DNA from: Candidatus Lokiarchaeum ossiferum
GTDB taxonomy: Archaea; Asgardarchaeota; Lokiarchaeia; Sigyniarchaeales; Promethearchaeaceae
Assembly: GCA_025839675.1 (NCBI GenBank)
Contig: CP104013.1
Coordinates: 60,001 to 92,000, forward strand
Length of the DNA: 32,000 nt
Reading direction: 5' to 3'
Part shown: positions 1 to 32,000 of the stretch, piece after piece
How positions within the stretch are numbered: the first letter of the stretch is position 1
How the letters are laid out: every line of letters begins with the position of its first letter
The notes under the pieces: generated by a model
Databases searched by the model: none
What the model was told of the DNA's origin: nothing
Seen by the model: only the letters and a program-made list of their open reading frames with translations
Program-made: the position numbers and the translations under genes

Positions 1-277
1 TGTTAGAAAGGAATTCATTTCTCCCTAAAATTCTGGAAGAAATCCCCGCTTTCTCCACTTTTTCCGAAACGGGAAATCCAATTTCGGCATCAAAACCCTC
101 CACAGGAGTATCATAGTGAAAGATAAGGGTTAATGGACCAACAATTCTTCCATGGCATTCTTCTTTTAGAATTTTCACCTGAGGCTCTAAATCCGCTCGT
201 TTTTTTATCGGTTTTCGAATGCTTGCAAATAATGTTTCTTCCCGAATAACATGGGAGATATTATATGAATTTTCCAT
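1..277 (-). CDS. GyrI-like / effector-binding small-molecule-binding domain protein, N-terminal part only (gene runs off the left edge)
   Basis: Not in the ORF track. Manual minus-strand translation from ATG 277..275 gives MENSYNISHVIREETLFASIRKPIKKRADLEPQVKILKEECHGRIVGPLTLIFHYDTPVEGFDAEIGFPVSEKVEKAG..., open to the window edge. The pattern resembles GyrI-like effector-binding domains. It starts 2 nt after the stop of 280..702, so the two are probably co-transcribed. Confidence 0.5.
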   Translation of the reverse strand, partial: MENSYNISHVIREETLFASIRKPIKKRADLEPQVKILKEECHGRIVGPLTLIFHYDTPVEGFDAEIGFPVSEKVEKAGISSRILGRNEFLSN

Positions 278-279
278 TT

Positions 280-702
280 TTAATCACCTTCAAGATTGAA
301 CAAATACATTTTTTTATTTTTGGGCGATTGCACCTCAAATTGAGATAAACTGAGCTGGATCAATTGATAATTTGGATCTGTGGGAGATTTAAAATACCGA
401 TCAAAAAACCAAATCGCTGGAATTATCTTTTCCTTTAGATTTTGATCCTCGCAAATTGATGCAATCCCTTGTCCTCGTATGGATCCTGCGCTTTCTTTTT
501 CATATATATCACATGACATTTCAATATTATGGTTGCTTATGATTTGAGCGAGCTTTGCTGTACCCGTGAAAGTAACCAACCAAAATTTGTGATCAAATTG
601 AACCAAAGCCATGGTCCTAACTCTTGGTCGATTATCATCAATTGTTGCAATATTTACATATTGAATATCTTTTAGATAGGTATAAACTTCTTGTAATTCC
701 AT
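280..702 (-). CDS. Pyridoxamine 5'-phosphate oxidase-like FMN-binding split-barrel family protein
   Basis: 140 aa. The N-terminus (VNIATIDDNRPRVRTMALVQFDHKFWLVTFTGTAK) is typical of the PNPOx-like split-barrel family. AGGAG lies about 9 nt upstream of the ATG. Confidence 0.65.
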   Translation of the reverse strand: MELQEVYTYLKDIQYVNIATIDDNRPRVRTMALVQFDHKFWLVTFTGTAKLAQIISNHNIEMSCDIYEKESAGSIRGQGIASICEDQNLKEKIIPAIWFFDRYFKSPTDPNYQLIQLSLSQFEVQSPKNKKMYLFNLEGD

Positions 703-843
703 ATTAATCTTCTCCTAAAGTATAGAAAATTATCTAATTCAAAATTCGAATTAAATATAATTAAAAAAGATTAGAGAATATTCTCATTTAAACGTTTTCA
801 TTGATTTCGAAATTTATTAAAAGTTTTTCTGAACTTCACGTTA

Positions 844-1302
844 TTAAAAATATTTTTCCATTAGAAGGTCTTTGAAATAATCAAAAATAGAAAGATCCCC
901 CACCCATGATCCAATAATTTGACCAAATTCAGTGTGAAACGTTTTTTGTATCTTTTGGAGCGTTTTCCGAACTGTTTTATCTCGGTTATTGATGTGAGTA
1001 CGCCCCACAAGAATAAATTCATTGGATTTTTCCAATTTTGGCATAATCATGATTTTGGAATCATGCATTTTTATCGCATTTAGGGAGTGGTTTGCTGTGA
1101 ATTCCATAGCTGTTATCATTCCAGAAAATAATGCGGGATCAACAGATTGCTTGTTAGGAAACGCGGGATTTTTTATATGGAGAAGCGGGGCTCCTGCATT
1201 ACTGATTATCCAGATTTCCATTAGTTTTGAAGTCATCCTATTCTCCGATCTTAATATAAAACGTAGCTTATTTAACTTTGTTTGGGTAAATAAAGATTCC
1301 AT
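844..1302 (-). CDS. Stand-alone roadblock/longin-superfamily protein, putative GTPase partner
   Basis: 152 aa. The predicted beta-beta-alpha-beta-beta-beta-alpha layout runs MEIWIISNAGAPLLH ... DPALFSGMITAMEFTAN ... KIMIMPKLEKSNEFILVGRTH ... RKTLQKIQKTFHTEF. It starts 29 nt downstream of the GTPase stop on the same strand. The true start could be an internal Met (MTSKL or MEIWII). Confidence 0.6.
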   Translation of the reverse strand: MESLFTQTKLNKLRFILRSENRMTSKLMEIWIISNAGAPLLHIKNPAFPNKQSVDPALFSGMITAMEFTANHSLNAIKMHDSKIMIMPKLEKSNEFILVGRTHINNRDKTVRKTLQKIQKTFHTEFGQIIGSWVGDLSIFDYFKDLLMEKYF

Positions 1303-1331
1303 TTCATTAATAATTATTCTTCTCCAAGGCT

Positions 1332-2342
1332 CTATTTTATATCTTCAGTGCGTAATACCCCTAATCGGATTATTTCTGAATTTCTTAAAATCAGTTTCAA
1401 TTTGTCAGTAAATATTTCAATGATTTCTGATAATCGTTCTCGTTCACTCAGCGATTTTGTTAAATCAATCCCCACAGTAAAGTAAAACGAAAACTTTGCA
1501 CTTCCGACAGAAATATCAAATTTTGTTGTGTTAATCTGCAAACTTTCCGTAGTTTTCGCATAATTTCCCTGGAGACTTCCCTCTATATAGATCTTTTGGT
1601 ATATCTGAATTAAAGACTGATTGATTTTTTTTAACGCTTCGGGCGAAGCATAATAATTTCCTATTTCAAAATCATTAACAAATAAAATCCCGAAATTCAA
1701 TTGATTGTCCAGACAAAATGCTTTAATGGTGCGACACAAAGTTTCGTATAAATTGGGATTTCTTAATAACGGTTGAGCAAAACTGGAGATGATACTAAAG
1801 GGATTATAGATTGAAGTATGAAAAATACTTGGAGTGATATCCAAAGACTGGATTGTAGGCAAGGTACCTTGAATAAACTCTTGCTCATTTCGAATCAACC
1901 TTGATTTATCTTCGTATTTTGTATCATATTTGTGGAAAAAAAGGTAAATTTTTAAATTTGGATTGAACTGATAGGCAATTTCTAATGATTTTAAGAAATA
2001 TGCCATACTTTGGCGAATTTTTGCAGATTCTTGCACATCAATTATGTAGTAGAGATATTTTATCCCCCGAAAATATTTCTGAGGTTGCCGCAGATAATTA
2101 TTCCGATATCTTTCTTGCCCGCCAAAATCCCAAATAACAAGCTGTCGTCCTAAAAATGAAATATCGGAACGATCTACCCCCTTGGTTGGGGCCAAGACCA
2201 TCAATGCTTCAAATTCATACAAAATGGTTTTGACCAAAGAAGTTTTTCCCGCATTGGCTAATCCTAAAATTGCGATTTTTTGAACTGAATTTAGTTCATC
2301 TTCAATTATTTTATTCAGTTCCTCTTTCACAAATTTATACAT
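1332..2342 (-). CDS. Rag/Gtr-family small GTPase with C-terminal roadblock domain
   Basis: 336 aa. P-loop GLANAGKTS, switch II WDFGGQE, and G4 as HKYD (Rag/Gtr use HKxD instead of NKxD). These are followed by IFHTSIYNPFSIISSFAQPLLRN, which parallels RagA [25 protein letters not shown], and then about 150 aa of roadblock-like C-terminal domain. A strong SD (AGGAGGA, 2351..2357) precedes the ATG. Confidence 0.85.
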   Translation of the reverse strand: MYKFVKEELNKIIEDELNSVQKIAILGLANAGKTSLVKTILYEFEALMVLAPTKGVDRSDISFLGRQLVIWDFGGQERYRNNYLRQPQKYFRGIKYLYYIIDVQESAKIRQSMAYFLKSLEIAYQFNPNLKIYLFFHKYDTKYEDKSRLIRNEQEFIQGTLPTIQSLDITPSIFHTSIYNPFSIISSFAQPLLRNPNLYETLCRTIKAFCLDNQLNFGILFVNDFEIGNYYASPEALKKINQSLIQIYQKIYIEGSLQGNYAKTTESLQINTTKFDISVGSAKFSFYFTVGIDLTKSLSERERLSEIIEIFTDKLKLILRNSEIIRLGVLRTEDIK

Positions 2343-2606
2343 TGGATTATTCCTCCTACCATGTTTGTCTGCTTTTCAGATACAAACTATCGCCAACAAT
2401 TCAATTTAATTCCTTCTTCCTATTTACTTTTTGATTTTGGAAAAAGCCTTATAAAATTTACAACCGAATTTAATCACTTCTCGAGTTTATAGAAATTATC
2501 AATCAGAATATACAAATGCTTAAGATAGATCAAAGCGCAATTTATAATTATAGCAAGTGATTTGAACAAATCAATTGATCTTGAGTAAATAACAAATAAT
2601 ACCACA

Positions 2607-3542
2607 ATGGTGAAACCCATGCCAAAACGATACGATGCGAATCTTGTTGATAATATTACGAAGTTTCATGAATTAGAATTTCATATTATGCGAGGAAGAA
2701 ATGAATCCGCCATATATTTTGATTTAGATCTCGATTTAAGTAAAACCCTCCCTTATATTGAGAAAGTAAATGAAGGAAAGGGTAAAAAAAAAATTACCTT
2801 ATTTCATATCATCCTAGGTGCTGCTGTAAGAACCCTCGCCTTACGTCCTAAATTAAATCGGTTTGTGTCTAATCGTCGGTTATGGCAACGCAATACTATG
2901 ACTTTAGCTTTTGTTGTCAAGAAAATGCTTGACGAAGATGCCGGATCAGTTAATGCTATGATCGATTTTGATCCTTTTGAGACTTTAGATACTATTTCTG
3001 AAAAGATTGATAAACATCTTTACGAAGCTAGAAAAACGAACTCCAACGAGAATGATAAACAAATTGAAATGATTACAAAAATGCCCCGCTTTTTAATTCG
3101 CTTCATTTTTTGGTTGGTTCGTTGGTTAGATGAAAGAAATTTGTTTTCCAAATTTGTGTACTCCCAAACCAAAGATATGCCTATGTATTCATCAGCCTTT
3201 CTTGCTAATCTTGGTAGCATTGGACTTCCAACTGTATACCACCATTTATTTGAAATGGGGACCATAGGCTTTTTCTTAGCAATTGGTAAAATCACAAAAC
3301 GCCCATTTGTGGATCAGGAAACGGGTGAATTGTCTGTTCGGCCAATGATGACTATTCGGATTACCCTAGATGATCGCATCTCTGAAGGAGTCTATCTTCG
3401 AAAGGCTGTGGATTATCTTCATTTATATATTGAAAATCCAGAAGAACTCGAGAAACCTTTAGAATTATCTCAAAAACAGTTGGATTGGTTAAAACTTAAG
3501 AAATACAAGAAAGATTGGTCCAAAAAAGGTAAAACCAAATAA
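2607..3542 (+). CDS. Stand-alone 2-oxoacid dehydrogenase E2-type acyltransferase catalytic domain (CAT-like fold), with no lipoyl or PSBD domains
   Basis: 311 aa. PMMTIRITLDDRISEGVYLRKAVDYLHLYIENPEEL aligns by eye with the E2 motif PMMYLALSYDHRLIDG....L..P..LL, and LANLGSIG matches the E2 SNLG motif. The catalytic His position is Asp (D256, 3372..3374). Confidence 0.7.
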   Translation: MVKPMPKRYDANLVDNITKFHELEFHIMRGRNESAIYFDLDLDLSKTLPYIEKVNEGKGKKKITLFHIILGAAVRTLALRPKLNRFVSNRRLWQRNTMTLAFVVKKMLDEDAGSVNAMIDFDPFETLDTISEKIDKHLYEARKTNSNENDKQIEMITKMPRFLIRFIFWLVRWLDERNLFSKFVYSQTKDMPMYSSAFLANLGSIGLPTVYHHLFEMGTIGFFLAIGKITKRPFVDQETGELSVRPMMTIRITLDDRISEGVYLRKAVDYLHLYIENPEELEKPLELSQKQLDWLKLKKYKKDWSKKGKTK

Positions 3543-3722
3543 AAAATAGATATCCGTATTTAAAATTCTGTGTTTTTCTTCTAAAGTCTTCTTTTTTTTC
3601 AACCATTCACATGGTTCTCTTGATTTTTTCTCTTCCTAATCCTCAGCATTTGAACATCCTTTTTCTTCGAAATAAGGTAAAAATTTAAGAAATGGTGTCT
3701 TATTATTATTCGAGGAAGAACA

Positions 3723-4181
3723 ATGGCATCGATTGATTTTAGATATCTTATCCCCGAACCAATTTTCAATGAAATGGTAGCACTTTCTAAAGAAGGACAC
3801 GATGATGGAAATCGAATTGTTGCCGGTTGGATGTTTGCTGACCGGAAGAACAATTTTGCAATTATTAAAGGCTATGAAATTACAAAAAACCCTTCGGACG
3901 CCCATGTTAGGCCCAAATCATGGATGCGGATGAAGAAACATAAACTTTACCACATGAGAAAACTCAAAGAAGAACGCAACATTGATATTGTATACCAATT
4001 TCACACTCATCCCGATGGTAAAGAAGATTTACATGATGTTGATTTGAAAATCCTTAACTATTTAACTACTGGGGTGATGGTGGTCATTACACCTACGAAT
4101 ATCATCGGTTGGTACTTTGATAAGCGGGAAACTAAAAAACCCTTGATTGATAAGATGGTTTTTGAGATTATCAACGAGTAA
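3723..4181 (+). CDS. JAB/MPN (JAMM) domain protein with a variant metal motif
   Basis: 152 aa. Upstream Glu (LSKEG), then QFHTHPDGKEDLHDVD, which is HxH-x7-H-x2-D against the canonical HxH-x7-S-x2-D. Size and layout fit minimal prokaryotic JAMM proteins. Confidence 0.7.
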   Translation: MASIDFRYLIPEPIFNEMVALSKEGHDDGNRIVAGWMFADRKNNFAIIKGYEITKNPSDAHVRPKSWMRMKKHKLYHMRKLKEERNIDIVYQFHTHPDGKEDLHDVDLKILNYLTTGVMVVITPTNIIGWYFDKRETKKPLIDKMVFEIINE

Positions 4182-4186
4182 AAGGG

Positions 4187-4212
4187 TTTTTTCTTCTTTT
4201 TCTCTGTTTTTT
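4187..4212 (+). terminator. T-rich tract (archaeal oligo-T terminator candidate) after the JAB gene
   Basis: A T6 run begins 6 nt after the TAA, followed by further T runs (ttttttcttctttttctctgtttttt). Confidence 0.35.
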
Positions 4213-4348
4213 CCTTTGTGTTTTTGCAATAAACTATAATCGTAGACCCCGAAATTGAATTGCTAACCTTGTCACGCATCTCAAAACTCACTGCATTGGG
4301 AAGAAAGAAGAAAAAACGAGTAAAACTAAAAATAATTTTGTTGCAATA

Positions 4349-4552
4349 TTAAGATTTTTGGGCGTGGCACCAATTTTCTTTACACGTGCGTGAGCAGAAT
4401 TTGTGTTCTGGAGGGTCTTGTCCAATATTTTTATGGATTACATGTCGTTTTGGAAGAGGCTTGCTGCACCAGTCACATTTTCGAATCTTTTTCAAAGATT
4501 CAGGTAATTTGATATCAATAAAAGAATCTGACATATTTTGTTTATATGTCAC
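4349..4552 (-). CDS. Small TRASH/FCS-type zinc-ribbon protein
   Basis: 67 aa. CDWC-x23-FCSRTC gives a C-x2-C ... C-x3-C spacing close to TRASH/FCS (L24e-like) zinc ribbons. Confidence 0.55.
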   Translation of the reverse strand: MTYKQNMSDSFIDIKLPESLKKIRKCDWCSKPLPKRHVIHKNIGQDPPEHKFCSRTCKENWCHAQKS

Positions 4553-4929
4553 ATTCGCCTTAAATATATCGATTTATAAAATCTCTTAAACTGTGAAAGT
4601 TTAAAACCATTTTTCGAAATTTTGAAAATAAAATTCAATATTGAAGATATTTGGGGAGAATTTTAAATACTCAATTAATTTCAGAATTAGTATCTTGTTT
4701 AAAAAGGCATTTTTTATGTAAAACTATGGTAAAATGTCCAAACGCTTTTTTCAGATGATATTCTTATATATTTCAAATTTTCTCACTCAAATTTAACTTT
4801 TTTATTCAAAATAAGAGCAAAAAAGATTATAAGATTATTTTAAATGAAAAAACAATATGGTCAATACCTCAACTTTGGAAGGATCGAATTTATTATTCCA
4901 AAAGGCCAAGAAGACATTATACAAAAAAA

Positions 4930-5601
4930 ATGAACAAGAATATGGTCAAGAAACTCATTCGGGGGATAATGAAAACATTAATCACAATTATTTCCATAGG
5001 CGCATTATTAACTTCATTTATTGGCGGAATATCCATATTTCAAGTGATATCAACTCCAGATTCCATCGATATTGATCCAGATAGTGCCGATATGAACTTA
5101 GGTGTATTAGGGAATAGTTTCTCGATTGATATGTCCTTTAATAATGAACGAGGGTATTATACTTTCGATAATTTTACCATTTCTGTTAGCATTGAATTAC
5201 GAGCAAAAGAGAGTAATGTGAATATATCCTATATGGATCAAATTTTATACCAAGAGGATTTAGCGGCTGGGCAGGATTATACTATTGCCTTAATCGCGGA
5301 AGAAGATGATTTTTCAACAGAAAACTTTCTGCTTCAAAATAACAACTCGTGGTATGATCCAGAAGTGGCGCTTTATTTAAATAATGCAACAATTAATGAA
5401 ACGGCGGAGATACAAACGTTAAGTTATCCCTACTTATTGTGGCATTATGATGTGGCCTTATCTATTCAAATTGTCTCATCTTATAATTTGGGTTTGGTCG
5501 ACTTTGGGCTTTCTATCGAATATATTGCTGACTATTATCAATATTTTACCCAAGATTATCCTACAATGAAAGAAAATATCATGACGAGTTATGGAATTTA
5601 A
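4930..5601 (+). CDS. Hypothetical N-terminally membrane-anchored extracytoplasmic protein
   Basis: 223 aa. A basic N-terminus and one TM helix (TLITIISIGALLTSFIGGISIF) precede an acidic ectodomain with several N-x-S/T sequons (NFT, NIS, NNS, NAT, NET). First gene of a tightly packed 4-gene cluster. Confidence 0.55.
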   Translation: MNKNMVKKLIRGIMKTLITIISIGALLTSFIGGISIFQVISTPDSIDIDPDSADMNLGVLGNSFSIDMSFNNERGYYTFDNFTISVSIELRAKESNVNISYMDQILYQEDLAAGQDYTIALIAEEDDFSTENFLLQNNNSWYDPEVALYLNNATINETAEIQTLSYPYLLWHYDVALSIQIVSSYNLGLVDFGLSIEYIADYYQYFTQDYPTMKENIMTSYGI

Positions 5602-6217
5602 AAAGTGCATTACTGTGAATCCGCGATTAAAAAATTTGCTAAAGGGATTAATGTCTGGAAGTTGGAATTGGGTGGTAAAAATTACAATCCCAATTTTCAT
5701 ATTCAATTATCTGATGCAACTAAGCATTATGGGTGTCCAACTATATACCGAAGAGAAAGTATCTCTAATCACGTATTGGATTATCGCTTTTGGCTTAATT
5801 TCAACTGCTTTGGCTGTTTTTATTGCCAGTTCACCCAAAAATTCGATCCGTCATGCAATTGGGGGCTTACTACTTTTGTTTGTTAATGGTTTTTATCTTT
5901 ATGTCTACAAATTTTCAGGGGCGGTGGATTTTCAAAATATAGTAATTAACTTAGGGCCAGACACCTCTGCGACTTTTTCCTTGAATTTAGACCCGATGAT
6001 ATATCTGAACATGGGTGTTATAGGATTGAATTTTCTGGTGGCTTTATGGGATCTTTTAATCGCTTTCCTATCACCTATTGAAGAAAAAGAAAAAACCAGA
6101 AGTGAACAAGGTTTAAACCATATTTCAAACACCCCTCTTCAAAAAAAAGAGAAAATGCGCTTAACTGAAAAAGACCGGGGGATGGAACAGAACGATGTTG
6201 ACGCATATTCATTTTAA
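5591..6217 (+). CDS. Hypothetical polytopic membrane protein (about 4 TM) with a charged C-terminal tail
   Basis: 208 aa with four hydrophobic helices. It overlaps the upstream gene by 11 nt. An alternative start at 5651 (MSGSWNW) is possible. Confidence 0.5.
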   Translation: MEFKKCITVNPRLKNLLKGLMSGSWNWVVKITIPIFIFNYLMQLSIMGVQLYTEEKVSLITYWIIAFGLISTALAVFIASSPKNSIRHAIGGLLLLFVNGFYLYVYKFSGAVDFQNIVINLGPDTSATFSLNLDPMIYLNMGVIGLNFLVALWDLLIAFLSPIEEKEKTRSEQGLNHISNTPLQKKEKMRLTEKDRGMEQNDVDAYSF

Positions 6218-6241
6218 CCAACCAGGAGGAAAATAAATCAA

Positions 6242-6532
6242 ATGCTACCTACAAATGTAGAAAATTTATTAAACACGTTAAGTGTTTACATTGCTAAAAT
6301 CTTACTTATTTTAATCCCATTTATGGGAATAGTTCTTCCAATTGTGACAGCCTTTGGTAAAGTGATTCGTGCGTATGTTGAACCATTCTATGAATTTTTA
6401 CCTCAAAATCCTAATTTTTTCCAGTTTAATACAAATTGGATATATGTGATTCTAGGGGGTTTAATCCTAATTTGTGGATTGGTGGTAAATTTAGTATGGC
6501 CAGAAAGATCAAAAAGAAAAAATTCAAAGTGA
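6242..6532 (+). CDS. Hypothetical small membrane protein (2 TM)
   Basis: 96 aa with two long hydrophobic helices. AGGAGG at 6224..6229 lies 12 nt upstream of the ATG. It ends in TGA, so TGA is a normal stop in this genome. Confidence 0.55.
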   Translation: MLPTNVENLLNTLSVYIAKILLILIPFMGIVLPIVTAFGKVIRAYVEPFYEFLPQNPNFFQFNTNWIYVILGGLILICGLVVNLVWPERSKRKNSK

Positions 6533-6556
6533 AGAAAAAACTTAAGTTACCTAGAA

Positions 6557-7051
6557 ATGAGAGTAATTGTTAAATTTAAAACCATTCTTAATTTGGTCTG
6601 GGGGACACCGATCAATGGTCGGGAGGCTTTTGCATTTGTTCGTGGATTTCCTGCGACTTTTTTCTTAACTGAAAGGCGAGCTATAGTCGTTGGAGAGTTT
6701 ACAGAGAAAGTGGGATGGTTCAAACCAAAAAAAATGCATCGGATCATTTTTGAAGCCGGGCTCCATAAATTAAAGGAGTTTAACATTAGCATTATTCCCG
6801 AAAAACGAATTTTTGCGGGTTTTATCAGTTTTCACCCTCATAATCAAGTTGGGGAAAATGCCACCATTCAATTTTTAAAAATGCGCCCAGAAATTGGGAA
6901 AGTGATCGAAGATCATCTTTCAAATCTTGAAATTCGAAATCCTGCCGAAGATTCTGGCATCGTTATGGTGGACGCAACAGCTATTCCACCACAGCGTTGG
7001 TTAAATAAAAGATTTGGCAAAAAAGATGGAACCCCAAAGATTTTGTATTAA
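6557..7051 (+). CDS. Hypothetical soluble protein, last gene of the 4-gene cluster
   Basis: 164 aa. It lies 24 nt after the previous gene. No family recognised. Confidence 0.45.
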   Translation: MRVIVKFKTILNLVWGTPINGREAFAFVRGFPATFFLTERRAIVVGEFTEKVGWFKPKKMHRIIFEAGLHKLKEFNISIIPEKRIFAGFISFHPHNQVGENATIQFLKMRPEIGKVIEDHLSNLEIRNPAEDSGIVMVDATAIPPQRWLNKRFGKKDGTPKILY

Positions 7052-7056
7052 TTTTT

Positions 7057-10023
7057 TTAATCTTCTTCCTCAAAAGGAACCCGAATAATTACCATTAAGG
7101 ATTTGATTTCATGAGGTTTCATGGGAAATTGGATCGAATTTTCATCCACCATCATTTTAGAATTGTTTATTCCATTATTCTGTATACGTTCCAAGAGATC
7201 CACTTCAAAGACTTTTGTTATGTTCACAAATTCTGGTAAGGAAAGTGTGCAAGATGTTTGAATTCCTCTAAATTCAACACATCTGACTATAACTGCAATT
7301 TCATACATACTTGGATTATAGAACCAATCCGGTGCTGCTCGCATGAATTCTTCGATCTCTTTCACTGTAGTGATTATCACATTTGGTTGATTGAGTTTGA
7401 AAAATGAGATTTTGTCATGGCTTGCATTCGTTGGGGCATAAATCATTGGAAAATTGTATTCATAGGCTTGTTTTAACACATTTAATTCATCGATTTCAGG
7501 TTCCACACATTCAATTGCCCATGGGATCCGATGAAATCCGTGATCTGTGTATTTCGATCTTTGCTCGTGATCAGAATCTAAACGAACAAACTTTGAATCG
7601 GGGGTCTGTAATTTTGGAGCCCGAAGTAAGGAAAGAGACACGGTATCTTCAGAAATCCCTAAACCATATTTTCCTTGTGAATACAAAACGAGATTTTTTT
7701 GGGTTTCATTCTCGAGTTTTTGAGTATAGCAGAGGGCAAATTGTTGGAAAGACATCTCAATCGGCAACTGGTGTCTTGTGGTCAAATCATTGAAGCTTTG
7801 ATGTTCAATTGAATAGGGTTTTCCGAAGGCAAATTTTTGAAATTTCTGAACACTATTGATTTCTAGTTTGAGGAACTTATTCTTTTCTCTCCAATCTACT
7901 AAGGTTTCACCGTAAATTTTCTTTTCTTTGCGATAAATACTAATTCGAGAGTGAAATCGGGAGCCATCTTTACTTTTATTATACTTAATAAGAATTGTGT
8001 GTCGAAGGGGGCCTCTTTCTTCAATTTCTATACTTTCCAAAGCAGGGAATTCGTTTTGTACAAGATAGTGACTTGGATCAATATGTATTGGATCTGAAAG
8101 CGATGGTTTTTCATGATAAAGTGTATGTTGGATCCCTTTTTCCCCTAATAAGTTGGTTTCTTGGTCATCATAACTTAAATGAGTGATGATCCCAGAATTA
8201 GCATCAATTTTGATTGTAATTAATTGTGAATTGAAAATATATTCTTCATTTTTAAGCTTAAATTTTTGGTTTGTTTCTTGGGTATGGGAAGGGGATTTTA
8301 AGAAAATTGTGTTCTCTAGGCCATAAGATTCAATATATGAACTTGGAGGGTGATAAATTAAAAGATAGTCTTTTGGAAGATTCTCAAACTCAAGTAATTC
8401 ATCCTTATCAGGAGACACGGTAGGGAGGAGCTTTTGGGATTCAAAACTTAATTCTTCAATTTCCTGAATTAATTTTGCATTTGAAACCAGAAAATTTTGT
8501 CCTGGGACGTCTTTTACACCTAATTGCATTTCACGATTGGATAAATAGGGGGAAAAAGAAACTTTTTGAACAAAAAGGGGTTTATTCTGATGATCTAAGG
8601 CATTATTATATGTTTTTCTATACACTGTTGAAAATCCATGACGTTTCCACCCCAATGGATTAAAAAGAGTATAAAGGTCATGTTTTATCTTTTTCTTGAG
8701 AAAATGCGCTGCATTCATTATTGCATTTTCTTGACCACTTGATAAATGAGAAATTACTTGGTGATAACTTTCGGCAGCATCTCTTATAACTTCGCAGATG
8801 GAATTACCGCCAATTATTTCTCTGTATTGATGCTTAAGGACTAATTGCCAATCTCGTTGAATTTCATCTTGAAAATGTTCTCGACCCAAGATTCCTGAAA
8901 TTGCAGATAGCGCTTCTGTTTGATGTAATAACACCTCAGAAGTGTGATTATTTTCTTTCATCATACCTGCTGTAGTATAAATTCCTGAGTTTCGATGGAA
9001 TAATATTGCATCACCCCACGTTGGAATTCTATTGTGATGAGAATGCAATTTTTCAAAGTGTTTCTTAAAAGACACATTTTCAACCAGTTTCGCCTGCTCC
9101 CAAAGCATCTTCTCCATTATTTCGAAAGGAAGGGGGCCAAATTTTGTATTTGGTGCGCCATAAGGATTGATTATTGCTGGTATCACTTCGTTCGACAGGT
9201 TGTTCTGAATTGTTTCATTAGAGGTTGTCCGGTTAAATGAAATGCTTCTTTCTGGTTGAAGAAAATAATTTCGGTCTTTTATTTTGGATAAAAAATTAGA
9301 ATATTTTAGAGCACTTTGAGCCGAAACCGCAATCGATGTGTGATCATGAGCTGTCCACATGAAATTTACAAACGGAAATGGGAATTCGCCCTTATTCTTA
9401 TCCTTAGGATCATCTAATACATTAATAAAAGCAGATTTTATTCCACTTTTCGACATTATTTGGGCTAGGATGTGAGGTAACTCCGAATAGCAATCAAACC
9501 ATGCTACTTCTGCTAATTGGCTAAATTTAGCGGCAATGAAACGTTGACCATAGAGTTTTTGTCTAATGAGTGATTCACCATCAATGCAGCTTGCATCATA
9601 ATTAACCAAATCCCCACCTATAATATTCCATTTACCTTCTTGTACTTGCGTTTGGATTTCCTGTAAAGTTTCTGGAAAATCTTTCTTTAACCATTGATAA
9701 GGGATAGTAGAAGGTAGTGTGCATGATAAAGTTTCAAAATTATAGGCTTCCATATTATAAATTGCTCTCGCAATGATGGGTTCTGAAATTTTTTCTCTAC
9801 AATCCGACAAGCGCCATTTTCCAGCAAGATTTAATGAGATTATTCCACTATAAGTAAGTTTTGGGCTCTTAATTTTCTCGAGTTGATTCAAAGGATCGTA
9901 TAATTTGGCGATTTTTTTGAATTTCCATTTGTACATATTTACAAGGACTTGTGAATGTTTCTTAAATAGTCCATCAATCATTATTTTTTCCAGAAAGGTT
10001 TTTTTTTTTGCCCAATCAACCAT
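7057..10023 (-). CDS. GH38 alpha-mannosidase-family protein (cytoplasmic type), with apparently degenerate metal-binding motifs
   Basis: 988 aa. GKWNIIGGDLVNYDASCIDGESLIRQKLYGQRF matches the GH38 core G.WE.vGGmWvE.D.N.psGESLvRQ.l.G.rf. FHRNSGIYTTAG matches HRGtYTS. No signal peptide. Confidence 0.8.
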   Translation of the reverse strand: MVDWAKKKTFLEKIMIDGLFKKHSQVLVNMYKWKFKKIAKLYDPLNQLEKIKSPKLTYSGIISLNLAGKWRLSDCREKISEPIIARAIYNMEAYNFETLSCTLPSTIPYQWLKKDFPETLQEIQTQVQEGKWNIIGGDLVNYDASCIDGESLIRQKLYGQRFIAAKFSQLAEVAWFDCYSELPHILAQIMSKSGIKSAFINVLDDPKDKNKGEFPFPFVNFMWTAHDHTSIAVSAQSALKYSNFLSKIKDRNYFLQPERSISFNRTTSNETIQNNLSNEVIPAIINPYGAPNTKFGPLPFEIMEKMLWEQAKLVENVSFKKHFEKLHSHHNRIPTWGDAILFHRNSGIYTTAGMMKENNHTSEVLLHQTEALSAISGILGREHFQDEIQRDWQLVLKHQYREIIGGNSICEVIRDAAESYHQVISHLSSGQENAIMNAAHFLKKKIKHDLYTLFNPLGWKRHGFSTVYRKTYNNALDHQNKPLFVQKVSFSPYLSNREMQLGVKDVPGQNFLVSNAKLIQEIEELSFESQKLLPTVSPDKDELLEFENLPKDYLLIYHPPSSYIESYGLENTIFLKSPSHTQETNQKFKLKNEEYIFNSQLITIKIDANSGIITHLSYDDQETNLLGEKGIQHTLYHEKPSLSDPIHIDPSHYLVQNEFPALESIEIEERGPLRHTILIKYNKSKDGSRFHSRISIYRKEKKIYGETLVDWREKNKFLKLEINSVQKFQKFAFGKPYSIEHQSFNDLTTRHQLPIEMSFQQFALCYTQKLENETQKNLVLYSQGKYGLGISEDTVSLSLLRAPKLQTPDSKFVRLDSDHEQRSKYTDHGFHRIPWAIECVEPEIDELNVLKQAYEYNFPMIYAPTNASHDKISFFKLNQPNVIITTVKEIEEFMRAAPDWFYNPSMYEIAVIVRCVEFRGIQTSCTLSLPEFVNITKVFEVDLLERIQNNGINNSKMMVDENSIQFPMKPHEIKSLMVIIRVPFEEED

Positions 10024-10196
10024 TTTTTTTTCCTCTAGAGATTAATCCAATGTTATACTTGGGAAACGGAATGTTAATAATCTTGTTGTCTTATGAGAGA
10101 AATTCTCAAAATTATTAAAAGTCTAAAAAACCAAGGGGCTACTTCAATTAAAAAATTCGATTCCATAATATATTTCTATACAAGTAGTGTGATTTG

Positions 10197-10703
10197 ATGA
10201 CTGAATCTACAGAATATGTTCAATTATTGCAAAATTATTATGGAGATTTTTTTGAACCTTTGAATTGGGAAACTGCCAACAAAAAGTGTCGGAACTTCTT
10301 TGCCAAGATTACAAAAGGAAAAAAAACCATATTCAATCGGAAATTTATCAATTCTTCTTCTTTGGATGATCGAGTTGTTTTTAATCAAAAACATTTTCCC
10401 GCTGGAGAAATAATTGAGCAAAAATCTACTTTTATTAAAGGAACTAAACAGGAAACAACATTTCATGGATTTTTTATCGTACATTTAAAAGAAAATGGTA
10501 TTTACGGGGAAAAAATTTCTCAAAAGGATGCCTTAGAATTTTTTGATTTGAAACAAAAACTTCCCGAACTCCAAAGTAACGAGAAAAACAATTTACGCGT
10601 TAAATTAGGGACTGTTGTTAGGAAATTAACTTCAAAATATGGAGAAGCAATGATTTCTGAAGTTTTAACCGATATCTTAGAAGAATATTTTCCTAATGTT
10701 TAA
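10197..10703 (+). CDS. Hypothetical protein
   Basis: The ORF track starts at TTG 10194, and the ATG is at 10197. It lies between the two glycosidase genes, 39 nt upstream of the GH2 gene. No family recognised. Confidence 0.45.
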   Translation: MTESTEYVQLLQNYYGDFFEPLNWETANKKCRNFFAKITKGKKTIFNRKFINSSSLDDRVVFNQKHFPAGEIIEQKSTFIKGTKQETTFHGFFIVHLKENGIYGEKISQKDALEFFDLKQKLPELQSNEKNNLRVKLGTVVRKLTSKYGEAMISEVLTDILEEYFPNV

Positions 10704-10742
10704 CAAACAAAAGTTTTTTGCCTTTTTTAATCTATTATTATT

Positions 10743-12575
10743 ATGGTTGGAATAGACCAAAAACGAATTATTCTAAGTGATTCTTTCTGGATGTTTAGAT
10801 TTTTGAAAGATGATGAAGAAATCACTTCACAAATTCTAAAAGAGGGATTACCACTTACCGAAGAAACTTTAAAAGTGTATGTCCCCTCATCTTGGGCACT
10901 TTACCAGAATCGGAAACATTTTTATCATTTTGGGCGCGGATTATATGAGATGAATTTCTACCTTCCCTACCGATGGGGTTCTGGGGATGGGAAGAAAGTG
11001 ACCCTTGTTTTCAATGGTTCAAATTACAAAACTACGGTCTGGATTAATGGGAAAAAAGTTGGTTTCCATGAAGGAGGTTATACTAAATTTTGGTTTGAAA
11101 TAAATGATTTCGTTGTATTTGGTAAAGAAAACCGAATTACTATCGAAGTTGACAATCGCTATATGGAAAATCGGTTACCTTGGTTTGAATCGCCCGAATG
11201 GATGAATTATGGAGGTATCTATCGTCCAGTGTACTTAAAATTAACTTCCCAAGTTTGCTTCGATGATTTTAAAATTACAAACGACCTCGAATTTGATAAA
11301 CCATTGGGTTTGGGATCTCAAAGTTGTAAAGCGAAACTAAATGTTCGTTTTTTGGTAAAAGATCATAGTGATCATCGCAAAGATTTTGAGGGTAGCATTA
11401 TTGCCATTCTAAAAAATTCTGAAGAACTTGACTCCATTGAAGTTCCATTTAAGTTTAAAGATAAAAATGAACGATATGTTGATATATCACTCAATATTGA
11501 GAATCCTCACCTATGGTCACCTGAGGATCCATATATGCATGAGTTAACTTTTCAACTCATCGACAAAAAGGACCGCAAAGAAATTGATCGGGAAAAAATG
11601 AAATGGGGATTTCGTGATTTTGTAATCTCCGGCAAAGATTTTTATCTTAATAATAAACCGATTGTATTACGCGGAATTAGTCGTCATGAAGATCATCCCG
11701 ATGTAGGGTCTTCAATGAATCCTCGTCTTATTTATAACGATTTAAATATTATGAAAGGGGCTGATATCAATTGTATTCGAACCTCTCATTATCCTCCCCA
11801 TGAATCACTCCTGGATTTTGCCGATGAGATGGGATTTTTAGTTTTGGAAGAAATCCCCGTCTATCGCTTGAGAAAAGAGCATTATACTCCCGAAATGTTA
11901 ATAAATGCCCAGCAACAATTATGGGAGATGATTCATCGGGACAAAAACAAATGTTCTGTTATTGCGTGGATTGTTTCAAGTGAATGCGATACTGAAAGCG
12001 AAGAAGGAAATAAATTCATGTCCACTTTGTTACAAATTTCTCGCGATTTGGATCCCACCCGCTATCATACTTTGGTAACTGAAAAACCTCTTCTTGACAC
12101 TACCATGGATTTGGTCGATTTTGTCTGTGCTAATGTCTATATTGGATGGTATGATAATTATGATGTAAGTCCGAAAGATGCTGCAGCAGAAATTGATCTA
12201 ATCTGGAAAAAAATGAACACTCTCGATCATATTAAACCTTTAATGATTTCGGAGTTTGGAGCCGGGGCCATTTCGGGCTTCAAATCATTCGCAAATGCTC
12301 GATGGAGTGAAAATTATCAATACGATCTCTTGCGTGAATATTTAGATATCATAATTGACAAGGATTATATCAATGGTGCCTGTATTTGGCATTTTCAAGA
12401 TTTTCGATGCAGTCCAGTCCAAGGTTTTCACGAAAGGCCCAAAGAATACAACAATAAAGGCATCGTTGATATGCATCGAGATCCTAAAATAAGTTATTAC
12501 ATTGTACAACGAAGATATGAGAAATGGAAAAAAATGATTGAACAACAAAATTCCATTATTCAAAAACAGGAATAA
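10743..12575 (+). CDS. GH2 glycoside hydrolase (beta-glucuronidase/beta-galactosidase-like)
   Basis: 610 aa. Sugar-binding domain VWINGKKVGFHEGGYTKF, then RGISRHEDHP and CIRTSHYPPH. The acid/base region is WIVSSEC (E414) and the nucleophile region is MISEFGAG (E504). No signal peptide. Confidence 0.85.
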   Translation: MVGIDQKRIILSDSFWMFRFLKDDEEITSQILKEGLPLTEETLKVYVPSSWALYQNRKHFYHFGRGLYEMNFYLPYRWGSGDGKKVTLVFNGSNYKTTVWINGKKVGFHEGGYTKFWFEINDFVVFGKENRITIEVDNRYMENRLPWFESPEWMNYGGIYRPVYLKLTSQVCFDDFKITNDLEFDKPLGLGSQSCKAKLNVRFLVKDHSDHRKDFEGSIIAILKNSEELDSIEVPFKFKDKNERYVDISLNIENPHLWSPEDPYMHELTFQLIDKKDRKEIDREKMKWGFRDFVISGKDFYLNNKPIVLRGISRHEDHPDVGSSMNPRLIYNDLNIMKGADINCIRTSHYPPHESLLDFADEMGFLVLEEIPVYRLRKEHYTPEMLINAQQQLWEMIHRDKNKCSVIAWIVSSECDTESEEGNKFMSTLLQISRDLDPTRYHTLVTEKPLLDTTMDLVDFVCANVYIGWYDNYDVSPKDAAAEIDLIWKKMNTLDHIKPLMISEFGAGAISGFKSFANARWSENYQYDLLREYLDIIIDKDYINGACIWHFQDFRCSPVQGFHERPKEYNNKGIVDMHRDPKISYYIVQRRYEKWKKMIEQQNSIIQKQE

Positions 12576-13263
12576 GGGGTATTCTAAATAGTTTCCAAAT
12601 ATTAGCACTTTCTTTATTTACTTTTTTTATTATATTTTTGAATGTAATATGTTCTTTTTGATAATCACGAATTTGGTTCCAAATCACATCGTGATGTTTT
12701 CTAATTTTGTCATAATTTAAGGGTAGATCTGCATAAATGGAATTTAATGAGATAAGCAACTCTTTTGCTTCAGACTTCTTAACGTTTCGATTTATGGCAA
12801 TTCCCAAAATATGCATTAAATAACTGGAAAACATATGTGCTTTCATTTTTAGAACTTCATCTTTAATGAACTTGTCAATTCCATCAAAGTTAAACCTTCC
12901 ACGTAAAATAAAATCCTCAATTTCTTGCATATAAACATTTTCAAATCGATTAATTATTGCCCGAGTCATTACATCTAATTCGTAGTATGCTTTTAAGTCT
13001 AAATCTTCCAATCCTCTTATTAAAAGGGTTGCATGAATTTTATTGCCTAAAGACATACGAAGCTCGGTATCCCCTCGAAGGATTCTAAAAGTTCGATCCT
13101 GTCCACCTATTCCTAATTCGTTGAAAAATAATGAACTGGCAGCTAAAAATCCTGAAACTAATTGAATATCCACGCTTGATTGTTGGTTTGGGTTATTAAA
13201 ATTATAATAATAAATCGACATTGATTCATAGTGAATAAAAATTTCAAGTGACCCGTTAAGCAT
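12556..13263 (-). CDS. Longin/roadblock-like domain protein with a helical C-terminal extension
   Basis: 235 aa. The N-terminal about 120 aa (LEIFIHYESMSIYYYNF ... VDIQLVSGFLAASSLFFNELG ... FRILRGDTELRMSLGNKIHATLLIRG ... ELDVMTRAIINRFENVY) fits a longin-like beta-beta-alpha-beta-beta-beta-alpha pattern. The 3' end overlaps the convergent GH2 gene by 20 nt. Confidence 0.55.
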   Translation of the reverse strand: MLNGSLEIFIHYESMSIYYYNFNNPNQQSSVDIQLVSGFLAASSLFFNELGIGGQDRTFRILRGDTELRMSLGNKIHATLLIRGLEDLDLKAYYELDVMTRAIINRFENVYMQEIEDFILRGRFNFDGIDKFIKDEVLKMKAHMFSSYLMHILGIAINRNVKKSEAKELLISLNSIYADLPLNYDKIRKHHDVIWNQIRDYQKEHITFKNIIKKVNKESANIWKLFRIPLIPVFE

Positions 13264-13479
13264 ACCTATTATATGATGTTTTTGCCTAAAAAATTGTAGA
13301 TTTTATGCTAAAAATTTATTTGAACAGAATCAAGATTATATGAATCGACATTATTGGAAAGTTTCGAAAATTTTTTTATGTATCGAATATTATTGATCTT
13401 GAATTTAGTTTTATTTCATCTTATTTTATTTAGATAAATAATGAATATCTGAAAGAGAAATACCACGAGGTAGAATTCA

Positions 13480-13779
13480 ATGCCACGTAAAAGTAAAGCA
13501 CAGAAGAAAGAAGAGGTTCAAGAACTATTTGAACAAGTAGAATTCCTTTTAGAACGAATTAATGCTGATAACGGAGTTCCAAGAAATATCCGAAAAATTG
13601 CACAAGAATCGCTGACAACCATTGGTCGCCTTGATGAGAAAGAAAACGGTCCTGCTGTCTGTGCCAGTTCCTGCGTAACCTTATTAGAAGACATCGCCCA
13701 AGATCTCAATTGTCCCCTTCATACTCGCACTCAAATTTATCAAATTTTATCCATTTTAGAACAAGTGCGTGATTATTAA
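13480..13779 (+). CDS. UPF0147 family protein (archaea-specific small helical protein)
   Basis: 99 aa. NGVPRNIRKIAQES ... LEDIAQDLNCPLHTRTQIYQILSILE matches the remembered UPF0147 signature (VPRNIRR ... P.H.RT.IW...S.LE). GAGGT lies about 8 nt upstream of the ATG. Confidence 0.75.
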   Translation: MPRKSKAQKKEEVQELFEQVEFLLERINADNGVPRNIRKIAQESLTTIGRLDEKENGPAVCASSCVTLLEDIAQDLNCPLHTRTQIYQILSILEQVRDY

Positions 13780-13831
13780 TTTTTTTATAATTTTTATTTC
13801 TATAAATTTGAAAAATGGTATTGAAAAAAGG

Positions 13832-14599
13832 TTATTCTGAGTATCCGGAAGAATCATAGGCTCCTTTTGGAGGTTTTTTGATATCTTCTTCATCTAACTC
13901 TTCATCTCTTCTTGAGATCTCTTTTTCTTTAGATGTAGCATTCATTATTTCGTCATAATATTTGCGTCCTTTATGAAGATAATATATGTTTCTCAAATCT
14001 CTTACGGTGATATATCCCCAAAATGAAAAAGGGAGAATATACAATAATATCCCCCACCATGTGAATGATGTAATTGAAATAAAATAAGTAAATAGAAAAT
14101 AAATCGAAGTAAATAAACTGATCGCAAATAAAATCATTCTTCGTTTTGAATTTTTCTCAAATGTACCATGCTCTAAACCCGCATAACAAGTGCAACATAT
14201 AACCGGCATATTGACATGGTGTTTTTCCTTATAATATAGCGACATTAAAATCGAAAAAGGACGATCTATCTTCATTCCACATAGTTGGCATCGAATTTTT
14301 AATTTTAGCCGATCATTTTCAATTTTATCTACTTCACTTTTTGGGAAAAAGCAATTATCATTTTTATAGTGATCACAGTGCTTACAATTAAGCATTTTCT
14401 CAAATTCAATGGGAAATCGTTTTTTCAAATTTGTTTGGATGATTTTATCATAGTCTGTCTGGTGTTTACAATATGGAATTCCATCTTCATCAATTGTCCA
14501 TTCTGGCTGGATAATTCCGTCTTCATCATATATTTTTTCTTCATCCAAATTTGTGTCAATGGCTAGGTTTTTTTTTATATCATCTTTTCTATGGACCAT
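13832..14599 (-). CDS. Hypothetical Cys-rich (zinc-ribbon-like) protein with two C-terminal TM helices and an acidic tail
   Basis: 255 aa. The Cys pairs CKHC, CQLC and CCTC are followed by hydrophobic helices (MILFAISLFTSIYFLFTYFISI, WWGILLYILPFSFWGYI). Confidence 0.55.
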   Translation of the reverse strand: MVHRKDDIKKNLAIDTNLDEEKIYDEDGIIQPEWTIDEDGIPYCKHQTDYDKIIQTNLKKRFPIEFEKMLNCKHCDHYKNDNCFFPKSEVDKIENDRLKLKIRCQLCGMKIDRPFSILMSLYYKEKHHVNMPVICCTCYAGLEHGTFEKNSKRRMILFAISLFTSIYFLFTYFISITSFTWWGILLYILPFSFWGYITVRDLRNIYYLHKGRKYYDEIMNATSKEKEISRRDEELDEEDIKKPPKGAYDSSGYSE

Positions 14600-14736
14600 T
14601 TTTTATTCTCTGAGAAACTCGATTAAACTAAAGCTTACCTATATAAAATAAAGATATCCCATATAAATAATATTTTCTTTTGCTTTAGAAGCAATTTTAT
14701 TATCATAGCCTTAAAAAATATGAATAACTCCAAATG

Positions 14737-14746
14737 AAAAAAAAAA
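14737..14746 (-). terminator. T10 run (oligo-T terminator candidate) closing the 3' UTR of the candidate selenoprotein gene
   Basis: A10 on the plus strand equals U10 in the minus-strand transcript, directly after the structured element 14748..14815. Confidence 0.4.
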
Positions 14747-14747
14747 C

Positions 14748-14815
14748 CAAAGGATGTGTTTGCATTTGAATCAAATTCCCCCAAAGTTTTTTGAGAATTT
14801 TCATTTTCACCTTTG
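14748..14815 (-). promoter_or_regulatory. Candidate SECIS-like 3' UTR stem-loop
   Basis: In transcript sense, the basal helix is CAAAGGUG / CA(U)CCUUUG (8 bp, 1 bulge). An internal loop follows, then AUGA-[AAAUUC]...[GAAUUU]-GAU, which allows tandem sheared A.G/G.A plus U.U next to a 6-bp helix. A CAAA/UUUG mini-helix with an A-rich AAAC apical loop tops it. The element starts 19 nt after the TAA stop. Folded by hand only. Confidence 0.3.
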
Positions 14816-14834
14816 TTGAAGTGCAAAGAGCACT

Positions 14835-15149
14835 TTAATATGTTAATGAAAGATACCGATACATACCCAGTTTTTCTAAAGCAATCGAAGCGTTTTCAAC
14901 AAGCAACTTCATTTCGACATCTAAATATACCGGACATGGACACTTGTTGACTTTATACTCCATATATTGAACTTTAGCATGTAACAAATTTGTTTCTGAT
15001 TGAAAAGGATATTCAACATGTTTGATCTGTGTCGTTCTTTCGATCCCTCATCATCCTTTCTTTTTTGCATAGTAAATCAATAGAACTGGTTTATCCATCT
15101 TTTTTCCATGACGTAAAAGAAATTCTGCGGTTTCATCAGTTATTTGCAT
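14835..15149 (-). CDS. Candidate small selenoprotein with tandem in-frame TGA codons (G-U-U-G); the N-terminal half resembles HesB/IscA-like proteins
   Basis: Not in the ORF track. Manual translation gives MQITDETAEFLLRHGKKMDKPVLLIYYAKKKG-TGA-TGA-GIERTTQIKHVEYPFQSETNLLHAKVQYMEYKVNKCPCPVYLDVEMKLLVENASIALEKLGMYRYLSLTY-TAA. The frame stays open for 70 codons beyond the TGAs (15048..15053). The gene fills an otherwise empty 640-bp gap on the same strand as its neighbours. Confidence 0.45.
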
Positions 15150-15242
15150 CAAAATTATTACCAATTTCTAATAGAACTTAATAAAATAAAAATCCAGATA
15201 AAATGTTGATAAAAAAAATTGGAAAAGATGTACTTATGGGAA

Positions 15243-17354
15243 TTATCTAATTAGGGATCCGTTGGGGGCATCAGAACCAGGTCTTATTAGAGCGGCTCCT
15301 TTTTTCTTCATATCTGCTGCTAATAACATTCCATTTGATTCAATTCCGCGAATTGCTTTGGGTTCTAAATTTGTTAATACTGTAACTTGGGTTCCTTTGA
15401 TTTCTTCAGGAGAATATTGTTTTGCGATCCCAGCAACAATGGTTCGAGGTTTCTCTTCCCCAATATCTACTTGAAGGAGTAATAAATTCTTACTATCTGG
15501 AACATTTTCTGCAGTGATTACGGTTCCAACTCGCAAATCTAATTTTGTGAAGGTATCATAGTCAATAGTTGGTTTTTGTTTGCTTGATTTCTTCTTTCCA
15601 TTTTGCTTAGATGTTCCTTCTTCAGTATTTTCTTCTTCGGGTTTTCCTTGCATTCGATTGAGTTTCTTTTTCAATTCTTTAATATCAAGTTTCTGAAAAA
15701 GAGGTTTCGCCTTTGGGATAGATTGACCCACAGGTACTTTCAATTCTGAGGCGGAATCCCATAATACATCGTTAATTGATTCTTGACTTCCAATGGCAAT
15801 AAATATTTTTTGTGATATGCCTGGAATGTATGGTTGTAATAAAATTCCAATTGTTCTGACCATTTGAATTGATAAATTGAAGGTGTGACCTGCTTTTATT
15901 TTATTTGTTTTTATCATTTTCCATGGCGCTTTGTTGTTGATATAGATATTTCCTTGTCTTGCAATTCCAATAATTTCATTTAATGCTTCTTTCAACTTAA
16001 AGCGTTCAAGTAAATCTCCAACTATTTTGGAACTGGTTATTATCGTCTCAATGAGTTTTTGATCTTCTTCATCTAATTCACTCTCTTTGGGACCTTCAGG
16101 TACTTTTCCATCATATTGTCGACCAATGAAGGTTAAAGTTCGATGAATGAAGTTACCGATGATATCATTAACTTCTAAAACATCTTTTTCAAATTGATCC
16201 CATAAAAAATTGGTATCTTGCTTTTCCGGACGATTTCGTAGTAAGCTATATCTCCAATATTCCACGGGAGCTAATTCTAAAGCGTCATCAATCCAAATTC
16301 CAATTTTTCGAGATTTGGAAAATTTATCATTTTCATAATTTAAGAATTCGGTGGAACTGACATTGAAAGGCATGGTTAATTGCTTTTCTGGGGGTAAACC
16401 TTTGTTGTATGCCACTAATAAGCCAGGAAATATAATTAAATGAAATATTATGTTATCTTTCCCGATGAAATATACTGAACGTGTATTAGGATCATTCCAA
16501 AAATAGGAAAATTTAGAAGGATCTTTCTTAATTATTTCAGCCCACTCTTTCACTGCTGATACATATCCTAAAACCGCTTCAAACCATACATAGATTGATT
16601 TATTTTCTGATCCTTCAAAGGGTGCAGGAATTCCCCATTCCAAATCACGTGTAATTGCACGGCTTGGTAATCCTTCCTTTAGAAAATTAAGAGATGCAGA
16701 ACGAGCATTCGAGGGGAGATATTCGTTATCTTCTATGAATCCGCGGATACCTTCTTCAGTTTTGCCAAAATCTAAATACCAATGTTTCGTTCGTTTTTTA
16801 ATCGGAGTTTGTTTGCAATGTTTACAATGGACATTTATTAGATCTTCTGGTTCTAATAATTTCCCACAAGCATCACATTGATCTCCTCTTGCATTTTCTG
16901 ATTGGCAATGTGGACATGTTCCTTCCACAAAACGATCGGGAAGATATAATTTATCATGCTCACAGTAAAAGACATCATCTTCTTTGGTAGATACTAATCC
17001 ATTTTCTTCAACTTGTTTGTAAAAATTTTGTATGAACTGAATATGGGTTGGATTATGAGTATGTGTATAATTATCATACGAAATGTTCCATTTTAGAAAA
17101 AGATCTTTAATCTTTGCATGATTGATCTTAGTCAACTCTTCAGGGGTAATATTTTGTTCAATTGCACTCACTGCTACAGGAGTTCCATGCTCATCACTTC
17201 CAGAAACATAAATCGCTTCATCACCTTTTGATCGGACATACCGAACAAAAACATCTCCTGATAAAACACTGCCAATTAAATTTCCTAAATGAGGTGTTGC
17301 GTTGACGTATGGCCAAGCGCTAGTAATTATCCATTTTCTTTTTTTGCTTTCCAT
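15243..17354 (-). CDS. metG: Methionine--tRNA ligase with C-terminal Trbp111/EMAP-II-like tRNA-binding domain
   Basis: HIGH motif (PHLGNLIGS), KMSKS motif (KFSKSR), and zinc knuckles (CPHCQS..CDACG, CKHCK). The C-terminal OB fold is LDLRVGTVITAE...VDIGEEKPRTIVAGI. The track start at 17363 is GTG. The ATG at 17354 is preceded by AGGTG (17361..17365) and is preferred. Confidence 0.95.
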   Translation of the reverse strand: MESKKRKWIITSAWPYVNATPHLGNLIGSVLSGDVFVRYVRSKGDEAIYVSGSDEHGTPVAVSAIEQNITPEELTKINHAKIKDLFLKWNISYDNYTHTHNPTHIQFIQNFYKQVEENGLVSTKEDDVFYCEHDKLYLPDRFVEGTCPHCQSENARGDQCDACGKLLEPEDLINVHCKHCKQTPIKKRTKHWYLDFGKTEEGIRGFIEDNEYLPSNARSASLNFLKEGLPSRAITRDLEWGIPAPFEGSENKSIYVWFEAVLGYVSAVKEWAEIIKKDPSKFSYFWNDPNTRSVYFIGKDNIIFHLIIFPGLLVAYNKGLPPEKQLTMPFNVSSTEFLNYENDKFSKSRKIGIWIDDALELAPVEYWRYSLLRNRPEKQDTNFLWDQFEKDVLEVNDIIGNFIHRTLTFIGRQYDGKVPEGPKESELDEEDQKLIETIITSSKIVGDLLERFKLKEALNEIIGIARQGNIYINNKAPWKMIKTNKIKAGHTFNLSIQMVRTIGILLQPYIPGISQKIFIAIGSQESINDVLWDSASELKVPVGQSIPKAKPLFQKLDIKELKKKLNRMQGKPEEENTEEGTSKQNGKKKSSKQKPTIDYDTFTKLDLRVGTVITAENVPDSKNLLLLQVDIGEEKPRTIVAGIAKQYSPEEIKGTQVTVLTNLEPKAIRGIESNGMLLAADMKKKGAALIRPGSDAPNGSLIR

Positions 17355-17462
17355 TATTCTCACCTAAGGCACTAATATTGAGATAAAATGTATGCTAACA
17401 GATTAATTTTTTCTATCATACAACTATCTCGTTCATTAAGATGTGTTATTTTTGCGAATTTA

Positions 17463-17509
17463 TAAAATTTCTGCTTCAAATTTCTTCAATATTATTAAAA
17501 TTTCTGCTT
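17463..17509. repeat. Perfect 14-nt direct repeat TAAAATTTCTGCTT (17463..17476 and 17496..17509) in the metG upstream region
   Basis: Read directly. The period is 33 bp, 109 to 155 nt upstream of the metG ATG. The second copy is flanked by 9-bp inverted repeats TTCAATATT (17485..17493) and AATATTGAA (17521..17529). Confidence 0.6.
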
Positions 17510-17843
17510 TAGCTCTCTGAAATATTGAAATATCTCTTGAATTACTAATTTCTTTTCAATTTTGAAATTAACAAATATATTTTTCCAGAAATTGTTGCAT
17601 TTCAATCATTATCTCTCAAAATTTGGTCTCAAGATCAATATGAAAGATAAATCCTATTAAATTGTTAAATGCAACTAGTAGTGCATCGATTTTTGGGTCA
17701 TCATTATTTGGGTTCTAAAAATTCTTGGAACATAAAATTGTTGATGGATAAAATGTAATGAGACCATTAAAATATTAAAAGATTAATTGCCAATTAAATT
17801 GATTGAAAATTCAATAGTTGTTGATTACTGGATAGTTCATATA

Positions 17844-19019
17844 TTAAACTATTTTTCCACCACAATTTTCACAAGATTTGTCTTTATCATACATATCCTT
17901 TAGACAACTAACGTGATACTTTGCGGAACAGCGATTGCATCGAAATACTTTGTCATTTTTTTCTTTTGCATTGATTTCTTTAAAACAGAAACTACATTCG
18001 AAATTTGTATTGATCAAATTTTGGGGCTTGATTCGAATCATTTTAGTGGTGTTATCTTTCTCATCGAAATTTATTTTTTTTACTTCTATCCCTTTTATTA
18101 TCTCTTTCGGCAGTTTTAATAACGTATAACAATAAGGGCACCGAAAAATGTTTTCTCCTTCCGAAGACTTCTTTGCCCAAACACCAGCACAATGGAGATG
18201 CATTGGAGTATCACAATGTGGACAAAGACGCCCTGTTAAAATAAAAGACAAATTGTTAATTGGACTATTCCGAGAAAAGCAAATCTGACATTTTATTGTG
18301 CTATTTCTTTTTTTAATTTCTTGAAATTCTTCTTCGGTTGGAAAACGTAAATATTCTGCTATTTCTGAAAGTTGTTCTTTATTTTTTGCTCTTAAAGAAA
18401 GCATTTGAAATGAAACATTATCAGTCTTTTGTTGAAGAGCAAAATTTCTAATACCTTTGAGTATACCTTTTTTTGAATGAAACTTCATAAAGGTACCATT
18501 TGTGGGAGTGACTAATTGGAGATATTCTGTCTCATTTATTGTATGGGATTTGTCCGAATAAACAAGTACATCAAATTTAACACCTAATTGTGTTAAAACT
18601 GGTATATATTTGGCAATCTCTGGGGTAAAATGAAAATCATAGCAGTCTGTAATTAAAAATACATGATTTGATTGTCCTCCGATAATTTGGATTTGATCCT
18701 TCAATATCTGAATGGCATTCTCTATGGAAAAAGTTAATTCTGCAATACTTCCTTGAGGAGGGTGATTATTAACAAATTTTTTTGAGGCGATTTGAGATAA
18801 TAGTGAACTTGTATCTTTTGTTAATCCAGAAAGCACGGTTGTTTCTTTTCCAAAGATGAAGAGACTGATAAAAGACGCATGATCAACTTGATTTTTGGTT
18901 TCAATAAATTCCTTTACTCCCTTCAAGGCGACATGAAATCGATTTGGTCTAAAATCTTTAATCGCAGTGGATTTAGTGTTGTCTAAAAGAATTACAAAAT
19001 TTTCAACGTTTTCATCCAT
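17844..19019 (-). CDS. Rpn10/TFIIH-p44(Ssl1)-type vWA domain protein with two C-terminal C4HC3 (PHD/RING-CH-like) zinc fingers
   Basis: 391 aa. N-terminal VILLDNTKSTAIKDFRPNRFHVALKGVKEFIE parallels Rpn10 VLVIDNSEYSRNGDFPRTRFEAQIDSVEFI and p44 [31 protein letters not shown]. Finger 1 is C244-x2-C-x18-C-x2-C-x4-H-x2-C-x16-C-x2-C (18129..18290). Finger 2 is C342-x2-C-x15-C-x2-C-x4-H-x2-C-x10-C-x2-C (17862..17996). Confidence 0.8.
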   Translation of the reverse strand: MDENVENFVILLDNTKSTAIKDFRPNRFHVALKGVKEFIETKNQVDHASFISLFIFGKETTVLSGLTKDTSSLLSQIASKKFVNNHPPQGSIAELTFSIENAIQILKDQIQIIGGQSNHVFLITDCYDFHFTPEIAKYIPVLTQLGVKFDVLVYSDKSHTINETEYLQLVTPTNGTFMKFHSKKGILKGIRNFALQQKTDNVSFQMLSLRAKNKEQLSEIAEYLRFPTEEEFQEIKKRNSTIKCQICFSRNSPINNLSFILTGRLCPHCDTPMHLHCAGVWAKKSSEGENIFRCPYCYTLLKLPKEIIKGIEVKKINFDEKDNTTKMIRIKPQNLINTNFECSFCFKEINAKEKNDKVFRCNRCSAKYHVSCLKDMYDKDKSCENCGGKIV

Positions 19020-19485
19020 TATTTACAATTTATTTTTTACTCGTATAAAGATGTTGGGGACTAACAGAAATGTAATACAGGTGAATTTAGTGCTATTGAT
19101 TAACATTCTCTGTTATTAAAAAGAGAAAGAAATATCATACATAATTTTACTCGAAATATAAAGAAAAGGAGTAAAAAAACTCGATAATCACTAAAAACTT
19201 TCTACATTGCACAGTTTTGATAAAATAAATATGCTCGTAGTTCAAAAGTTCCATATTTTCTCACTATGTCTTTGGACCAAAAATGAAATTGCATAATATA
19301 GACTCTGAATATTTCAACTCTCTGTCTCGAATTAGTGCTTTATTTAGTACTTTTAGAAAATTGATTTTAATTTATTCATCGGCCATTAATTGTGCTAATA
19401 AACAGCAAATCACTGAAAGAATATCAACTATTCGGTCGAAATAAGTGAAAAAAGAAAAAAAGGCTGAAGTAATAGTAATCCATTT

Positions 19486-20928
19486 TTACGCAAAGCTTGA
19501 AAAAACACGTTCAAATCTAACAAGCGCATCGTCGATTACATCATCTGTATCTGTCATGTTTGTATATAATCTACTTCCCGCTAATGTGATCATCCCTTCG
19601 GCCATATAAGCGGCACCAATCTCGTGCATGGCTGCCTTTCGACTAAATGCATCTTCTAAAGCGCCATTTTTTGCCATGTCAACTAACATTGCTCCAGCTG
19701 TTTCAACATGGCATAATGAACCTTGATTATAGGCCACAAAAGGCAAATCAAATTGATCAATCAACTTTTGGACTCCGTTAATCAATCGATCTCCTGCTAG
19801 GGCTGCCTTATAATAAGCTTCTGTGCGTTCAATTTCCTTAATTGCCCAATAGCCCGCTACACAAGTTAATGGGTTCGCAGAAAGCGTGCCTCCAACATAG
19901 GCCCTTTGTTTCCCTGTTTCAACACCTGCTGCCGCACAACTTACAATATCAGCTCTTCCACCTATTCCACCTGCCATAGGGTAACCCCCAGCAATTATTT
20001 TCCCAAAGGTTGTTAAATCTGGTTTTACACCAAAATAACCTTGGGCACCTCCCATTCCTGATCTAAAGCCAGTAACCACTTCATCAAACACCAATAAAGT
20101 CTCGAATTCATCGCATAATTCCCGTGCTTGTTTGCAAAATTCTTTATCTCGAGGTCGTGTTCCAGATTCAGGACCAAATGGTTCTAAAAAGACTGCAGCT
20201 GTTCCTCCGCGCTTCACATTTTTAACTAATAAAGTTCTTAATTCTTCAATATCATTTGGGAAAAATTCTTGAGTATTTTTTAGACAACCGTGTGGAATCC
20301 CATGAGCTTCATAATCTGCAGTTCCTGGTATGTGCAATCCATAAACAAATTGATCACTCCAACCATGATACGCCCCTCCTTCTTTTATTATTTTTTTCTT
20401 TCCTGTAAATACTCTTGCCAATCTCGCAATTCCCATATCAGCTTCAGTACCACTTCCAAGTAATCGAATCATTTCGACATTTGGCATGTGGTGGTTGATT
20501 AATTCTGCTATCTTCAATTCATATTCATGGAATAATCCCGTAACGGGTCCACATGAATTGAGCACATCAATAACCTTATCTCTAACAGGCTTCCAATTAC
20601 TTCCAAGAAGTGTTGGACCTCCTGCCTGCAAAAAGTCTATATATTTATTTCCGTCTTTATCCCACATAAAGGCCCCATCTGCTTTTTCGATACAGATGGG
20701 AAAAGGATAATTGAAAGCTAAATTATGTTGTACTCCTCCAGGAATAAATTTTTTTGCCAGAGTTGTAATTTCTTTGGATTTTTGACATTTGGTCTCAAAA
20801 TATTGGAGATAATTGTCCATGACTCCGTCTTTGAAGGTTCGTAAATCTTGACTTACCAAAATATCTAATTTTGACCGGATTTCGTTCGCATCTGGCCAAT
20901 GAGTGAGTCCGTATTTGTGTTCGGTCAT
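19486..20928 (-). CDS. Class III PLP-dependent aminotransferase, glutamate-1-semialdehyde 2,1-aminomutase (HemL)-like
   Basis: GSGTEADMGIARLARVFTGKKKIIKEGGAYHG and FDEVVTGFRSGMGGAQGYFGVKPDLTTFGKIIAGGYP (Schiff-base Lys in TFGK) closely parallel HemL. An about 50-aa N-terminal extension is present. The track start at 20937 is GTG and the ATG is at 20928. Confidence 0.85.
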   Translation of the reverse strand: MTEHKYGLTHWPDANEIRSKLDILVSQDLRTFKDGVMDNYLQYFETKCQKSKEITTLAKKFIPGGVQHNLAFNYPFPICIEKADGAFMWDKDGNKYIDFLQAGGPTLLGSNWKPVRDKVIDVLNSCGPVTGLFHEYELKIAELINHHMPNVEMIRLLGSGTEADMGIARLARVFTGKKKIIKEGGAYHGWSDQFVYGLHIPGTADYEAHGIPHGCLKNTQEFFPNDIEELRTLLVKNVKRGGTAAVFLEPFGPESGTRPRDKEFCKQARELCDEFETLLVFDEVVTGFRSGMGGAQGYFGVKPDLTTFGKIIAGGYPMAGGIGGRADIVSCAAAGVETGKQRAYVGGTLSANPLTCVAGYWAIKEIERTEAYYKAALAGDRLINGVQKLIDQFDLPFVAYNQGSLCHVETAGAMLVDMAKNGALEDAFSRKAAMHEIGAAYMAEGMITLAGSRLYTNMTDTDDVIDDALVRFERVFSSFA

Positions 20929-21246
20929 TATTTTCACTTTAAAGAATTCCTAAGCTATAAATATTATTGCTCTTATCGTTCTTTTAGTTGATGTGTTTAA
21001 AAAACTCTCAGCAACGATTTTCAAAAAATTCTCACAAACTATTTTGTTCAAAAATAATTTTTCACCGTTCATAAGGAAGAGTTTTGGAGTTAATTTCATA
21101 TTTCAATAAATAAAAGTACAAAGATGTGCACATAATTCCACCAAAGTTCAATTAAAAATTCAAAAAATTAAGTCAATTTGGAAAAGAAGTATGAAAAAAA
21201 AAGGTAAATTGAATCCTTTTTAAAATAGGTTGGTCATTCAATTTTT

Positions 21247-23481
21247 TTATAATGCATCTAAAGCATTATTGAATGTTTCACTTGGACACATTGCCTTTAT
21301 TGCCAATTCTTCAACAGGTTTATAATATCCTCCGATATCAATCGGTTTACCTTGTACTGCAAGTAATTCATTGGCAATTTTTGACTCATTTTCAGCTAAG
21401 GTTTTTGCTAGGTTGGTGAATTTATTTTTCATTTCTTCATCCTTAGTTTGTGAAACTAGTTCTTGAGCCCAATACATCGCTAAATAGAAATGAGATCCTC
21501 GATTATCTATTTCATTAACTTTTCGAGAAGGAGATCTGTTATTATCTAAATATTTTTCAACGGCTTTATCAAGTGTTTCAGAAAGAAGAAGTGCCTTTGG
21601 ATTATTAGTTCTTTTACCTATATGAGTTAATGAACCAGGTAAAGCCATGAATTCTCCTAAGGAATCCCACCGTAAATGATTTTCTGCCATGAATTGTTGC
21701 ACGTGTTTTGGAGCTGAACCACCCGCCCCTGTTTCAAATAAGCCTCCCCCATTCATTAATGGCACGATAGAAAGCATCTTTGCACTTGTCCCAACTTCAA
21801 GGATTGGAAAAAGATCTGTAAGATAATCTCGAAGCACATTACCAGTTACTGCAATAGCGTCTTTTCCTTGATGGATAATTTCACAGGCATTTTGAGTTGC
21901 GTCATCTGGAGCCATTATTTTTATGTCTAATCCCGTTGTATCATGATCTTTCAAATATACATTGACCTTCTTAATGAGTTCTGCATCATGGGCTCGATTT
22001 TCATCTAACCAGAATACCGTTGGAAAGCCCGTTGTTCGTGCTCGATTCACAGTTAATTTTACCCAATCTTGAACTGGTAAATCTTTTGTTTGACACATTC
22101 GGAAAAGATCACCATCTTCAACTTTTCGTTCAAGTAAAACTTCATTAGATTCAGATAAAACTTGAACAACTCCTTGACCATGAATTTCAAAAGTTTTGTT
22201 ATGGGAGCCATATTCTTCCGCTTTTTGTGCCATTAAACCAATATTTTGGACAGATCCCATAGTTGAAGGATTAAATGCACCATGCTCTTTACAAAAGTCA
22301 ATGGTTTTTTGAAAAACTCCCGCATAGCTACTGTCTGGGATAACGAATTTGGTATCATAAGCCTTACCATCTGGACCCCACATCTGTCCACCATTTCGAA
22401 TAGCTGCAGGCATAGAAGCATCTATGATAACATCGCTTGGAACGTGAAGGTTTGTGATACCTTTATCAGAATTAACCATTGCAAGCTTGGGGTTCTTTGA
22501 ATAACACGCATCAATATCATCATTTATTTCTTTTTGTTTTTCAGAAGATAAACTTTTGATTTTAGCATAAAGTTCTCCTAATCCATTATTTGGACTGATA
22601 CCAAGTTGTTTAAATGTTTCCGCATGTTTTTCAAATACCTCTTTGAAGTATACTGAGACCACATGCCCAAAAATGATTGGATCAGAAACTTTCATCATAG
22701 TTGCTTTCAAATGAATTGAAAATAGTATTTCTTTTTCTTTTGCATCCTTTACTTGTTCTTCTAAAAAGGTTCGTAAAGCATTTTTACTCATGGCTGAAGC
22801 ATCAATAATCTCTCCGGGGATTAATGGTAATTTTCCTAAAAGAACTGTCTTTTTACCTGTTGTATCAATAAATTCGATTCTACTATTACCCGCTGTTTGC
22901 TCGGTTATAGTTTTGGAAATCTCGGTGGTTCTAAGATCTCCTGCTTTCATTGTTGCAACATGAGATTTGGATTCTTTAGTCCATTTACCCATTGAATGCG
23001 GATTTTTTTTAGCATAATTTTTAACCGGAGTAGGAACTCGTCGATCAGAATTCCCCATTCTTACTACAGGATTTACGGCACTTCCCTTAACAATATTGAA
23101 TGTTTTTTGAATCTTCTTTTCTTCATCTGTTTGAGGATCCTCTGGATAATCTGGAATCTTGTAACCTTTTTCTTGTAATTCTTTAACTGCTGCTTTTATC
23201 TGTGGAATTGATGCACTGATATTTGGAAGTTTAATTATATTCGCTTCTGGTTGGAGAACTAATTCTCCTAATTCTTCTAAGGCATTCGGTTGTCGTTGCT
23301 CTTCGGTTAAGTATTGAGGGAAATTAGCAATTATTCTTCCTGCCAAAGAGATATCCTTCGTTTCTATTTCGATCCCTGCCACTTCTGTGAATTTCTTGAC
23401 AATTGGAAGTAAAGAATAGGTGGCTAGCCGTGGAGCTTCGTCTACTCTTGTATAAATAATTTTTTCATTAGATTGAGTCAT
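21247..23481 (-). CDS. icd: Monomeric-type NADP-dependent isocitrate dehydrogenase (about 740 aa class)
   Basis: [66 protein letters not shown] and [18 protein letters not shown] match the remembered Corynebacterium/Azotobacter monomeric IDH almost block for block. The track start at 23493 is GTG. The ATG at 23481 ([11 protein letters not shown]) is preferred. Confidence 0.9.
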
Positions 23482-23542
23482 GATATGAGTCACTTTTTAT
23501 AATTTTGTTTTGAAAAAATAAAAAAAAGAAAAAGAATGGGGT

Positions 23543-25375
23543 TTAATCGTAAAGGATTTCATCCCAAGGTTGACGATAGAGTCGTGATCGTTGTCGTTTT
23601 TGATCAAAAACATGTCCCATCATACCAATAGATCGCCCTAATACAAAAAGACCATTCAATGCTTCACTGGAGATAACATCATCTTTTTCGTCAGTAGTGA
23701 AATCTAAGTTCTCCAATAAATCTAAGAAACAAATTCCAATACACCCATCAACATTCAAAATTAAGTTATTTCGTTTTGATGTTGTTAGTTTTTCTACTTC
23801 TAAAGCATAATCAAGGTATGGATGTTTTGGGAAATTTTTCATTACATAGTCTTTCAAAAGAACTACACGGACATCAGGATTTTGGACAGATTTGATCCGA
23901 TGGCCAATTCCAGGGATATTTTTCTTCTCTACTTTCTTCATATAAGAAATAAATTCAGTAGGGCTCATTCCTTTATCATAAGCCATTCGGAAGTATCGAG
24001 CACCATCAGAAATCGCACCACCGAATCGTGGTCCAATGGTTAGAATACCTGTGGCTAAGGAAGACATTAAATCCTTGCCTGCACGAGCTGTGACTATTGC
24101 ATTGTGGGCACCACTTACTGCTGGACCATGGTCTGCTGTAAGTTTAATTACCATTTCAACATACTCTTGAGCATAATCAGGTAATTCTTTCTTAAACCAA
24201 AGCATTCCAATAACATATCCTAAAGATTTATTTTCTTTGATAATAGCATCTAACCCTTTCTTATTATAGGTTGGAACATCTCCTCTATCATCAGAAATGC
24301 TGACAACAACATCAGTTGGTCTCCGTACTAAACCTTCTTTGAGTGCTTGAGCAAAGTCCATTGGAATCTTTGGTGGTTCAACTTCAACAATTTCTTCAAT
24401 TTTTCCCTCAGATTTGAGTTTATTGAATACTTCAGCAATTAATTCTCCAAAATGATCATAAGTACTTGGCACATGGGCTCCAGCTTCTTTTAATGCCTTA
24501 TTTTTCGCTTCTGCTGTTTCTAAATCACTCCCAGCCATGGCACCTGCATGTCCGAATTGTAATCCCTTTGGTAAAATTTTGGCAGCCGTTCCAGTTACCC
24601 AAATAACTAAAGGTTTAGTTATTTGCTTTGTTTTTAAAGCTTCCACAATTTTATATTCGTCAGTTCCCCCGATTTCACCGAGACATACTAACATTTTGAT
24701 CTTGGGATTTTTCTCATATCGTAATAAGTGATCAATTAACGAAGCACCAGGATATCGGTCTCCACCAATTGCAATACTCTCAAAGATACCATCGGAATTT
24801 TGGGCAATCATGAAGTTCATTTCATTGCTCATTCCACCTGATTTGGAAACAAATCCGACTGAACCAGGGCGATACATTTTTGAGAGTATAACATTCTCGG
24901 TAGTTCCAGCGGTGTTTCCAATCTTGAAAGCACCAGCACGAATTCCTCCAACAGTTGCAGGACCAATGATCATTTTATTTCGATCACGGGCTATTTTTCC
25001 TAAAATTCGACTTTGACGTTCTGGAATTCCTTCAGCAATAATTGCAACCGTACGGATAGAGTCTGTTTCCAATGCTTCTTTACTCGTCTCGAATGAAGAA
25101 CGGAATGAAGCAAAATTTACTACTACATCAGCATTAGGGTGTCTTTCAGCTGCAAGTTTAAATGATTTATATACTGGGATGATTATTTCTTTTACTCCAA
25201 AGAATACTTTGTGAGTTGCTACTGCAGGTCCTTGGGTTGGTCGAATAACGGCTGCTACAGAAGGTGTTTCACGTCGGCAGACATAATCGAAATCGATCAT
25301 CCGTTGGATTGCTTTGGTTTGAAAACCATAAACTATGGCTTGGGTCTTTTCATTAAATAATTCGTAATCTTCCAT
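23543..25375 (-). CDS. aclA: ATP-citrate lyase alpha subunit (CoA-binding/phosphohistidine domain plus citrate-synthase-like citryl-CoA lyase domain)
   Basis: 610 aa. The phospho-His loop is FGHAGAMAGS. The succinyl-CoA-synthetase-alpha-like N-terminal half includes GPATVGG and SKSGGMSNE. The C-terminal citrate-synthase-like region is TADHGPAVSGAHN. The ATG lies 1 nt after the aclB stop (TAA-A-ATG). Confidence 0.92.
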   Translation of the reverse strand: MEDYELFNEKTQAIVYGFQTKAIQRMIDFDYVCRRETPSVAAVIRPTQGPAVATHKVFFGVKEIIIPVYKSFKLAAERHPNADVVVNFASFRSSFETSKEALETDSIRTVAIIAEGIPERQSRILGKIARDRNKMIIGPATVGGIRAGAFKIGNTAGTTENVILSKMYRPGSVGFVSKSGGMSNEMNFMIAQNSDGIFESIAIGGDRYPGASLIDHLLRYEKNPKIKMLVCLGEIGGTDEYKIVEALKTKQITKPLVIWVTGTAAKILPKGLQFGHAGAMAGSDLETAEAKNKALKEAGAHVPSTYDHFGELIAEVFNKLKSEGKIEEIVEVEPPKIPMDFAQALKEGLVRRPTDVVVSISDDRGDVPTYNKKGLDAIIKENKSLGYVIGMLWFKKELPDYAQEYVEMVIKLTADHGPAVSGAHNAIVTARAGKDLMSSLATGILTIGPRFGGAISDGARYFRMAYDKGMSPTEFISYMKKVEKKNIPGIGHRIKSVQNPDVRVVLLKDYVMKNFPKHPYLDYALEVEKLTTSKRNNLILNVDGCIGICFLDLLENLDFTTDEKDDVISSEALNGLFVLGRSIGMMGHVFDQKRQRSRLYRQPWDEILYD

Positions 25376-25376
25376 T

Positions 25377-26660
25377 TTAATTTCCTCCTTTTAAGGCTAA
25401 GGGTACAATTCGAGTTAAGGGTGTATAACGGTCATGTACTTCAATATCTAAACCTAATTCTATTCCAATTTCTTTCATCATTTGTAACCCTTCTTTTTCA
25501 TAAGGTCCACCTCGACGAACGTAGATCTTCACATTAGCTTTCTTCAATTGATCGACTTTCTTTCGGAAGGCTTTTACAATTCCTGAAAAGGTCGCTTTTA
25601 CATTTGTGAAGTTTGCAATGCCTCCAGCAATGAAAAGATATTTTGGTTTTCCTGCAGGATCTGGGTTTTTGGTCATTAAATCAATTACTGTCTCGGCATA
25701 TAATTGAGTATGTTCTAGAGATGGATTTCCAGAATATTCTCCGTAATTGGAAAGTTCCATTCCAAAACCTAAATCTGCGATGGTATCTGTAAAGATTACA
25801 GAAGCACCTCCTCCAGATAATAGAGTCCAAATGTGGCCATCAGGGTTTAATAAATTGAACTTTAATGAAGCACCAGTTTTTGCATCTAAACTGTCAATAA
25901 ATTGTTCAGATTCGGTTAATTCCATACCAAATCCGCCTGGAAATTCTACTGGTGCATCAGGTGTGTTCCATGTATCATTATGTAAGAAATATGCAGTATT
26001 GTCTAAGCGAGATTTCAAATCTAATGGAACAATTTCTTTTTCTGCTGTTATTGCAAATGGGTTAATTTCTAAGAAGGCAAAGTCTTGATCTTGATAAACA
26101 TGCAAGAGCGCTCTAACAAATGGAACAACAACATCTCCAAAATCACCTAAATCTGGTAATTGTCCTTTGAAATCAAAGGTTGCAAGATCTGCTGTAAATG
26201 GAACTTTAATATGAGTAACTTTATCCCAATTTTCTTCAACGAAAATTCCTCCTTCTAAACTGAAGTGGATTATATCATAATCTCGATCTGATGTAATGGA
26301 AACATAATATTCTTTCTCATGTGGGACAAAAGGTTCGACTAATAATCGAGTCAATTTTCCTTTTTTACCACTAATTTCAAATACTTTGTCCAATTTCTCC
26401 GCCGCAAAGGCTTTCAATTGATCCAAATTGGCATCTAACAAAAGTAAATTTGCTTTACCTCGTTTTCCGAATAATTGGTCTGGTTTTGCAACAAGTTTGT
26501 CGGTTTTTAACCATGGTAATTCTTCTGCCAACTTGTCAATATCGGTTTCTGGAGTAAGTACCGCAAGTTTATTGTGGAATTTGAACTCCGGGAAATATTT
26601 TGGAATTTGGCTAGCTAAGAGCTTTTTTCCGTCATATTCATAGATTGGTTTTTGAGCCAT
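25377..26660 (-). CDS. aclB: ATP-citrate lyase beta subunit (ATP-grasp / citrate-binding)
   Basis: 427 aa. LVAKPDQLFGKRGK, LVEPFVPH, DAKTGASLKFNLLNPDGHIWTLLSGGGASVIFTDTI, NYGEYSG, GGIANFTNVKATFSGIV and VRRGGPYEKEGL parallel the N-terminal part of eukaryotic ACLY. Confidence 0.92.
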   Translation of the reverse strand: MAQKPIYEYDGKKLLASQIPKYFPEFKFHNKLAVLTPETDIDKLAEELPWLKTDKLVAKPDQLFGKRGKANLLLLDANLDQLKAFAAEKLDKVFEISGKKGKLTRLLVEPFVPHEKEYYVSITSDRDYDIIHFSLEGGIFVEENWDKVTHIKVPFTADLATFDFKGQLPDLGDFGDVVVPFVRALLHVYQDQDFAFLEINPFAITAEKEIVPLDLKSRLDNTAYFLHNDTWNTPDAPVEFPGGFGMELTESEQFIDSLDAKTGASLKFNLLNPDGHIWTLLSGGGASVIFTDTIADLGFGMELSNYGEYSGNPSLEHTQLYAETVIDLMTKNPDPAGKPKYLFIAGGIANFTNVKATFSGIVKAFRKKVDQLKKANVKIYVRRGGPYEKEGLQMMKEIGIELGLDIEVHDRYTPLTRIVPLALKGGN

Positions 26661-26695
26661 TTGTATTTCCTTCTTTGTCTTATTTAAAAAAAAAA

Positions 26696-28627
26696 TTATG
26701 ACCCGTAGGTCAAACTTCCACCTGCAATAATAATGTCAGTTTCACGTTCGGATAAATTATAGGTGGAATGGATATCAAATCCTTGGGTTTCATTACGAAC
26801 AATGATATCTTTACCTTCTTTTAAAGATGCTATGATATTTTTTATGGAGAGAATATCTCCTTGCTTGATTTTATCATAATCCTCTTCATTTTTGAATTCC
26901 AGCGGTAAAATCCCAAAGTTTACAAGATTATCTTTATGAATTCGTGCATAAGATTTGACTAATTTTGCTTTTATACCTAAATACATGGGAGCTAAAGCCG
27001 CATGTTCTCGGCTAGAGCCTTGACCATAATTTGATCCTCCAACAACAACACCACCACCTGCTTCCTTCGCTTTTAATGCTCGATTTGGAAAATCTTCATC
27101 AATCTGCTCAAAAACATGCATGCTGATCAAAGGTAGATTTGAACGCAAGGGTAATATTTTAGCACCGGCTGGCATAATATGATCCGTTGTAATATCATCT
27201 TCTACTTTAATAACTACGGAAAGATGATCAAATTGATCTGGTAATGGGAAGAAATCGGGCAACGGGGCTATATTAGGACCGCGGATGATTTCCACTTCAT
27301 CGGCTTTTTCTACTGAAGCTGGTTCCAATATCATGGAATCATCAATTTCTAACGATTCTGGCATTTTGAATTTTGGATAATCTCCAAGTTTACGAGGATC
27401 GGTCACTTCTCCAAAAATAGCCGCTGCAACTGCGACTTCTGGGCTAACTAAATACACATTAGCACTTTTTACACCACTTCTTCCAAAGAAGTTTCGATTG
27501 AAAGTACAAAGTCGAACAGCATTAGTTTTTGGTGCAAATCCAATTCCGATACATGGACCGCATGCATTTTCCAGCATTCGTGCTCCTGCTGCATAGAAAT
27601 TAGCTAAACTACCATCTTTTGCCAGTTCTGCAACAACTTGTCTAGATCCAGGTGAGATTCCAAGGACTGTGGCACGAGCTATTTTCTTTCCTTTCAATAA
27701 TTGAGCAACTGTCCATAAATCTTTTAAAGAACTGTTTGTACACGAACCGATTGCAACTTGGTCCACTTTCATTCCATATAATTCGGATAATGGCACAACA
27801 TTTCCTGGGGAATGAGGTTTAGCAATCAAAGGTTCAAGTTCTGATAAATTTATTTCCATAATTTCATCAAAATCTTCATCTTTCCCTTCAGGAAGTTCGA
27901 TCCATTGATCTTCTCGCCCTTCTAAGGCTAAAAATTGTTTTGTAATTTCATCGGATGGAAACACAGAAGTAGTTGCACCAGTTTCCGCACCCATGTTGGT
28001 TATTGTTGCACGTTCGGGAACAATTAAGGTTTTCACACCTGGTCCAAAATATTCTAAAATGTGCCCTACACCACCCTTAACTCCGATTCGGCGTAATACT
28101 TCTAAGATTACATCTTTGGCCGCAACGAAGGGTTGTAATTTTCCGGTAAGTTTAATCCCCATAATTTTAGGTGTTTTTAAGTGGAATGAACCTCCTCGCA
28201 TTGCGATAGCTATATCCAATCCTCCAACACCGATTGCTATTTGTCCCATTCCTCCCGCTGTAGGAGTATGTGAATCAGATCCAATTAATGTTTTTCCAGG
28301 TCGGGCAAATCTTTCCAAGTTCACTTGATGACAGATTCCATTTCCTGGTCGGGAACATTTAATTCCGTATTTGTCTGCAATTGACATTAAATATCGATGA
28401 TCATCAGGATTTTTAAAGTCAGATTGGAGAGTATTATGGTCTATATAGGAAACGGAGAGTTCAGTTGTCACACGTTTCACTTTCATGGCTTCAAATTGTA
28501 AATAAGCCATTGTTCCAGTTGCATCTTGAGTTAAGGTTTGATCGATCTTAATACCAATTTCCTTACCAACTTCCCATGCCCCTTCAACAATGTGCTCTTT
28601 CAATATTTTTCTCGCAACACTTGTCAT
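26696..28627 (-). CDS. acn: Aconitate hydratase (about 640-aa fused large+small type)
   Basis: The Fe-S and substrate motifs are GSDSHTPTAGG, IGSCTNSS, CGPCIGIG and the swivel-domain GGSNYGQGSSREHAA. The track ORF extends to 28723, but that extension is hydrophobic junk. The ATG at 28627 (MTSVARKILKEH) has GAGGT (28638..28642) 10 nt upstream. Confidence 0.9.
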   Translation of the reverse strand: MTSVARKILKEHIVEGAWEVGKEIGIKIDQTLTQDATGTMAYLQFEAMKVKRVTTELSVSYIDHNTLQSDFKNPDDHRYLMSIADKYGIKCSRPGNGICHQVNLERFARPGKTLIGSDSHTPTAGGMGQIAIGVGGLDIAIAMRGGSFHLKTPKIMGIKLTGKLQPFVAAKDVILEVLRRIGVKGGVGHILEYFGPGVKTLIVPERATITNMGAETGATTSVFPSDEITKQFLALEGREDQWIELPEGKDEDFDEIMEINLSELEPLIAKPHSPGNVVPLSELYGMKVDQVAIGSCTNSSLKDLWTVAQLLKGKKIARATVLGISPGSRQVVAELAKDGSLANFYAAGARMLENACGPCIGIGFAPKTNAVRLCTFNRNFFGRSGVKSANVYLVSPEVAVAAAIFGEVTDPRKLGDYPKFKMPESLEIDDSMILEPASVEKADEVEIIRGPNIAPLPDFFPLPDQFDHLSVVIKVEDDITTDHIMPAGAKILPLRSNLPLISMHVFEQIDEDFPNRALKAKEAGGGVVVGGSNYGQGSSREHAALAPMYLGIKAKLVKSYARIHKDNLVNFGILPLEFKNEEDYDKIKQGDILSIKNIIASLKEGKDIIVRNETQGFDIHSTYNLSERETDIIIAGGSLTYGS

Positions 28628-29624
28628 TTTAGCATAAACCTCAAAATTTAGTATTGAAAAATTGTAAATAACGAGAACTTGCATCACTTGGATGACAGAT
28701 AAGAAATAGCGATTTAATATCAATAAATTCCAATTTATGTGGTTTTATCATTAAAAACTTTTCCAAAGATGGTAAATTATCGTCTTACTATTTGTCCAAT
28801 CTCACGAATTAGGTTATAAATAATATGCGTTCTTGGGCAAATGTACTTACTTAATATTTATATTAGAAAATCCAAATATAAATCTTTCTTAAAATTAATC
28901 TCAGATCATAAAAATATGCAACATGATCCCATTTTACTATAGACTCGATCATGAAAATGAGCATTAATTGGTATTTCAGTATTCCATAAATATGAAATTT
29001 ACAAAATTGTGAGGCGTCTACAAAAATTTTTGTTTTACAGAAAAATTAATGATGTAGAAAATTTAACCACAGTTATTTTTTCAATTTTTGACTTATTTTT
29101 CATTTTTATTTTTATAATACTAAAAAAAAGAATTTTTAATTTTGATTTTTGTAACTTTATTTTAAGCCTGCTACTTGATCACTTGTCACATTATGAGTAG
29201 ATTAATTTATTTTAGAAAAAAACCTAAAATGTTATTTATATTCATTATTTTTGGCGGTCTTATGGTGAGTTTGGCTACTTCTTTTGCTCTCTTCAAATCC
29301 AAAGAAATTTATATTATAATAATAGCTTCTAAAAGATTGATTAATTTTAAATCCATTTACTAAGAATACGGTAATTGAAGTAATTGATCCAAACGTATTT
29401 GCTTTCCTTGTTATCGCATCTTTTTGGGAGTAGTCATTATTCTATAGAAATTCTTTGTGATTTTCTTGAAAAATTATTTTATCATAAAGGCAAAAGTAAT
29501 TCATAGACATTTAAATTTAAGATACCTCTGATGACAAGATCTTTTTAAATAAAGTTATAGTATGAGCAATATATACTTAAAAATAGTCCATTAAGCCACA
29601 AGCTTTAAATATTCTGTCGGGTAA

Positions 29625-30758
29625 ATGGATAATTATATCTCAAAAGTTGTAATTTGGAAAGATCGAATAATGACAGAATCCTACAAACCCTTAACAAAAA
29701 ATGAAGAACTGGTGCTTTATGGACTTGTAAAGTTTCCTGATAAAAATGATAAACAATTGGCACAGCTCCTCGATATGAAGGATTCAACATTAACTTCTAT
29801 AAAAAAGCGGTTGGAAGAACAAAAATTTTTCAAAACACTCTATATTCCTATGTTAAATCGATTAGGATGTGAAATACTTGGAATTATTTCTAGCACATTT
29901 AATCCTATCATCCCATTGGAAGAAAGAATCAAAATTACATCCGAAAAAATTGAGACATTTGAAGAAATATTCTTTTCCTTGGGTGAATTAGAAAAAGGTT
30001 TTTCTCTTAGCTTTTCCAAAGATTTTTCTAGTTTCGCAAATATTAATGAAGTCCGGACAGAGACGTTTGGTCAATTGGGACTTTTAGAAAATAATACTCC
30101 CACTGAATTAATTTTCCCATTTAAATTAAGCAATATTGATTCCTTTTTTGCGTGTGATCGGATTTTAGAGGATTATTTCAACATCGCTTCCAAAGAAAAC
30201 CCTGATGAACCGTATATCCGACCAAAATGGTTTGAAGATGGGTCAATAAAACCATTATCATTAAAAGAACGAAAAGTGTTAGTCGCTTTAATTAAAAATC
30301 CAAATATGACAATGGAAAAAATTGGAGAAGACGAAAATGTAGAGCTTTCGCGCCATACTGTGGCTCGTATGAAACGAAAATTTCTTGCCGAAGGTTTAAT
30401 CAAGAAAATGATTATCCCAGATTTAAAAAGTATTGGATTTGATATAATGGTTTTTTACACATTCAGATTTAATCCAAATCACCCCCCTCAATTTGAAGAC
30501 TTTGAGATGATTAATTCCAAATCTACTCTATTTTTTGCCCATCGAAAGTTTAACGCTGTAATGCTTTCTGTCTACGCAACTTATGCCGATTACAAAGAAG
30601 ATAAGATGCGAAAATTTACATATTTGAAAGATCAGAATATTTTAACTTACAATCCTGCTCCTAAGAAATATGTGTTTGATCAGATGGAGATTATTAAATA
30701 TTTCAAGTTTGCTCCTATTACAGAAAAAATTTTACTTTCAGATCTCGCTGAAGAATAA
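29625..30758 (+). CDS. Transcriptional regulator with tandemly duplicated winged-HTH plus alpha/beta modules
   Basis: 377 aa. LTKNEELVLYGLVKFPDKNDKQLAQLLDMKDSTLTSIKKRLEEQKFFKTLYIPMLNRLGCEILGIISSTFNP and LSLKERKVLVALIKNPNMTMEKIGEDENVELSRHTVARMKRKFLAEGLIKKMIIPDLKSIGFDIMVFYTFRFNP are clearly paralogous halves. The start may be the internal ATG at 29670 (MTESYKPL). Confidence 0.7.
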   Translation: MDNYISKVVIWKDRIMTESYKPLTKNEELVLYGLVKFPDKNDKQLAQLLDMKDSTLTSIKKRLEEQKFFKTLYIPMLNRLGCEILGIISSTFNPIIPLEERIKITSEKIETFEEIFFSLGELEKGFSLSFSKDFSSFANINEVRTETFGQLGLLENNTPTELIFPFKLSNIDSFFACDRILEDYFNIASKENPDEPYIRPKWFEDGSIKPLSLKERKVLVALIKNPNMTMEKIGEDENVELSRHTVARMKRKFLAEGLIKKMIIPDLKSIGFDIMVFYTFRFNPNHPPQFEDFEMINSKSTLFFAHRKFNAVMLSVYATYADYKEDKMRKFTYLKDQNILTYNPAPKKYVFDQMEIIKYFKFAPITEKILLSDLAEE

Positions 30759-30892
30759 CATTATTTTCTTATTTCCGTTTTTTATCATTTAGAGGGTAGT
30801 TACATATTATATCCATCTTTGATATTGCTCAATTTTTATTTCTGTATTCGTTCGACAATTATTGACACGTATGGGTGTATATCAGCTTGATA

Positions 30893-31099
30893 CTAGCCTC
30901 CACCAAACATATGGATGGCCAGTACTTCATCTCCATCTTGGATAAGGGTATTTTTGTAATCTTTTTTTTCAACAAATTCCCCATTAATTTTGACCATGAT
31001 CTCTGGAAATGTATATTTGTGGAGCTCCAACATTTTAGTAACTGTCATCCCTTTGAACCACTGAAAATCCCGATTATTCACAGTTATCATAAACTTCAC
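30893..31099 (-). CDS. ThiS/MoaD-like ubiquitin-fold (beta-grasp) protein with a C-terminal GGG
   Basis: The 65-68 aa sequence MITVNNRDFQWFKGMTVTKMLELH...VKINGEFVEKKDYKNTLIQDGDEVLAIHMFGGG fits the ThiS pattern and ends in Gly-Gly-Gly just before the stop. The track start at 31099 is GTG and the ATG is at 31090. Confidence 0.75.
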   Translation of the reverse strand: MKFMITVNNRDFQWFKGMTVTKMLELHKYTFPEIMVKINGEFVEKKDYKNTLIQDGDEVLAIHMFGGG

Positions 31100-31128
31100 A
31101 TCTTAGTAATCAAAACCCAAAAAAAAGG

Positions 31129-32000
31129 TTATTCCTTAGCAAGGTCTGTTTGAAATTGATTTTCTTGATTTGAAATTGTTTTTTTTTCTTCAATTTTCTC
31201 AGCTAAATAAGGTGAAATTGATTTAATGGCTAATAAAAAGAAAGGAATTAACGCTAGTTCAATGTAAATTGAAACTATAAATGGAGTTTGGGGTCTAAAG
31301 GAATCCCATAAGATACCTCCGAGTACTGGGCCCAAGATACTTCCAATATTTCCCATTAAGTTTTGAAATCCAAAAATTTTTCCCCGGTTTCGTTCAGAAA
31401 TCCGGCTTAAAATATTTTGGATTGATAATCCTGCCACAGAAGCAATAGTAAAATCGATTATCATTAAAAAAGTGAAGAGGTAGAAGTTATAAGTCTGCAA
31501 TAATAATAATGTAAAAAGAGCTCCAGCTATGCTTGCTAAGGATATGCCCCACTCTGGTCGAATTTTGTCAATAATCTTACCCAATTTTGGAGCAAGAATT
31601 GTTGTTAATATTCCATTACAGAAATAAGCCGCTAAAATTAAATCTGTATTTTGTGTGATAAATTCCATTAAATATATCTGAATAAATGGTTTTGCTAATG
31701 AACCATTGAAATTACTAAGCAGAATGACTAAGTAGAGAAATAAAATTCCATAAATCCAGTTTTTTTTAAGGGTGAGAGTAGAAGATATTTTCTCTTCGGA
31801 ATTAGAGGTTTCTTCATCCACAAATTTTATTTTATCATCAACTTTATTTCTAAATTTGAATCCAGCATAGAAATTGGCCATGCTATACAATAGTATTGGA
31901 GAAAACAATAAAAATGGGGATAAATTATTACCTTGAGCAAATCCAAATATTGTAAATCCTATCACCGAACCAAGAAGTTGTCCTCTTCCGACAGCCGCCA
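31129..32000 (-). CDS. Major facilitator superfamily transporter, C-terminal part (gene runs off the right edge)
   Basis: Multiple TM helices and the MFS loop motif RNRGKIFGFQNLMGNIGSILGPVLGG. The frame stays open upstream of the track's GTG start (..AAVGRGQLLGSVIGFTIFG..), so the gene continues beyond 32000. Confidence 0.8.
   Translation of the reverse strand, partial: AAVGRGQLLGSVIGFTIFGFAQGNNLSPFLLFSPILLYSMANFYAGFKFRNKVDDKIKFVDEETSNSEEKISSTLTLKKNWIYGILFLYLVILLSNFNGSLAKPFIQIYLMEFITQNTDLILAAYFCNGILTTILAPKLGKIIDKIRPEWGISLASIAGALFTLLLLQTYNFYLFTFLMIIDFTIASVAGLSIQNILSRISERNRGKIFGFQNLMGNIGSILGPVLGGILWDSFRPQTPFIVSIYIELALIPFFLLAIKSISPYLAEKIEEKKTISNQENQFQTDLAKE

Follow-up and report, generated by a model that had tools for sequence, protein, structure and literature searches.

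The stretch of DNA analysed here (the window, 32,000 nucleotides of contig CP104013.1 from Candidatus Lokiarchaeum ossiferum) carries a gene for a Rag/Gtr-like GTPase and, after it on the same strand, a gene for a small protein of the longin/roadblock superfamily. The question raised by this arrangement is whether the two proteins work together and, if they do, whether they form the minimal prokaryotic Rag-Ragulator platform proposed in the initial annotation or a partnership of another kind.

Identity of the two proteins

The 336-aa protein joins the G domain of a Rag/Gtr-like GTPase to a roadblock domain, as had been proposed from its sequence. It matches the Pfam family Gtr1_RagA at 6.9e-26 and with 91.5 bits (the cut-off being 22), far above its 52.8 bits for Arf. 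In a PDB sequence search the Loki Rag-like proteins rank highest, followed by RagA (E 5e-19), Gtr1 and RagC and then by Arl3, and MglA is absent from the 60 best PDB matches listed, so that the G domain, which was to be checked against Arf and MglA, falls with Rag/Gtr. The two motifs on which the annotation had relied also bear scrutiny. G4 is FHKYD (residues 136-140), that is HKxD and not NKxD, and aligns with HKMD of RagA; across 51 homologues K138 and D140 are invariant and H137 nearly so. G5 is TSIY (176-179), aligned with TSIW of RagA, and in the same homologues T176 is invariant and S177 and I178 nearly invariant. Both G1 (GLANAGKTS) and G3 (WDFGGQ) are intact. The AlphaFold2 (AF2) model of the GTPase (pLDDT 80.8) gives the C-terminal domain (CTD, residues 198-320) the order α-β-β-α-β-β-β-α, which is the roadblock topology, and the best Foldseek matches of the model are PDB entries 8zla and 9m28, followed by full-length RagA/C and Gtr1/2. 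The protein is a short-form member of the branch of Rag/Gtr GTPases that includes LokiRagM, the subject of these two entries.

Table 1. Features of the locus, with positions in the window or, for the elements within the spacer, relative to the longin start
Feature	Position	Strand	Basis
Rag/Gtr-family GTPase, 336 aa	1332..2342	-	ORF; Gtr1_RagA, PDB sequence search, AF2 model, Foldseek
GTPase domains: N-terminal helix; G domain; roadblock CTD	residues 2-19; ~20-195; ~198-320		
Stand-alone longin-domain protein, 130 aa	844..1236	-	start M23 of 152-aa ORF
Spacer, GTPase stop to longin start, 95 nt	1237..1331	-	direct sequence reading
In spacer: GGAG; AAAGTTAAATA (BRE/TATA-like); T4-T5 run	-10..-7; ~-43..-33; ~-25	-	
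Divergent intergenic region upstream of GTPase	2343..2606	.	sequence reading

The second gene had been given as an ORF of 152 aa (844..1302, minus strand) beginning 29 nt after the first. Both ORFs are real and share a strand; the length of 152 aa, on the other hand, is the longest ORF reading only. All homologues of the small protein begin at M23 of this ORF, in an 87%-identical relative (L001) the ATG that corresponds to the upstream one of the window is followed by an in-frame TAG, and a GGAG stands 7-10 nt 5' of the ATG at 1236. The gene is therefore read as 130 aa, and with this start the gap grows from 29 to 95 nt (93 nt in L093).

The roadblock fold assigned to the small protein likewise gives way to a longin fold. 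Its AF2 model (pLDDT 89.4, pTM 0.83) has the topology β-β-α-β-β-β-α-α (E5-12, E17-22, H34-47, E54-56, E60-64, E74-81, H86-108, H115-129). The 130-aa sequence alone matches nothing in Pfam, NCBIfam or the PDB sequences, and a family profile was therefore needed; an exhaustive profile search found 119 relatives, as compared to 4 (later 14) by word index. Fuz_longin_1 is matched by 24 of 79 relatives (best 1.8e-8) and Intu_longin_1 by 7, as against a single Robl_LC7 match at 0.0044, while the family profile finds the first longin domain of MON1 (0.0044) and Bet5 (0.02) in the PDB. Foldseek returns a mixture of LAMTOR, Bet5, Mon1/Ccz1, AP-σ and Sec22b at TM 0.5-0.67 that does not separate longin from roadblock, so that topology and sequence profiles decide the matter. 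On this basis we assign to the small protein a predicted longin fold with MON1/FUZ/TRAPP-like affinities. Longer members of the family carry TPR or V4R fusions, not GTPases. We also considered the small gene as a copy of the GTPase CTD and rejected this, since hhalign relates the longin family to the CTD with a probability of 0.3%.

Spacing and conservation of the gene pair

What remains of the proposed two-gene operon is the common strand and the order, with a small longin/roadblock-superfamily gene following the GTPase gene. When the spacers of the window, L001 and L093 are aligned, the GGAG, the AAAGTTAAATA block and the T-run are conserved and the remainder diverges. The two genes may be co-transcribed, but this is unproven because the conserved element is BRE/TATA-like, and to judge from its sequence the spacer may hold a promoter or terminator of its own. 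Upstream of the GTPase gene, an AGGAGG lies 9 nt 5' of the ATG and the blocks TTTTATAA and AAAAAGTAAATAG are conserved at about -118..-75.

The adjacent pair on one strand is found in three lineages only: the window, L001/L002 (GTPase 87% and longin 88% identical) and L093 (73% and 74%). Within these the GTPase and the longin have diverged at matched rates, and the neighbouring JAB and oxoacid-DH-like genes stand at 96-98%. The expectation that the pairing would be conserved in related genomes thus largely fails, since adjacency is limited to relatives of at least 73% identity and is missing at most loci with a longin orthologue; no adjacent pair was seen at L003, L004, L006-L012, L088, L091 or L094-L098. 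There is also no longin within 6 kb of the GTPase genes P0008 and P0010 (~50% identity), or at five of the seven LokiRagM-clade loci (LokiRagM itself, from MK-D1, and four more). The exact GTPase sequence is contained in sequencing run SRR22273277, which we take to be the Lokiarchaeum ossiferum enrichment. At L091, from the same sequencing run, a 43%-identical GTPase paralogue keeps the znr67, p164, GH38 and p169 genes and is without the longin (p164 and p169, conserved with both paralogues, match nothing in Pfam or among the PDB sequences). Conversely, at L088 a 52%-identical longin lies beside a 90%-identical JAB gene and the GTPase is absent, and the longin orthologues of L094-L098 adjoin another conserved gene of ~150 aa and a second longin.

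A looser association is seen further afield. In Harpocratesius (L012) and at L008 a longin orthologue (43-48%) lies 3-5 kb upstream of a LokiRagM-clade GTPase (44%), and apart from these two genes the loci have no flanking genes in common. Among 80 Asgard loci, six (L020, L036, L064, L071, L074 and L080) have the longin family fused to, or within ~1.1 kb of, Rag/Arf-like G domains, with fusions to the G domain in L036 and L080 only. We note that Asgard genomes carry dozens of longins and dozens of small GTPases (PMC4917890), so a chance adjacency of the two is not rare, and adjacency in close relatives says little for a partnership because plain synteny is expected among them anyway. As the genes stand side by side only in very close relatives, we regard the pair as a testable GTPase-regulator candidate and not as a conserved mini-Ragulator.

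Possible roles of the longin protein

The most plausible reading, to which we give a probability of roughly 0.4, has the longin regulate the GTPase encoded next to it or serve as its effector. In this model the longin would bind, probably as a dimer, to the switch face of the G domain, and once bound it might act either as a regulator of the nucleotide state (GEF-like or GAP-like) or as an effector of the GTP state; the physical interaction and its direction (GEF, GAP or effector) are both matters on which we infer. The same logic operates in Mon1-Ccz1 with Rab7, TRAPP with Rab1, SRX with SRβ, FLCN-FNIP with RagC and MglB with MglA. That longin and roadblock domains form platforms for GTPases has been put forward as a general principle (PMC3747258), and fusions of longin to GTPase and of GTPase to roadblock have been reported from Asgards (PMC10933270; 10.1101/2020.10.19.343400).

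Alternatively, the two genes might be neighbours without a dedicated partnership, brought together by a recent lineage-specific rearrangement and read from separate promoters, with the longin serving other GTPases or another process. We consider this about as likely, and much of the distribution described above speaks for it: adjacency at no less than 73% identity, the L088 longin beside JAB without a GTPase, orthologues elsewhere among other neighbours, and the L091 GTPase that has kept its other neighbours without the longin. The conserved BRE/TATA-like block and T-run in the spacer point the same way, as does the report that MK-D1 GTPases generally lie outside operons with roadblock/longin genes (Tran et al., PMC10933270). 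It accounts less readily for a common strand and short spacer kept in three lineages, for the 3-5 kb linkage seen again in L012 and L008, which otherwise share no synteny, and for the recurrence across Asgards of longin-family fusion to, or adjacency with, Rag/Arf-like GTPases. In a modified form, the platform first suggested for this locus would instead have the longin pair with the roadblock CTD of an otherwise monomeric GTPase, the two packing against each other by their β-sheet edges and helices, so that a mixed longin-roadblock pseudo-dimer scaffolds or localises the GTPase and leaves the nucleotide pocket untouched. In its favour, the CTD does belong to the roadblock domains, LokiRagM was deposited as monomeric, so that its own CTD might be without a homodimer partner, and Foldseek places the longin about as near to LAMTOR2/3 (TM 0.59-0.67) as to true longins. 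We nevertheless think such a platform unlikely, given that the small protein is a longin by topology and sequence profiles and its family is unrelated to the CTD by hhalign, that other LokiRagM-like proteins have the same CTD without a conserved pairing, and that no LAMTOR1-like tether or further roadblock gene was found nearby. Known platforms, to our knowledge, pair like with like, longin with longin or roadblock with roadblock.

A regulatory longin could also be a GAP of the FLCN/NPRL2 type, lending an arginine finger to the GTPase as FLCN does to RagC and GATOR1 to RagA. Eukaryotic Rag GAPs are longin proteins, and an Asgard longin class with a GP motif and an arginine finger has been described (PMC12290439); moreover 43 of 79 family members have an Arg at the position of R79, where β5 ends, and K85/K87/K91 next to it form a conserved basic patch. 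R79 is, however, only a candidate equivalent of the known arginine fingers, and there is no contiguous GP motif ahead of β2. In its place stands G15-A16-P17, with position 16 hydrophobic in the family (G15-Φ-P17), and Pro17, present in 37 of 79 members, is missing from several close orthologues. Neither Folliculin nor NPR2/NPR3 of Pfam is matched by any of the 79 members, and the best 50 Foldseek matches include no chain of FLCN, FNIP or NPRL. We consider a GAP of this type very improbable, and on the missing GP motif and Folliculin/NPR2 matches we rejected an assignment of the small protein to the GAP-type longins (FLCN, NPRL2, SMCR8/C9orf72).

Proteins of both types were already known from Asgards. 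It is doubtful that the longin is a dedicated partner of the monomeric Rag-like GTPase, whether by completing a pseudo-dimer with the CTD or as a GEF or GAP; were it so, this would be the first prokaryotic locus to pair a Rag with a longin in the genome, and would bear directly on the question of the client GTPases of the longins in Asgards (PMC12290439; PMC10933270). Almost none of the Asgard GTPases can be matched from genome layout to one of the dozens of longin and roadblock proteins (PMC10933270), and because layout so rarely matches partners, a Rag-like GTPase and a longin on one strand make a cheap and concrete candidate for biochemistry. There are practical assets as well, namely a lineage apparently in enrichment culture and a close structural template (8zla/9m28). 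If the GTPase and the longin interact, Rag-longin regulatory logic would be older than the eukaryotes; if they do not, these are two ordinary Asgard signature genes that are neighbours by chance.

Comparison with known systems

The closest solved relative of the GTPase is LokiRagM, a "monomeric Rag-like GTPase" from Promethearchaeum syntrophicum MK-D1 that was crystallised in a GDP form (8zla) and a GTP form (9m28). We take the MK-D1 gene of locus L007 to encode the 8zla protein, as judged from a whole-length match at E 3.9e-254. LokiRagM and the GTPase of the window share the architecture of G domain and roadblock CTD (8zla matches residues 19-335 at E 1.3e-86, with ~44-50% identity), their HKxD and TSI motifs are kept family-wide, and the AF2 model superposes on LokiRagM over its full length (Foldseek TM 0.69-0.76, rmsd 4.4 Å). 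In a neighbour-joining tree, however, the window GTPase falls in a separate sub-clade, and at 336 aa it is shorter than the LokiRagM clade (371-446 aa) because a C-terminal extension is absent. Its N-terminal helix has 21 residues as compared to ~10, and downstream of it lies the longin gene, where the LokiRagM clade has a gene of ~470 aa; in MK-D1 the product of that gene combines an IFT52-GIFT domain with a coiled coil. A first metagenome scan with the alignment of the window clade of GTPases found no relatives. We found no paper on 8ZLA or LokiRagM in the literature, so "monomeric" is taken from the PDB title only; another paralogue was deposited as "homotetrameric" (8yl2).

With RagA-D and Gtr1-Gtr2 the GTPase shares the Gtr1_RagA family, the HKxD G4, the TSI(W/Y) G5 and the roadblock CTD. 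It differs in domain orientation, its model giving no global superposition on the chains of the Rag/Gtr dimers (rmsd 13-14 Å), and a heterodimeric partner GTPase is not evident in the window. Dimerisation through the CTD cannot be assumed, since 8zla and 9m28 were deposited as monomeric and the model does not superpose on the Rag/Gtr dimers. The analogy to Ragulator/EGO is weak. The docking of Rags on Ragulator is not the right comparison, because the neighbouring protein is of the longin type and not a roadblock of the LAMTOR2-5 or Ego2-3 kind; among the window ORFs scanned there was neither a LAMTOR1/Ego1-like tether nor a roadblock/LC7 Pfam match, and the window held no further longin-family, G-domain or Rag-CTD HMM match. 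A minimal Rag-Ragulator platform, as first read into this locus, is not supported by these observations.

Likenesses are also found among the longin regulators of GTPases. The predicted β-β-α-β-β-β-α-α fold is that of Mon1-Ccz1 and FUZ-INTU (tri-longin GEFs), of Bet5/Trs23 in TRAPP and of the SRX domain of SRα that binds SRβ; FUZ-INTU, the first longin domain of MON1 and Bet5 are matched by the family's profiles or members, and MON1 shares the G-x-P turn between β1 and β2. In contrast to these regulators, the longin of the window is a single domain of 130 aa, itself below Pfam detection, with no further longin domain or partner subunit nearby, and both its GEF activity and its client GTPase are putative; its gene does, however, lie beside that of a small GTPase. 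In bacteria, the Ras-like GTPase MglA and its roadblock GAP MglB are encoded in one operon. The window differs from mglBA in its Rag-like GTPase, in a partner of longin and not roadblock topology, and in the narrow range of a pair whose bacterial counterpart is broadly conserved. MglB is nevertheless among the Foldseek matches of the longin (TM ~0.5), and MglA-MglB shows that in prokaryotes the gene for a small GTPase can stand beside the gene for its regulator, a small protein of the roadblock/longin superfamily.

A Rag-like GTPase and its fused domain

The initial annotation described two open reading frames on the minus strand of the window, a Rag/Gtr-like GTPase followed by a small protein, and both are present (see table). 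Both are real genes, and each has clear homologues, whose source names are Promethearchaeota (Lokiarchaeia). The GTPase sequence recurs unchanged on a contig of 6,035,313 bp, the small protein, in its 130-aa form, on one of 6,274,825 bp. The GC content of the window is ~32-38%, and the other genes it carries are routine metabolic ones (GH38 and GH2 glycosidases, MetRS, isocitrate dehydrogenase, ATP-citrate lyase and aconitase).

Features discussed in the text (window coordinates unless a locus is named)
Feature	Position	Strand	Remarks
GTPase ORF	1332..2342	−	336 aa
GTPase N-terminal helix	2285-2342		residues 1-19, MYKFVKEELNKIIEDELNSV
GTPase motifs			G1 GLANAGKTS; switch-I T53; G3 WDFGGQ; G4 FHKYD 136-140; G5 TSIY 176-179
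GTPase C-terminal elements (AF2)			H198-212, E217-222, E225-231, H234-254, E259-264, E268-279, E282-293, H298-320
Small-protein ORF, longest reading	844..1302	−	152 aa
Small-protein gene, corrected	844..1236	−	130 aa, start M23
311-aa protein	2607-3542	+	divergent from GTPase
JAB/MPN-like protein	3723-4181	+	152 aa; after 311-aa gene; weak matches (Prok-JAB 0.007)
Paralogous gene block	4349-10703		L091 1220-7011
LokiRagM gene of MK-D1	L007 5974-7125
~470-aa gene of MK-D1	L007 7171-8604
Second GTPase at P0010 locus	L004 8365-9456		363 aa, Arf/Gtr1-like
JAB/MPN-like gene beside longin	L088 583-2195
~150-aa gene and longin	L096 258-1902

Pfam Gtr1_RagA matches GTPase residues 22-210 at 6.9e-26 (91.5 bits, cut-off 22), with Arf well below at 52.8 bits. 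In PDB sequences 8zla/9m28 leads (1.3e-86), with an alignment from residue 19 to residue 335 that takes in the C-terminal domain, followed by 8yl2 (3.5e-33), human RagA (5e-19), Gtr1, RagC, Gtr2 and then Arl3 (1e-9), with no MglA among the best 60 matches listed. The Rag/Gtr identity proposed for the G domain is borne out by these rankings, and the FHKYD and TSI(Y/W) hallmarks named with it are conserved in 51 homologues, where K138, D140 and T176 never vary and H137, S177 and I178 hardly do; the G1, switch-I and G3 motifs are likewise intact and conserved. The AF2 model, built on the 51-sequence alignment (pLDDT 80.8), has a Ras-like G domain and then a C-terminal domain whose predicted α-β-β-α-β-β-β-α order is roadblock topology, in agreement with the fused roadblock domain originally described.

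Foldseek likewise placed 8zla and 9m28 first (TM 0.69-0.76, rmsd ~4.4 Å, 318 columns), entries titled ‘monomeric Rag-like small GTPase from Asgard Lokiarchaeota (LokiRagM)’, followed by 8yl2 (‘homotetrameric RagA-like ... LokiRagO’) and full-length RagA/C and Gtr1/2. The rmsd to the eukaryotic RagA/C and Gtr1/2 is 13-14 Å, so the individual domains match whereas their mutual orientation differs. One gene of MK-D1 (Promethearchaeum syntrophicum) matches 8zla over its whole length (E 3.9e-254), and we take it to encode the crystallised protein; a literature search did not find a paper describing LokiRagM.

Three sub-clades emerge from an NJ tree built on the ~50 closest homologues, which is a rough guide only. 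The window clade, of 336 aa, takes in the window protein, P0006, P0007 and P0038; the LokiRagM clade, to which MK-D1 and Harpocratesius belong among others, has 371-446 aa and carries a C-terminal extension; P0008, P0010 and P0011 form the third (343-367 aa). The N-terminal helix has 21 residues in the window clade, as against ~10 residues ahead of the P-loop in the LokiRagM clade; members of the short-form clades have the conserved helix (window, P0008, P0010, P0038, P0040), whereas it is missing in the LokiRagM clade. The helix looks amphipathic but is net acidic, and so shows no obvious likeness to the membrane anchor of Arf proteins.

A longin as the neighbouring protein

All four close homologues of the small protein start at the equivalent of M23, the counterpart of the upstream ATG in L001 (an 87%-identical relative) runs into TAG, and a GGAG lies 7-10 nt upstream of ATG 1236; the gene is therefore the shorter, 130-aa one. 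The 152 aa first assigned are only the longest ORF, and the 29-nt gap becomes a spacer of 95 nt (93 nt in the relative L093). Alignment of the spacer shows a conserved AAAGTTAAATA block, a T4-T5 run and the GGAG, the remainder being divergent. The AAAGTTAAATA block is BRE/TATA-like and lies ~-43..-33 from the longin ATG, and a similar AAAAAGTAAATAG block is found upstream of the GTPase. The longin could have its own promoter, for which the conserved block is a candidate, and co-transcription is unproven.

The small protein alone had no match in Pfam, NCBIfam or PDB sequences, and an exhaustive profile search gave 119 relatives (22 with E≤1e-10). Pfam's entry for the first of the longin domains in FUZ/MON1/HPS1, Fuz_longin_1, matches 24 of the 79 aligned relatives (best 1.8e-8) and Intu_longin_1 seven. 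Searched against the PDB, the family profile picks out MON1 (0.0044) and Bet5 (0.02). The AF2 model (pLDDT 89.4, pTM 0.83) predicts β-β-α-β-β-β-α-α, which is longin topology. Foldseek returned LAMTOR2/3, Bet5/TRAPPC, Mon1/Ccz1, AP σ, Sec22b and MglB mixed (TM 0.5-0.67) and does not discriminate longin from roadblock; topology and sequence profiles do. By hhalign the family showed no relationship to the GTPase’s own C-terminal domain (probability 0.3%). The partner, judged by topology and profiles, is a longin and not a roadblock protein; the longin half of the former “roadblock/longin” designation stands, and the roadblock half falls, Robl_LC7 matching only one of 79 relatives, at 0.0044.

A GAP-type signature, a contiguous GP before β2 plus an Arg finger, has been described for FLCN, NPRL2, SMCR8 and one Asgard longin class (PMC12290439). 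The contiguous GP is missing here: the family of the small protein has G15 (78/79), a hydrophobic residue and P17 (37/79), resembling the ‘GKP’ turn of MON1. Residue 79 is Arg in 43 of 79 family members, and a basic patch (K85/K87/K91) is conserved.

Conservation of the gene pair

The two genes are neighbours on one strand in the window, in L001/L002 (87% identity to the window’s GTPase, 88% to its longin) and in L093 (73% and 74%), three cases in all. The JAB-like, oxoacid-DH-like and Zn-ribbon neighbours in L001 are 96-98% identical to the window’s, so GTPase and longin both evolve comparatively fast, at matched rates. The 311-aa gene, in which the catalytic domain of a 2-oxoacid dehydrogenase acyltransferase is represented by its C-terminal part alone (1.7e-12), and the JAB/MPN-like gene are far better conserved among relatives than the pair.

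The initial annotation had tied its reading to conservation of the pair across relatives, which breaks down outside these cases. P0038, sister to the window clade (43% identity) and from the same sequencing run as a window-identical contig, is most simply a paralogue within the same organism; it has no longin next to it, a convergent amidohydrolase instead. ZnuA, not a longin, follows P0008 (51%, same sample as P0006), and a convergent PEPCK lies next to P0010 (47%). No longin-family match was found in the fetched flanks (<=6 kb per side) of MK-D1 LokiRagM and of loci L006 and L009-L011. In L012 (Harpocratesius) and L008 the LokiRagM orthologue does have a longin orthologue (43-48% identity) on its upstream side, 3-5 kb away and separated by M42 peptidases and a methyltransferase, with no other synteny with the window; since the two share gene order, they amount to about one independent observation. 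At L088 a JAB/MPN-like gene that shares 90% identity with the window’s has a longin (52% identical) as its immediate neighbour, and no GTPase or oxoacid-DH-like gene intervenes; this implies an insertion or deletion of ~2.3 kb and, for the longin, either rapid divergence or paralogy. Five metagenomic longin orthologues (L094-L098, 38-45% identity) are preceded by a different conserved ~150-aa gene, with a second, divergently oriented longin paralogue nearby in three and no GTPase on these short contigs. The ~150-aa protein of these marine metagenomes is highly conserved, with the motif ...LIRLKEFSPDLVKGISDVLKKFNL..GTIHTTGLCFE...

Other genes are also linked to these GTPases. The P0038 locus (L091) repeats a block of the window, with gene order and relative orientation preserved: p169 (57%), GH38 α-mannosidase (27%), p164 (61%), a 67-aa Zn-ribbon protein (71%) and the Rag-like GTPase (43%). 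Both copies thus keep the GTPase with these genes, and only the window copy has the longin; p164 and p169 had no match in Pfam or PDB sequences. LokiRagM and its orthologues (L006-L012) always have a conserved ~470-aa gene directly after them on the same strand, matching in MK-D1 an IFT52 GIFT domain (7.5e-17) plus a long coiled coil, and this pair is more widely conserved than the window’s GTPase-longin pair.

At the family level there is some link between these longins and Rag/Arf-like GTPases. The GTPase profile was used to retrieve 80 loci from GTDB; a longin-family member is fused to a G domain in two of them (L036, L080) and lies within ~1.1 kb of one in four (L020, L064, L071, L074), consistent with the longin-GTPase and GTPase-roadblock fusions published for Asgards (PMC10933270; 10.1101/2020.10.19.343400; PMC4917890).

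Possible partnership and known systems

What is established is two folds and one gene arrangement. Small GTPases are bound at their switch face by longin and roadblock platforms, which serve as GEFs (Mon1-Ccz1, TRAPP), as GAPs (FLCN-FNIP, GATOR1, MglB) or as an effector (SRX-SRβ). Because such platforms are a general principle (PMC3747258), the best single model, to which we give a probability of roughly 0.4, is that the longin would act directly on the neighbouring Rag-like G domain as regulator or effector. Alternatively, the two may be neighbours without a dedicated partnership, which we consider about equally probable. The Ragulator-like docking initially proposed seems unlikely: it would require a heterodimer of the longin with the roadblock domain of the GTPase, for which we know of no precedent, and it sits uneasily with the closest solved relative, deposited as monomeric.

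Asgard Rag/Gtr-like GTPases with fused roadblock domains and abundant stand-alone Asgard longins are already known, as are crystal structures of two Lokiarchaeal Rag-like proteins. To these the window adds a short-form member of the LokiRagM-like group and a member of an Asgard longin family; their pairing is lineage-restricted. At the P0010 locus a second GTPase lies ~2.3 kb downstream of the LokiRagM-like gene, an arrangement that recalls the operonic Rag-like pair of MK-D1 (Tran et al. 2024).

Follow-up and report, generated by a model that had tools for sequence, protein, structure and literature searches.

Selenocysteine (Sec) is used by 85.9% of the Lokiarchaeia/Helarchaeales genomes surveyed, and the archaeal, eukaryote-like Sec system is regarded as the ancestor of the eukaryotic system. 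The recoding signal of Lokiarchaeial selenoprotein genes such as PrxL, VhuU, and HdrA-VhuD is the lokiSECIS (PMC4989117, PMC11227280), in which an AUGA precedes a stem of ~9 bp with an A-rich loop of ~11 nt ending in G, followed by GA (rarely AA), and which lies in the 3′UTR close to the CDS (PMC4989117). More than one UGA can be decoded with a single SECIS, as in SelL (UxxU) and VhuD, and SelP is likewise a multi-Sec protein (Mariotti et al. 2016, PMC4989117). Adjacent chalcogen residues occur in selenoproteins with a CU dipeptide (2026 review table, PMC13188914), and a text search of the same review, covering 119 prokaryotic selenoprotein families, found no UU motif. Our literature search on adjacent Sec residues or tandem UGA codons returned nothing relevant. 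Here we describe a locus of Candidatus Lokiarchaeum ossiferum that is a genuine gene and in which two adjacent UGA codons are very probably not stops but decoded as Sec-Sec by means of a SECIS in the 3′UTR, the product being a putative remote relative of HesB/IscA.

Mammalian thioredoxin reductase carries its G-C-U-G motif, with one Cys and one Sec, at the C-terminus, on the flexible tail of a large flavoenzyme. Its vicinal, Gly-flanked chalcogens can form an eight-membered selenenylsulfide ring, whereas a diselenide would be possible in the predicted Sec-Sec protein, a 12-kDa protein with its motif in an internal loop; the analogy is one of mechanism only. The HesB-like selenoprotein of Methanococcales (TIGR01911) and PF01521 are, like the Sec-Sec protein, small (~100 aa), and HesB/IscA proteins may share with it an N-terminal ‘I-T/S-x-x-A-x-x-F-L’ stretch, a hydrophobic strand, and G-[C/U]-x-G, with Sec or Cys on what would be the same loop. 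TIGR01911 has one Sec, in UxGP according to the 2026 review (PMC13188914), whereas the present family would have two and has no C-terminal C-x-C. The best-scoring curated family was NF041239 (‘CC/Se motif family (seleno)protein’, a hypothetical selenoprotein of Moorella thermoacetica), which is bacterial and has CxxU with one Sec (PMC13188914), in contrast to the G-U-U-G predicted here.

The window, i.e., the whole stretch of 32,000 nucleotides that was analysed, contains Asgard-type Gtr1/RagA and vWA-RING genes, and its ORF at 6557..7051 encodes a protein that matches NEF87_000060 from Ca. Lokiarchaeum ossiferum with 100% identity. The gene of interest lies within the 643-bp gap between metG and the Zn-ribbon ORF (Table 1). 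On the minus strand, an ATG at 15149..15147 opens 32 sense codons (MQITDETAEFLLRHGKKMDKPVLLIYYAKKKG), which are followed by TGA TGA and then by 70 sense codons (GIERTT...LSLTY) up to a TAA at 14837..14835; all of these coordinates, as well as the G-x-x-G context of the TGAs, had been given correctly in the original prediction. As also predicted, the gene had been missed by gene callers: it is missing from the L. ossiferum genome annotation, and in public databases its relatives appear either cut down to fragments or, through translation with code 4, as false ‘GWWG’ proteins, annotation artefacts that the present analysis exposes.

Table 1. Positions of the Sec-Sec gene, its neighbours, and the predicted elements of its 3′ flank in the window
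Feature	Position	Strand	Basis or remark
metG	15243..17363	-	upstream neighbour of the Sec-Sec ORF
CDS of the predicted Sec-Sec protein, 104 codons + TAA	14835..15149	-	homologues, dN/dS
Predicted product, MQITDETAEFLLRHGKKMDKPVLLIYYAKKKG-U-U-GIERTTQIKHVEYPFQSETNLLHAKVQYMEYKVNKCPCPVYLDVEMKLLVENASIALEKLGMYRYLSLTY	14835..15149	-	translation with UGA = Sec
Tandem in-frame UGA UGA, codons 33–34, G-U-U-G context	15048..15053	-	invariant in the family
Small hairpin AGUGC-UCUUU-GCACU	14820..14834	-	directly after TAA; MFE fold
Full predicted SECIS with lower helix	14748..14815	-	MFE only; tentative
Lower helix, CAAAGG+UGAA pairing with UUCA and CCUUUG	14815..14806 with 14770..14767 and 14753..14748	-	
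Predicted lokiSECIS core (eukaryote-like, type I)	14768..14807	-	MFE fold, pattern, covariation, R2 model
AUGA	14804..14801	-	directly 5′ of the stem
5′ arm AAAUUCUC	14800..14793	-	
Apical loop AAAAAACUUUGG, 12 nt	14792..14781	-	
3′ arm GGGAAUUU	14780..14773	-	
GA, then U	14772..14771	-	directly 3′ of the stem
T10 run	14737..14746	-	directly 3′ of the SECIS; sequence
255-aa Zn-ribbon membrane ORF	13832..14599	-	downstream neighbour of the Sec-Sec ORF

The length of the frame says little. When the 643-nt gap was shuffled 5000 times, a TAA/TAG-free run of ≥104 codons appeared in 4% of the shuffles and a fully stop-free run of ≥70 codons in 17%, and the opposite strand of the gap holds a TAA/TAG-free run of 116 codons, longer than the Sec-Sec frame. 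The argument that a 70-codon continuation is unlikely by chance was therefore weak, and frame length, being only marginal in the shuffles, was not used as evidence for the gene, for whose reality the comparison of related sequences is decisive.

Twelve homologous loci have the same single-frame architecture as the window. All 13 loci, which come from at least 8 assemblies and show 34–75% amino acid identity to the window, carry TGA TGA at one aligned position without a change of frame; the relatives were found only in metagenomes. Beyond these loci, three database proteins also read GWWG. Synonymous sites are saturated, yet TGATGA is invariant across these 13 diverged loci, none of which has TGG, TGT, or TGC at the dyad positions, and the codons of the flanking Gly residues vary (GGA, GGT, GGG, and GGC). 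Sequence is conserved on both sides of the TGAs in all 13 loci, no orthologue ends at them (0/13), and purifying selection continues downstream: relative to the closest relative (L001), dN/dS was 0.09 and 0.10 for the N-terminal 32 and C-terminal 70 codons, with dS values of 1.1 and 2.0 upstream and downstream of the TGAs, respectively. The best-conserved block of the family is G-[TGA-TGA]-G-I-E-R, and the MQI/MKI start is kept throughout, while the sequence flanking the CDS, unlike the CDS itself, is not conserved. The C-P-C pair to which the original prediction drew attention is present at codons 70–72 of the window protein, but it is not a family feature: the second Cys alone is common, and two members (L006 and L007) have no Cys.

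Cys-containing homologues were found neither among 1.84 billion representatives, searched with a C-terminal profile whose query was the exact 70-aa C-terminal part, nor in a 5.8-billion set searched with a full-length profile. In the databases searched, no homologue had Cys-Cys or Sec-Cys at the dyad positions, which sets the family apart from the known Lokiarchaeial selenoproteins; the remote families IscA and NF041239 do carry Cys close to this site, but in a weak alignment. When an N-terminal and a C-terminal pattern were run against GTDB genomes and JGI metagenomes, nothing matched, and the window's own genome was not returned either. The family thus lacks the Sec/Cys pair by which selenoproteins are classically recognised, and what it presents is an in-frame UGA conserved with coding sequence on both sides in 13 of 13 loci. 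Because the methods of published surveys need known families or Sec/Cys pairs, and this family has neither, it was missed by them. It is absent from the seven Asgard selenoprotein families listed, from which its adjacent Sec residues would also distinguish it, and would be an eighth, taxonomically restricted family of the Asgard selenoproteome. Judging from these comparisons, the gene appears to found a small family of selenoproteins that is genuine and new and in which the Sec-Sec dyad is obligate.

The 3′UTR contains an element whose features match those published for the lokiSECIS (Mariotti et al. 2016, PMC4989117), and its AUGA, stem, loop, GA, and position place it among the lokiSECIS, or Asgard eSECIS-like type I, elements. 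It would thereby provide the same recoding signal as in PrxL, VhuU, and HdrA-VhuD; the loop consensus is [A/G]UAAAC in most members, in contrast to the AAAAA of the lokiSECIS. The core in the window is also the MFE fold, and its site is one of two matches of a strict AUGA-stem-loop-stem-GA pattern in the whole window (chance rate of ~0.003 per 100 nt). In 7 of 11 loci, the strict pattern lies within the first 100 nt after the stop, and a clear element was present in 9 of 12 loci (the window and 8 others), scoring 35–46 bits under the core model; the element of L006 is an AAGA core variant, and that of L012, spotted by eye and then scored by the model, has one stem mismatch. A leave-window-out model (R2) ranked the site first in the window, among 64 kb (28.6 bits, E = 5.4e-4). 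The original prediction had not noticed this SECIS.

The stem consists of 8 Watson-Crick or G-U pairs, with a ninth position pairing in some members, and RNAalifold recovered a common 8-bp helix with double compensatory changes in all 8 pairs. Stem cells were paired in 93.8% of cases, compared with 58.7% in shuffles and ≤68% in slid controls, statistics that are partly circular because the elements were first chosen by a scanner demanding a stem. Among the nine aligned elements, the GA 3′ of the stem is invariant (9/9), and AUGA is present in eight, the exception being L006. Several further features were not demanded by the scanner: all 8 sequences of alignment A4 end the loop in G, the loop starts with UAAAC or AAAAC, a U follows the GA in 8 of 9 elements, and A's precede the AUGA in most. 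The AAA of the loop is invariant, the loop length ranges from 10 to 16 nt, and the distance from the stop to the AUGA ranges from -4 to +90 nt (30 nt in the window); at L005, the gene's UGA stop codon itself forms part of the AUGA.

Three covariance models found no recognisable SECIS at L001 (170 nt of 3′ flank) or L004 (519 nt), and the only copy at L009 is degenerate (AUGC...AA, 11 bits). Variants picked out by eye at L001 (AAGAU...AUAAACCUGC loop, without the 3′ GA) and L004 (AGGA...GAU, the stem being interrupted) were unsupported by the covariance models and were discarded. The folding energy of the window's 3′UTR element was indistinguishable from that of shuffles (z = -0.57), an Rfam scan of 14400..15400 returned only noise with no match to a SECIS family, and the aligned relatives show no conservation of the lower helix of the predicted full element.

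The UGA UGA pair is most likely read as Sec-Sec under the direction of this Loki-type hairpin. The element, 30 nt after the TAA, would bring in the archaeal elongation factor for Sec, loaded with Sec-tRNA(Sec), and serve both UGAs in succession, much as single elements serve more than one UGA in HdrA-VhuD and in PrxL.1, whose redox box has two Sec, and would yield a product of 104 residues with a G-Sec-Sec-G dyad at residues 33–34. The presence of Sec at both codons is what we infer from the sequence comparisons. No gene for tRNA-Sec, EFsec, PSTK, SepSecS, or SPS, and no tRNA of any kind, lies within the 32-kb window, and the text and examined supplements of Huang et al. 2024 (PMC11227280) do not mention L. 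ossiferum. Two consecutive UGAs with one 3′UTR SECIS would constitute a natural test of the processivity of Sec decoding, and since L. ossiferum is in culture, the prediction is directly testable.

Other readings of the tandem UGA fare poorly. If the codons were read, across the genome or through near-cognate suppression, as a standard amino acid (Trp by code 4, Cys, or Gly), one could understand why public pipelines translate six family members as G-W-W-G and why TGA is nearly unused as a stop in the window, where 22 of the 24 long ORFs end in TAA, one in TAG, and one in TGA. However, the DNA underlying public ‘GWWG’ proteins is TGA TGA; TGG or TGY would then be expected in some of the 13 loci and was found in none; and the conserved, covarying lokiSECIS further argues against this reading, which we consider highly improbable. 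In-frame TGA is also absent from the 24 long ORFs, which are stop-free by construction, and TGA ends ordinary genes, themselves without in-frame TGA, on three related contigs (L005, L010, and L012). The TGA at 6530..6532, which shares the frame of the next ORF and which the original prediction took for an ordinary stop, at first seemed doubtful in that role; it was upheld by the homologues, 35 of 35 of which are stand-alone proteins covering the downstream ORF only. A second recoding site at this position is ruled out by these homologues and by the lack of a SECIS, and a genome-wide reassignment of TGA by the TGA stops in the window and on related contigs, so that the recoding would be local, as had been claimed.

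It is scarcely credible that the tandem UGA is a true double stop, separating a 32-aa peptide from an independently initiated C-terminal protein of ~50–70 aa, or that the locus is a decaying pseudogene. Tandem stops do terminate efficiently, callers report C-terminal fragments of 38–74 aa with ATG, GTG, or TTG starts, and no SECIS is recognisable at L001 or L004. Nevertheless, both parts share one frame with no spacer in all 13 loci and are under equally strong purifying selection, the internal starts at which the fragments are called vary from locus to locus and are thus not conserved, and the junction lies in the best-conserved block and is crossed by the NF041239 and IscA profile matches. 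A dN/dS near 0.1 across 13 lineages is likewise not expected of pseudogenes. The core of the original prediction, a missed gene in a Lokiarchaeon with local Sec recoding of UGA-UGA, is therefore supported, on the basis of TGATGA in 13 of 13 loci, the dN/dS values, and the SECIS.

As to what the product may be, the affinity to HesB/IscA and CC-motif proteins suggested originally was recovered as a remote similarity that falls below every curated cut-off. Against NF041239, the window protein scored 16.7 bits (E = 0.0056; curated cut-off, 40 bits) over nearly the full length of the profile (positions 4–87 of 91). Matches were obtained for 10 of 12 members, all below the cut-off (best E = 2.2e-4). 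PF01521 gave 14 bits (gathering threshold, 26.3), with weak matches in 6 of 12 members (best E = 0.002), and TIGR01911 gave no match at E ≤ 1. In an hhalign alignment over 83 columns (probability of 16%, E = 0.0017), G-U-U-G was placed on the G-C35-S-G of IscA. An AF2 model had a pLDDT of 54, and the top Foldseek matches to this model were all IscA/SufA, with a best E of only 0.54, while a family-profile sequence search of the PDB found nothing relevant. The family ends at IscA residue 92, before C99-G-C101, and the C-terminal C-x-C ligands are hence absent. As modelled from profiles and structure prediction, the product may thus be a shortened protein remotely related both to the HesB/IscA (A-type carrier) fold and to the CC/Se-motif family of bacteria. 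The first long β-strand would then be followed by a loop bearing the dyad, at the place of the cluster ligand Cys35 (G-C-S-G) of IscA, and the two vicinal selenols would make up the whole active site.

Two roles can be envisaged for such a site: a reversible vicinal diselenide/diselenol redox couple, as an all-selenium analogue of the G-C-U-G of thioredoxin reductase, or a pair of selenolates that bind, at the interface of a dimer, a metal or an Fe-S/Fe-Se centre. In the latter case, the protein would be an A-type-carrier-like assembly or delivery factor, for example, in the maturation of a selenium-dependent hydrogenase or Hdr. This is possible, if somewhat doubtful. The first U falls on ligand Cys35 in the remote IscA/HesB similarity, selenoproteins that bind (2Fe-2S) include some with CU and GxUC motifs (2026 review Table 1, PMC13188914), methanogens have a HesB-like selenoprotein, and most members have a P-C-P cysteine. 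However, the family stops short of the C-terminal C-x-C ligands of IscA, L006 and L007 lack the extra Cys, and no association with Fe-S, hydrogenase, or Hdr genes is conserved, metG and the Zn-ribbon membrane protein being the neighbours. We slightly favour the redox couple because some members have no other Cys and no Cys version of the family was found. We also tentatively put forward the idea of an obligately selenium-dependent family with no sulfur counterpart, a Sec-Sec chemistry beyond that of Cys-Cys or Cys-Sec, and processive decoding from a single SECIS; if so, candidate functions would include a very low-potential vicinal diselenide couple and the handling of selenide/perselenide or Fe-Se.

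The gene order around metG and the Zn-ribbon gene reflects general synteny among close relatives. Of the remaining features of the 3′ flank, the small hairpin after the TAA is not conserved in relatives, and the T10 run resembles an archaeal oligo-T terminator and probably marks the 3′ end of the mRNA. T-runs also occur 3′ of the SECIS in L004, L005, L006, L008, L010, and L012.

metG (15243..17363) and a Zn-ribbon membrane ORF of 255 aa (13832..14599, minus strand) flank the 643-bp gap that contains the UU gene (named for its predicted pair of selenocysteine residues, U or Sec). On re-reading, the frame and TGA pair of this gene exactly matched the layout given in the original prediction. The 70 codons following the TGA pair encode GIERTT...GMYRYLSLTY. 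The gene is unannotated in its own genome, in line with the claim that gene callers would miss it. The length of the open frame, which had been regarded as unlikely by chance, was only weak evidence for a gene: TAA/TAG-free runs of at least 104 codons were obtained in 4% of shuffles of the gap, and the opposite strand of the gap contains a run of 116 codons.

Coordinates of the UU gene, its SECIS core and associated features (window positions, or locus positions where a locus is named)
Feature	Position	Strand	Details
UU gene ORF	14835..15149	-	ATG 15149; 32 codons, MQITDETAEFLLRHGKKMDKPVLLIYYAKKKG; TGA TGA 15053..15048; 70 codons; TAA 14837..14835
SECIS core, 30 nt past TAA	AUGA 14804..14801; GA 14772..14771	-	AAAUUCUC-[AAAAAACUUUGG]-GGGAAUUU between AUGA and GA; U after GA
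Second hairpin in relatives	L005 626-639; L006 409-420; L008 ~608-621; L012 5570-5583; L002 ~473-486
Eukaryote-signature-type genes and aconitase/ATP-citrate-lyase/IDH cluster	1332..2342, 17844..19019, 21247..28723	-

Comparison with relatives shows that the UU gene is real and that its TGA pair is conserved. When the product, with U replaced by C, was searched against 5.8 billion proteins, one relative was retrieved, a 65-aa 'fragment', whose contig (L001) contains the full frame, MQITEETAAFLSRHGKKMDHPVLLVYYAKKKG-TGA-TGA-GIERSV..., with 75% identity to the window protein. Against L001, the 32 codons upstream of the TGAs had a Nei-Gojobori dN/dS of 0.09 (dS 1.1) and the 70 downstream codons one of 0.10 (dS 2.0), indicating purifying selection downstream of the TGAs, and the TGATGA hexamer was identical. 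An exhaustive HMMER search with the C-terminal 70 residues against 1.84 billion cluster representatives added ten members. Three of these were full-length proteins with G-W-W-G, because their contigs had been called with a TGA=Trp code, and the underlying DNA was G-TGA-TGA-G; the remainder were truncated calls with TGA TGA again in the upstream frame. A profile search yielded four extra members, one of which was confirmed at the DNA level. Overall, TGA TGA occupied the same column of a single continuous frame, conserved on both sides, in all 13 loci examined (34-75% identity to the window protein); the motif is G-U-U-G in 12 of them and A-U-U-G in the thirteenth. No locus had a codon for Cys, Trp or anything else at this column, and the Cys-Cys or Sec-Cys homologues that had been envisaged did not appear in the databases searched. 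The public collections hold false G-W-W-G (TGA=Trp) or fragment entries of the family (loci L002, L003 and L004; protein entries P0002, P0004, P0007 and P0013-P0015), the fragments being C-terminal pieces, 38-74 aa long, that begin at arbitrary internal positions.

No in-frame TGA occurred in any of the window's 24 long ORFs, whose stops were TAA (22), TAG (1) and TGA (1). The single TGA (6530..6532, plus strand), which terminates a 96-aa, two-TM protein, lies eight sense codons ahead of, and in frame with, the downstream ORF (6557..7051, plus strand); its reading as an ordinary stop was therefore doubtful at first, but 35 of 35 homologues matched the downstream ORF alone and were stand-alone proteins, mostly of 150-180 aa, which upheld that reading. 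A second read-through site there (ORFs 6242..7051, plus strand) was rejected on these homologues and the lack of a SECIS at this site. The same search returned no homologues of the upstream 96-aa ORF. The downstream ORF was 100% identical to NEF87_000060, a hypothetical protein encoded on a 6.27-Mb contig of the cultured Asgard archaeon Candidatus Lokiarchaeum ossiferum, and its other matches were from Promethearchaeota, including Promethearchaeum syntrophicum. The low number of this locus tag suggests a position of the window close to the beginning of the chromosome record. Ordinary genes also ended in TGA on the contigs of relatives (two of five on L005, one of three on L010 and one of four on L012), without in-frame TGA in any of them. 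Because TGA ends ordinary genes in both the window and the relatives, the recoding is local rather than genome-wide, as had been proposed.

Asgard selenoprotein genes have been reported to carry a eukaryote-like SECIS in the 3'UTR, and this lokiSECIS is defined by AUGA, a 9-bp stem, an 11-nt apical loop with adenines first and an ultraconserved G last, and GA after the stem, near the CDS end (Mariotti et al. 2016, PMC4989117). The core found downstream of the UU gene was the minimum-free-energy fold, and its folding energy was unremarkable for RNA so AT-rich (z = -0.57). A strict pattern required ATGA and GA around a perfect stem-loop (stem of 7 bp or more, loop of 8-16 nt), with spacers of 0-2 nt on each side. 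Its chance rate is ~0.003 per 100 nt, and it occurred only twice in the 64 kb of the window, one occurrence being this site. In the cleanest SECIS test, a leave-one-out covariance model built from the seven other loci only and scanned over both strands of the whole window ranked 14752..14822 (minus strand) first, with 28.6 bits (E ~5e-4). The next two covariance-model matches in rank, 2243..2317 (~21 bits) and 16273..16348 (16-21 bits), both on the minus strand, are most likely chance matches, since they lie inside intact CDSs (a Gtr1/RagA GTPase and metG, respectively) and have several mispairs. A 5-bp hairpin, AGUGC-UCUUU-GCACU, is located directly 3' of the TAA (14820..14834, minus strand), and a T10 run 3' of the SECIS (14737..14746, minus strand) resembles an archaeal oligo-T terminator, with similar T-runs in six relatives.

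Of the 11 loci first compared, 7 had the strict pattern within 100 nt 3' of the stop, for which arithmetic from the chance rate gives a probability of the order of 1e-15. The same element was present in L006 with an AAGA core, and in L012 with one stem mismatch, noticed by eye and then scored. The stem sequences were wholly different yet complementary (AAAUUCUC/GGGAAUUU, AAUAUUUC/GAAAUAUU, CCCACAUC/GAUGUGGG, GGAAUUUC/GAAAUUCC and others), with double compensatory changes in 8 of 8 stem pairs, and RNAalifold independently predicted the same helix. Paired cells accounted for 93.8% in the alignment; shuffles gave 58.7%, and sliding the partner gave no more than 68%. The pairing percentage is partly circular because the elements were first chosen by a stem-demanding scanner. 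Conservation beyond the demands of the scanner included an invariant G at the last loop position, a loop start of [A/G]UAAAC or AAAAC, a U after GA (8/9), A's before AUGA (most elements), and the stop-adjacent position. A core-only covariance model scored nine loci at 35-46 bits and everything else in 52 kb at 19 bits or less. L009 showed a degenerate copy where expected (AUGC...AA, 11 bits), no recognisable SECIS was found in the 3' flanks of L001 (170 nt) and L004 (519 nt), and L011 had no 3' flank available for comparison. In the flank of L001, the closest relative (391..560), a convergent ORF was called, and a hairpin with a AUAAACCUGC loop and without a 3' GA lies at ~486-525; L001 could carry a variant element or a SECIS past the end of its contig, or its 560-nt scaffold could be misassembled. 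In L005, the stop of the UU gene is UGA and doubles as the UGA of the AUGA core (590-593, ..AAA-UGA-UCCCACAUC..), such that the stop codon overlaps the SECIS and this mRNA has a third UGA, which functions as a stop. A second short hairpin starts 2-3 nt past the 3' GA in several loci (CUCCU-GCCC-AGGAG in L005, CACU-GCCC-AGUG in L006, and CCCA-CGCCAU-UGGG in L008 and L012), where the stems differ between loci and the loops are alike in some; it could be an extended part of the SECIS or a terminator hairpin.

Members of the family are ~103-113 aa long, with M1, U33, U34, G35, P48, F49, G95 and L100 invariant, a conserved block K-x-x-G-U-U-G-I-E-R, and a C-terminal motif G-M-Y-[RK]-Y-L. The affinity to HesB/IscA and CC-motif proteins suggested in the original prediction held as remote similarity: NCBIfam NF041239 ('CC/Se motif family (seleno)protein') was matched singly and nearly full-length by 10 of 12 members (best E 2e-4), and Pfam PF01521 (HesB/IscA) weakly by 6 of 12, but the NF041239 scores were far under the cut-off (16.7 vs 40 bits for the window protein) and no member matched TIGR01911 (HesB-like selenoprotein). 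The hhalign comparison with E. coli IscA, whose sequence was checked against PDB entry 1s98, placed G-U-U-G on G-C35-S-G over 83 columns (E 0.0017, probability 16%). An AlphaFold model of one full-length member was of low confidence (pLDDT 54); Foldseek with this model gave no significant match among 350,000 chains, the top six being all IscA, SufA or AQ_1857. IscA has C-terminal C-G-C ligands, whereas the UU family ends before them. The C-P-C pair pointed out in the window protein was not a family feature, as most members have the second Cys alone and L006 and L007 have no Cys. Judging from these comparisons, the UU protein resembles a shortened A-type-carrier/HesB-like domain and belongs to no curated family.

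In the UU gene, both the tandem UGA and the lokiSECIS are conserved, and the recoding is local. One 3'UTR SECIS would direct two successive Sec insertions; a single SECIS serving separated UGAs is known for Loki HdrA-VhuD and SelL (PMC4989117). The Sec-Sec dyad may be the active site, where it could act as a self-contained vicinal diselenide/diselenol redox couple. Such a couple would correspond to the G-C-U-G centre of thioredoxin reductase, with selenium in both positions. Alternatively, the two selenolates of the dyad may together bind a metal or Fe-S centre as a ligand pair at a dimer interface, as suggested by the IscA-like scaffold and by the known CU/GxUC cluster-binding selenoproteins (2026 review, PMC13188914). 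The redox couple is slightly favoured over the ligand pair on sequence grounds, because some members have no other Cys and the family has no sulfur version.

The Asgard selenoproteome has been described as comprising seven families (SelD, FrhA/VhuU, HdrA, FrhD/VhuD, Prx-like, AhpF-N-like and DsbA-like), and only HdrA, Prx and MvhD were found by Sun et al. Of the 119 prokaryotic families covered by the 2026 review, most have one Sec, and no UU motif came up when its text was searched (PMC13188914). All these surveys look for relatives of known selenoproteins or for Sec/Cys pairs, an approach by which a family without Cys homologues is undetectable. SECIS-directed UGA recoding is a known mechanism; new are the family itself, its obligate dyad of neighbouring Sec residues, and the lack of a Cys form.

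No tRNA or Sec-machinery genes were found within the 32-kb window. Sec is used by 85.9% of Lokiarchaeia/Helarchaeales genomes (Huang et al. 2024, PMC11227280), and L. ossiferum is not named in the text or supplementary files searched from that study. The order of metG, the UU gene and the Zn-ribbon membrane gene was kept in L005, L006 and L007 together with more flanking genes, which makes general synteny a better explanation than a specific functional link. The Zn-ribbon membrane protein has several CxxC motifs, C-terminal TM segments and no Pfam match; it adjoins the UU gene in these three loci (51-66% identity), and its start is visible in L002. The window also encodes eukaryote-signature-type proteins, namely a Gtr1/RagA-family GTPase and a vWA-RING-finger protein. 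Clustered genes for aconitase, monomeric isocitrate dehydrogenase (IDH) and two subunits of ATP-citrate lyase point to a reverse or a branched TCA module.

Follow-up and report, generated by a model that had tools for sequence, protein, structure and literature searches.

We find that the gene at 17844..19019 of the window (the whole stretch of DNA analysed, 32,000 nucleotides) encodes a member of a real, conserved and undescribed protein family of Lokiarchaeia, in which an N-terminal vWA domain is followed by two C4HC3 zinc modules. Tentatively, and at somewhat less than an even chance, we read the product as a putative soluble cytoplasmic RING-type E3 ligase or E2-docking adaptor of an archaeal ubiquitin(-like) system. 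No mention of a vWA-two-finger family was found in the searchable Asgard literature, which also yielded nothing relevant on p44/Ssl1/Rpn10/vWA/RING or on ArnB with TFIIH, and public records name the family members only 'VWA domain-containing protein'.

Architecture and distribution of the family

The open reading frame is complete, with an ATG start codon and 391 amino acids before the stop, and its homologues have the N-terminus MDE..EN in common with it. The protein sequence contains neither a signal peptide nor a membrane segment. AlphaFold modeling gave a pLDDT of 85.7 and a pTM of 0.72 for the full-length protein, and a pLDDT of 89 and a pTM of 0.81 for the C-terminal zinc half alone. The first-pass annotation, made from the sequence, had proposed a vWA domain plus two binuclear C4HC3 modules; Pfam, ligand spacing and the models bear this architecture out, and the intervals given for the modules (17862..17996 and 18129..18290) match the mapped ligands exactly. 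The features are as follows.

17844..19019, minus strand: complete ORF comprising vWA, linker, RING-type finger 1, spacer and RING-type finger 2
18435..19007, minus strand: vWA domain (Rossmann-like alpha/beta), residues about 5-195, from Pfam, profile search against PDB, Foldseek and the model
18969..18983, minus strand: partly degenerate MIDAS loop D13-N-T15-K-S17, from conservation among representatives
18936..18956, minus strand: motif D22-F-R-P-N-R-F28 after the MIDAS loop, seen in the sequence
18327..18365, minus strand: linker helix/motif E-I-A-x-x-L-R-x-P-T-x-x-E, residues 219-231, from alignment and model
18129..18290, minus strand: finger 1, a C4HC3 RING-variant with ligands C244-x2-C247-x18-C266-x2-C269-x4-H274-x2-C277-x16-C294-x2-C297
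17862..17996, minus strand: finger 2, C4HC3 RING-type with ligands C342-x2-C345-x15-C361-x2-C364-x4-H369-x2-C372-x10-C383-x2-C386

Alignment of 19 homologues (31-81% identity, mean column identity 48%) revealed that all 16 predicted zinc-ligand columns are invariant. Of 83 distinct relatives, drawn from species-representative genomes, 81 retain both complete C4HC3 modules, with finger-1 spacing identical in 73. Conserved to this degree, the C4HC3 ligand pattern lies far beyond chance. In the linker, A221 and L224 are invariant and R225 and E231 nearly invariant among the 19 aligned homologues; the model places helices at 214-220 and 229-236, and the motif possibly packs the zinc half onto the vWA domain.

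The two-finger family was found only in Lokiarchaeia, and finger 2 is specific to it. Paralogues with one finger occur in the same genomes and in one Helarchaeota-labelled MAG. A wide Asgard range, as the names of some MAGs would imply (Hod-, Thor-, Odin- and Hermodarchaeota), was rejected: the proteins are 55-93% identical to one another and to that of Loki_b31 and the synteny is shared, so these labels are unreliable.

The zinc half and its possible role

When the model of the zinc half was compared with known structures by Foldseek, it matched Ark2C/RNF165, TRIM2, RNF38, HRD1, RNF4, NSE1 and SLX1 at a probability of 0.9-0.99, and RING E3s superposed on it with an rmsd of 2.6-3.5 A over 52-65 residues. 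Several of the matched RING E3 structures were solved with E2~Ub. The beta-beta-alpha elements of finger 1 are visible in the models. The prediction of a RING-like fold for the zinc half is confident, and cross-brace ligation we infer from the fold matches. Independent zinc ribbons, which the first-pass annotation had named as one outcome that would overturn it, are disfavored at the level of prediction because the modeled fold matches cross-brace RING E3 domains, and ribbons or C2H2-like arrays were rejected on the same comparison, in which CTCF-type arrays scored below 0.1. An RBR (RING-IBR-RING) ligase was likewise rejected: there are two modules only, with no IBR/catalytic-Cys module, and Cys is absent from the 44 residues between them.

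The label 'PHD/RING-CH' given to the fingers earlier is loose: their spacing, C-x2-C-x4-H-x2-C, is PHD-like, but RINGs match best, RING-H2 E3s in the case of finger 2 and C4HC3 RING variants in that of finger 1. Neither finger has the Trp that marks PHD fingers two residues ahead of ligand 7; the residues there are F-R in finger 1 and K-S in finger 2. RING-CH (RINGv/MARCH-type) fingers follow the pattern C-x2-C-x(10-45)-C-x-C-x7-H-x2-C, a spacing that neither finger has. The PHD-type spacing is one point in favor of a different reading, in which the fingers would be PHD-like or C1-like reader modules for a peptide tail, lipid or nucleic acid and the vWA domain a metal-dependent ligand binder. 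Weak Pfam matches to PHD in 9 and to C1_1 in 16 of 19 members agree with it, as does the retention of MIDAS residues D13, S/T15 and D125 by most two-finger members. We nonetheless consider it very unlikely: in addition to the missing Trp, the Pfam PHD score of the 391-aa protein is 16.3 bits, under the 24-bit threshold, tandem-PHD structures match the zinc-half model with a probability of about 0.23 against the 0.9-0.99 of RING E3s, and whole sub-clades have lost MIDAS residues.

Finger 1 carries I246, W281 and P295 at the canonical E2-contact positions; the corresponding residues of c-Cbl, I383/W408/P417, form the E2-binding surface of a canonical RING. Among 128 family representatives, Ile, Val or Leu is found at C1+2 in 124, Trp at C6+4 in 112 and Pro at C7+1 in 85. 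Profile comparison matched finger 1 weakly (E 0.008-0.1) to the C4HC3 RING variants SLX1, NSE1 (NSMCE1), FANCL and MEKK1, which have the same ligand set as finger 1 but whose RINGs sit within quite different proteins. Finger 2 matched RNF4 (3.5e-5), synoviolin, Arkadia and RNF38 with its ligands in register, and Pfam zf-RING_2 at E 2.1e-5 (25.2 bits, just under the cut-off of 27.3); weak matches to Pfam Prok-RING_1 (PF14446) occur in some family members.

We hypothesize that the N-terminal vWA domain, with its MIDAS partly kept, would recruit a protein partner or substrate, while finger 1, as a two-zinc cross-brace RING, would bind a charged E2 via the Ile246/Trp281/Pro295 surface. Finger 2 would be a second RING packed beside finger 1, where it would either offer an additional docking site or complete a built-in pseudo-dimer as the partner without catalysis. 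Zinc binding, E2 binding and ligase activity are presumptive here, as are the identity of modifier and substrate and the part given to finger 2. The data establish the domain composition, the invariance of the 16 ligands, a confident RING-like model, conserved residues of the E2-contact type in finger 1 and the distribution of the family, all but the last of these counting for the E3 or adaptor reading.

Plant RGLG ligases have an N-terminal vWA that binds a partner and a C-terminal RING that binds E2, the arrangement predicted for the Lokiarchaeial protein, but they have only one RING, and its ligands are of another type. Their vWA domain is copine-type and Ca2+-regulated. No specific sequence relationship to RGLG was seen, RGLG being absent from the top profile and Foldseek matches. 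As proven E3s, the RGLG ligases do share the vWA-then-RING order (PMC12647413). Ubiquitin, E1 and E2 are encoded by Lokiarchaeota (PMC9192718), and an Asgard E1/E2/RING-E3 cascade functions in vitro (bioRxiv 10.1101/2023.07.25.550441).

Several observations count against an E3. The Trp and Pro that finger 1 carries are absent from finger 2. Most active RINGs have an Arg/Lys/Asn linchpin directly after the last ligand, but finger 1 has Phe or Tyr there in 104 of the 128 representatives, and finger 2 has G/S/N/K after ligand 8. The RING matches of the zinc half are also individually weak, with Foldseek E values of 0.01-0.1 and the Pfam zf-RING_2 score just short of its cut-off.

The vWA domain and the comparison with TFIIH p44/Ssl1

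The vWA domain matches Pfam VWA_2 at residues 9-125 (E 3e-9), and its strands and helices in the model span residues 5-195. The sequence DNTKS, which the first-pass annotation had seen in place of the MIDAS motif, is present as D13..S17. Among 34 two-finger representatives, D13 is kept in 29, S/T15 in 31, S17 in 23 and D125 in 24, with no conservation at the MIDAS Thr position, and D13 is missing from about half of the one-finger paralogues. The signature DF-x-P-x-R-(F/L), which had been taken as shared by Rpn10 and p44, is present as DFRPNRF (22-28), but its specificity did not hold: a control with bacterial VWA_2 proteins ruled it out as a clade marker. It also occurs in ordinary VWA_2 proteins of prokaryotes, including one attributed by name to a Kofleriaceae bacterium, so the motif is not diagnostic of Rpn10/p44.

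The best sequence-profile matches among solved structures were p44 (3.3e-13) and Rpn10 (3.8e-13), and the vWA-only Foldseek TM scores were 0.84 for p44, 0.82 for Ssl1, 0.76 for Rpn10 and 0.67 for BatB. With hhalign, the family profile matched bacterial vWA proteins at 1.5e-15 and 3.7e-14, Rpn10 at 4e-13 and p44 at 6e-13. By sequence, then, the best bacterial vWA domains are as near to this vWA domain as p44 and Rpn10 are, and the proposed grouping with the Rpn10/p44 clade is favored by structure alone. Pfam Ssl1 (PF04056) matches the protein with 19.1 bits (E 1.2e-3; cut-off 27 bits) and 15 of 19 relatives at E<=0.01 (best 6.2e-11), but the model is non-specific, since it also matches bacterial VWA_2 proteins (3.7e-9, 2.9e-8) and Rpn10. 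In a reverse search, a human p44 query (98-99% identity to annotated GTF2H2) had 2173 matches, of which the best 120 were all vertebrate p44.

Prokaryotic VWA_2 proteins of the BatA/BatB-like kind thus equal p44 and Rpn10 in sequence similarity of the vWA domain, but BatB-type structures superpose less well, and none of the VWA_2 proteins examined has the fingers. As a rule, Bat-type proteins are anchored in the membrane and have an intact MIDAS. Rpn10/PSMD4 is equally similar by profile and has the D-F-x-P-x-R-F loop in common with the Lokiarchaeial protein, but ends in UIM helices where the latter has zinc fingers; Pfam found no UIM match in the 391-aa protein.

With p44/Ssl1 (GTF2H2), the Lokiarchaeial protein shares an N-terminal vWA domain followed by two zinc modules and a length near 390 aa (391 aa against 395 aa for p44). 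Both are intracellular, and an intact MIDAS is required in neither. The earlier claim of a p44/Ssl1-like architecture holds for the overall fold and the colinear order, but is not supported for the zinc modules. A reading that builds on this likeness makes the protein a non-catalytic scaffold like p44/Ssl1 (or Rpn10/BABAM1), an assembly hub and possibly a p44 relative or antecedent, whose vWA domain would clamp and regulate a partner enzyme, for instance an XPD-like helicase, while the zinc modules lock on to another subunit. A Foldseek search of the full-length model against PDB returned p44/Ssl1 chains as its top 18 matches (E about 4e-14, about 390 aligned columns), p44 has the highest vWA-only TM, and in the profile search against PDB the zinc parts of p44 were matched weakly but colinearly. 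Alignment to human p44 by hhalign was colinear over 327 columns at 97.9% probability, with a single sequence as template; on that template, finger-1 ligand pairs 2 and 4 fall on C291/C294/C305/C308 of the p44 C4 finger, and finger 2 falls on the C-terminal RING. A degenerate MIDAS, as in intracellular scaffold vWAs, and a gene unlinked to ubiquitin-system genes also suit a scaffold.

We regard the scaffold as rather unlikely all the same. The p44/Ssl1 ranking of the full-length model is carried by the vWA domain (whole-chain rmsd 21-24 A), and p44 is not among the best 50 structural matches of the zinc half alone. Pfam C1_4 (PF07975), which vertebrate p44 sequences do carry, gave no match at E<=10 for the 391-aa protein or at E<=0.01 for the 19 members. 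p44 has three zinc ions, in a mononuclear C4 eZnF and a C4C4 'C1-like' RING, whereas four are predicted for the two C4HC3 modules of the Lokiarchaeial protein, whose central module is binuclear. The N-terminal extension by which p44 contacts XPB (PMC6422496) is absent, because the vWA domain begins at residue 5, and the vWA sequence is no nearer p44 than bacterial VWA_2. p44 is eukaryotic, with XPD, p34 and p62 as partners; the family is seen in Lokiarchaeia only and was not found in those Asgard lineages that are commonly put closest to eukaryotes. Finally, a scaffold leaves the strong conservation of the E2-contact-type residues of finger 1 unexplained. On the other side, p44, the closest full-length structural analogue, uses its RING chiefly for structural interaction with p34 (PMC6422496), which counts against the E3 or adaptor reading.

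A bolder proposal, which we think quite improbable, is that p44/Ssl1-type 'vWA plus zinc modules' subunits have their surviving relative among archaea in the family and its one-finger Asgard paralogues. In that case, the single-zinc eZnF of p44 would derive from a RING by loss of one zinc site (finger-1 ligand pairs 2 and 4 align with the p44 C4 finger), and a TFIIH-core-like or Rpn10-like scaffold would be older than eukaryotes. Takagi et al. (2005) reportedly found E3 activity for the Ssl1 RING, and this would then be an ancestral trait. To our knowledge, Rpn10 and the TFIIH core subunits other than the helicases are generally regarded as having arisen in eukaryotes, and we know of little documentation of RING E3s gaining substrate-binding domains before eukaryotes. 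Since Asgard archaea that can be cultivated (Promethearchaeum syntrophicum, Lokiarchaeum ossiferum) have a conserved multidomain RING protein built like p44, two questions become directly testable: did Asgard ubiquitin systems already use modular E3s, and do p44-type scaffolds go back to archaea? Even if it is only a lineage-specific E3, it would be a new architecture for the archaeal ubiquitin toolkit.

Genomic context

The genes that the first-pass annotation had named as flanks are both present.

15243..17363, minus strand: metG, methionyl-tRNA synthetase with C-terminal tRNA_bind domain (Pfam tRNA-synt_1g 6.7e-142, tRNA_bind 1.5e-27)
17364..17843, minus strand: AT-rich intergenic spacer of 480 bp between the vWA-RING gene and metG
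19486..20937: class-III aminotransferase, flanking gene

The gene had been described as standing alone. That is correct in that there is no E1 or E2 within the window, but the pairing with metG is strongly conserved: metG lies downstream and co-directional in 78 of 86 loci, as the immediate neighbor in 64 of these, with a spacer in the relatives of mostly 100-300 bp. Rfam and tRNA scans of the window, including the 480-bp spacer, gave no match. Ubiquitin, E1, E2 or JAB was not found as a conserved neighbor in the 86 loci or in five paralogue loci, and a ubiquitin-operon context was rejected for the window and these 91 related loci. The absence of ubiquitin-system neighbors counts against an E3. 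Archaeal ubiquitin-operon RING E3s (Caldiarchaeum; Asgard) resemble the protein in being RING-type and in having hosts with eukaryote-like E1/E2 (PMC5654768; bioRxiv 10.1101/2023.07.25.550441), but they are small, single-RING proteins inside Ub/E1/E2(/ESCRT) clusters, whereas the Lokiarchaeial protein is multidomain and never clustered with Ub/E1/E2 genes.

The neighborhood suggests another role, as part of a small-GTPase/Roadblock-type or aminoacyl-tRNA-synthetase-linked regulatory module, in which MetRS, a GTPase or regulators of the GTPase would be bound or modified by the vWA-RING protein, for instance in signaling related to nutrients or translation. The metG pairing persists although MetRS identity drops to about 50-55% and other neighbors vary. 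In lineages without it, Arf/Ras/Gtr1-RagA-type GTPase genes adjoin, as they do beside one one-finger paralogue, and the largest sub-clade has a Roadblock/LC7 gene at -3. This role is decidedly improbable in our estimate: the 100-500 bp between the genes point to separate transcription, the conserved gene order may reflect synteny inherited within a single class, and the GTPase adjacency may be chance because Asgard genomes abound in small GTPases. We know of no precedent for MetRS linked to vWA-RING proteins. Beside the proposal of an archaeal relative of p44/Ssl1, functional coupling to MetRS and small GTPases would be a separate novel twist.

Two proteins elsewhere in the window had been noted before. 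The 'JAB protein' at 3723..4181 matches Prok-JAB only below threshold (E 0.007, 16.7 against 25 bits), and the Gly-Gly-terminated protein at 30893..31099, 12 kb from the vWA-RING gene, is a ThiS-family protein (7.9e-10).

C4HC3 fingers of the vWA-2xRING protein

The protein carries a vWA domain followed by two zinc-finger modules (finger 1 and finger 2, together the zinc half), and both C4HC3 modules that the first-pass annotation had read from the sequence map exactly to the positions it gave.

17844..19019 (−): vWA-2xRING ORF, 391 aa, ATG start
Residues 9-125: vWA domain, Pfam VWA_2 3e-9
Residues 241-299: finger 1 region, weak Pfam matches to FANCL_C and zf-RING-like
18129..18290 (−): finger 1, C244-x2-C247-x18-C266-x2-C269-x4-H274-x2-C277-x16-C294-x2-C297
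Residues 341-386: finger 2 region, weak Pfam match to zf-RING_2 (2.1e-5)
17862..17996 (−): finger 2, C342-x2-C345-x15-C361-x2-C364-x4-H369-x2-C372-x10-C383-x2-C386

Across 19 aligned family members (31-81% identity), none of the 16 ligand columns varies, nor do D13, W281, R293, and P295. Both complete C4HC3 modules are retained in 81 of 83 distinct proteins from species-representative genomes; of the two that do not retain them, one (365 aa) is apparently cut short by the end of its contig. The vWA domain and the two C4HC3 modules are real and go beyond a chance pattern.

Finger 1 was surveyed in 128 family representatives (clusters at 50% identity). The residue two after ligand 1 is I, V, or L in 124/128 (I in 107), the residue four after ligand 6 is Trp in 112/128 and aromatic or His in 128/128, and Pro follows ligand 7 in 85/128. 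In canonical RINGs, these three positions form the E2-binding surface (c-Cbl I383, W408, and P417). After ligand 8, 104/128 have Phe or Tyr where an Arg/Lys/Asn linchpin is usual. In finger 2, ligand 1 is followed by an aromatic residue or Asn, the helix carries Met or Val and an invariant Tyr, and Pro is absent. Because of the residues at the E2-surface positions, finger 1 looks like an E2-docking RING and finger 2 like a non-canonical partner. The earlier label "PHD/RING-CH-like" is a loose one, as the PHD hallmark Trp before ligand 7 is missing and the RING-CH spacing is unmet in both fingers.

Predicted fold of the zinc half and proposed function

The full-length AlphaFold model has a pLDDT of 85.7 and a pTM of 0.72, with disorder confined to the linker 199-212. 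Residues 225-391 modeled alone score higher still (pLDDT 89, pTM 0.81), which suggests that the two fingers form one defined unit. In each modeled finger, a beta hairpin at the second Cys pair is followed by a helix starting from the His-x2-Cys pair, the predicted order being that of the RING/PHD treble clef. When the zinc-half model was compared with the PDB using Foldseek, the matches were RING E3 domains, several of them in structures that contain E2~Ub, including Ark2C/RNF165, TRIM2, TRIM32, RNF38, HRD1, RNF24, RNF4, NSE1, and SLX1 (probability 0.9-0.99, rmsd 2.6-3.5 Å over 52-65 residues); the E-values were modest (0.01-0.1), as domains of 50 residues usually give. A profile of the zinc half run against PDB sequences agreed, placing finger 2 in register with RNF4 (3.5e-5), synoviolin, Arkadia, and RNF38 and aligning finger 1 with the C4HC3 RING variants of SLX1, NSE1, FANCL, and MEKK1. 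Independent zinc ribbons are therefore unsupported, and the fold matches point to probable cross-brace ligation. C2H2 arrays and tandem PHDs scored low in the Foldseek comparison. A reader-type role with PHD/C1-like fingers is very improbable alongside the low PHD scores and the missing PHD Trp.

The best-supported reading, which we hold tentatively and at a little under even chances, is that of a modular RING-type E3 ligase or E2 adaptor, with zinc binding, E2 binding, activity, and partners all putative. The vWA domain would recruit a partner and a charged E2 would dock on finger 1, while finger 2 would support finger 1 or offer an extra docking site. The same logic, with the vWA domain binding a partner and the RING an E2, is proven for the plant RGLG vWA-RING ligases (PMC12647413). 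Two published findings make a ligase or adaptor plausible: genes for ubiquitin, E1, and E2 are present in Lokiarchaeota (PMC9192718), and an Asgard E1/E2/RING cascade works in vitro (bioRxiv 10.1101/2023.07.25.550441).

Relation to p44 and Rpn10

Among solved structures, the family profile matched human TFIIH p44 (3.3e-13) and the proteasome ubiquitin receptor Rpn10/PSMD4 (3.8e-13) best, followed by plant and yeast Rpn10, Ssl1, and BABAM1 (about 1e-6), with complement C2 (4e-5) and bacterial BatB (5e-3) far behind. The top 18 Foldseek matches of the full-length model were p44/Ssl1 chains (E about 4e-14, about 390 aligned columns), and the vWA-only TM-scores were 0.84 for p44, 0.82 for Ssl1, 0.76 for Rpn10, and 0.67 for BatB. 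Aligned by hhalign, the family and human p44 are colinear over 327 columns (97.9% probability), with ligand pairs 2 and 4 of finger 1 on the p44 C4 finger and finger 2 on the C-terminal RING of p44. The full-length structural alignments to p44/Ssl1 have an rmsd of 21-24 Å; thus, the superposition is limited to the vWA domain. p44 was absent from the top 50 PDB matches of the zinc half alone (Foldseek), and no family member scanned matched the p44 C-terminal domain (Pfam PF07975).

The D-F-x-P-x-R-F loop, previously read as an Rpn10/p44 signature, is also found in ordinary prokaryotic VWA_2 proteins, for example from a Kofleriaceae bacterium, and these match the Pfam Ssl1 model at 1e-8 to 1e-9. 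Two prokaryotic VWA_2 proteins aligned with the family at 1.5e-15 and 3.7e-14 by hhalign, no worse than Rpn10 (4e-13) or p44 (6e-13), and eukaryotic Rpn10 and Bat-like vWA proteins tie at E about 1e-11 in a 1.8-billion-protein library. Because of these VWA_2 controls, the vWA-only superposition, and the negative zinc-half and PF07975 results, membership of the p44 family is not established; what stands of the proposed p44-type identity is that the architecture is p44-like and p44 the closest solved analogue.

p44 binds XPD through its vWA domain and interlocks with p34 through its zinc modules (PMC6422496). A non-catalytic scaffold of this p44/Rpn10 type is the main rival to a ligase or adaptor; we regard it as somewhat unlikely.

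Searchable literature on Asgard archaea, ubiquitin evolution, and TFIIH yielded no description of the family, which is named only "VWA domain-containing protein" in databases and has no NCBIfam model. Taken singly, its vWA scaffold and its RING-variant fingers are parts of known kinds, and the vWA-then-RING order has eukaryotic precedents; the joining of a vWA domain to two C4HC3 RING-type fingers and the whole-length p44 resemblance in an archaeon are new. It is unlikely in our estimate, though of high interest if true, that p44-type subunits have an archaeal relative or antecedent in this family, with the p44 eZnF a degenerate RING.

Distribution and genomic context

A search of 5.8 billion proteins returned 21 relatives, the named ones labeled Lokiarchaeota or Promethearchaeota, including Prometheoarchaeum syntrophicum. 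A GTDB scan (one genome per species) found 133 encoding stretches, the best 80 of which were used. Some carriers are MAGs that bear the label Hod-, Thor-, Odin-, or Hermodarchaeota or, in one case, Nanopelagicaceae bacterium (doubtful labels at loci L021, L022, L036, L038, L041, L048, L066-L068, L071, L075, and L085). Proteins of the doubtfully labeled MAGs share 55-93% identity among themselves and with Loki_b31, whose gene order they also have, so the labels or bins are unreliable and a wide Asgard spread was rejected; the two-finger family therefore appears restricted to Lokiarchaeia. Within it, several branches diverge deeply (30-45% identity): the window's group, Promethearchaeum, Harpocratesius, WORB4, a large Loki_b31 group, and the groups of proteins P0021 and P0019.

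A second tier of proteins, brought out by a profile search, has just the vWA domain and finger 1 in common with the two-finger family, their C-termini being zinc ribbons, coiled coils, or long extensions (up to 1111 aa).

L086 10001-11332 and 12747-13943: one-finger paralogue together with the two-finger form
L088 2936-4105 and 10001-11008: one-finger paralogue together with the two-finger form
P0051, P0081, P0088, P0109, P0122: further one-finger proteins

These paralogues are found in genomes that also encode the two-finger form (L086 and L088) and in a MAG labeled Helarchaeota. Since the second tier retains just these two parts, the conserved core of the superfamily is the vWA domain plus finger 1. 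Many paralogues have neither MIDAS D13 nor the DFxPxR loop. The MIDAS, eroded in paralogues, is partly retained in the two-finger family (D13 in 29/34, S/T15 in 31/34, S17 in 23/34, and D125 in 24/34, the Thr position being unconserved), which fits a protein-protein interaction domain better than a binder with a strict need for metal.

In the direction of transcription, the minus-strand order in the window is aconitase, ATP-citrate lyase beta, alpha, monomeric isocitrate dehydrogenase, class-III aminotransferase, vWA-RING, and MetRS.

15243..19019 (−): vWA-RING and metG pair; loci L001-L085 compared with it
21247..28723 (−): contiguous aconitase, ATP-citrate lyase beta and alpha, and monomeric isocitrate dehydrogenase (Pfam IDH, 1266 bits), a citrate-cleavage/reverse-TCA-type set just upstream of the aminotransferase and vWA-RING genes

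Neighbor clustering of 86 loci left metG, encoding MetRS with a C-terminal tRNA_bind domain, as the single robust association: it lies downstream and co-directional in 78 (directly adjacent in 64), and the pairing holds at MetRS identities down to about 50-55%, with other neighbors differing between sub-clades. The spacers are mostly 100-300 bp (range 100-500 bp; 480 bp in the window), which leaves room for separate transcription of the two genes. Ubiquitin, E1, E2, and JAB genes are not among the conserved neighbors in the clustered loci. Arf/Ras/Gtr1-RagA-type GTPase genes adjoin members without the metG pairing and one one-finger paralogue, in Asgard genomes that are generally GTPase-rich, and a Roadblock/LC7 gene lies at −3 in the biggest sub-clade.

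L003 6104-6730 and 7250-9076, L005 9237-10226, L086 5200-6219 and 11365-12570: Arf/Ras/Roc and Gtr1/RagA GTPases

At L086, a one-finger paralogue and a two-finger member flank one small GTPase gene. A link to MetRS or small GTPases, which would draw on these neighborhoods, is quite unlikely given the spacers and the general abundance of GTPases.

The window has its own Gtr1/RagA-like GTPase gene (1332..2342, −; 6.9e-26), 15 kb from the vWA-RING gene. The presumed JAB protein at 3723..4181 (+) matched Prok-JAB only below threshold (E 0.007, 16.7 versus 25 bits), and its motif H-T-H-x7-H-x2-D has His in place of the JAMM-enzyme Ser. The Gly-Gly beta-grasp protein at 30893..31099 (−) was borne out as a 68-aa ThiS-family protein (Pfam ThiS 7.9e-10) ending in Gly-Gly-Gly, a candidate sulfur carrier or SAMP-like protein; no E1-like gene adjoins it in the window. 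Three conserved ORFs had no Pfam match: 844..1302, next to the GTPase gene; 12556..13263; and 13832..14599 (all −). The last of these, which recurs in the Promethearchaeum syntenic block (cluster 11), has several CxxC pairs and, at its C-terminus, membrane helices. The window also encodes GH38 alpha-mannosidase-like (7057..10023, −) and GH2 glycosidase (10743..12575, +) genes, and shares synteny with Harpocratesius (L001) at the GH2 gene and UPF0147 (13480..13779).
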